Source of the DNA: Candidatus Caldarchaeum sp.
GTDB taxonomy: Archaea; Thermoproteota; Nitrososphaeria_A; Caldarchaeales; Caldarchaeaceae
Length of the DNA stretch: 34,364 nt
Assembly: GCA_038831915.1 (NCBI GenBank)
Contig: JAWBKB010000017.1
Span: 1-34,364, forward strand
Reading direction: 5' to 3'
Part shown: positions 1-34,364 of the stretch, one piece after another
How the letters are laid out: each line of letters begins with the position of its first letter
Numbering within the stretch: position 1 is the first letter of the stretch
Position numbers and translations under genes: made by a program
Notes under the pieces: generated by a model
Seen by the model: only the letters and a program-made list of their open reading frames with translations
Database searches by the model: none
Told to the model about the DNA's origin: nothing

Positions 1-505
1 CGATTTGATTCAGGACATGAATGTAAAAATCTTCCTTTGCGTCGGGTCCGAAAACCTGCACGCTATCGTTGCCGACATTTTTTTCGAAGCTGAAAATCGC
101 TAATATCGGCCCGTCCAAGTGATTGAGGATGTCCAACTCGGAGACGTGTTTCACAGTTACGATTTTGCTTATGTCTTTGTTTTTGCCAAGTTGGTCGCGG
201 AACCCCTCGTAAAGCACGACATCGATTTTCTCGCGGTCGAAAATCTCCCAAAGCATTTGAATCGCTGAGCTATGTCGTCCGTAGAACAATACAGCAGTTT
301 CTTTAGGCGAAACGCTGGCAACTATCTGAGCCCCGCTCTGAGACATCCTGTAGGTATCCTTCCCTTCAGTGTCGATAGTGACTTCATGATGTATATGTTT
401 GACGGCTGCGACCTTAAACCCATCCCTTGACAACCTCTCAATCAGATACGATACGACAGCGGTTTTACCTGATTTTTTCGCACCGATCACCGCGATATGT
501 TTCAT
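1..505 (-). CDS. mobB: Molybdopterin-guanine dinucleotide biosynthesis protein B (3' end runs off the window)
   Basis: Not in the ORF track. Manual translation from ATG at 505 gives MKHIAVIGAKKSGKTAVVSYLIERLSRDGFKVAAVKHIHHEVTIDTEGKDTYRM...GA...VLYEGF. It has the P-loop GxKxSGKT plus the VKH and GKDT motifs typical of MobB, and is open to the window edge. Confidence 0.88.
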   Translation of the reverse strand, partial: MKHIAVIGAKKSGKTAVVSYLIERLSRDGFKVAAVKHIHHEVTIDTEGKDTYRMSQSGAQIVASVSPKETAVLFYGRHSSAIQMLWEIFDREKIDVVLYEGFRDQLGKNKDISKIVTVKHVSELDILNHLDGPILAIFSFEKNVGNDSVQVFGPDAKEDFYIHVLNQI

Positions 506-564
506 ACACAATTTTATCGAATATGGCGGGTATTAATCATAGAAGTTTGCCTCAGCCCGGCTCC

Positions 565-576
565 AAACCTTTAAAA
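565..576 (+). promoter_or_regulatory. BRE/TATA box for the leaderless 602 ORF-rpiA unit
   Basis: AAACCTTTAAAA, with TTTAAAA ending 25 nt before the TTG at 602. Confidence 0.6.
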
Positions 577-601
577 CAACGATGAAAAGGATTTCTACAG
601 G

Positions 602-862
602 TTGCTGGAAGACCTGCTCATATTACTAATTGCTTTCACTGCGACAACGTTAGCCGGCCTAATGTATGCTTTTTTCGGAAACCCAGCCCGACAGAAAAAC
701 GAAACCATAATCCACATAGATTGGAAAAATCTTCCACCTCTTGTCGACACCAGGTTTTCGCCTCTGCTTCTTCAAACAGAGGAAAGGGTGAAATCACTTG
801 AAAGAAGGGCCGCCGAGGTTCTAGGTGAGTTCAAGGATGAATCCGAAAAGGATGGCGGCTAA
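602..862 (+). CDS. Small hypothetical membrane protein (single N-terminal TM helix)
   Basis: 86-aa ORF with a hydrophobic N-terminus (LLILLIAFTATTLAGLMYAFF), a TATA box at leaderless spacing, and an overlap with the rpiA start. Confidence 0.65.
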   Translation: MLEDLLILLIAFTATTLAGLMYAFFGNPARQKNETIIHIDWKNLPPLVDTRFSPLLLQTEERVKSLERRAAEVLGEFKDESEKDGG

Positions 863-1502
863 GCTTGCGGTGGAACACATCGCGGACGGAATGGTCGTCG
901 CAATCGGTAGCGGGTCAACGGTTTCGATGATCATCGAAGAGATCGAATCAGCGGGAAAACAGGTAAAAATAGTCCCGGCCTCGTGGCAGTCTTTTCACGA
1001 GTCAGTCGAAGCGGGGTTTGAAATAGTTTCTCTCGACCGTTTTCCTTTTCCAGATATTTATCTTGACAGCTTTGACCAAGCCACGAGAAAGGGCGAAATG
1101 GTCAAAGGCGGAGGTGGTGCGATGCTACGTGAAAAAATTTTGGCAGCCGCTTCTCGTCGCCGAATATTCGTTGGTGAAGGACACAAAATCGTTGAAAAGC
1201 TCAACAGGCCCGTTCCCGTAGAAATAACACCTTTCGCAACGGGCTTTGTGGCTGAAAAACTGAAAACTCTAGGAGCCCGGCTATCGCTTCGCGTCTCAAA
1301 TGAAAAAAACGGACCCATTATATCAGAAAACGGCAACTTTCTCGGGGACGCTGATTTTGGCGAAATAGATGAGCCGGAGAAAGTGGAGAAAATTCTCCGC
1401 CAAATACCGGGAATTCTGGAAAACGGTCTCTTCATCGGATACGCCGACATGTTAGCAATTGTTAACCTCGACGGTAGAGTCGAAAAAATTGTTTTCCGCT
1501 AA
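837..1502 (+). CDS. rpiA: Ribose-5-phosphate isomerase A
   Basis: GSGST, DxxD, KGGGGAMLREK, PVPVE and ENGNF motifs. ATG 837 is preferred over GTG 825 because a GGTGA Shine-Dalgarno lies at 824-828. Confidence 0.92.
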   Translation: MNPKRMAAKLAVEHIADGMVVAIGSGSTVSMIIEEIESAGKQVKIVPASWQSFHESVEAGFEIVSLDRFPFPDIYLDSFDQATRKGEMVKGGGGAMLREKILAAASRRRIFVGEGHKIVEKLNRPVPVEITPFATGFVAEKLKTLGARLSLRVSNEKNGPIISENGNFLGDADFGEIDEPEKVEKILRQIPGILENGLFIGYADMLAIVNLDGRVEKIVFR

Positions 1503-1532
1503 GCATAATAAGACCCTTAACGCAGTCACAGC

Positions 1533-2114
1533 GTGACAGATTTAAGTAGTGCAAGAATGATTGGCGGCATCGGCTCGATCTTACTCATGCTTGTAATTGT
1601 GCCAAGCGTCGGGCCCATTTTAAGCATCGTCGGATTTGTCCTCGTGCTGCTTGCGTTGAAATATGTTTCGACCGCTGTCCAGCAGCCGGCAATTTTCCAG
1701 AACGCATTATACGCGGTCATCATCGGAATAATCGGAGCGGTCGCTGCGCTAGTTCTGGGAGGTGCTGCGCTGCTCACCGCATTAACTGGAGGGTTTGGCG
1801 AACTTGGTCCAGGACAGCCCGAGCCAGACTTTTTCACTTTTCTAACCGGTATACTAATCGCTGTCCTAGTAGCGTGGGTTTTCTCCGTCGCCTCATCAAT
1901 CTTCCTCCGTAAATCGCTGAACCTGACAGGAGATGCATTAGGCATCAAACTCTTTAAAACCGCGGGACTGCTTGTGCTACTCGGCGCGGCGCTGACAATC
2001 ATACTGGTGGGATTCATTATATCGATTATCGCGTACGTCTTGATGGCTGTCGCGTTCTTCCAAATTCCACAAGTAGGAGGTCAACCACCTCCACCGCCTC
2101 CACCGCCACCCTAA
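1533..2114 (+). CDS. DUF996-like multi-pass membrane protein with C-terminal poly-Pro tail
   Basis: ARMIGGIGSIL...LSIVGFVLVLLALKYVS and LFKTAG...IILVG...AVAFF patterns match the archaeal DUF996 family. Several TM helices. Confidence 0.75.
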   Translation: MTDLSSARMIGGIGSILLMLVIVPSVGPILSIVGFVLVLLALKYVSTAVQQPAIFQNALYAVIIGIIGAVAALVLGGAALLTALTGGFGELGPGQPEPDFFTFLTGILIAVLVAWVFSVASSIFLRKSLNLTGDALGIKLFKTAGLLVLLGAALTIILVGFIISIIAYVLMAVAFFQIPQVGGQPPPPPPPPP

Positions 2115-2854
2115 ACCTCAACCAGAGATATCAAAGACTTTCTTAGGGATTCACAAAAACCCTCATCTTTTATCCAAACCGCCACTGGTTCATCATCGAA
2201 CGGCAAACCAATCAAAGCTTCGCCCTTATCTGTCACGAGTATGTCGAGCAAAACCGTTGAGTTGACGAAAACCTTCGCATGCATTTTCGCGAAAAACATC
2301 TTGTCATGTTCGTCGGGCTCAACAGATGGATGCAGAATAAACACGTAATTCTTCCCTGCGAATCGGCTGACTAATTCCTTAAAGGTTTCCTTCAGCTTTG
2401 CGGCTTTACGTACGGCAAACACAAATTCGTCAGCATGTTCCACCATTTCTAAAAGCTTGACAACCAAGGGCGAAAGACCGCGGATTATAGCAGTATCGCT
2501 TTCATGGCCCGACTCCTTTTTGAACTTCCTAACCAAGGCAAGCAAACTCTCTAAATTTTTCGTCTTCGCGGCGAATTCACCTTCAATTCTTTCACGTTCA
2601 GCCATCAACCAATTGGCGAAGGCGAGAGAGGGGTTTGACGCGAAATATCCACGAGTTGTTTTCTGAATAAAGCCCATTTGACACAAAGTAGCGAGTACGT
2701 CGTAAACTCGTGTTTGAGGAATTCGCGTTCTACGGGCTATCTCCATGGGTTTGGAATAACCTGAAACCACCGCCACGTATGCCTTCGCCATGTAATGATT
2801 GAAGTTGAAAGATTCTTGAAGGATTTTCACTACCCTGTTTTCAGGAGATTCCAT
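2111..2854 (-). CDS. TrmB-family transcriptional regulator
   Basis: N-terminal wHTH (AKAYVAV...EIARRTRIPQTRVYDVLATL...GF), a coiled coil, and a C-terminal effector-like domain. Confidence 0.85.
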   Translation of the reverse strand: MESPENRVVKILQESFNFNHYMAKAYVAVVSGYSKPMEIARRTRIPQTRVYDVLATLCQMGFIQKTTRGYFASNPSLAFANWLMAERERIEGEFAAKTKNLESLLALVRKFKKESGHESDTAIIRGLSPLVVKLLEMVEHADEFVFAVRKAAKLKETFKELVSRFAGKNYVFILHPSVEPDEHDKMFFAKMHAKVFVNSTVLLDILVTDKGEALIGLPFDDEPVAVWIKDEGFCESLRKSLISLVEV

Positions 2855-2878
2855 AAATTATGATGATTTGCGGCATCG

Positions 2879-2884
2879 TTTAAA
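2879..2884. promoter_or_regulatory. Palindromic TATA core (TTTAAA) possibly shared by two divergent genes
   Basis: TTTAAA lies about 25 nt from both the trmB ATG (2854, - strand) and the methyltransferase TTG/ATG (2910/2913, + strand). Confidence 0.5.
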
Positions 2885-2909
2885 TTTCCGCGTCAACTTT
2901 TCGAATTCG

Positions 2910-3617
2910 TTGATGGTTCGTCGAAGCTACGGGTTGGCCGAAGACTGGGGAAGAGTAGTCAGTTCTCTGGAAAAACTGGCACCGTTTTACAATAGGTTCA
3001 ACGAGACTATTTCGTTTAGAACGGACCGGACCCTTCGCAGGAAATGTGTTGAGAATAAATCTGTCCAAGGTGTTGTTTTGGACGCTGGGTCTGGGAACGG
3101 AATTTTCAGCAAAATTCTTCTCGAAAACGGAAGAGACGACGTCGAAGTAGTTCTGCTCGACGTTTTGCCAACTATGCACAAGGAGTCGTTGAAAACTCTG
3201 CCTGCTGGAAAAATCAACGCGGTTCTAGCCGCTTTCGAAAACATGCCATTCCGCGAAGATTCCTTCGACACGGTGTTGATGGGGTTTTCATTAAGGGATG
3301 CCCGAAACACCGAAAGCGCTTTGAAAGAAGTTAGCCGCGTCGCTAAAACTCAAGGAAAACTGCTAGTGTTGGACCTCGGCAAACCAGACGATAAAATCAA
3401 ATCAGCATTTGTAGGTCTTTACTGGAGAATTATCGCCCCGCTGATCGCGTTTATCCGTTTTGGGAAAAAAGGGCTGATAGCTTCAGCCATCCACGTGACG
3501 TATAAACGGCTACCGCCAAATTCCATCCTTAGGAATTTGACGGAAAAGTATTTCCGCACAGTCAGCTTAACGGAGAAAATTTGGGGCGGAGTTATTATCA
3601 TTGAAGCATTCCGATAA
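2910..3617 (+). CDS. UbiE/MenG-like class I SAM-dependent methyltransferase
   Basis: YNRFNETISF..D..LRR, VLDAGSGNG, MPFREDSFD, GFSLRD and LVLDLGKPD motifs. Start moved from 2868 to 2910/2913 on TATA spacing. Confidence 0.85.
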   Translation: MMVRRSYGLAEDWGRVVSSLEKLAPFYNRFNETISFRTDRTLRRKCVENKSVQGVVLDAGSGNGIFSKILLENGRDDVEVVLLDVLPTMHKESLKTLPAGKINAVLAAFENMPFREDSFDTVLMGFSLRDARNTESALKEVSRVAKTQGKLLVLDLGKPDDKIKSAFVGLYWRIIAPLIAFIRFGKKGLIASAIHVTYKRLPPNSILRNLTEKYFRTVSLTEKIWGGVIIIEAFR

Positions 3618-3667
3618 AGCTCTGACTCAAAACATTTTTAAAGAGTAGAACACCGATATGGCCGTTA

Positions 3668-5131
3668 ATGGAAGCCGTAGACCGTGGAAAATCAGTCTTT
3701 TTAACTGGTCATACGGTGTTCGACCACATCTTTCATGTCAGAAAAGGAATGACCGTTCTAATTTCAGACGAAACGTTTAGTGAAGCACGTTCCTTCCTCA
3801 ACGTACTTCTGAAAAGACATCGTAACTGGATAATATATTTAGTAACCTCGCGGCATCCTGCCATGGATGCACAGTATTTTGCTGTTCCACTCGAATCGCT
3901 GCAGGATCTTTCCATCCATGTGAATCAGAAGAGAAGAAGCGACCGTGGGAAAATTTTCATTCATATGTATCTGCCGGAGCTTTTGATACGTCACAACTCT
4001 GAAGAAGTGCTCAAGGTTCTCGAACTTTGGCAGAAAGACGTTGTCAATTCAGAGACCATCGAGTTCTACCTACTCCCCCGCAATACATTCGAAGAGTTCG
4101 AAAGAAAGGCCCGGGCAATCGCCGACGCGGTCATAGACATCCAAGTCGTGAAGCAGAACGGCAGATTCGTTTATTTCTTCACACCCATAAGGTCCTGCGC
4201 GCCGAGCTACCATCTCAAAAACATTCAGTTCGACATAATGGATTCCAGGCTGCTGATTGAATGGGAAGGAGTTCTGTTAGAAGATTTGCCTTCCAAAATT
4301 GTTACGGCAGACGAGGTGAGAGAGTTGATCGAGATGAATGGAGACGAAGTTGTGCTGAGAAGAAACGACGTTTCCATGGAAAACCTCGGAGTGAATGATT
4401 ATGTTTTGTTGACTACTGTGGATGGGATGAAGGTGTCCGACTTGAAACTCATTTATCCTGATAAATGGGAAGAGGTCGCTGCGAAAGTCGTACAGTTGGT
4501 GGTCGGCGGTGTACTGAGCATAGAAAGGAAGAAACCCGATGTTACTTTTCCGAAAAGAAATCGTCTGAAATTCAAAAGTAGACTTTTGTTGAGTGTTCCG
4601 ACTGATGTTGCGCTAATCTTGGTTTCTCTTTTCAAGAGTTTTTTGGGGGTAAGGATTCGAACCGTTCCTTTCGAGGCACACATCGCCGTGCTCGACTCCA
4701 TGAGAAGCATACTAAACCTTGTATTTATGAAAAATCCGGAACTAAGAAAAGAAGCGGAGCGGGCTACAAGGTATGTCGGGGAACTATCTGCTCGAAAAAC
4801 CGCGCTCGAATACATTACCAGGCTCGAAGGAACACCTTACACGAAGTTTCGCGTGGATGATGTGCCTAAACTTATCACTATAGCGTTGAAAGCAGGCTGG
4901 GGTTTGGACATAAAGTTTTTGTCCACAGGCATGGATGCATGGGCGTTCGAGCTGAATAAATGTCATCTATGCGAAGGTGTAAAGAGCGACGAACCTTTCT
5001 GCGACAAATTTGTTTCCAGCGTAGTGGTTGGCGTCATAGGTGTATGTCTCAAAAAACGCGTTGAATGCTATGAAATTACATGCAAGGCAACAGGGGCGGA
5101 CAAATGTAGTTTCAGAGTCGCATTGCTCTAG
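3668..5131 (+). CDS. Inactivated KaiC/RecA-like ATPase domain fused to a wHTH-like segment and a C-terminal V4R domain
   Basis: The N-terminus (TGHTVFDHIF..RKGMTVLI) is KaiC-like but has no GKT Walker A. ADAVIDI strand present. The C-terminus (CHLCEG..PFC...GVI...VECYEITCKATGADKCSF) is a V4R signature. TATA (TTTTTAAA) at about 3636-3643. Confidence 0.75.
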   Translation: MEAVDRGKSVFLTGHTVFDHIFHVRKGMTVLISDETFSEARSFLNVLLKRHRNWIIYLVTSRHPAMDAQYFAVPLESLQDLSIHVNQKRRSDRGKIFIHMYLPELLIRHNSEEVLKVLELWQKDVVNSETIEFYLLPRNTFEEFERKARAIADAVIDIQVVKQNGRFVYFFTPIRSCAPSYHLKNIQFDIMDSRLLIEWEGVLLEDLPSKIVTADEVRELIEMNGDEVVLRRNDVSMENLGVNDYVLLTTVDGMKVSDLKLIYPDKWEEVAAKVVQLVVGGVLSIERKKPDVTFPKRNRLKFKSRLLLSVPTDVALILVSLFKSFLGVRIRTVPFEAHIAVLDSMRSILNLVFMKNPELRKEAERATRYVGELSARKTALEYITRLEGTPYTKFRVDDVPKLITIALKAGWGLDIKFLSTGMDAWAFELNKCHLCEGVKSDEPFCDKFVSSVVVGVIGVCLKKRVECYEITCKATGADKCSFRVALL

Positions 5132-5385
5132 CTCTCGGTAAATTTTTTCCCAAACTTTGTTTAGCGGCTATTTCCTTGTATCACCTCCACTTCGCATCGG
5201 TAAATTTGCTTCTACATTCCACAAAGCGAAAAAAGTCTCAGCAAAATTAATGCGATAGGTCTTCTAAACTTTTTTCAAGAATTTGATATACTCCGGGTCG
5301 GATGGTGTAACCGAAAATGGCTTTTCTATTGCTGCAGGATAGTTTTCTAAGCATGAAGAAATTTTTCAGCATCCAAATTATGATG

Positions 5386-6138
5386 TTAGATTACTTTCTC
5401 CGTTGGAAAGACCTCTATTCCACCTCTTGTGAATCTATAGGGATGGGGCTCGACATCGTGATTGACGGCTCTCATTTTCTCGATGTGCAAAGACCTGACG
5501 ACCGATGAATTTTTGGCCTGCTTACGGAGAATTATCACACCGTCAGCCAAATATTCTTCAAACTGGTACGGCCTATCAACTCCGCTCATACGTAGCTCGG
5601 TAATTAGCAGAGTCGTGCATCTTAAAGGTGTGATGCCCTCTAGTAATTCCATGAACGCGGCTCTTCTTTCAGCCGCCCTCGGATACTGTATGAAAAACGA
5701 CGTCAGTGAATCTATCACCAATCTTTTTGCACCGATGTTCTTTACATGGTTGTTGATGGCCGCGATTAAAGCCGCCAATGAAAAGTCTTTCTTTCCTATC
5801 GATATTCCGCCTAACTTCACTTCACCAGGGATAGACCTTATAGGCGACGCGTCGACTATCGACAAGCTTCCTTTCGCGAGGAATTCAGTTATGTCAAGTC
5901 CTAGGTGTAACACGTTTCGGAGAATGCTTTCAGGCCTTTCATCTAAAGAGACGTAGACACCTGGTTCGCCGTTCCTGCATCCATAACGGAGAAACTGGAT
6001 ACCGAACGTGGTTTTACCCGAGCCTGGCGACCCCATTACCACTATGTTAAAGCCTTGAGGATATCCTTTGTTCTCGAGCAGCGCATCCAGCCCGGGAATA
6101 CCAGTAGGTACATACTGAAGTTCCGCCCCCGTAATCAC
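5386..6138 (-). CDS. Single-domain KaiC-like (RAD55/GvpD family) ATPase
   Basis: PTGIPGLDALL, Walker A GSPGSGKT, YVSLDE, Walker B LVIDS, EEYLADGVI and the KMR finger. Confidence 0.92.
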   Translation of the reverse strand: MITGAELQYVPTGIPGLDALLENKGYPQGFNIVVMGSPGSGKTTFGIQFLRYGCRNGEPGVYVSLDERPESILRNVLHLGLDITEFLAKGSLSIVDASPIRSIPGEVKLGGISIGKKDFSLAALIAAINNHVKNIGAKRLVIDSLTSFFIQYPRAAERRAAFMELLEGITPLRCTTLLITELRMSGVDRPYQFEEYLADGVIILRKQAKNSSVVRSLHIEKMRAVNHDVEPHPYRFTRGGIEVFPTEKVI

Positions 6139-6209
6139 GTTTGTAACATATATAACGCGAATATAAATTTGGTAAACCTTTATTCTCCGGCAACTGCCTG
6201 AAAATTGAG

Positions 6210-7031
6210 TTGCTGAAAAGCCTTAAGTTGGTTTACCCCGTTTTGGCCACACTTTCGTTGGCGGTTGTCTTTCAAGCCGTCGTTATGGAAAATTTTGCCA
6301 TTCCACCGCCTCCCGTAGTTCCTTTAGAGGAAACCAGCGGAGAGGTCGCGGAGTTGGTTTCTCCCGCACCTTATCTCAACACGTTGCTCATACTGGTCAT
6401 TATTTTTGCGGGAAGCCTTTTGATGATTCATCTTCTAAGGTATCGTCATCTATTGAAATTGTTTGTGACGACAATCTTGTTTGTGACGACTTGGTCTGTG
6501 ACGTTCGTCTATCTGGTGTTTTCTTTTGAGATTGATTGGATTTTTGTTTCTCTGTTTTCGGCTGTTGTGGCCGGTGCCGTAGTGTTTGGAGTTTTCTCCA
6601 CGAAGGAACATATCAACGTGTTGGCGTCTTCCTATGTGGCTTCAGCGTGTGGAGTTGTTTTCAGCAGTTCCCTGCCGTTTTACACATCCGTTGTGCTGCT
6701 GATAGCCGTCTCGGTATACGACCTTGTAGCGGTGTTCAAAGGCCATCTACGTATTTTGGGAGAGACAGACCTCTCCATCGTCAAGGGGCTTGTTGTCAAC
6801 TTCCATGGGCTGTCGATAGGTTTGGGAGACCTCTTCTTCTACAGTGTTTTGTTCAGCTTCGCCGCGAGCAACTTGGGATGGATTCCGGGAACTGCCTCCT
6901 TGGTTGGAATCTTGATGGGATACCTGCTCACCATAAAGTTGGCGGAGAAAAGGCCCATCGTTCCAGGACTGCCTTTAACGTTGGCCATCGGTCTGACTGC
7001 ATCGGGGGTCACGTACTTTATCGTGCCTTAA
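6210..7031 (+). CDS. Presenilin/signal-peptide-peptidase family (A22) intramembrane aspartyl protease
   Basis: Multi-TM protein with catalytic YD (SVYDLVAV), GLGD (IGLGDLFFYS) and a PAL-equivalent PGLP motif. Confidence 0.88.
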   Translation: MLKSLKLVYPVLATLSLAVVFQAVVMENFAIPPPPVVPLEETSGEVAELVSPAPYLNTLLILVIIFAGSLLMIHLLRYRHLLKLFVTTILFVTTWSVTFVYLVFSFEIDWIFVSLFSAVVAGAVVFGVFSTKEHINVLASSYVASACGVVFSSSLPFYTSVVLLIAVSVYDLVAVFKGHLRILGETDLSIVKGLVVNFHGLSIGLGDLFFYSVLFSFAASNLGWIPGTASLVGILMGYLLTIKLAEKRPIVPGLPLTLAIGLTASGVTYFIVP

Positions 7032-7033
7032 CC

Positions 7034-7900
7034 ATGTATACTGCTGAATACGTAGCAAATTGTTGTACTTCGGCTTTGCTGTTAGAGCTTGCGACAACAC
7101 CCAAGCCTGGATTAGTGGATAGAAGCTCCGACCCACAAATTTACGCAGAATTCGTCTTGTCGGCCATCTCGCTTCACCAACAATTTCTGAAAGCGTCGTC
7201 TCATCCGGTTGGGAAACTCGCGTTGAAAGCCTGCTCTGACATGCTGCGATGGCAGAGGGGTGGAAACACTCATCTCGGAAGCCTGCTTCTTCTCCTACCA
7301 TTAAGCAAGGCAGCATGCCACACAGGGAAATTCAACCAACTCCGAAGAAACCTTAGAAACATGCTACGCCGCATGGACCACCGCGATTTAGCAAACATCT
7401 TAAACTCTATCAAAATAGTTAACCCTGGAGCTCTCGGCCGTGTTGCATATCTCGATGCTCATTCAACGCGGACAAGTGAGGTAATTCGTCTGAGGAGAAT
7501 TCCCGTTGTCGAGGGGTTGAAGCCATATGTGAAAAGGGAGGTTGTCGCGCATGAATATGTGACGGGCTATGATGCGAGCTTCGTTCATGGATACAGCTTC
7601 ATGAAACAGAGGTTGGAACTCGAGGATTGGAATTCGGCTGGGATAAACACGTTTCTCAATATTCTCAAGCATCTACCCGACAGCCATATTTCTCGCCGAC
7701 GAGGATATCAAACGTCGGTAATGTTTTCTAAGCTGGCAGGCAGAATTCTCGATGCAGGCGGATTTTCAACCCATGAAGGCAGGCAAAGATTCAGACGTTT
7801 CTGTGAATTAGTGCGACGAACAGGGGTGAAGCCTGCTGCAACCGCTGATCTGTTGGCTGTCTCCTATTGTCTCGTTTTGTTGGAGGGCTGGAGGCCTTAA
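7034..7900 (+). CDS. citG: CitG-family (triphosphoribosyl-dephospho-CoA synthase-like) protein
   Basis: LLLELATTPKPGLVDR, GGNTHLG, DSHISRRRG and PAATADL motifs. The real start is ATG 7034, 2 nt after the presenilin stop, not 6536. Confidence 0.85.
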   Translation: MYTAEYVANCCTSALLLELATTPKPGLVDRSSDPQIYAEFVLSAISLHQQFLKASSHPVGKLALKACSDMLRWQRGGNTHLGSLLLLLPLSKAACHTGKFNQLRRNLRNMLRRMDHRDLANILNSIKIVNPGALGRVAYLDAHSTRTSEVIRLRRIPVVEGLKPYVKREVVAHEYVTGYDASFVHGYSFMKQRLELEDWNSAGINTFLNILKHLPDSHISRRRGYQTSVMFSKLAGRILDAGGFSTHEGRQRFRRFCELVRRTGVKPAATADLLAVSYCLVLLEGWRP

Positions 7901-7906
7901 CGGGGG

Positions 7907-8197
7907 TTATGCCCTAGAAAGGTAGATGAAAATGGTGAATCCCGCAAACCCTATAACGTTGAGGACGAGAAGTGGTGTCGCGATATGCGTGTTTTCCGAA
8001 AATGACAGAGACATCATGTAGAAAATGTATGCAGCGTAGAGATGCTGGACTAAGAAAACCGCTGTAAGGGCGACAAGGGCGTTCGTGAATTTAGTCCGCG
8101 CATACTTTCTCGTGAGAAGATAGTTTCTCAAAGAATATAAAAGGCCTGCGACTATCATCAGTGAAAGCAATATGTTTGTCAGCCAGAATGGGCCCAT
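7907..8197 (-). CDS. Small 3-TM membrane protein coupled to the ArsR-like regulator
   Basis: 96 aa with three hydrophobic segments. Overlaps the upstream HTH gene by 19 nt. Confidence 0.75.
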   Translation of the reverse strand: MGPFWLTNILLSLMIVAGLLYSLRNYLLTRKYARTKFTNALVALTAVFLVQHLYAAYIFYMMSLSFSENTHIATPLLVLNVIGFAGFTIFIYLSRA

Positions 8198-8505
8198 GCG
8201 ACACGCGCCCTTGATGAAAAAGCTTCCTCAATTATCGAATCCAAGACATCCATATTTTCCAACACTATCGGAGTTAGTCGATATTTGACGTCGTATTTCC
8301 CGTGCTCGGCTTCGACGAATTTGTGTTCCGTCAATATTTCAAGGTGGTGCTGTATGGTTTTGTAGTTTAGCTTGAGGGAGGTAGCGATTTTGTTTGCGTT
8401 CGCGGGGCCATCACGTAGTTTTAACAGTATCAGGAGCCGTGTGGGGCCTCCCCTTGTGCCGCAGAGTAGCCACCAGAACAGTCTTCTTATCGGCCTGTCC
8501 GCCAA
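8179..8505 (-). CDS. ArsR-like winged helix-turn-helix regulator
   Basis: RRLFWWLLCGTRGGPTR...PANANKIA..L.LNYKTIQHHLEIL, an archaeal ArsR-like subfamily pattern. Confidence 0.85.
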   Translation of the reverse strand: MADRPIRRLFWWLLCGTRGGPTRLLILLKLRDGPANANKIATSLKLNYKTIQHHLEILTEHKFVEAEHGKYDVKYRLTPIVLENMDVLDSIIEEAFSSRARVAWAHSG

Positions 8506-8532
8506 TTCATTGATAAGAAAAGTTCTTCTCTC

Positions 8533-9348
8533 TTAAGTTTTTCCCTGACTAACGAGAGCTACCGGCCTGACCAGCGAGCCTGTTCCGCCGATGATTTTCA
8601 ACGGCGAGACGAAGAGGACAGACACGTAGGCCCTGTCTCTGGAAAGCTCTTCGAGGTTCAAGCTTTTCATCACGTGTATTCCAGAGTCGACGAGGAACAT
8701 CAGATGAACATTGAACGGTTTCGGCACAGCCATAGCTAGGTTATCTATGCCAAGAAGCGAAATCTTCCTGTCGATGAGCCATTTGGCACTTTCCTCGTTT
8801 ATTCCCGCAAAGTCGTGAAGGTACTTCTCTTTGTCCGTGACAAAGTATCTTGAATAACCGGTTCGAATAAGTGCCGCGTCTCCTTCGTTTAGAGTAACTT
8901 TCTGATTTTGGAGGCATTTTTCAAGGTCGGCTGCTGTTATCTCGTATCTCGGCGGCAGTATGTCAAGTCCTTTCGAAGCGGGAACATCGAACAAAACCGC
9001 TCTCTTCACGTATATCGGAATTTCCTCTGTTCCGTATTTGGTGTAGCCGGTGTGCTTTACGATTTCTGAAGCTTTGACTCCGTTGTGTAATGTGCCGTTT
9101 CGGGCCATGTGACATTTAGCGTCTATGTGTGTTCCTGAATGCATGCTCGTGATGACTAGCTCCATCGAATCCGAAAACCCGGGAGCCACTTTTTCAAAAA
9201 TCTGCTTCGTGTATTCGTGATACCTGTAGATGACCATTGAATACGGGGGGTCTTCAGGGTGGACGGGCATGCCGTTGAAGTAGGGCTGGCCAAGGTCGTA
9301 AATCTTAGCTTGAGAAACCAGTTTTACAAAATTTTCATCAGCCGACAT
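8533..9348 (-). CDS. Cyclase-family metal-dependent hydrolase (kynurenine formamidase-like)
   Basis: HSGTHIDA metal motif, plus GDAALIRTG, LGIDN and PLKIIGGTGSLVRPVA. Confidence 0.88.
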   Translation of the reverse strand: MSADENFVKLVSQAKIYDLGQPYFNGMPVHPEDPPYSMVIYRYHEYTKQIFEKVAPGFSDSMELVITSMHSGTHIDAKCHMARNGTLHNGVKASEIVKHTGYTKYGTEEIPIYVKRAVLFDVPASKGLDILPPRYEITAADLEKCLQNQKVTLNEGDAALIRTGYSRYFVTDKEKYLHDFAGINEESAKWLIDRKISLLGIDNLAMAVPKPFNVHLMFLVDSGIHVMKSLNLEELSRDRAYVSVLFVSPLKIIGGTGSLVRPVALVSQGKT

Positions 9349-9370
9349 GGTGCATGAATGTTTCTGATAC

Positions 9371-10582
9371 TTATATACTGTTGTTAGTTTTGACGATTCT
9401 TCGTTTCACATAATCTTCAACACGTTTTTGTGTCAAGCCGAGCGACCTGAGAATTTGTTCGGTGTGCTGCCCATGGGTTGGAGAGGCTCGAATGTCTGCT
9501 TTTCTGTTGTTGAAGTTTGGAGTCGTTTGAATTGTGTAAATTTCACCGAGTCGGGGGTGATAGATTTTCCGAAAGATGCTCTCCGATGTGAAGTATTCAT
9601 CTGACGTAATCTCTGAAAGGCTTCGAACAGGGCCAGCTGGCACACCTACTCGCTGGAGAAGCTCCACAAGTTCGTTGCACGTATAATTGCTGAAAGTTTT
9701 CACCAACTCTTCGTGAAGTTTTTCCCGATTCTCTGAAGCGGTTCTGCCCTGGTTAGACGCAAACCTTGAGTCGTTCATCAAATCGAGGCGGCTTATGGCG
9801 GTGCAGAGCTTTCGCCATTGCTCGTCGTTGCCGACCGCTACCACGACCCAACTGTCTTTCGTTTTGAATGGCTCGTAGGGTGCGAGTGCAGGATATCGGT
9901 TGCCGAACGGCTCAAGGTCTTGACCCGTGTTCAGAATTTGTACGAGCCATTGACCCATGGCGGCTACTCCTGCATGCAAAAGCGAGACATCTATCTTAAC
10001 GAAGCAGCGTCTTTTTCTTACAAAATACAGGGCCGCGCAAACGGCTGAAGCCGCCGTCCAAGCCGCCAAAATATCGGTGATCGGGATGGGAAGCCTCAAA
10101 GGTTCGTCACCCGGTCTTCGGTTCATCCACATCAATCCTGACATCGCTTGGATCACTAAATCATATCCTCGGAAGTTGCTGTACTTTCCGACATCGCCGA
10201 ACCCGCTGATCGAACAGTACACTAACTTCGGGTTGAGTTTCTTGACCGTCCGCAGCGACAGACCGAGCTTATTCATAACCCCGGGGCTGAAATTCTGAAT
10301 CAACACATCGACTTTTCTTATGATTTTTTTGATTATTTCACGGCCTTCCTTGGTTTTCAGGTCGATGGCTATGCTTTTCTTGTTCTTGTTGTAGTAGCTG
10401 AAATAGATGCTTTCGCCGTTTATGATTTTTCCCATGAACCGCGCGTCATCTCCCTTCTCCGTGTTTTCAACTTTGATGACCTCGGCTCCCATTTCGCCGA
10501 GAATCATCCCACACATTGGCCCGGAAATAGCAGACCCCATTTCAAGGACTTTCACGCCCTTCAACGGGAGCAAACCTTTCAT
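9371..10582 (-). CDS. Class III CoA-transferase (CaiB/BaiF family)
   Basis: PLKGVKVLE, GAEVIKVE, NKNKKSIAIDLK, NFSPG, SISGFG and GYDLVIQAMSGLM (catalytic Asp). Confidence 0.92.
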   Translation of the reverse strand: MKGLLPLKGVKVLEMGSAISGPMCGMILGEMGAEVIKVENTEKGDDARFMGKIINGESIYFSYYNKNKKSIAIDLKTKEGREIIKKIIRKVDVLIQNFSPGVMNKLGLSLRTVKKLNPKLVYCSISGFGDVGKYSNFRGYDLVIQAMSGLMWMNRRPGDEPLRLPIPITDILAAWTAASAVCAALYFVRKRRCFVKIDVSLLHAGVAAMGQWLVQILNTGQDLEPFGNRYPALAPYEPFKTKDSWVVVAVGNDEQWRKLCTAISRLDLMNDSRFASNQGRTASENREKLHEELVKTFSNYTCNELVELLQRVGVPAGPVRSLSEITSDEYFTSESIFRKIYHPRLGEIYTIQTTPNFNNRKADIRASPTHGQHTEQILRSLGLTQKRVEDYVKRRIVKTNNSI

Positions 10583-10658
10583 CTACTCCATGGGGAAATA
10601 TTTTGGAAATAAAGGCATCGTTCAAAGTTATTAGTTTCCTGAGCCTCGGAAAAACACC

Positions 10659-11456
10659 ATGACAGAGTACAAGCACATAATATACAACAAAATTCCCGAG
10701 GACAAGGTTGTTGTCATCACCTTCAACAGGCCTGAAACGAGGAATGCGATGAGCGTCGCGATGCTGACCGAGTTCAACGACGCTTTACACAGAGCAGTGG
10801 AAGACCCAGAAGTGTGGTCGATTATTGTCACGGGCGCGGGTGACAAGGCTTTCTGCTCCGGCGGAGATGCGAAAGAATTTCTCGCAAACGTTGAAGCAGG
10901 CAAAATCAGCGAGATCGAGAAATTCAACAGGTTCAACCTCGACGTTTGGAGATATATGGAAAAGATGAGGAAGCCCATAATAGCAGCTGTCAACGGTTTT
11001 TGCAACATCGAAGTGATTCAAGCCGTCGACATCGTGGTTGCAAGCCAGAATGCCAAATTCGGCTTACCCGAAGTAACTATTGGAGTAAGTCCAGGCGCTG
11101 GAATAACCGTAAGACTTCCGCGTTTCCTGAGCAAATACTGGGCAAAATACCTTCTTTTCACTGGAGAATGGATTTCAGCGGAGGAAGGTTATCGGCTTGG
11201 GTTTGTAAACAAGGTAGTGCCTCACGAAAAATTGATAGATGAAGCTCTGGAGATTGCTCGAAAGATAAACAAGAACGCCCCTCTCGCAGTGGGTGCGACG
11301 AAGGCTTGCGTTAACCTGGGCGGTGAAATGCCCATCGATGAGGGCATGGAATACCAGCTCAAAGAATCCATACTCATGTTCTACACTGAAGACCTAAAGG
11401 AAGGAATCAAGGCCAGATTCTATGAAAAACGTGAGCCAGTCTTCCGAGGAAAATAA
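10659..11456 (+). CDS. Enoyl-CoA hydratase/isomerase (crotonase superfamily), atypical active-site loop
   Basis: FNRPETRNAM, KAFCSGGD, KPIIAAVNG, FGLPEV and EKREPVFRGK. The usual GGG motif is missing. Confidence 0.88.
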   Translation: MTEYKHIIYNKIPEDKVVVITFNRPETRNAMSVAMLTEFNDALHRAVEDPEVWSIIVTGAGDKAFCSGGDAKEFLANVEAGKISEIEKFNRFNLDVWRYMEKMRKPIIAAVNGFCNIEVIQAVDIVVASQNAKFGLPEVTIGVSPGAGITVRLPRFLSKYWAKYLLFTGEWISAEEGYRLGFVNKVVPHEKLIDEALEIARKINKNAPLAVGATKACVNLGGEMPIDEGMEYQLKESILMFYTEDLKEGIKARFYEKREPVFRGK

Positions 11457-11460
11457 ACCA

Positions 11461-12057
11461 TCACTCCTTGGCAGAGGGCTCGCGGACAAACAACCGATAC
11501 TTTTCCTCTCTATTTTTTAACTCTGTGACGATTCGTTTGACGATGGCTTCAACAGGATTCGGCAGCCCTGTCCTGTTTTTGACGTCTTCGAAGCTCGTGA
11601 ATTTCGCTATCTCTCTTTCCGCCAAAAATTTAGCAAGCATTTTTTTCCCGATTCCTGGAACCAATTCGAGCGCATGCATGCGGGGAGTTAACAGGGTGGA
11701 ATTGTTGATGAAGTCGAGGAACCGCTGTGGGTTTTCCTCAACAATTTTATAGATGGCCGGCTCTAAATTAGCAACCGCTGTTTCAGTCAAGTCGTTGAAG
11801 TTGATTCGGCGTACTATGCGTAAAATTTCGCGTGGAACGTCTCGGCCAATGTAGAGGCGTGTACCATGTTTGGGTTTAAACCGCTCGTTGACAGCGACTT
11901 CCAGAAGTGTGAAGAAATCTTCACCGAGAAGCTGGACAATGTACTCGTTTCTATCGGGCAAAACCCGCTGCCCTTGTAATCGCTGCTGCGATGCGGGGAA
12001 AACGTCTAAAACATATCCATAATCTTCGTAGCGTTTTTGACGCTGCATGTCGTTCAC
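11461..12057 (-). CDS. DUF655 putative RNA-binding protein
   Basis: EDYGYVLD, GEDFFTLLE, LTPRMHALELVPGIGKK and FTSFED, in the conserved position downstream of rpoF. Confidence 0.9.
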   Translation of the reverse strand: MNDMQRQKRYEDYGYVLDVFPASQQRLQGQRVLPDRNEYIVQLLGEDFFTLLEVAVNERFKPKHGTRLYIGRDVPREILRIVRRINFNDLTETAVANLEPAIYKIVEENPQRFLDFINNSTLLTPRMHALELVPGIGKKMLAKFLAEREIAKFTSFEDVKNRTGLPNPVEAIVKRIVTELKNREEKYRLFVREPSAKE

Positions 12058-12062
12058 GAATT

Positions 12063-12419
12063 TTACGATAAACGGCCGGCGACTGCGTCTTCGACGAGCT
12101 TGACGACCGCACGCATTTTTTCATCCGAGAAAAGTAAGAAAGAAACTAACCGTTTATAGCCGCTGAGAACCGCTCGAAGCTCTTCAACATTTCTTGGACA
12201 AACGTCAGCCACTTGAACGGCTTCTTCCCTCGTCAAACCTATTTCCTTCACAAGCTTATCGACTAATAGCTCAGACTGCTCAGGGGAAAGTTTCGCATAT
12301 TTTTTTACGTAGGAAAGAACACGGGACTGCATCACGTTTGGGGAATCGGTTCCCTCAGTAATCAGCTTGCCAACAACCGCCATTGGTATCTCTGTTTTAG
12401 AAATGATTTTTCTCACCAT
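12063..12419 (-). CDS. rpoF: DNA-directed RNA polymerase subunit Rpo4 (RpoF)
   Basis: YVKKYAKL..E...AVQVADVCPRNVEELRAVL, located between rpl21e and DUF655. Confidence 0.88.
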   Translation of the reverse strand: MVRKIISKTEIPMAVVGKLITEGTDSPNVMQSRVLSYVKKYAKLSPEQSELLVDKLVKEIGLTREEAVQVADVCPRNVEELRAVLSGYKRLVSFLLFSDEKMRAVVKLVEDAVAGRLS

Positions 12420-12425
12420 GGCTTA

Positions 12426-12710
12426 CTATGCAACCTCGCGAAGATGGTCAGGTAAAACAGAAAGTAATGTTCCTGTGTCGCCAACCCTCACGACGTATCC
12501 TCGACCCCTTTTTTCAACGATTTCGCCGATTTTTCCATGATAACGGCGGTGAGGCGAACCTTTCTGAACAGACGGCTCGATGTATATGAGTACACGATCT
12601 CCAGGCTTGTATTCCGTGAGGTAGATGTCTGGACGAGGGCCGCTTCTCGAACCTTTCGGTTTTCTCAGGTATCCTCTTGATTTTCTGCGGAAACCCTTGG
12701 ATTGCGGCAT
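12426..12710 (-). CDS. rpl21e: 50S ribosomal protein L21e (eL21)
   Basis: SKGFRRKSR..L.K, GDRVLI.IEPSVQKGSPHRRYHGKIG and PDHL. Confidence 0.96.
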   Translation of the reverse strand: MPQSKGFRRKSRGYLRKPKGSRSGPRPDIYLTEYKPGDRVLIYIEPSVQKGSPHRRYHGKIGEIVEKRGRGYVVRVGDTGTLLSVLPDHLREVA

Positions 12711-12753
12711 TTTCGACGTCGAATCATGATGATGAACGGTATGATAAAAGCGT

Positions 12754-14064
12754 TTACATCTCGACCCTTACCACGGTCAATTCCATCGAAACAGGCGCAA
12801 CGCCGAGAACATCAACGAAAGAGGGCTTCGTCCGCCCACCGTCGCCAGTCGCAAGCTCTTTGACATAGAGACCTCCTTGGCAGCGGATACGATACTCAAC
12901 TGTGCGAGCATCGACAAGCCTCGCTTCGACCTCGTAAACCGTTTTTCTTCGCAGTTTTTCGGTTCTCCTCCTCAAAACCCGTGTTGGAGTAAGCTGGTCA
13001 ATCACCGTCTTACGAAACTTTTCCTCCAACTTTTTGAGCAGCGATTCATCGATGTCGACATCATAGACGGCTTTCAGCAAATAGGTTTTCGCGGTGGTGG
13101 GGGAAGTTGCCTTAATCAGCCTAACCTGTTTCCGGTTTGTGTATTCTTCAAGAAAGACCGTGACAAGGCCTTTCGCACTTTGGTTGATTTCCTTTTCAAC
13201 CATGACGAGCGGCAGCCGTCTTTTCATAGGTTTTTTCAATTCGAGGATGAAAGGTCTTCCTTCGCCGGCTACGAGGGCGTCGACATCCTCCCTACCAGCG
13301 GCGTGAAACTTGTAATCCTCTGCTTGAAACAGTCTTTGAGCCGGCTCGCCGACTAGTTCGGCGACGCTTGTAGGGTATTTACGGCCTGTGAAACCGCATT
13401 TCTGACAGCCTTTTCCCCAACAGTATGGACAATGCCAGAGCGATTGTGGAATATCTCGACTATGTTTCAAATATCGGCCTTTCACGAAAACAGGGTTTGG
13501 AAAAACTTGAACAATTTCACGGAAGACATCCACTGTGATGACGATGTCAGGAGCAGCGTAGTCGATTCTTCTACCTGTGAGGTCGGTCAAATTTTTCGCA
13601 ACTTCTCTTTTCACGTCGTTGCGGATGTCTTCTCCGTTGATGACGCCGACCAAAGACCTTAAGGTGTCTTCGCGTTCGATGCATTCCGCCGAAGCTTTAG
13701 CACCGACTAGGAAAGTCTCGAATTCATAGCCATCTATCAGCTCAACCGCTTTTTCCGCAAATCTCCTGAAATTTTCCTCGGTGAACACGCCGCCGCATAG
13801 GCCGCATTCTTCCAACCCGCATGAAACGTTAATGGTTTTCAGATATTCCAAAGCTTCAGGCAGAGCTCCGCGTTTGGCGAGTATTTCAACAGTATTGACA
13901 TCCCTGTTTCTTATGGATGATAGGAACAGGGTCAGCTTGATTGCGCGTCCTTTTTCTTTGTTGCTTAGTTGAGGCCATAGACGGGCGAATTGCCGCCCGA
14001 GACAATAGTCGCAAAGCGGCATGTTTTTCAGCAGCGCCAGGGCTTGCTCGAGTATCGTGTCCAA
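12754..14064 (-). CDS. pus10: tRNA pseudouridine(54/55) synthase Pus10
   Basis: LCDYCLGRQF, GRYLK.SRDIPQS, catalytic AGREDVDA, GRPFILE, QLTPTRV and GGLYVKEL. Confidence 0.95.
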   Translation of the reverse strand: MDTILEQALALLKNMPLCDYCLGRQFARLWPQLSNKEKGRAIKLTLFLSSIRNRDVNTVEILAKRGALPEALEYLKTINVSCGLEECGLCGGVFTEENFRRFAEKAVELIDGYEFETFLVGAKASAECIEREDTLRSLVGVINGEDIRNDVKREVAKNLTDLTGRRIDYAAPDIVITVDVFREIVQVFPNPVFVKGRYLKHSRDIPQSLWHCPYCWGKGCQKCGFTGRKYPTSVAELVGEPAQRLFQAEDYKFHAAGREDVDALVAGEGRPFILELKKPMKRRLPLVMVEKEINQSAKGLVTVFLEEYTNRKQVRLIKATSPTTAKTYLLKAVYDVDIDESLLKKLEEKFRKTVIDQLTPTRVLRRRTEKLRRKTVYEVEARLVDARTVEYRIRCQGGLYVKELATGDGGRTKPSFVDVLGVAPVSMELTVVRVEM

Positions 14065-15396
14065 CTACTCGAATCCCCGCGTGGTCTTGAATAGATGTCG
14101 GAGCTTCCGGTCTTTGAACATTTTTCGAGAAGCTTGATAGCTTTTCAGAAGTTCGCGTACATCTCGTTCAAGAACGCCGGCTCCTCTCGCGATTCTCCTT
14201 GTCCGCGAGCCGTCGATGATTGACGGGTCGGTTCTTTCTTCCCTTGTCATTGATTTGATGATGGCGTTCCATTTCTTTATTCGTTCTTCGGCTTTTTCCA
14301 ACTGTTCATCTGTCAGGCCTTCAACACCGGGGAGCGGTAGCTTTGAAAGAATTTTTCTCAACGGCCCGAGTTTGGATAAACTGCTCAATTGCTCCACCAT
14401 GTCTTCCAAAGTAAAACGACCTGAAAGCATAGCCTTCATTTTCTCCTCGTCTGTTGAAAGCTCGGCGAGTCTAACTCTTTCCACGAGGCTTTCTATATCG
14501 GGCATGCCGAGCAGTGAAGCGATGTAAGCGGAGGGGTTGAAAGGTTGGAAATCTTCGACGGCTTCACCGACTCCGGTGAATTTTATTTTCGCCCCTGTCT
14601 CCGCTACTGCGGTCAAAGCTCCTCCGCCTTTAGCGGATGTGTCGAGCTTCGTGACGATGATTGAGCCAACGGGTGTGGCTTTGTGAAATGCTGCAGCGTG
14701 AACGCCTGCTTGCTGTCCAATAGTGCCGTCTATGACTAAAATGTTCTCGTCTGGATGAATGGCGGCTTCGAGGGTTTTCATCTCCTCCATCAATGATTCT
14801 TGCTGTTTGTGACGGCCTGCGGTGTCAACTATTACGATGTCAACGTTTTGCTGCCTGAAATATTCCAGCCCTTTGACGACGATGGATACCGGGTCGATGT
14901 TGTTCGGCTCGCCGTATACCGGGATTTGACGGGGCTCGAGCAGCTGTTTCAACTGCTGATACGCCGCAGGCCTGTAAGTGTCTGCGCAGACAACTCCTAT
15001 TTTGTAGCCGTTAGCTTTGAGATAATTGGCGAGTTTCGCGGCTGTAGTGGTTTTACCTGAGCCCTGTATTCCGAGAAGCATGACCACGTAAGGCTTCTTC
15101 CCACGTGGCGAAAATTTCTCCGCCTTCTCACCGAGCAAAGCTGTCAACTCCTCGTAAACGATTTTAGCGATGCTGTCCTTCCGACTGACACCAGGCGGAA
15201 GCTTTTCCGAGAAAGCTCTTTCGCGAATTCGTTCAGAAAGCTTCATCACCAACTCAACCTTAACGTCAGCCATCAAAAGAGAACGCTGAATACCCCTAAC
15301 CAGTTCTTCGACCGTGGCTTTATCAGCTGAAGGAGAAGAAAGAAATTTGCTAAATACCTCTTTTAGCGATTTCGCAAGCGAAGAAACACTCGACAT
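14065..15396 (-). CDS. srp54: Signal recognition particle protein SRP54
   Basis: GIQGSGKTTT, DTYRPAA, DTAGRH, TKLD.SAKGGGAL, and an M domain with SMTREER and SRTRRIARGAG. Confidence 0.97.
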   Translation of the reverse strand: MSSVSSLAKSLKEVFSKFLSSPSADKATVEELVRGIQRSLLMADVKVELVMKLSERIRERAFSEKLPPGVSRKDSIAKIVYEELTALLGEKAEKFSPRGKKPYVVMLLGIQGSGKTTTAAKLANYLKANGYKIGVVCADTYRPAAYQQLKQLLEPRQIPVYGEPNNIDPVSIVVKGLEYFRQQNVDIVIVDTAGRHKQQESLMEEMKTLEAAIHPDENILVIDGTIGQQAGVHAAAFHKATPVGSIIVTKLDTSAKGGGALTAVAETGAKIKFTGVGEAVEDFQPFNPSAYIASLLGMPDIESLVERVRLAELSTDEEKMKAMLSGRFTLEDMVEQLSSLSKLGPLRKILSKLPLPGVEGLTDEQLEKAEERIKKWNAIIKSMTREERTDPSIIDGSRTRRIARGAGVLERDVRELLKSYQASRKMFKDRKLRHLFKTTRGFE

Positions 15397-15525
15397 TATT
15401 CCTTCTCAATTCCAACCCTTGGCATTATATTAATCCTCGTTTAAACCAGATAGACTCGGAGCTGAGTAGGCGGGTTCTCAAGCCAGCGCGTGTGATTTAT
15501 AATGGATTTGGGTTAGTGGAATTGT

Positions 15526-15675
15526 ATGTGGTTGAATAGATGGGTGCCACCAGTCATAGCGGCGGCCCTTTCTTTGACTGTCATCACTTCACTGGCCGCT
15601 TCCACAGGGTTCGACGAGAACCGTGCTGAACCATACGATGTAAAGGTTCTGACGGGTAGGCCAGTCCTCATTTAA
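15526..15675 (+). CDS. Putative small secreted or membrane-anchored peptide (49 aa)
   Basis: Below the ORF-track cutoff: MWLNRWVPPVIAAALSLTVITSLAASTGFDENRAEPYDVKVLTGRPVLI. TATA TTTATAA at 15496-15502 sits at leaderless spacing. Confidence 0.55.
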   Translation: MWLNRWVPPVIAAALSLTVITSLAASTGFDENRAEPYDVKVLTGRPVLI

Positions 15676-15699
15676 ATAGAGCGGGCCGAGCTCCTCGTT

Positions 15700-16593
15700 G
15701 TGAAAATTCTGGTCACTGGTTCACGTGGTTTCGTCGGCAGGCATCTGGTAGAATACTTAGTCAAACGAGGTTACGACGTGGTCGGGGCGGACGTTGTCTA
15801 CGGAGGTGATGTTAAACTTGATGTCACTATTTTCAGCAATGTGCTCGACGTCTTCGAGAAAACGGGTGTGGATTCTGTAGTTCATCTCGCAGCTGTCGCC
15901 GACATACCGGAAAGCATGAAAGACCCCTACAGATGCTTCAACGTAAACGTCTGCGGAACAATCAATATTCTCGAAGCCGCGCGACGAAGAGAAATCGAAA
16001 GAGCAGTAATCTTTTCCTCAGCGAACTACTACGGAGCGCCGTTCAAAGTTCCCGTAGAGGAAACAGACCCACCCAATCCGCGAACCCCATATGATTTCTC
16101 CAAGGTTGCTTTAGAAAATGTCGTGTGGAGCTATCATCGAAACCACGGTGTCCCCGTAACGGTATTAAGGCCTTGGAAAACTTTCGGCGAATATGAGCCG
16201 GAAAACAAAATGGTTCCAAGGTTCGTGAGGCTTTGTCTCACCGGCGCCCCCATACCGCTCTACAACGGCGGCGCAGACGTCACAGACCCATACCATGTCG
16301 AAAACCTCTGCTACGTGGTGGAACTTTGCTTGAAAAAACAGGAGGCGATTGGTGAAGCATTCAACGTCGGTACAGGAAACCCATTATCAGTTCGCCAGCT
16401 CGCCGAAATCATCAAAAAAATGACAAACTCATCTTCCGAACTTAAGAGCCTACCTCCGAGAACACCGGCAGAAGCCGTTCCCATGAAAAGCATCCCGTCA
16501 ATCGAAAAACTACGGAAAAAACTCGACTATTCACCCATCGTGTCGCTCGAAGATGGGCTGCGTAGAATGATAAACTTTTATCAAACTAAGTAA
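15700..16593 (+). CDS. NAD-dependent nucleotide-sugar epimerase/dehydratase (extended SDR)
   Basis: ILVTGSRGFVG, VVHLAA, NVCGTINILEA, FSSA, YxxxK (PYDFSK) and FNVGTG. TATA TTTAAATA at 15671-15678. Confidence 0.92.
   Translation: MKILVTGSRGFVGRHLVEYLVKRGYDVVGADVVYGGDVKLDVTIFSNVLDVFEKTGVDSVVHLAAVADIPESMKDPYRCFNVNVCGTINILEAARRREIERAVIFSSANYYGAPFKVPVEETDPPNPRTPYDFSKVALENVVWSYHRNHGVPVTVLRPWKTFGEYEPENKMVPRFVRLCLTGAPIPLYNGGADVTDPYHVENLCYVVELCLKKQEAIGEAFNVGTGNPLSVRQLAEIIKKMTNSSSELKSLPPRTPAEAVPMKSIPSIEKLRKKLDYSPIVSLEDGLRRMINFYQTK
16572..16583 (+). promoter_or_regulatory. BRE/TATA box upstream of the tRNA half, inside the 3' end of the epimerase gene
   Basis: AAACTTTTATCA, ending 24 nt before the G1 at 16608. 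Confidence 0.55.
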
Positions 16594-16607
16594 TCACATC
16601 GGTCGGA

Positions 16608-16641
16608 GGGCCGGTAGATCAGTCTGGAAGGTCGTCCGCCT
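16608..16641 (+). tRNA. 5' half only of a tRNA, probably tRNA-Ala (tRNA fragment or att-like remnant)
   Basis: GGGCCGG-TA-GATC-AGTCTGGAA-GGTC-G-TCCGC-CT gives the acceptor 5' strand, U8A9, a D-arm with a GG loop, the anticodon 5' strand and C32U33. No anticodon, T-arm or acceptor 3' strand follows. Confidence 0.8.
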
Positions 16642-16670
16642 AATCATAGTATATGATGGTTGGTTTGTAT

Positions 16671-16690
16671 CTCTTTCTTCTTTGTTTTTC
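16671..16690 (+). terminator. Pyrimidine/T-rich putative archaeal terminator after the tRNA half
   Basis: CTCTTTCTTCTTTGTTTTTC, preceded by the small hairpin ATCATA-GTA-TATGAT (16643-16657). Confidence 0.35.
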
Positions 16691-16823
16691 CCTAATATTC
16701 AGTTACAGTTAGGGTAATTATCCCTTTTTTAAAATGTTTGACAGCATTTACTTCAATACCATTCCCCCCATGATAGTTCGGCTGACTGCCTGAAGGAACA
16801 AACATAGACCCCTCATCTTCCTT

Positions 16824-17138
16824 TTAACTGAAACATGGAATTCCGTCTTCAACCCATAGGGCTATTCTAACCTCTCTCCCGTCGTTAGCCTCAAAATGAA
16901 ACAACGTTTTAAACATGTTGGGAATTCTCAATCTCCATCCAGCCGTAACGTCATATCTTCCCCTAAACTCCATACCTTTGACACAGCCGATATAGTCTCC
17001 TTTATCAGGTATGTTTAGAGACCGCCAGACAGTTATAGGCATTATAAGCCTCATAGAGCCATTATCGTCACATACTATCCTAGCCAGATGGTACTCGGTT
17101 TTTGGAAGGAAAACATCTAACGTAGGCTGGTGAGACAC
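16824..17138 (-). CDS. Hypothetical protein with two AbrB/SpoVT-like repeats, probably from a mobile element
   Basis: RLIMPITVWRSLNIPDKGDYI and WRLRIPNMFKTLFHF..DGREVRI both resemble the AbrB pattern 'RIxIPxxxRxxLxIxxGDxV'. AT-rich context. Confidence 0.5.
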   Translation of the reverse strand: MSHQPTLDVFLPKTEYHLARIVCDDNGSMRLIMPITVWRSLNIPDKGDYIGCVKGMEFRGRYDVTAGWRLRIPNMFKTLFHFEANDGREVRIALWVEDGIPCFS

Positions 17139-17174
17139 AGTAACCTGCCAGCGGAAACACTACCACACCTCGGC

Positions 17175-17324
17175 GTATAAGCTTTAGAAAATACAGTTTA
17201 GCCTCTTCATGTTTTGAAAACTGAAAATTTCAGGTTTTCATGGGTTTTGGCCAGAAAACCCGAAACACTGTCTCTACAAGCCCTAAACACTGAAAATTTT
17301 TGAAAGCATATGCTGGGTATAAGC
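17175..17324. repeat. Cluster of short inverted and direct repeats
   Basis: Near-palindrome at 17215-17240. Hairpin GGGTTTT-N6-AAAACCC at 17242-17261. Direct repeats AAACACTG (17263, 17285), ACTGAAAATTT (17220, 17289) and GTATAAGC (17175, 17317). Palindrome AGCATATGCT at 17305-17314. Confidence 0.55.
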
Positions 17325-17496
17325 GTTTATGGTTTGAAATTGCAGCTGGCGATAGGAAAGCTGGTAAATTGGAAGGAGCTTAATTTAAGTTTTGCCTAAA
17401 CTCAATGAATGTATTGTAAATGTGTTGCGGGGAAGTGCTGGTGTAAGTCGCAGAGTTTATACATGTAAACCCCTGCCAAACGGCCCGCAAAAGGCT

Positions 17497-17574
17497 TTAG
17501 ACTTGCAAAACTCCTTTCTTCGTGTAATAGCTGTGCGAAACGTTCATGACCTGCATAATCGGCGAAGTGTTCAA
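17497..17574 (-). pseudogene. N-terminal stub of an ABC transporter ATP-binding protein
   Basis: TTG 17574 gives MNTSPIMQVMNVSHSYYTKKGVLQV*, a typical first strand of an ABC ATPase. It lies right after the permease, and no Walker A follows. Confidence 0.6.
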
Positions 17575-17612
17575 ATTTTCTCAACCGCAGTTTTTTCCAC
17601 TCAATTTTAAGT

Positions 17613-19138
17613 TTAGAAGTCGTAAAGACGTTTCCAAAACAAACGATTCATCAACCCGATGATTCTAGACATAGTGACCATAACGGCGGTGCTTCCGACT
17701 AGTTTTCCGGCGTAAGTGAGTTTCGACAGAAGCTTTCCAAGTCCCGGGAGTTGGTTTTCGGCGACATTGTCTCCGAGGACAAGACGTTCCGCGACTACCA
17801 AACCGTTCCAAGCTCCGCCAGCCGCTGTGATGCAGCCTGTAATAAATGCGGGCATCGCACGCGGCAAATAAACAGTTTTCACCTTCTCCCATGTTTTGAG
17901 CTGAAGAAGGTCAACCAGCTCCAATTCCATCTGTGGAACGTTCTTTAAACTGACTAGCACCTGGAAAAACACATACCATTGTGTGCCAGCGACGATCATG
18001 ATGAAAGCCCGCAACTCCGGCTCTTCAGCCAATGATTCAGCCGCAAAAGGATACACACCACTGTCACAGGTATTTATGCCCTCACTTGAAGGACGGTTGA
18101 AACCCTGGCCTATAGTTCGGCTTTTCTCGCTATCGCCGTAGCCGCGGGAACGCTCCAAGCGACCGAGAAACCGACGGCCGCCATAACACGGAGAAATGAA
18201 TAGAACGATGAAGTCGCAAGGGTTTCTACCCCGATAGCGTTGTAAGCACCGATGATTTTTTCAAATAATTCGTCTGCACCCGTTACAAGAAAAACGAGAA
18301 CAAGGCCGATCAACGCGAAGAAAACCAAGTTTCTTAACAGCGAACCATGCACTGTTAGCCTGCTCGCAAGGCCTGAAACGGCTTTGTGATATTCAAAAAA
18401 AGTCACGGACGGAAGATGAGGCAGATGCGGCAAAGCCATTTTCCGGATTAACGTAAATCTTTGGATTCGTTTTCCGGGTCTTCTGAACGGCGCTTCAAAG
18501 AGATTGTTCAACGGTATGAAGACGTAGAGGTTTATGAGGGCGGTCGTGAAAATCAGCGGCAGAAGCGTTGCCGCTTATTCCCAACAAGTTATTCGCGGCG
18601 GTCAAATCCGAAACAAGCGTACCCAGACCGAAAAGCTGAAGTTCCGTTTAGCCGAAAGTCAGAATTTCGCTGCCCACGAGAAAAAAATTCCGTTAGCCTA
18701 CGAAGGCTGAAAATTCCGCACTACTTTTGGCAAACAAGCCGGAATGTAGAGATATCTAAGACGGTCCAAAAGTCCGATTTGCAATGCTTTCGCTGTGTCG
18801 AGAAGTTCTGCTTGAAGAAACCTTGTAGATTCGTAGACGGCGAAAGTAATGTTCCAGACTTGGCTGGTGAAGATCAAAAAGACCGCCGCAAGCTCCGCCC
18901 CCAGTATCGGAATGGCTGCGTAGAAAAGCTGTATCGTGACGGGGAAGAAACCAAGAATCGGAATCGACTGGAAAATGTCAAGAACGGGTGTGACGATTTT
19001 TTCGACTGTCCGGTTTGTGGCCGCCGCTATATAGACGGCGAGCGAAAAAACAACAGAGAAAACCAAAGCTATCGACATCCTGAGGTAGGATGCGCCGATA
19101 GCCAGTATGCTGACAAGAATAAATTCGGCAAAATCCAT
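17613..19138 (-). pseudogene. NitT/TauT-type double-domain ABC permease, multiply disrupted
   Basis: Fragments lie in different frames: SYLRM..PVLDIFQSIPILGFFP..SQVWNITF, then PS*ANG..VGSEILTFG*..GLG, then SFYSFLRV, then GTQWYVFF..P.AMPAFITG.ITAAGGAWN.LVVAE..NRLFWKRLY. Confidence 0.88.
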
Positions 19139-19166
19139 AGCGAGGAAGTGTGTTTTTCGCTTTCGT

Positions 19167-20100
19167 TTAAACTCTACGGCGTGCTTCCATCATCAACTGG
19201 TCGAGGAATAATTTTGGCAAAATGTTCAAAGCTTGTTTCAAAGGAGAGTCGGGTATCAGCGGGTCTTTTGCAAGTGCGGCACACAACCTAAGCCGTTCGA
19301 CAATTTGTTTTTTCAGAAATTCTTCATCGGGTAACGCGGGTGTGACGGCCAGAATCAGTCCGCGCAGCCGCTTGGTCTTTGCCGAAACCAGCAGATGAAC
19401 CATTCTTTCCCTCATTTCGTGAACTAGGAAGTAAAGCCTGCCGCGTTTTTCTGCATATATAGGTCGGTCAAGTCGTCGACTAGCTGGTAGACAGTGCCTA
19501 CTTCTGAGCCATATCTTCTGATTAGCTCTACTTGTTCCGGCGAAGCTTTCGCGAGAACAGCTCCGGCGTGAGCCGCCGCCTCGAACAACAAAGCGGTTTT
19601 CTCGCGTATCATGACCAAGTAGAGACGTTCGGTCAAAGCCGCCTTGTTTACTACGTCTAATATGTCCTGCGAAGCTCGGTCTCATGCCCGGACGAAAATT
19701 CGGGTCGTTTCTTCCCCAATGTCCAAAACAATTTGGAAGGCAAACATGATGATGCGGTGGCCTTGAAGTATAGCCTTTCCTGCCCCAACCTGAGCCCACA
19801 GGCTGGCGTCTCCTCTTCTATACCTATCCCGGTCGACGATGTCGTCATGGACCAAACTCGCGCTGTGAGCTAGCTCCAAAGCAACCGCAACATCGAGAGC
19901 TTTCTGATATTCGATTCCGCCCAAAGCTTTGAAAACGGTCAAAAGAAGCAAAGGCCGTATTCTTTTCCCACTTTAACAGCGCGTTCGATAAGAAAGCTGT
20001 CTGGGCCTCCCTTTGATTTTTTGGTACAGGTTTGTTCGAGGTCTTCCTTCCTGGCTTCGAATAACGGCGGCACGTCGATGTCTGTGACGGCTGCATTCAT
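19167..20100 (-). pseudogene. Polyprenyl diphosphate synthase (IdsA/GGPP synthase family), disrupted
   Basis: GKRIRPLL, ELAHSASLVHDDIVDRDRYRRG (FARM), KTALLF and YQLVDDLTD (SARM) are split by frameshifts and an in-frame TGA at 19682-19684. Probable ATG at 20100. Confidence 0.88.
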
Positions 20101-20140
20101 CACAATCAATTATGCTCCCTGGGTTTTTAATTTATGGTAG

Positions 20141-20488
20141 TTAAAGATATTGTGCGATGCGAGCTTCAAGTGTGCGTCTGGGAACAGCTCCTACGACCAT
20201 GTCAACGACTTTGAAGAAAAGGAGCGTTGGTATTCCCATGATTCCGAACCGGCTCGCCGTCCTGGGGTTTTCGTCAAAGTTGAGCTTGCCAAAAACAACT
20301 TTGCCCGCGTATTGTTTAGCCAGCTCTTTCACGACTGGCGCGATGGCTCTGCACGGAGCACACCAATCGGCCCAGAAATCGACCACAACAAACTTATGCC
20401 TTGAAACAAATCCGTCAAAATCCATGTCTGTAACTTCTACAGGCTCTGAAATGGTTGGAGGAGGAGGCTGTCGGTCTTCCGCCAACAT
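20141..20488 (-). CDS. trxA: Thioredoxin (WCAPC), possibly degenerating
   Basis: VVVDFWADWCAPCR and GIMGIPTLLFFK. The in-frame extension EDELERIKARELAEM runs up to a TTA at 20533, and the usual 'NG' turn after FFK is absent. Confidence 0.8.
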   Translation of the reverse strand: MLAEDRQPPPPTISEPVEVTDMDFDGFVSRHKFVVVDFWADWCAPCRAIAPVVKELAKQYAGKVVFGKLNFDENPRTASRFGIMGIPTLLFFKVVDMVVGAVPRRTLEARIAQYL

Positions 20489-20617
20489 TTCAGCCAGTTC
20501 ACGGGCTTTAATTCTTTCTAATTCATCTTCTAAACCCGTCTTGATTGTTTTCGCTTTGTTCGGTTAATAAATCTTGAGCATTAACCATAATTAACCGCCT
20601 CAACAGGCCAAATACCG

Positions 20618-20896
20618 TTGAGCGAAGAAGAAATTCCCGCTGTGGTTGTAGCGTTTGAAGGCGACGACCACATCGTTTCCACGACTACGCCTCTTGACAC
20701 AACAGAGCTGGAAAAGCTCGTAGGATGCGAAGTGCTTTATGAGGATTTTAAAGGCATACTGTGGAAAGGCCTAGTTACAGGTTTATTTGAAAATGAATCG
20801 CTCGTTGTAAGGTTTTCAGAGGAAGCCATTTCCCAGGGCGGCCCTTCAGGACTTGGACAGGGCAGCCTCGTCAAAATCATACCTCGCACCGGCTAA
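20618..20896 (+). CDS. Small acidic protein resembling ribosomal protein eL33 (L35Ae)
   Basis: EKLVGCEVLYEDFKGILWKGLVT...SLVVRF...PSGLGQGSLVKI parallels archaeal L35Ae 'KLIGRxVxWxxxxGKxxxGKIxxxHGxxGxVxARFxxGLPGQAxGxxVxI'. TATA-like ATAATTAA at 20587-20594. Confidence 0.6.
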   Translation: MSEEEIPAVVVAFEGDDHIVSTTTPLDTTELEKLVGCEVLYEDFKGILWKGLVTGLFENESLVVRFSEEAISQGGPSGLGQGSLVKIIPRTG

Positions 20897-21018
20897 ACAA
20901 TTGTTCCTATATCGTTTATCTGACGGCGCCTGAAGTCTTCGAATACAAACGTCTAAGCTGAATTACGATGACGTAAACGGACGCAAAACGCTCACTATCC
21001 AGATTCGCCTGAAATCTA

Positions 21019-22680
21019 TTATTCGCCCTCTTCGGCCAAAACGTAGGTCCATGTCAGAAATGGGTCTCTTGATATTTCCACTAATTCCTTGCACGAGTCG
21101 ACTATTTCCTCCGGCGATTTGGCCAAAATTTTATCGATATTTTTGTACAGAGTTCTTTCGAATTTAACCCGCAACAAATCCAATTCATATTCCCGCTGGG
21201 ATAATTGTCCTAATTTCCATCTGGCGATCGAAAGGGCCTCCCACGAATCAAGTATTACCTTTCCCACCGTGTCGCGATCAAAAAACAAGGTTTCATAGTT
21301 TATCCAAAATTTCCAATGAGGAATTTTCAGGTTTTCGTAAAAATCTATGAAATTCTTGAAGAGAATTTTGTATCCGTACCGTTTTTCATCAAAATAGGCG
21401 GGCGACCCAGGGTCCAGCAATATCATCGGTCCGAAATCCACGAATGTTTTGGCAGGTCTTTTTTTCTCCACATTCAGTTTCAGAATTTTTTCCCATAATG
21501 ACCACGTCTCGTACAATGTTTGAGGGGATTCATGCCCAAGAGATATGAGGAAAAAAACGCCAATCGGTATTCCGAGATCTACACTGTTTTCCACTGTTTG
21601 CATCAAGGCTGAGGTTGTGTAAATTCGGCCGTGTGCTTTTCTTACTTCATCGTTTCCTGACTCTGGAGAGATAGAGAGGCCAACGTGTTCGGCTATGTTG
21701 CTTCCTTTAAGCTTCTCCAAGTATGTGAAAGAGGCTGGCCAAAAAAGCTCAAGGCCGATGTTCTTGATGTTCTTCCAGTTGGCGTTTCCCAAGACTTTAA
21801 ATAATTCGTCAATATATTTTTGACCACCGAGCCGTGGGTCTTGGAAAAGGAAAACTGAGTGAACTCCCAGCTCGTCCAACTTTGCGAGGTCTTCGTAAAT
21901 TTTTGACGGGCTTCGGAATGCTGGCATTGTTCTTCCCAGCATGACATTATAACTCGTTCTTGACCCGCCACACGCGGCGCAATTCATAAGACAGCCGCGT
22001 GAAATGGGAATGTTCCACATCATAGTATTAGTGAAGGGGGAAGTTAGCGTTCTGATGTACGGCTCCACCAAATCAAAACGTGTGAATTCAAGCTCATCTA
22101 GAGAACGCGGCGGAACATGGATACTAGTCGAAACGACTTCACCCATCTGGTTCCTGAAAGTACAGTTCGGAGTGTTCTGTAAAGCCTTGAATTTATCAGT
22201 CGATTTTATATTTCTCATGAAGTTACAGATGGGAATTTCCCCTTCACCTCGTATGACGCAGTCGACAAACGAAAAATTCCGCACAATTTCCTCTGCGAAA
22301 AACGTGCTGGTCAGCCCACCCATCGCCACGGTCGAATCAGGATGAAGGTATTTGCAAAGTTTTGCGACTTCAATTGCTCCGACCGAATGAACGCACCAGT
22401 GGAGGCCTACTGTGTAAAGGTCGGCTTCGAGTTTTTTAAGAAAATCAACAAAGTCGAAATTTCTATCTTTCAAAAGCAGTTCTGCGGTGTTGAAAACTTT
22501 GACTTTGAATCCCGCCCTATCTAAGTAATCGGCTATGCTCATCATGCCGACTGGAAACATAATAAAGAGATAGGTGTAATTTGGCACTGTGCGGTCTATC
22601 GGGCCGGGTAAAATAGGTTCTTCGCGAAAATTTGGAAAAGCGGGAGGATGAATTATAACGACGTCATAGGTTTCAACCAT
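21019..22680 (-). CDS. Cobalamin-binding radical SAM protein (resembles the Ta0216/TIGR04190-type family)
   Basis: N-terminal B12 domain (IIHPP..GPI..MFPVG..SIADYL, GLHWCVHS.GA, GGLTST, IRGEGE) and the radical SAM motif RGCLMNCAACGGS with SPESG. Confidence 0.88.
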   Translation of the reverse strand: MVETYDVVIIHPPAFPNFREEPILPGPIDRTVPNYTYLFIMFPVGMMSIADYLDRAGFKVKVFNTAELLLKDRNFDFVDFLKKLEADLYTVGLHWCVHSVGAIEVAKLCKYLHPDSTVAMGGLTSTFFAEEIVRNFSFVDCVIRGEGEIPICNFMRNIKSTDKFKALQNTPNCTFRNQMGEVVSTSIHVPPRSLDELEFTRFDLVEPYIRTLTSPFTNTMMWNIPISRGCLMNCAACGGSRTSYNVMLGRTMPAFRSPSKIYEDLAKLDELGVHSVFLFQDPRLGGQKYIDELFKVLGNANWKNIKNIGLELFWPASFTYLEKLKGSNIAEHVGLSISPESGNDEVRKAHGRIYTTSALMQTVENSVDLGIPIGVFFLISLGHESPQTLYETWSLWEKILKLNVEKKRPAKTFVDFGPMILLDPGSPAYFDEKRYGYKILFKNFIDFYENLKIPHWKFWINYETLFFDRDTVGKVILDSWEALSIARWKLGQLSQREYELDLLRVKFERTLYKNIDKILAKSPEEIVDSCKELVEISRDPFLTWTYVLAEEGE

Positions 22681-22837
22681 TTACAAACGTTAAGTGTATA
22701 CAAGATATATATAGTTTTTCCCGATTAGCGGACGTGTAATTTTCATCGGCAAATCGGCGACTTTTTCTGATGATGCTTATTCAGACAAACCCATGCTGCC
22801 AGAAAATACTTATTAAATCTGCCGCAAAATAGACGAC

Positions 22838-23863
22838 GTGAAAGCCGCCGTTCTTTATGAGCCTTTGAAGCTTGAGGTTCGCGAAGACATCGAAATTCCC
22901 AAATTGCGGAAAAAAGAAGTTTTAATCAAAGTTAGAAGCGTCGGTGTTTGTCCGAATGACGTTAGGTATTACGTGGGCGAAGGTCATCACTGGCATATTC
23001 CCTACGGAGAAAACAGTTATGGTTTGCAGGGACATGAATACAGCGGCGAGGTCGTTGAAATCGGGGACGAAGTCGAAGGCATTTCTCCGGGAGACTATGT
23101 TAGCATAAATCCAATCGTACCCTGCGGCGAATGTCGCTACTGCAGGATGGGTTTCACGAATGTCTGCGTGAAGAAAACGCTCTATCTTAGAGCCTACGCC
23201 GAATACGCTGTCGGCTATGCCCCAAATGCATACAAGTTTCCCAAGAACATCGATTTCGAGGAAGCATCTTTCGCCGAACCTTTAGCGTGTGTACTGAACG
23301 CCGCCAAAATAGCTTCAATTCAGCCGGGCGATGTGGTGCTGGTCGTCGGCGCCGGGCCCATGGGCCTGCTACATACGATGCTGGCAAAAATGGTTGGAGC
23401 AACTGTCGTGGTTTCAGAAATAATCCCTGAAAGATTGCAGAATGCACAAAACTTTGGAGCTGACTACGCACATACGCCTGCGACGGATGAATTGAGCAAA
23501 ACCGTATCACAATTGACTGACGGCGTCGGGGCAGATGTCGTGATGGTAAGCATCGGTAACCCAGCAGCGATTGAACAGCATATCAAGTACGTGCGCAAAA
23601 GGGGTACAGTGATCATCTTCGGCGGAATTGTTCCAGCAAAGAATATCAGCGTAGACCCCAATCAAATTCACTACTATGAATATCGTTTGACCGGTTCATC
23701 GGACTATACGGCCGAAGAATTCCGACGAGCGGTGAACATCATCTCACGAAGGAAGCTTGACGTCAGGAAGTTGATTTCTCACAGATTTCAGCTCGACCAA
23801 GTTGCATTGGCCTTCGAGACGTCGTTGTCGAAGAAGGGATTGAAAGTCGTAGTAAAGCCTTGA
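22838..23863 (+). CDS. Zinc-dependent polyol/sugar-alcohol dehydrogenase (MDR family)
   Basis: GVCPND, GHEYSGEV, structural Zn CGECRYC...C, AEPLAC and GAGPMG. Confidence 0.9.
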   Translation: MKAAVLYEPLKLEVREDIEIPKLRKKEVLIKVRSVGVCPNDVRYYVGEGHHWHIPYGENSYGLQGHEYSGEVVEIGDEVEGISPGDYVSINPIVPCGECRYCRMGFTNVCVKKTLYLRAYAEYAVGYAPNAYKFPKNIDFEEASFAEPLACVLNAAKIASIQPGDVVLVVGAGPMGLLHTMLAKMVGATVVVSEIIPERLQNAQNFGADYAHTPATDELSKTVSQLTDGVGADVVMVSIGNPAAIEQHIKYVRKRGTVIIFGGIVPAKNISVDPNQIHYYEYRLTGSSDYTAEEFRRAVNIISRRKLDVRKLISHRFQLDQVALAFETSLSKKGLKVVVKP

Positions 23864-23910
23864 ATTCCGCCACCTTAAGTTATAAATTAGGGCCCGTCCA
23901 ATCTGAGGAC

Positions 23911-25437
23911 ATGCCGGACAAAGAGTATTTGATAGGGGTGGATATAGGGACATTAGGCTCGAAAGGAGTAATCATAGATAATGACGGGAATATTCTCAAT
24001 TCATGCTTCATCGAACACGGCATAAACGTAATCAGGCCGGGGTGGGTTGAGCAGGACCCGGAACAAACATACTACGGTGATTTCAAAACAATCGTGCGAT
24101 ATTTGATTTCGAAGACAGGTGTTTCATCAAGCCGCATCGTGGGTGTTGGTGTCAGCAGTCTTTCTCCTGACGCCTGCCCCATAGACATTGACGGAAACTT
24201 TGTGAGACCCGCAATCATCTACATGGACAGGAGAGCTACCGAAGAATGCAAAATGGTAGAGCAAACTATCGGTAAGCGCGAGGTCGTGCAGCGAACCGGG
24301 AACGCGGTCGACCCCTATTTCGCGGGGTACAAGATGCTTTGGATGATGAATAATGAGCCTGAAAATTATAAAAGGACATGGAAGTTTCTGAATGCGTGTA
24401 AATATGTCGTCAACAAAATCACCGGTGTCCCTTCAGTCGACATATCGAACGCTGCATTGACGGCTCCTTTCTATGATATTCACAAACGCGAATGGTCGGA
24501 AGAAATTTGTTCGAAGCTGGGTTTTGACAGAGAAAAACTTCCCGAAGTTTACGATTTGGGAGAAGTAATTGCTCACACGTCCCGCAGAACCTCGTCCGAC
24601 ACGATGTTGCCCGAAGGAATTCCTGTTGTCTCATGTTCGGTTGATGGATTAATGTCGTTTTATAGCGTCGGATGTCTCGAACCCGGTGATGCCGTTCTTA
24701 TGTATGGAACCACTGGGGTCATGGGAATCGTATCAGAAAAGCCTACGTGGGACCCGAGGCTGCTGAACACATTTTACTTTGGAGGAAAGACGATTCACGC
24801 CGCAGCGATGATTGCCTCGGGTGCGCTCGTCCGCTGGTTCAGAGACCAGTTTGGGTTTCTGGAAAAAGAGGTAGAAAGACAGTCGGATGTAAGCGCCTAC
24901 AGCTTGTTAGACAAAATGGCTGAAAAAATACCACCGGGCAGCGATGGATTAGTGATTCTACCGTATTTCATGGGTGAAAGAACTCCTATATGGGACCCTG
25001 CTGCCCGAGGAGTGGTCGTGGGTTTAACCCTTTATCACACTCGAAATCACGTCTTTCGCGCGCTTCTAGAATCTGTGGGATACGGGTTGAAACAACATAT
25101 CGATGTGGCTAAAGAACTAGGAATTTCCATAAAGAGAATAGTGGCTGTCAACGGCGGAGCCAGAAGCCGGGTTTGGAGGCAGATAATTTCGGATATAACC
25201 GGAATGCCTCAGTTTTACAGCTCAAAAGCCGGTGGAGCACCGTTCGGTGATGCCTTTTTGGCTGGCGTAGCTGTGAAGGTCTTCGACAGATTAGAGGCGG
25301 TCAGAAATTACGTGGTCATGGACGAGGAAACGTATCCTATCGCGGAAAACACCAAAAGATACCAAGAGCTATACAATGTGTACAAAAGCCTTTATCCAAA
25401 GCTTAAGACCGAAATGCACGCGCTATCGGTTTTATGA
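23911..25437 (+). CDS. FGGY-family carbohydrate kinase (xylulokinase-like)
   Basis: IGVDIGT, WVEQDP, IYMDRR, YGTTG, LPYFMGERTPIWDP.ARG and NGGARS. ATG 23911 follows the TATA TTATAAAT (23880-23887). Confidence 0.92.
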   Translation: MPDKEYLIGVDIGTLGSKGVIIDNDGNILNSCFIEHGINVIRPGWVEQDPEQTYYGDFKTIVRYLISKTGVSSSRIVGVGVSSLSPDACPIDIDGNFVRPAIIYMDRRATEECKMVEQTIGKREVVQRTGNAVDPYFAGYKMLWMMNNEPENYKRTWKFLNACKYVVNKITGVPSVDISNAALTAPFYDIHKREWSEEICSKLGFDREKLPEVYDLGEVIAHTSRRTSSDTMLPEGIPVVSCSVDGLMSFYSVGCLEPGDAVLMYGTTGVMGIVSEKPTWDPRLLNTFYFGGKTIHAAAMIASGALVRWFRDQFGFLEKEVERQSDVSAYSLLDKMAEKIPPGSDGLVILPYFMGERTPIWDPAARGVVVGLTLYHTRNHVFRALLESVGYGLKQHIDVAKELGISIKRIVAVNGGARSRVWRQIISDITGMPQFYSSKAGGAPFGDAFLAGVAVKVFDRLEAVRNYVVMDEETYPIAENTKRYQELYNVYKSLYPKLKTEMHALSVL

Positions 25438-25447
25438 GGAATTTCAG

Positions 25448-25963
25448 ATGAACGGGAAACAACCGGAGAGGAAAAATCAAAAACAAATTCTCTGGCGTTT
25501 CGTGAAATATTATAGGTCTTTCGGCTACGTTGCCAGTGTGGACGAAGACCGCAAAGAGATCGTCGTTTTTCTGCCGGGAAGCAACATCACTTTCATAGCA
25601 GATGTCTCATCATATCTCAACGTAGAGAAAATCAAACCCGGTAGGGGCTACGATCTTACCTTCGCGATTTACGATGCAAAGGTCAGCAGCCAATTAACGA
25701 AAATGTTGGCCGAAGAGCTCGAAAGGCCGTTTGAGGCCATTCCGAGCATTTATACGCGTGAATATTTGTCCCATGGATTAAAATACGTTAAGGAGACGTT
25801 GGCCCGAACAGACACCATCTATCGCTTCGAGCTCCTGAACGCTGTCGACATGTCCTATGCCAGTAACATGCAATTGCAACTAAATCAAAGGTTTAGAGAC
25901 GCTGTTGAATTATCGTACAAAGTACCGACTAAATACAGATGGCGACATTTGCTTGGTTTTTAA
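25448..25963 (+). CDS. Hypothetical protein (171 aa)
   Basis: ATG 25448 with a GAGGA Shine-Dalgarno at 25436-25440, 10 nt after the kinase stop. No family recognised. Confidence 0.65.
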   Translation: MNGKQPERKNQKQILWRFVKYYRSFGYVASVDEDRKEIVVFLPGSNITFIADVSSYLNVEKIKPGRGYDLTFAIYDAKVSSQLTKMLAEELERPFEAIPSIYTREYLSHGLKYVKETLARTDTIYRFELLNAVDMSYASNMQLQLNQRFRDAVELSYKVPTKYRWRHLLGF

Positions 25964-27186
25964 AGTCTCTGCTGCATTTTCCAAAGCTCATATAAGACCG
26001 TATCAGGGATTTCGACAGAATCCAAATTAATCGGTTGGTCTTTTTCGACGCTTCTTTTCACCTTCACGTGGCTGGCGAGCCCTATTGGTAGCAAACCGGA
26101 CTCAGAAGCCGCTTGTCTTTTTTCAATCAGGCCGTAGACGGTATACCCACCTATTCCGTCAAGTTGTTCACCCGGCTTCAGGTCGCGTTTTGCAAATGCA
26201 ACTACATCGCTGAAATAGCCTCTTGCTTTGATGGCTGGCTTTCTTTCAGTCACTGCCTTCTTTACCGTGAGCAGCGTTTCAGACCCGGGTAGATGATACG
26301 GTCTGTAGTAGACGAAGTTCGGGCCTTCTCCTACTTTGAGGTAGCGCATGTTTTCCAGAATCACTTCGTCGTCAGAAGTAGCTATCGCGAATACGCCCGG
26401 GGCTATTCCAATTACGTAGTCAACTACATGAAAATCGTTTAAAATTCCTCCATCCTGCTTCAACCTAAAGATTTTCGCTAAATCTTCGAGTTTCGCCACA
26501 GGACCGTGCATTCCTCTGATGTCTGGAAGCATTCCCGTGGCGTTGGATAGTAGTGTCATTTCGACCATGGTTTTCGTTCCGTCGACGAATGATGTCAGAA
26601 CCTTTGGGTTGAGCTTAGCACGTAAGCTCGACTCGTATACGGTGGTTGGATTCGCGTGAATTTCGAGCGGATTGTTTTTTCCTTTTCCCGCTACTATGAC
26701 TTCCATCCCGATGTACGTTAAAGGCTCGAACAGGTAATGCATGATGGCTCCCGGCTCGTCGCCGATGTCCCCGGTGAAAATAACTCCTGCGAGGTCGGCT
26801 AAACGCGACAAAATCGGTCCAACCGTTGCGTCGAGTTCCGCGTTCAACATGATGACATCTTTCTTTCTGTCGATTGATTTCATAGCGATTTCCGCTCCGG
26901 CCATGACATTTCCGGTCGCGTCGACTACCGCGTTAACTTCCGGTAAATCCGAAACTATGCTGAACGAATCCGTCAGCACGACGCATCCCGAGTCGAAGAT
27001 GCGCTGTGCCTGTTCTTCTGTGCGCGCGACTTTATATCTAAAGCCGGCTTTTTGTAAAGTCAGTTTGCCTTTTTCTATGTCCTGTTCAACCGCAATGGCG
27101 AGCTTAGCTTTCGCTTTCGCAACATGATGAATGAAAACTTCCCCCATTTTACCTAGGCCGACGACCGCTAGCACCGGCTCACGCAT
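25960..27186 (-). CDS. NAD(P)-dependent oxidoreductase with C-terminal SAF domain (COG4091, homoserine-dehydrogenase-like)
   Basis: VVGLGKMG, VDATG, NAELDATVGP.L, GDEPG, GKGKNNPL, SFVDGTKTMVEM, YRPYHL and AKRDLKPGEQLDGIGGY..YG...LPIGL. Confidence 0.88.
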   Translation of the reverse strand: MREPVLAVVGLGKMGEVFIHHVAKAKAKLAIAVEQDIEKGKLTLQKAGFRYKVARTEEQAQRIFDSGCVVLTDSFSIVSDLPEVNAVVDATGNVMAGAEIAMKSIDRKKDVIMLNAELDATVGPILSRLADLAGVIFTGDIGDEPGAIMHYLFEPLTYIGMEVIVAGKGKNNPLEIHANPTTVYESSLRAKLNPKVLTSFVDGTKTMVEMTLLSNATGMLPDIRGMHGPVAKLEDLAKIFRLKQDGGILNDFHVVDYVIGIAPGVFAIATSDDEVILENMRYLKVGEGPNFVYYRPYHLPGSETLLTVKKAVTERKPAIKARGYFSDVVAFAKRDLKPGEQLDGIGGYTVYGLIEKRQAASESGLLPIGLASHVKVKRSVEKDQPINLDSVEIPDTVLYELWKMQQRL

Positions 27187-28254
27187 CTACGTTATCCTCC
27201 ACCCTTTTTCGTCGAATACATTAAGAAATTCCGGGGGCAGGTAAACCCAAACGGTCGAGCCGGCGGCAAATTCCGACTCGCTAAGCGCCTTGATTAATAC
27301 ATCATCATGTTTGAGATGCAAAATGAATTTATTTCTCCCGAGGTTTTCAAGATATACGACTTTAAAGGGAAAAGCTCCTTCGAAATGACTATCATAAATT
27401 TTCACGTGTTCGGGCCTGATCCCGATTCTGATCTCTGCGGGGCCGTCTGAGGGCAGTCTAATTTTTTCATTGCGAATCGTGAGAGAGCCAATGATAAGTC
27501 GCGGCGGTTCGTACTGTGCCTTGATTATGTTCATACCGGGAAAACCGATGAAAAAGCCGACGAATTCGTTGGCCGGCTTATGATATACTTCGTCGAATGT
27601 GCCGAACTGTAGTAGCTCACCATCGGGTGACATGATCGCGATTTTTTCCCCGAATGTCAACGCCTCCGTCTGGTCGTGAGTGACGAAGATCATGGTTTTC
27701 TTTCCGCGCCTGCCCACGTTGAGTAGCAGTTTTTTGATTTCGTATTTTTTCTCTGGTTCTATCGAGCTCATCGGCTCATCTAAAAGAATTATGTCCGAGT
27801 TCTTTATCAAAGCGCGACCGATAGCCACCTTCTGTCTGTCCGCAGGCCCAAGTTTTGTGGCCGATTCATGTAAGATGTTTTCGATTCCGAGGAGTGCCGC
27901 GACTTCGACGGCCTTCTCTTTCTTTTCTTCCTTGGACATTTTCACGTTCATCAAGGGAAACATGAGATTTTCGAGCACGGACATTCGGTAGACGACGGGA
28001 AACTGGAAAACGATGGAAACGTTTCTTTTCTCCGGCGGGAAATTGGTCACGTCGGAATCGTTGATTAGAACTTTGCCGATGGTCGGGCGAATTAGGCCTG
28101 TGATGATTTTGAGAAGAGTGGTTTTCCCGCAACCTGACGGACCGAGTAAAGCATATTGTTTTCCGGATTCAAATAAAAGATTGACATTTTTTACCGCCCA
28201 CCTTTTACCTGAATCGTAAGAATGACTTATATTTTCTAACTGAAGTTTACTCAT
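27187..28254 (-). CDS. Sugar ABC transporter ATPase, GlpT-like
   Basis: GPSGCGKT, VFQFPVVY, degenerate signature LGPADRQK, LLDEP, VTHDQTEALTF and FIGFPGMN. Confidence 0.88.
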   Translation of the reverse strand: MSKLQLENISHSYDSGKRWAVKNVNLLFESGKQYALLGPSGCGKTTLLKIITGLIRPTIGKVLINDSDVTNFPPEKRNVSIVFQFPVVYRMSVLENLMFPLMNVKMSKEEKKEKAVEVAALLGIENILHESATKLGPADRQKVAIGRALIKNSDIILLDEPMSSIEPEKKYEIKKLLLNVGRRGKKTMIFVTHDQTEALTFGEKIAIMSPDGELLQFGTFDEVYHKPANEFVGFFIGFPGMNIIKAQYEPPRLIIGSLTIRNEKIRLPSDGPAEIRIGIRPEHVKIYDSHFEGAFPFKVVYLENLGRNKFILHLKHDDVLIKALSESEFAAGSTVWVYLPPEFLNVFDEKGWRIT

Positions 28255-28266
28255 CCACAATGCGTT

Positions 28267-29358
28267 TTAAACGTTTCTCACATATAAACCTTCTTCAGAG
28301 AAAATCATTACCCGCGAAAGCGGTATGTAAACTCGATTTATCGCAGCAAGTTGATGAATATTGTCCACTGCAGAAGCTAGTATCGTGAAAAAACGGTCAC
28401 CACATTTGGTAACTACGACCTGCTCTGAACCCATGTTTTCAATTAACTCAACGCTGACAGGTATGGAAAGCATCCGCTCAGTCGCGACTGGAAACAACGC
28501 TACGTCGTGTGGATAAAATGCCACTTTGTAATTTTTCCCTTCGTCCAGCTCTGCAAGGTCTGTAACATCGATTTGAAAACATTCATTGATAGCCATGATT
28601 TTTCTGTCATCGTGACGTACGCATTTTGAGTCGAAGACGTTAACTCCAACAATTGAATAAGCATTAGCCGCGTTTAGGTCGACGGGTTTAGCAAAGCATT
28701 CTTTCACGGACCCCTGCTGAACAACCCGGCCCTTTCTCAAATAAACTAATGTTTTACCGAGAGCGGCCGCTTCCTCCGGATTCGGAGTACAATACAGCAC
28801 CGTTGTATTCAATTCTGCGAAAACTCTTTGAAGCTCGAAACGAAGCGATTCTCTTACTTTGTAGTCAAGATTGGTTAGAGGTTGGTCAAATAAATAGACT
28901 TTGGCCCGCTTCACCAAAGCCCTTGCTATGGCCGCTCTCTGTGCTTCTCCTCCACTGCATTCATGCGGTTTTTTGTTGACTATCGTTCCTATGTTAAGAA
29001 AAGAGACGATTTCGTTTACCCTGCTTTGGATTTCTCGCTCGGAGATCTTTTTCACTCTTAACGGAGAAGCGATGTTATCGTATATCGTCATGTTTGGGTA
29101 AAGAGCGAAATTTTGAAATACCATTCCAACATCTCTTTTCTGTGGTGGAAGGTCTGTAACGTCCTTTCCGTCGAAATAGACGCGGCCTTTGTCAGGCTTT
29201 TCCGTTCCGGCAATGATTTTAAGCAGCATTGTTTTGCCCGAACCCGCCGGGCCTAGGATAACAGCCACGTCGCCTGATTTGATTTTAAGGTCAATATCTT
29301 GTAAAACGAGTTGGCCGCCAATTCTTTTCGATACATTTTCGATGACGATTTCTGTCAT
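28267..29358 (-). CDS. Sugar ABC transporter ATPase, GlpS-like
   Basis: GPAGSGKT, SGGEAQR, LFDQPLTNLDYKVRE and YCTPNPEEA. ATG 29358 lies 2 nt after the DUF2160 gene stop. Confidence 0.88.
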   Translation of the reverse strand: MTEIVIENVSKRIGGQLVLQDIDLKIKSGDVAVILGPAGSGKTMLLKIIAGTEKPDKGRVYFDGKDVTDLPPQKRDVGMVFQNFALYPNMTIYDNIASPLRVKKISEREIQSRVNEIVSFLNIGTIVNKKPHECSGGEAQRAAIARALVKRAKVYLFDQPLTNLDYKVRESLRFELQRVFAELNTTVLYCTPNPEEAAALGKTLVYLRKGRVVQQGSVKECFAKPVDLNAANAYSIVGVNVFDSKCVRHDDRKIMAINECFQIDVTDLAELDEGKNYKVAFYPHDVALFPVATERMLSIPVSVELIENMGSEQVVVTKCGDRFFTILASAVDNIHQLAAINRVYIPLSRVMIFSEEGLYVRNV

Positions 29359-29360
29359 GA

Positions 29361-29678
29361 CTATCCCTTCAACAGTACAATAATGACTAAAGGAGTGCCG
29401 ATAATTAGCGTCGTAAACCATGGGAGATTGAGTGCGGCAGTTATTAGCATTACTGCTACCAGAAGCGCGACTGCCAAGAAAATCCTATCTCCCAAAGTCG
29501 TCTTTAGCCCGAAAATGCCTCTTCTTGGCTCGGATGACATCCGGAGAGAAACGACTGCGAGAAACAGAAGAAAGAAGAAGAACGCAACGAGAAAGACCGC
29601 CACTTCACCTTTCCAGTACATCCAAGGCATAAATTCGTTCAGGATAGATTCTAAAGTTTGCAACCACTTGTTTGCCAA
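29361..29678 (-). CDS. DUF2160 small integral membrane protein (GlpU-like)
   Basis: WMYW...F...PRRGIFGLKTTLGDRIF matches the DUF2160 pattern 'WMAW...R.G.L...TTRGDRLF'. Confidence 0.85.
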   Translation of the reverse strand: MANKWLQTLESILNEFMPWMYWKGEVAVFLVAFFFFLLFLAVVSLRMSSEPRRGIFGLKTTLGDRIFLAVALLVAVMLITAALNLPWFTTLIIGTPLVIIVLLKG

Positions 29679-29680
29679 CT

Positions 29681-30493
29681 TTAAAGCCTCCCTATCACGA
29701 ATCCTCTTATAGCGAATTTTCTAACCCAATAAAGCAAAGCTAGTCCAGGTATCAGCGTAATGAAACCAGCCGCAGCAGCGGGGCCGTATTCGACACCCCA
29801 TCCCACTTTTCCGAGGGCGGTTAAAAGCTGCGCGGGGAGAGTCTTCGACATGGTCGAAGCTAAAACGCTGGCAAAGAACATTTCTGTCCACGCGAAAAGC
29901 CATGCGAAGAACATGGCTACACCTATTGCTGGCCTGAGCAGAGGTAGAATAATTTTACGAAACAGCATGAAAGGAGAGTATCCATCGATGTACGCGGCCT
30001 CATCGATCTCCCTTGGAATTGTCGCAAGGAAGCTCGAAATGATCCAAATTGTTATAGGAATTTCAAAAACCATGTAAGCTAGCACCAGGCCGTAATGGGT
30101 GTCCCATATGTTTAAGCCTCTCCAGATCATCAAGTAAGGTATTGAGAAGACAACCGGTGGAGCCATTCGATTTGTTAGAAGCCAAAAGAACAGATGCTTT
30201 TTGGCCAAAAATCTGTACCGGCTAAACACGTAGGCTGCCGGAATGCCGACGGCTAACGCTAAAGCCATCGCAGACAGCGAAATCAAAATAGAATTTACTA
30301 TGCCTGTTCTCCAATATGCCACTTCAAAAATCTCTATCCAGTGTCCAAAAAATAGGTCCGGCATAGATGCGCCTTCGTTGATGCGTTGCTTTGAAGATAT
30401 AGAGACTGAAAAGGTGAAGTAAACGGGTATTACCATTAAAGCCGTTATCACCGCGAGAATCAACAGTTTTACAATTACTGATACTGACCTCAT
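29681..30493 (-). CDS. Carbohydrate ABC permease, GlpQ-like
   Basis: PAAYVFSRYRFLAKKHLFFWLLTNRMAPP, EAA loop EIDEAAYIDG, and WTEMFFAS. ATG 30493 overlaps the upstream TGA. Confidence 0.9.
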   Translation of the reverse strand: MRSVSVIVKLLILAVITALMVIPVYFTFSVSISSKQRINEGASMPDLFFGHWIEIFEVAYWRTGIVNSILISLSAMALALAVGIPAAYVFSRYRFLAKKHLFFWLLTNRMAPPVVFSIPYLMIWRGLNIWDTHYGLVLAYMVFEIPITIWIISSFLATIPREIDEAAYIDGYSPFMLFRKIILPLLRPAIGVAMFFAWLFAWTEMFFASVLASTMSKTLPAQLLTALGKVGWGVEYGPAAAAGFITLIPGLALLYWVRKFAIRGFVIGRL

Positions 30494-31344
30494 TCGATCA
30501 ACCCTTTTCCTTTCGTAAGTCCAATAACCATGATCCAACTTAGGATGATCACTATGTAGAGGTAAACTAGAGAAATTGCCGACGCATAGCCCACGTTCCA
30601 TTGTTCGATTCCCAAGGTTCTAACATATTGAGTGACAAACTCGGTTGATAATCCGGGGCCGCCGCCAGTAAGTATGAAGACTTCGTCGAAAATTTTCAAT
30701 GTGTCGATAAGTCGTAGCAGAGCGACGAATGTTAGGGGGAATACAAGCTGCGGAAACTCGGCGTATCTGAATATCTGCCACCTTGTAGCCCCATCCACTC
30801 TTGCAGACAAAATGTAAGTTTCATTCATGCTGGAAAGAGCCGCGAGTGAAACAAGGAAAACTAAACCTGTCCAGTGCCAGACATCCATCAGTATGACAGT
30901 TAGTATCGCATGCACTTCGTTTCTAAAAGGGTCGTATGCTCCCGATCCGAAAATCGATAAAATCCCGTTGAAAAGAATTCCAAAAGGACCATTGCTTCTC
31001 ACCATGAGAAGCCACATCATACCAATGGTCACGGGTGGAAAAAGTGTTGGAAGAATTATCAAAGACCCGATTAAAGCATTAAGTTTTCCGTATCCTTTTA
31101 ACATGTATCCCAACGCAAGACCAAGTGGGATTTCTATCGCTAAGCAGATTCCTGCAAAGGCTAAACTTCTCAACAGGGCATTGGTAAATCGATAATCTTC
31201 AAACATTCTGTAAAAATGGTCAAAGCCTACGAAGATGTTTCGGGTTGTGAAAGGCGTCTGAACAGCGTAGTTCAACAATGCGAATAGCGGAAAAATTCCA
31301 ACAAAACCCGTAATTATTAATGCAGGTAAGAGGAGCCTCTTCAT
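30490..31344 (-). CDS. Carbohydrate ABC permease, GlpP-like
   Basis: NYAVQ, IEIPLG, MDVWHWTGLV, SARVDGATRWQIFRY and DEVFILTGGGPG. Confidence 0.9.
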   Translation of the reverse strand: MKRLLLPALIITGFVGIFPLFALLNYAVQTPFTTRNIFVGFDHFYRMFEDYRFTNALLRSLAFAGICLAIEIPLGLALGYMLKGYGKLNALIGSLIILPTLFPPVTIGMMWLLMVRSNGPFGILFNGILSIFGSGAYDPFRNEVHAILTVILMDVWHWTGLVFLVSLAALSSMNETYILSARVDGATRWQIFRYAEFPQLVFPLTFVALLRLIDTLKIFDEVFILTGGGPGLSTEFVTQYVRTLGIEQWNVGYASAISLVYLYIVIILSWIMVIGLTKGKGLIE

Positions 31345-31477
31345 GGCCCGAAACCCTAAATGGCACAATGCATATAAATATTTTTCCCAACATCGGTTTC
31401 ACCGGATTCTCTATCTTCGACAATTTTTTGGTCTTGGGAAAGGCTGTGTCAAAAGTTGACTATCGCAGGTAGCCCGG

Positions 31478-32251
31478 TCATCCGGTTACTTTTTTTAACG
31501 CTTCATCCACTTCTTTGTCTTCATGGATTATTGCGACCAAAGCTTTGACGACTTTCTCTGGGTTTGGATGCTGCCAAATATTTCTTCCGATTGTTCCACC
31601 ACAAGCACCCGACTCCATCGCTTCCTTCAACATCGTCAAAACGTCTTTCACGCTTCCCATCTTTGCTCCCCCCATCACCATTATCGGTATCAACGTAGAC
31701 GTAACAACTTTTCTATATTCTGACGGAGGTCCCACGTACGCCGTTTTGCAAATGTCGCCCCCCAGTTCGGCTCCGATGCGCGCTGCCTGCTTCACTTTTT
31801 CCAAATCATACAACACTGTACCTTCTTGGTCGGTGGGGACGATCTCGACCATGTAAGGCATTCCCCATTCTTCGCATGCCAAGGAAATCTCCGAAATATT
31901 GTTTATAGTGCTCCAGTCTAGCGGTACCTGTCCAAAATACGTCGTTTTGACGGCGTCTGCGTCCAATTTGACTGAATACTTCACATACGACTTCTCAAAG
32001 GGAATGGAAAGTATAAAAGGTATCTTTATTTTTCCGTGGCTGACCAAATGCTTTGCGATCGCAGGTGTCACCAATATCGCGTCAGCTCCTCCTTCTGTCA
32101 CCTTAGAGACGACCGAGAAAATGTCTTCAAGACTTCGAAATTCCCCCATCATACCGTGGTCCATCGCCACGACAAGTGACCTGTTTCTTGCGGAAAAGAA
32201 ATTTCTCATTCTTCTTGCTTTTCCCGCAAAAGACACGTGACTGAAGCTCAT
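31478..32251 (-). CDS. Class I aldolase, DhnA/FbaB/LsrF family
   Basis: VVAMDHG, GADA, ARIGAELGGDICKTAY (Schiff-base Lys), GGAK and GRNIWQH. Confidence 0.9.
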   Translation of the reverse strand: MSFSHVSFAGKARRMRNFFSARNRSLVVAMDHGMMGEFRSLEDIFSVVSKVTEGGADAILVTPAIAKHLVSHGKIKIPFILSIPFEKSYVKYSVKLDADAVKTTYFGQVPLDWSTINNISEISLACEEWGMPYMVEIVPTDQEGTVLYDLEKVKQAARIGAELGGDICKTAYVGPPSEYRKVVTSTLIPIMVMGGAKMGSVKDVLTMLKEAMESGACGGTIGRNIWQHPNPEKVVKALVAIIHEDKEVDEALKKVTG

Positions 32252-32322
32252 AATCTAGGTTTGTAATAGCCGTATATAAGTATTGGCTGACTTAGTGCGC
32301 GAATTGAAAAAAAGATAGAGTG

Positions 32323-34095
32323 CTACAGAGGACCTACTTTCTGTCCGAGCAGGCCGCTGCTTCTCAAATAGTCGTCGATAGCCTGTGCAACGCTGACGGC
32401 TATCTCTGCTCCGGGTAGTTTCCGACCCAACCCTTCCATACCTTTGTCTCTCGCTAGAGGCAGTACTTCGGGATAGATCACGCCTATCGCGTTATCAGTT
32501 CCGAAGAATGACTTGCTCGCGACTTCGACCATTGATATCATTCCTCCCCAATCCTTGTCTTTGGCCTTGAAGGCCGGAGCTTGAAATGTTGACCATCTGA
32601 CCGGAAGTCCGACTTCAAGGTTTTTCTTGAGTTCGACGGCCTTTGAAGTCATAAACGCCGCGAAGAGGAAAGCAGCGTCGGCCCGAGGTGAATAGGCTGA
32701 GATAACCCATCCTGATGGGTCGATGTATCCTCTCGGCTTTCTCGGATGGTAGTTGGGAGCATAGACTGGATATGGTGCGAATTCGAACTTTCCTTTAACG
32801 TTCGAGTCTGCAGCTGATAAGCTCGTTGCCCAGTGGAAGTAGAAGGGCCACATCGTTGCGTAATTCGCATCGTATTTGAACGCGTCATGAGCCTCGACTA
32901 TCCCGATTTCGAAGGCTTTAGGCGGTGCGAATTTCAAAGAATCTTCTAACCACCATTTGTACATGGCTTTGCCGGCTTCGCTGTCAAGCCGTCCGCCCCT
33001 TGCGCTGGAGGCGCCTCCGATGGTCCAGTCTTTAACGTTGATACCCCATGGAGTAGAGACTCCGTCGATGTGAGTCAGTTCCAGAGGCATTTTGCCCTCC
33101 GGCGCTGGGTCGCTCAACTGGAAGCAGTCGTCTAAGCCATCCGCAATGTACCAGCCAAGCCAGTCTCCGGGTTTGACTCCGGTGACATAACCATACAGGT
33201 TTTTGTCTGGGTCGGTGAAGAATTCAGCGACATCTCGTGCTTTGTCAGTAGTCCAGTCATCGCTTACATTGCCGCTTTTTCGTGCATCCATATAATATTG
33301 CATCGGAGTTTTGAGTTCATATCCATATCGTCGTTTGAATTCCTGTTTGTTTGCCTGGTCTTCGAAAAGGTCTTTACGATACACCGTTCCAGCGAAGGCG
33401 TTATATGCGTGAAGGGCGTAAAGATTTCCTTGGCTGTCGCTGTAGCTGGCTCTTAGGAAGAAGTCTGCGACATCAAAATGGGGCGGCCGTAGTTGAGGTT
33501 TCTTGCTCAACAGGTCCGTTATGTTTACCGCGCTTTTGTTATATATATAGAATCCGTTCATGTCTTGGTCTGTTCCAATCAGGTCATATAATCCGGCCCT
33601 TAGCCTGGCGTCTTGAACACTACGAACAATGGTATCATAGTTTGACATGGCTTCGAACGTCAAATTTATTCCAGTGATCTCTTTGAAACGCGGTGCGAGG
33701 TTTTTCTCCTCCCAAACCGCCCCCGGGACTGCTTCATACATCACTAGCAATGTTTGGCCGCGATATGGTTTCGAAGCTCGGACAAAATGAATGATCTCTT
33801 CTTCGAGTTGAGGCCGTGAAAGAACTGTGTCACCGCCGATATAATCGATTAACCGGTATGCGGCTCGAAGGTAGGGTTCATCTTCTGCCGAAAGTCCAGG
33901 CGGATAGGCAGGAGTTGTGGGTGGAGTGGCACCCGTCACCGTTACGGTTTGCGTCAACACCCTAGTCAATGTCTGGGTTACGATTTCAGGAGGACGGGCG
34001 AAGAATCCTGCCGCAGCCCCTATGACTAGACCGGCAACGGTTCCCGTGGCAATCTTTAAGGCTGTCCTCCTATCAACGTTTCCTTTTTCACTCAC
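32323..34095 (-). CDS. ABC transporter substrate-binding protein, GlpV-like, with twin-arginine signal and Thr-rich linker
   Basis: DRRTALK plus a TM helix, a TQTLT..TQTVTVT linker, LSRPQLEEEI..F..ASKPY, F.EITGI, GYIDPSGW and AAFLFAAFMTSK. GTG 34095 is preferred over ATG 34113 because TTAAATA (34125-34119) lies at leaderless spacing. Confidence 0.88.
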   Translation of the reverse strand: MSEKGNVDRRTALKIATGTVAGLVIGAAAGFFARPPEIVTQTLTRVLTQTVTVTGATPPTTPAYPPGLSAEDEPYLRAAYRLIDYIGGDTVLSRPQLEEEIIHFVRASKPYRGQTLLVMYEAVPGAVWEEKNLAPRFKEITGINLTFEAMSNYDTIVRSVQDARLRAGLYDLIGTDQDMNGFYIYNKSAVNITDLLSKKPQLRPPHFDVADFFLRASYSDSQGNLYALHAYNAFAGTVYRKDLFEDQANKQEFKRRYGYELKTPMQYYMDARKSGNVSDDWTTDKARDVAEFFTDPDKNLYGYVTGVKPGDWLGWYIADGLDDCFQLSDPAPEGKMPLELTHIDGVSTPWGINVKDWTIGGASSARGGRLDSEAGKAMYKWWLEDSLKFAPPKAFEIGIVEAHDAFKYDANYATMWPFYFHWATSLSAADSNVKGKFEFAPYPVYAPNYHPRKPRGYIDPSGWVISAYSPRADAAFLFAAFMTSKAVELKKNLEVGLPVRWSTFQAPAFKAKDKDWGGMISMVEVASKSFFGTDNAIGVIYPEVLPLARDKGMEGLGRKLPGAEIAVSVAQAIDDYLRSSGLLGQKVGPL

Positions 34096-34144
34096 ATTTA
34101 TACTTAAAACCATAGCGATATTTAACTTTTACCATCCATAAAAC

Positions 34145-34364
34145 GGGACTGTCAACTTGAGTCTTTTGGAAAGGGGAAAGGCCTATGGCCTGAGGTGTAG
34201 CTCTCCCATTCATGCATGTCTTCGATTATATCGTTGGTTGTATGTCTAGGCTCTTCAGGTTCCATAACTATAGTTCTTCTGAGAAGGCTTAGCTTTAGGG
34301 ATGTGTCTGAGAGGTATGCCTCTAGGGAGAGTGTTGGGGAGTGGGTTCATAGGCTGGGGAGGGT
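34145..34364 (+). mobile_element. Left end of a degenerate IS6-family-like insertion sequence
   Basis: GGGACTGTCAACTT resembles IS6-type terminal inverted repeats (GGNWCTGT). Composition shifts abruptly. Broken transposase start: ATG 34212 ...RLFRFHNYSSSEKA*, then in another frame LSFRDVSERYASRESVGEWVHRLGR. Confidence 0.65.

Follow-up and report, generated by a model that had tools for sequence, protein, structure and literature searches.

The GlpSTPQUV importer of Rhizobium plasmid pRL9 and its relatives consists of a pair each of ATPases and permeases, together with a DUF2160 protein and a large substrate-binding protein (SBP) of ~575-600 aa, and the reference glycerol locus reads glpR-glpD-ATPase-ATPase-permease-permease-DUF2160-SBP-glpK on both R. 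johnstonii pRL9 and one Paracoccus plasmid. The D-apiose transketolase route is said to involve ApsI, AplK and AptA/AptB. DXR-II/DRL, the alternative 1-deoxy-D-xylulose-5-phosphate reductoisomerase of Brucella abortus, belongs to family PF21135 (PMC3847144). Here we analyse the window, a 34,364-nt stretch of Candidatus Caldarchaeum sp. contig JAWBKB010000017.1 (genome 95.6% complete), in which a GlpSTPQUV-like importer is combined with a DXR relative, an unusual aldolase and a B12-binding radical SAM enzyme (rSAM). As far as the literature searched goes, this combination fits no described pathway, and no published description of the archaeal version was found there.

The sequence-only reading had proposed a complete six-part importer of GlpSTPQUV type with a DUF2160 protein, interleaved with and facing enzyme genes and with a divergent rSAM gene; all importer parts and all twelve genes were located, and the coordinates of 12/12 were verified. 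The minus strand carries the extracellular SBP of 596 aa (32323-34113; weak SBP_bac_1 match), ABC permease 1 (30490-31368) and permease 2 (29681-30601, likely start 30493 by start analysis), both matching BPD_transp_1, a small GlpU-like DUF2160 membrane subunit (29361-29678; PF09928, 43.7 bits), ABC ATPase 2 (28267-29421, likely start 29358 by start analysis; ABC_tran) and ABC ATPase 1 of the CUT1/UgpC-MalK type (27187-28260; ABC_tran and TOBE/OB_MalK). The six parts are thus common to both systems, whereas their order differs, being SBP-aldolase-permeases-DUF2160-ATPases in the archaeon and ATPases-permeases-DUF2160-SBP in GlpSTPQUV, and the glpD, glpK and glpR genes beside the Rhizobium importer have no counterpart near the archaeal one. 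The GlpV-like SBP is 27% identical to R. johnstonii GlpV over 481 aa, and the DUF2160 protein, encoded by a single copy in this genome, is 28% identical to the pRL9 DUF2160 protein over 53 aa; SBP homologues in archaea are 60-98% identical, and relatives of ATPase 1 60-66%. At its N-terminal end the SBP carries an RR motif, a hydrophobic segment predicted to anchor the protein, unlike in Rhizobium GlpSTPQUV, and a Thr/Pro-rich linker; no close solved structure of the SBP was found. Judged by these comparisons, the importer has the GlpSTPQUV architecture, yet is a distant relative only.

The proposal that the importer stands without glycerol enzymes, glpD in particular, extends to the whole genome, in which DAO_C (GlpD/GlpA) had no match, GlpK was not found and the locus kinase is the only FGGY gene. 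That kinase is 24% identical to Rhizobium GlpK and falls outside the GlpK clade (SH-aLRT 100). The lack of a DAO_C match and of a GlpK-clade kinase, together with the low identity between the SBP and GlpV, suggests a substrate other than glycerol. A glycerol/dihydroxyacetone system, in which imported glycerol would be oxidised to dihydroxyacetone by the Zn-dependent dehydrogenase (Zn-ADH), phosphorylated to DHAP by the FGGY kinase and joined to GAP by the aldolase, could draw on the shared six-part architecture, on three loci with a glycerol- or glycerol-1-phosphate-dehydrogenase-like gene and on one source that names relatives 'glycerol transport system substrate-binding protein'. These database labels, however, look like automatic name transfers, and given the divergent SBP, the position of the kinase and the absence of any role for the ever-present DXR relative and the rSAM, we consider such a system very improbable.

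The twelve genes form a real conserved unit, in an arrangement beyond chance. We compared six archaeal importer loci (the window, L191, L090, L007, L093 and L094); the five beyond the window repeat the arrangement at protein identities of 46-82%, so the enzyme genes accompany the transporter in other genomes, as a co-occurrence check proposed earlier had asked. The gene for the DXR relative follows the second ATPase gene in 6/6, the aldolase gene is found in 5/6, the sixth locus ending at that point, and the rSAM gene in 5/6, window included. In a second species of the genus (G401), all 12/12 genes occur in identical order at 41-82% identity. None of 11 sampled congeners gave a DUF2160 or DRL match, which argues that the block is accessory. 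An accessory cluster, patchy among archaea and catabolic for a small non-glycerol polyol, is our working view, held at somewhat less than even confidence.

The last gene of the importer operon (25960-27186, minus strand; DRL_cat, PF21135, 190 bits) had been described as a SAF-domain oxidoreductase and taken for an oxidising or epimerising NAD enzyme. This assignment did not survive: the protein matches Brucella DRL (3UPL/3UPY) with E = 3.8e-72, and 7/7 archaeal members retain G121, K191, K193, T229, H250 and R320 (Brucella numbering). By sequence it is thus a DXR-II/DRL-type reductoisomerase relative, predicted to use NAD(P), with the phosphate-anchoring residues preserved, and its type and retained anchors make rearrangement of the carbon skeleton of a phosphorylated polyol likelier than simple oxidation or epimerisation. 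Six of the seven DXR-II signature residues are kept; position 351 is F or Y, where the majority of DXR-II proteins have Val. Two remote archaeal members of the family have lost all three of the fosmidomycin/phosphate anchors K191, K193 and T229. In the tree a long stem (0.92) leads to the archaeal clade and no sister group is resolved (SH-aLRT 89), suggesting that the clade's activity may have shifted. No IspG, IspH or other MEP-pathway gene was found in the 95.6%-complete genome, and the enzyme is therefore probably not devoted to isoprenoids. The archaeal protein thus differs from Brucella DXR-II in its host, in closing a polyol-importer operon, in residue 351, in its long separate stem and in the oxidative, catabolic direction in which we infer it to work.

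Relatives in bacteria link this enzyme type to polyol uptake and phosphorylation as well. Among 154 bacterial or unassigned DRL loci, a Gut-type (glucitol) PTS EIIBC gene lies within 6 kb of the DRL gene in 71, and other neighbours are a Zn-ADH (14), transketolase (TK; 10), an FGGY kinase (8), ribulose-phosphate 3-epimerase (RPE; 2), TAL (1) and RpiB (1); in B. pumilus the gene sits in a SorC-DRL-GutM-PTS operon. Since the glucitol-type PTS beside 71/154 relatives combines import and phosphorylation in one step, the kinase likely acts first and the DXR-like enzyme second. Methylerythritol is reportedly carried by the sorbitol PTS in Salmonella (Testa 2004). No published description of the bacterial ZnADH-DRL-FGGY (with or without SIS) and Gut-PTS-DRL operons was found in the literature searched. 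The archaeal version differs from them in its DUF2160-type ABC importer, class I ADH-synthase-like aldolase, B12 rSAM and private small protein, and lacks the SIS protein and PTS. Apiose-pathway genes adjoin bacterial DRL triads: in L119 an apiosidase, a split transketolase and an AplK-type kinase lie beside ZnADH-DRL-FGGY. The D-apiose transketolase route (PMC13001218, PMC13753588) is likewise linked to an ABC importer, a C-branched C5 sugar and an FGGY kinase. It differs in using a transketolase, for which the window's genome has no match, and in its AplK, outside whose clade the window kinase falls; the catabolic oxidoisomerase that is known, ApnO, is KARI-like in fold and does not belong to the DRL proteins.

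The kinase (23860-25437, plus strand, starting at 23860 TTG or 23911 ATG; FGGY_N/C) bears out the earlier description as xylulokinase-like, XylB being its best model (TIGR01312, 333.7 bits), though below the cut-off of 380.25; GlpK scores 207. The kinase phylogeny that had been proposed as a check places it within a XylB-related group, in a 6-row subclade (SH-aLRT 98) that includes kinases of the bacterial DRL operons L065, L066 and L077, apart from GlpK and AplK, and its nearest relatives outside the genus are such DRL-operon kinases. Upstream lies the gene of the Zn-dependent medium-chain dehydrogenase, a putative polyol or carbonyl oxidoreductase (22838-23863, plus strand; ADH_N and ADH_zinc_N), whose best NCBIfam models (Tdh, IolM) all stay under cut-off and whose orthologues are 64% identical in G401, at the same position, and 62% identical in G082. 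This pair is not universal, three relatives having a glycerol-1-phosphate-dehydrogenase-like gene instead. In one of them, G159, where importer, DXR relative and aldolase are present, no FGGY gene was found genome-wide, which means that some members do without the kinase step or that another compound is imported there.

A conventional route for linear pentitols or tetritols would import xylitol, arabitol, ribitol or erythritol, oxidise it to a 2-ketose with the Zn-ADH and phosphorylate that to xylulose-5-P (or erythrulose-4-P), the DXR relative being a plain polyol- or ketose-phosphate dehydrogenase without rearrangement. Zn-ADH and a XylB-related kinase are the classical pentitol pair; a G219 kinase of the same subclade adjoins RPE; the G225 cluster joins a Zn-ADH and an ABC transporter to a canonical XylB that exceeds its cut-off (393 bits); and pentose-phosphate-pathway genes occur beside DRL, both in the bacterial counts above and in archaea, where TK and TAL adjoin the G159 locus and RpiB adjoins L007. 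This pathway, however, does not explain why a DXR-II-type enzyme is so strictly conserved and has its DXP/fosmidomycin anchors intact, would find no transketolase match in this genome for the use of xylulose-5-P, does not account for the aldolase and rSAM, and lacks its kinase in G159. We regard it as rather unlikely.

In our preferred reading, to which we give a little under an even chance, a small, probably C-branched polyol resembling methylerythritol or apiitol is imported, phosphorylated, oxidised and rearranged by the DXR-type enzyme, and aldol-cleaved. Gene content and conservation are what we observe; all chemical steps we infer. The DUF2160-type ABC importer would take up the polyol and the XylB-related kinase would phosphorylate a terminal hydroxyl, jointly forming the counterpart of the bacterial glucitol-type PTS. 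The DXR-II-type enzyme, working oxidatively, would convert the polyol phosphate to a 2-ketose phosphate, most likely with rearrangement of a C-branched skeleton to an unbranched form. Two conversions are candidates: that of 2-C-methyl-D-erythritol 4-P to 1-deoxy-D-xylulose 5-P (DXP), and that of apiitol-P, its hydroxymethyl analogue, to a pentulose 5-P. The ADH-synthase-like aldolase would cleave the ketose phosphate, possibly helped by neighbouring transketolase and transaldolase in relatives that have them. The Zn-ADH, elsewhere the glycerol-1-phosphate-dehydrogenase-like enzyme, might oxidise free polyol or reduce the freed carbonyl fragment. The sequence-only reading had a different, larger or modified polyol imported, oxidised or epimerised, phosphorylated and aldol-cleaved; the non-glycerol wiring stands with the lack of GlpK and GlpD, the larger size is not borne out, and the simple oxidation or epimerisation gives way to DXR-II-type chemistry. 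Several points count against our reading. Aldol cleavage of DXP would bring little energy, its products being hydroxyacetone and glycolaldehyde phosphate; a pentulose-5-P product would have no obvious outlet, there being no transketolase match in this genome; position 351 is F/Y; and a costly B12 rSAM in a catabolic route has no explanation.

The aldolase itself (31478-32251, minus strand; PF01791, 113 bits) is a class I (Schiff-base) enzyme of the DhnA/DeoC family that scores 187 with the ADH-synthase subfamily (cut-off 241), 128.6 with archaeal FBA (cut-off 430) and 111.7 with LsrF (cut-off 297). The genome's true ADH synthase scores 306.7 bits and lies in an asd-ADHS-DHQS-II operon on another contig (C18), and the cluster enzyme is accordingly assigned, on these scores, as an ADH synthase paralogue and not the housekeeping enzyme. 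Its best solved relative is MJ0400, an ADH synthase that naturally acts on a methyl-ketone sugar phosphate, which speaks for the preferred reading. K184, the Schiff-base Lys, and D33 of MJ0400 are aligned and kept. The cluster aldolase thus shares the DhnA/DeoC fold family with MJ0400 and the archaeal class IA aldolases and differs from them in its scores under the family cut-offs and in having Val at Y153; the missing Tyr is a further point against the preferred reading.

The rSAM gene (21019-22680, minus strand; PF02310 and PF04055), single-copy in this genome and divergent from the Zn-ADH gene, encodes a class B enzyme scoring 373 bits with TIGR04190, under the cut-off of 500. Its inclusion in the set, suggested earlier, is supported by homologues of 48-63% identity in 4/5 other importer loci; in L007, L093 and L094 the gene lies between the SBP and permease genes, inside the transporter operon. 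Most class B members of the radical SAM family act as C-methyltransferases. An imported precursor might be phosphorylated, C-methylated by the rSAM and remodelled by the DXR-like enzyme to give the phosphate of a branched polyol, for use as a solute, as part of a cofactor or as the head group of a lipid or of the cell surface. Such chemistry suits biosynthesis better than energy metabolism, DXR-type enzymes are to our knowledge biosynthetic in every studied case, and the embedded rSAM genes and the glycerol-1-phosphate-dehydrogenase-like gene of three loci point the same way. Against it stand the accessory status of the block, the catabolic look of an aldolase to which relatives add TK, TAL or RpiB, and the gene content of the cluster, in which none for a glycosyl, nucleotidyl or lipid transferase was found, and we judge salvage or biosynthesis improbable.

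In G082, a 60% identical rSAM homologue is divergent from the Zn-ADH gene in a polyol cluster with an FGGY gene and without the importer or any DUF2160 or DRL match, so the block may be two modules; G159, in turn, has importer, DXR relative and aldolase, no FGGY gene and a broken rSAM homologue. That two or three unrelated modules (importer, DXR relative and aldolase; Zn-ADH and FGGY kinase; rSAM) merely lie side by side is nevertheless hard to credit, because the rSAM is tied to the importer in two arrangements, divergent from the Zn-ADH gene and inside the operon, the kinase's closest relatives beyond the genus sit in DRL operons, and synteny in G401 is complete despite the low identities. 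The rSAM and the conserved small protein belong to the system. The latter had been listed as an orphan (25448-25963, plus strand; its ORF opens at 25376, with 25448 the likely start) and matches no Pfam or NCBIfam family; a profile search of 1.84 billion proteins found only 7 representatives. Homologues of 41-45% identity occupy the same position in G401 and G159, and the AF2 model (pLDDT 80.4) had as its sole Foldseek matches weak ones (E at least 0.02) to OB-fold proteins.

Our results argue for a second, catabolic life of the DXR-II family: a conserved gene for a predicted DXR-II-type oxidoreductase accompanies a polyol importer in archaea, in a genome in which no IspG or IspH was found. 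The block that holds it, 21019-34113, comprises exactly the twelve genes that the sequence-only reading had assigned to it. On the minus strand, an operon-like row runs from a binding protein gene (596 aa, 34113-32323) through a DeoC/DhnA aldolase (32251-31478), a first permease (31368-30490), a second permease (30601-29681, likely true start 30493), a DUF2160 protein (29678-29361), a first ATPase (29421-28267, likely start 29358) and a second ATPase (28260-27187) to an oxidoreductase with a PF21135 "DRL_cat" domain (27186-25960; hereafter DRL). Three plus-strand genes converge on this row: a Zn-ADH (22838-23863), an FGGY kinase (23860-25437) and a small protein without a family, whose ORF opens at 25376 and ends at 25963, with a likely start at 25448. 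The Zn-ADH and a B12-binding radical SAM gene (22680-21019) are divergently oriented; likely starts were chosen by examining the start codons of the block genes. By tblastn, the radical SAM, FGGY, small protein, DRL, DUF2160, permease and binding protein genes are single-copy in the window's genome (1.59 Mb, 34 contigs, 95.6% complete). The window elsewhere carries archaeal genes (ribosomal protein L21e, an RNA polymerase Rpb4-type subunit, Pus10, SRP54 and DUF655), and the source labels on close homologues include Candidatus Caldarchaeum sp., Nitrososphaerota archaeon and Bathyarchaeia. The N-terminus of the binding protein (32323-34113) has a twin-arginine-like DRRTALK motif, a hydrophobic anchor and a Thr/Pro-rich linker, with the GlpV-like domain beginning at about residue 92.

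The archaeal importer has all six components of GlpSTPQUV, the proteobacterial glycerol ABC system, including the DUF2160 subunit and the two ATPases. The statement that this system normally lies beside glpK and glpD holds, because R. johnstonii pRL9 and a Paracoccus plasmid show the order glpR, glpD, two ATPases, two permeases, DUF2160, binding protein, glpK; the binding protein of the reference glycerol loci is about 570 aa long (574 aa on pRL9). The archaeal importer, although built of the same six parts, is a distant relative in which the gene order is not the same and linkage to glpK, glpD and glpR is absent. Its DUF2160 protein is 28% identical to that of the pRL9 system over 53 aa, and its binding protein is 27% identical to R. 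johnstonii GlpV in a pairwise comparison (481 aa, E = 3e-35) and 25-29% identical to its proteobacterial plasmid homologues. The absence of glpD, first noted for the window, extends to the whole genome, in which a search for DAO_C (GlpD/GlpA) gave no match and hence neither GlpD nor GlpA was found. Given the lack of a GlpD match, a kinase that is not GlpK and the 27% identity to GlpV, we reject glycerol as the main reading. The cluster thereby offers a handle on the cargo of DUF2160-type importers other than glycerol; a literature search on DUF2160 together with ABC transporters found nothing on point.

The kinase, the sole FGGY gene of the genome, is 24% identical to Rhizobium GlpK and scores 207 bits as GlpK, against cut-offs of 498 and 590. 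A quick IQ-TREE run on 28 kinases, whose reference sequences came from annotated records of E. coli and Rhizobium, unites GlpK with AplK (SH-aLRT 100) and leaves the window kinase outside their clade. Its earlier description as xylulokinase-like is right in so far as the kinase falls within a XylB-related superclade (SH-aLRT 95), but it scores below the cut-off of the XylB model TIGR01312 (333.7 vs 380.25) and belongs to a subclade separate from that of E. coli XylB. This subclade of six rows (SH-aLRT 98) includes three kinases from DRL operons, those of L065, L066 (second triad) and L077, as well as an archaeal kinase (genome G219) that adjoins a ribulose-phosphate 3-epimerase. The window kinase groups with type-2 triads, and congruence between the kinase and DRL trees was not found. 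The core of the D-apiose route is given as aplK plus aptA/aptB in PMC13001218; the D-apiose transketolase pathway finds no counterpart here, with the kinase outside the AplK clade and no Transketolase_N match in the genome.

The importer is present in six archaeal loci, namely the window, L191 (genome G401, same genus), L090 (G159, same order), L007 (a Bathyarchaeota MAG) and the metagenome contigs L093 and L094. The DRL gene lies directly after the second ATPase gene in all six, and five of the six have the aldolase, whose position is invisible in L093 because that contig begins inside the binding protein gene. The radical SAM gene is likewise found in five of the six; it and the Zn-ADH diverge in the window and L191, and in L007, L093 and L094 it is co-oriented with the binding protein and permease genes and lies between them. 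The proposed co-occurrence of enzymes and transporter is therefore borne out for DRL, aldolase and radical SAM, but the Zn-ADH and FGGY genes accompany the importer only in the window and L191 and not in the remaining four loci. All twelve genes recur in identical order in L191, at 41-82% protein identity, and the small protein is found in three of the six loci (window, L191 and L090). An Fe-ADH_2 protein, whose best model is glycerol-1-phosphate dehydrogenase (217-244 bits vs a cut-off of 413), stands between aldolase and binding protein in L090, L007 and L094; a full-length transketolase and a transaldolase adjoin the aldolase in L090, and an RpiB gene follows the DRL gene in L007. Contigs of matching length among the hits of the three protein searches (for example 17215, 13081, 22460, 6862, 18759 and 137691 bases) suggest that binding protein, DRL and radical SAM homologues may lie together more widely.

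Within the phylum the block is accessory. Among 401 sampled genomes, the window's genome counted, DUF2160 was matched in five (three of them above cut-off) and PF21135 in five, and only the window's genome and G159 had both. Neither was matched in any of 11 sampled congeners (0/11); G401, a twelfth congener found through the radical SAM search, carries the whole block. Two DUF2160 matches were set aside as weak or broken: that of genome G225, where the locus is a different, MalE-type XylB/ZnADH cluster, and that of G219, where it is a distant importer without enzymes.

Judged from its sequence, the oxidoreductase is a DXR-II-type protein. The window protein matches PF21135 at 190 bits and Brucella DRL (3UPL/3UPY) at E = 3.8e-72. 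PMC3847144 gives G121, T229, H250 and V351 as DXR-II signatures, K191, K193 and T229 as fosmidomycin anchors and R320 as a dimer-interface residue. In Brucella numbering, G121, K191, K193, T229, H250 and R320 are kept in 7/7 archaeal locus DRL proteins; position 351 is F in four and Y in three of them, so that they lack the Val351 of most DXR-II proteins, a residue present in 29 of 40 Gut-PTS-linked proteins. Residue 351 tracks context, being V in the L077/L115 group as well, T in the four proteins of type-1 triads and F/Y in the seven archaeal ones, and it is possible that it acts as a specificity determinant. In two distant archaeal PF21135 proteins (G106 and G093, 32-34% identical), K191, K193 and T229 are all changed. 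The one in G106 (L210, G106:C17, 7232-11599), in which the phosphate anchors of DXR-II are missing, is flanked by a TPP enzyme on one side and a further radical SAM gene on the other and adjoins an Opp-type ABC transporter, a different archaeal context for PF21135. When 55 DRL proteins, leaving out DLO1/DLO2 and the Brucella sequences, were placed in a tree rooted on the G106 and G093 proteins, the archaeal locus proteins formed one clade (SH-aLRT 100) on a long stem (0.92), grouped (SH-aLRT 89, branching order unsettled) with an Actinomycetota clade and a Bacillota clade containing B. pumilus. Table 1 of PMC3847144 places B. pumilus SAFR-032 under DXR-II.

Because the window's 95.6%-complete genome gave no match to IspH or IspG, nor to Transketolase_N, we conclude that the DRL enzyme does not serve isoprenoid synthesis in this genome and reject the reading as a MEP-pathway enzyme of the host. 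The literature found on COG4091 concerns MEP only, and no paper linking DXR-II to apiose, to PTS/sorbitol or to DUF2160 importers was found (about 1.7 million PubMed Central articles lay outside the search).

The bacterial relatives point to a different role. We collected 159 DRL-relative loci (79 from genome contigs and 80 from metagenome contigs), set five archaeal ones aside and scored the neighbours of the remaining 154 within 6 kb by tblastn with a limit of E <= 1e-10; the flanks that could be seen had a median length of 8.8 kb of a possible 12 kb. A glucitol-type PTS EIIBC lay near DRL in 71 of the 154 bacterial or unassigned loci (L079 and 70 others among L008-L172), a Zn-ADH in 14, a transketolase in 10, an FGGY kinase in eight, Zn-ADH and FGGY together in seven, a SIS protein in four, a ribulose-phosphate 3-epimerase in two, and a transaldolase, an RpiB and an apiosidase in one each. 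In B. pumilus the order is SorC regulator, DRL, GutM, PTS. The bacterial locus L119 reads SIS, ZnADH, DRL, FGGY, apiosidase, DeoR, split transketolase, second FGGY; its apiosidase-family gene (L119:7117-8664) matches PF13204 at 281 bits, and its second kinase groups with E. coli SE15 AplK, as does the L066 kinase beside a split transketolase. A PTS couples import and phosphorylation in one step, and the repeated pairing of PTS and DRL therefore indicates that the substrate of DRL-type enzymes is a polyol phosphate that has just been formed. By analogy, the ABC importer and FGGY kinase of the archaeal block would take the PTS role. Testa et al. are said to have found in 2004 that the sorbitol PTS carries 2-C-methyl-D-erythritol in Salmonella. 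The frequency of glucitol-type PTS neighbours (71/154) suggests that a catabolic role in polyol operons is the common role of the DRL family, and that the main task even of "true" DXR-II enzymes may lie in operons for polyol (methylerythritol?) uptake. Four features set the archaeal block apart from these bacterial DRL-centred operons: its ABC importer is of the DUF2160 type, and it carries in addition a class I aldolase, a B12 radical SAM enzyme and a small protein of its own.

The aldolase could in principle be a housekeeping enzyme, either an ADH synthase or a fructose-bisphosphate aldolase (FBA). It scores 187 and 166 against ADH synthase models with cut-offs of 241 and 299 (NF005556 / TIGR01949), 128.6 against archaeal class I FBA (NF040816, cut-off 430) and 111.7 against LsrF (cut-off 297). 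A true ADH synthase (306.7 bits) is encoded on contig C18 in a compact operon of asd, ADH synthase and 3-dehydroquinate synthase II (L003:390-3233), by which archaea enter the synthesis of aromatic amino acids. This makes the locus enzyme a spare paralogue, and with its scores below the cut-offs both housekeeping readings are rejected. Aligned to the solved ADH synthase MJ0400, it keeps K184, which we take to be the Schiff-base lysine, and D33, with Val in place of Y153, presumably a catalytic residue. ADH synthase, whose substrate is a 6-deoxy-5-keto sugar phosphate, transfers a hydroxyacetone unit, the kind of fragment expected from a 1-deoxy-ketose phosphate such as DXP.

The radical SAM enzyme has the B12-binding and Radical_SAM domain pair and scores 373 against TIGR04190 (Ta0216-type; cut-off 500), a family for which we know of no function; neither TIGR04190 nor Ta0216 was mentioned in the literature searched. 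Matches at E <= 1e-20 occur in 10 of 61 relatives, the window's genome included, and identity reaches 60% or more only in G401 (63%) and G082 (60%), both in the same sugar context. With so few matches, and the close ones in that context, we reject the reading of it as a housekeeping (lipid) gene without connection to the block. The G082 copy, too, stands divergent to a Zn-ADH, one that is 62% identical (L192, G082:C26:1-10947). Besides four Zn-ADHs in all, the L192 cluster contains a class II aldolase, a cupin, a xylose-isomerase-like TIM barrel and two FGGY genes that the contig ends truncate, and is without importer or DRL genes; the G082 genome gave no DUF2160 or PF21135 match. The radical SAM gene therefore tracks polyol metabolism and not the importer alone, which ties this B12 radical SAM family to sugar-alcohol metabolism. 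A homologue in G159 (L195, G159:C3:860-2234), 42-43% identical, is split by a stop codon and lies off the importer contig. The small protein belongs to a family with seven representatives among 1.84 billion proteins by profile search; Pfam, NCBIfam, ESM Atlas and Foldseek on PDB gave nothing usable, and its predicted model (pLDDT 80.4) has Foldseek matches to OB-fold proteins that are weak (E >= 0.02) and cover part of the chain.

From these gene contents we infer a five-step pathway in which a polyol would be imported by the ABC system, phosphorylated at a terminal position by the FGGY kinase and oxidized by the DXR-II-type enzyme with NAD(P)+ to a linear 2-ketose phosphate, probably with the DXR-type skeleton rearrangement in reverse, before the class I aldolase would cleave a C-C bond; the free polyol, or else the carbonyl fragment that cleavage yields, would be the substrate of the Zn-ADH or, at other loci, of the G1PDH-like enzyme. 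Candidate substrates, about equally likely, are 2-C-methyl-D-erythritol (MEP to DXP) and apiitol/apiose (to pentulose-5-P). The mechanism has weak points: pentulose-5-P would be left without a taker because the genome has no transketolase match, aldol cleavage of DXP would give a poor yield, no FGGY gene was found in G159, the kinase and DRL trees disagree, and the scheme gives the radical SAM enzyme no step. The main rival explanation is a linear pentitol or tetritol pathway, in which the DRL enzyme would not rearrange its substrate.

Returning to the rearranging pathway, we speculate, while considering it rather unlikely, that non-MEP archaea run a DXR-II-type enzyme backwards as a catabolic oxidoisomerase on a C-branched polyol, 2-C-methyl-D-erythritol or apiitol released by bacteria or plants, that the linearized ketose phosphate is split without transketolase by an ADH-synthase-like class I aldolase, and that the B12 radical SAM enzyme adds a so far unprecedented radical step on the polyol. 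If true, this would constitute a new carbohydrate pathway and place two enzyme classes in roles new to them. To our knowledge, DXR-type reductoisomerases are known only as biosynthetic MEP-pathway enzymes. According to a 2026 paper (PMC13753588), ApnO is the only double-duty isomerase known in catabolism; its fold is KARI-like, and it does not belong to the DRL proteins. The block proteins are soluble, ordinary targets, which makes this reading open to direct test.

Two further regions of the window deserve mention. Short overlapping ORFs, most of them without a family match, fill 16824-20096, which looks like a decayed ABC transporter; the region includes a truncated BPD_transp_1 permease fragment (17613-18158) that is unrelated to the locus permeases, with no tblastn match between them. 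At 6210-7031, a presenilin/SPP-like ORF overlaps a longer ORF (6536-7900) with a CitG (triphosphoribosyl-dephospho-CoA synthase) domain.
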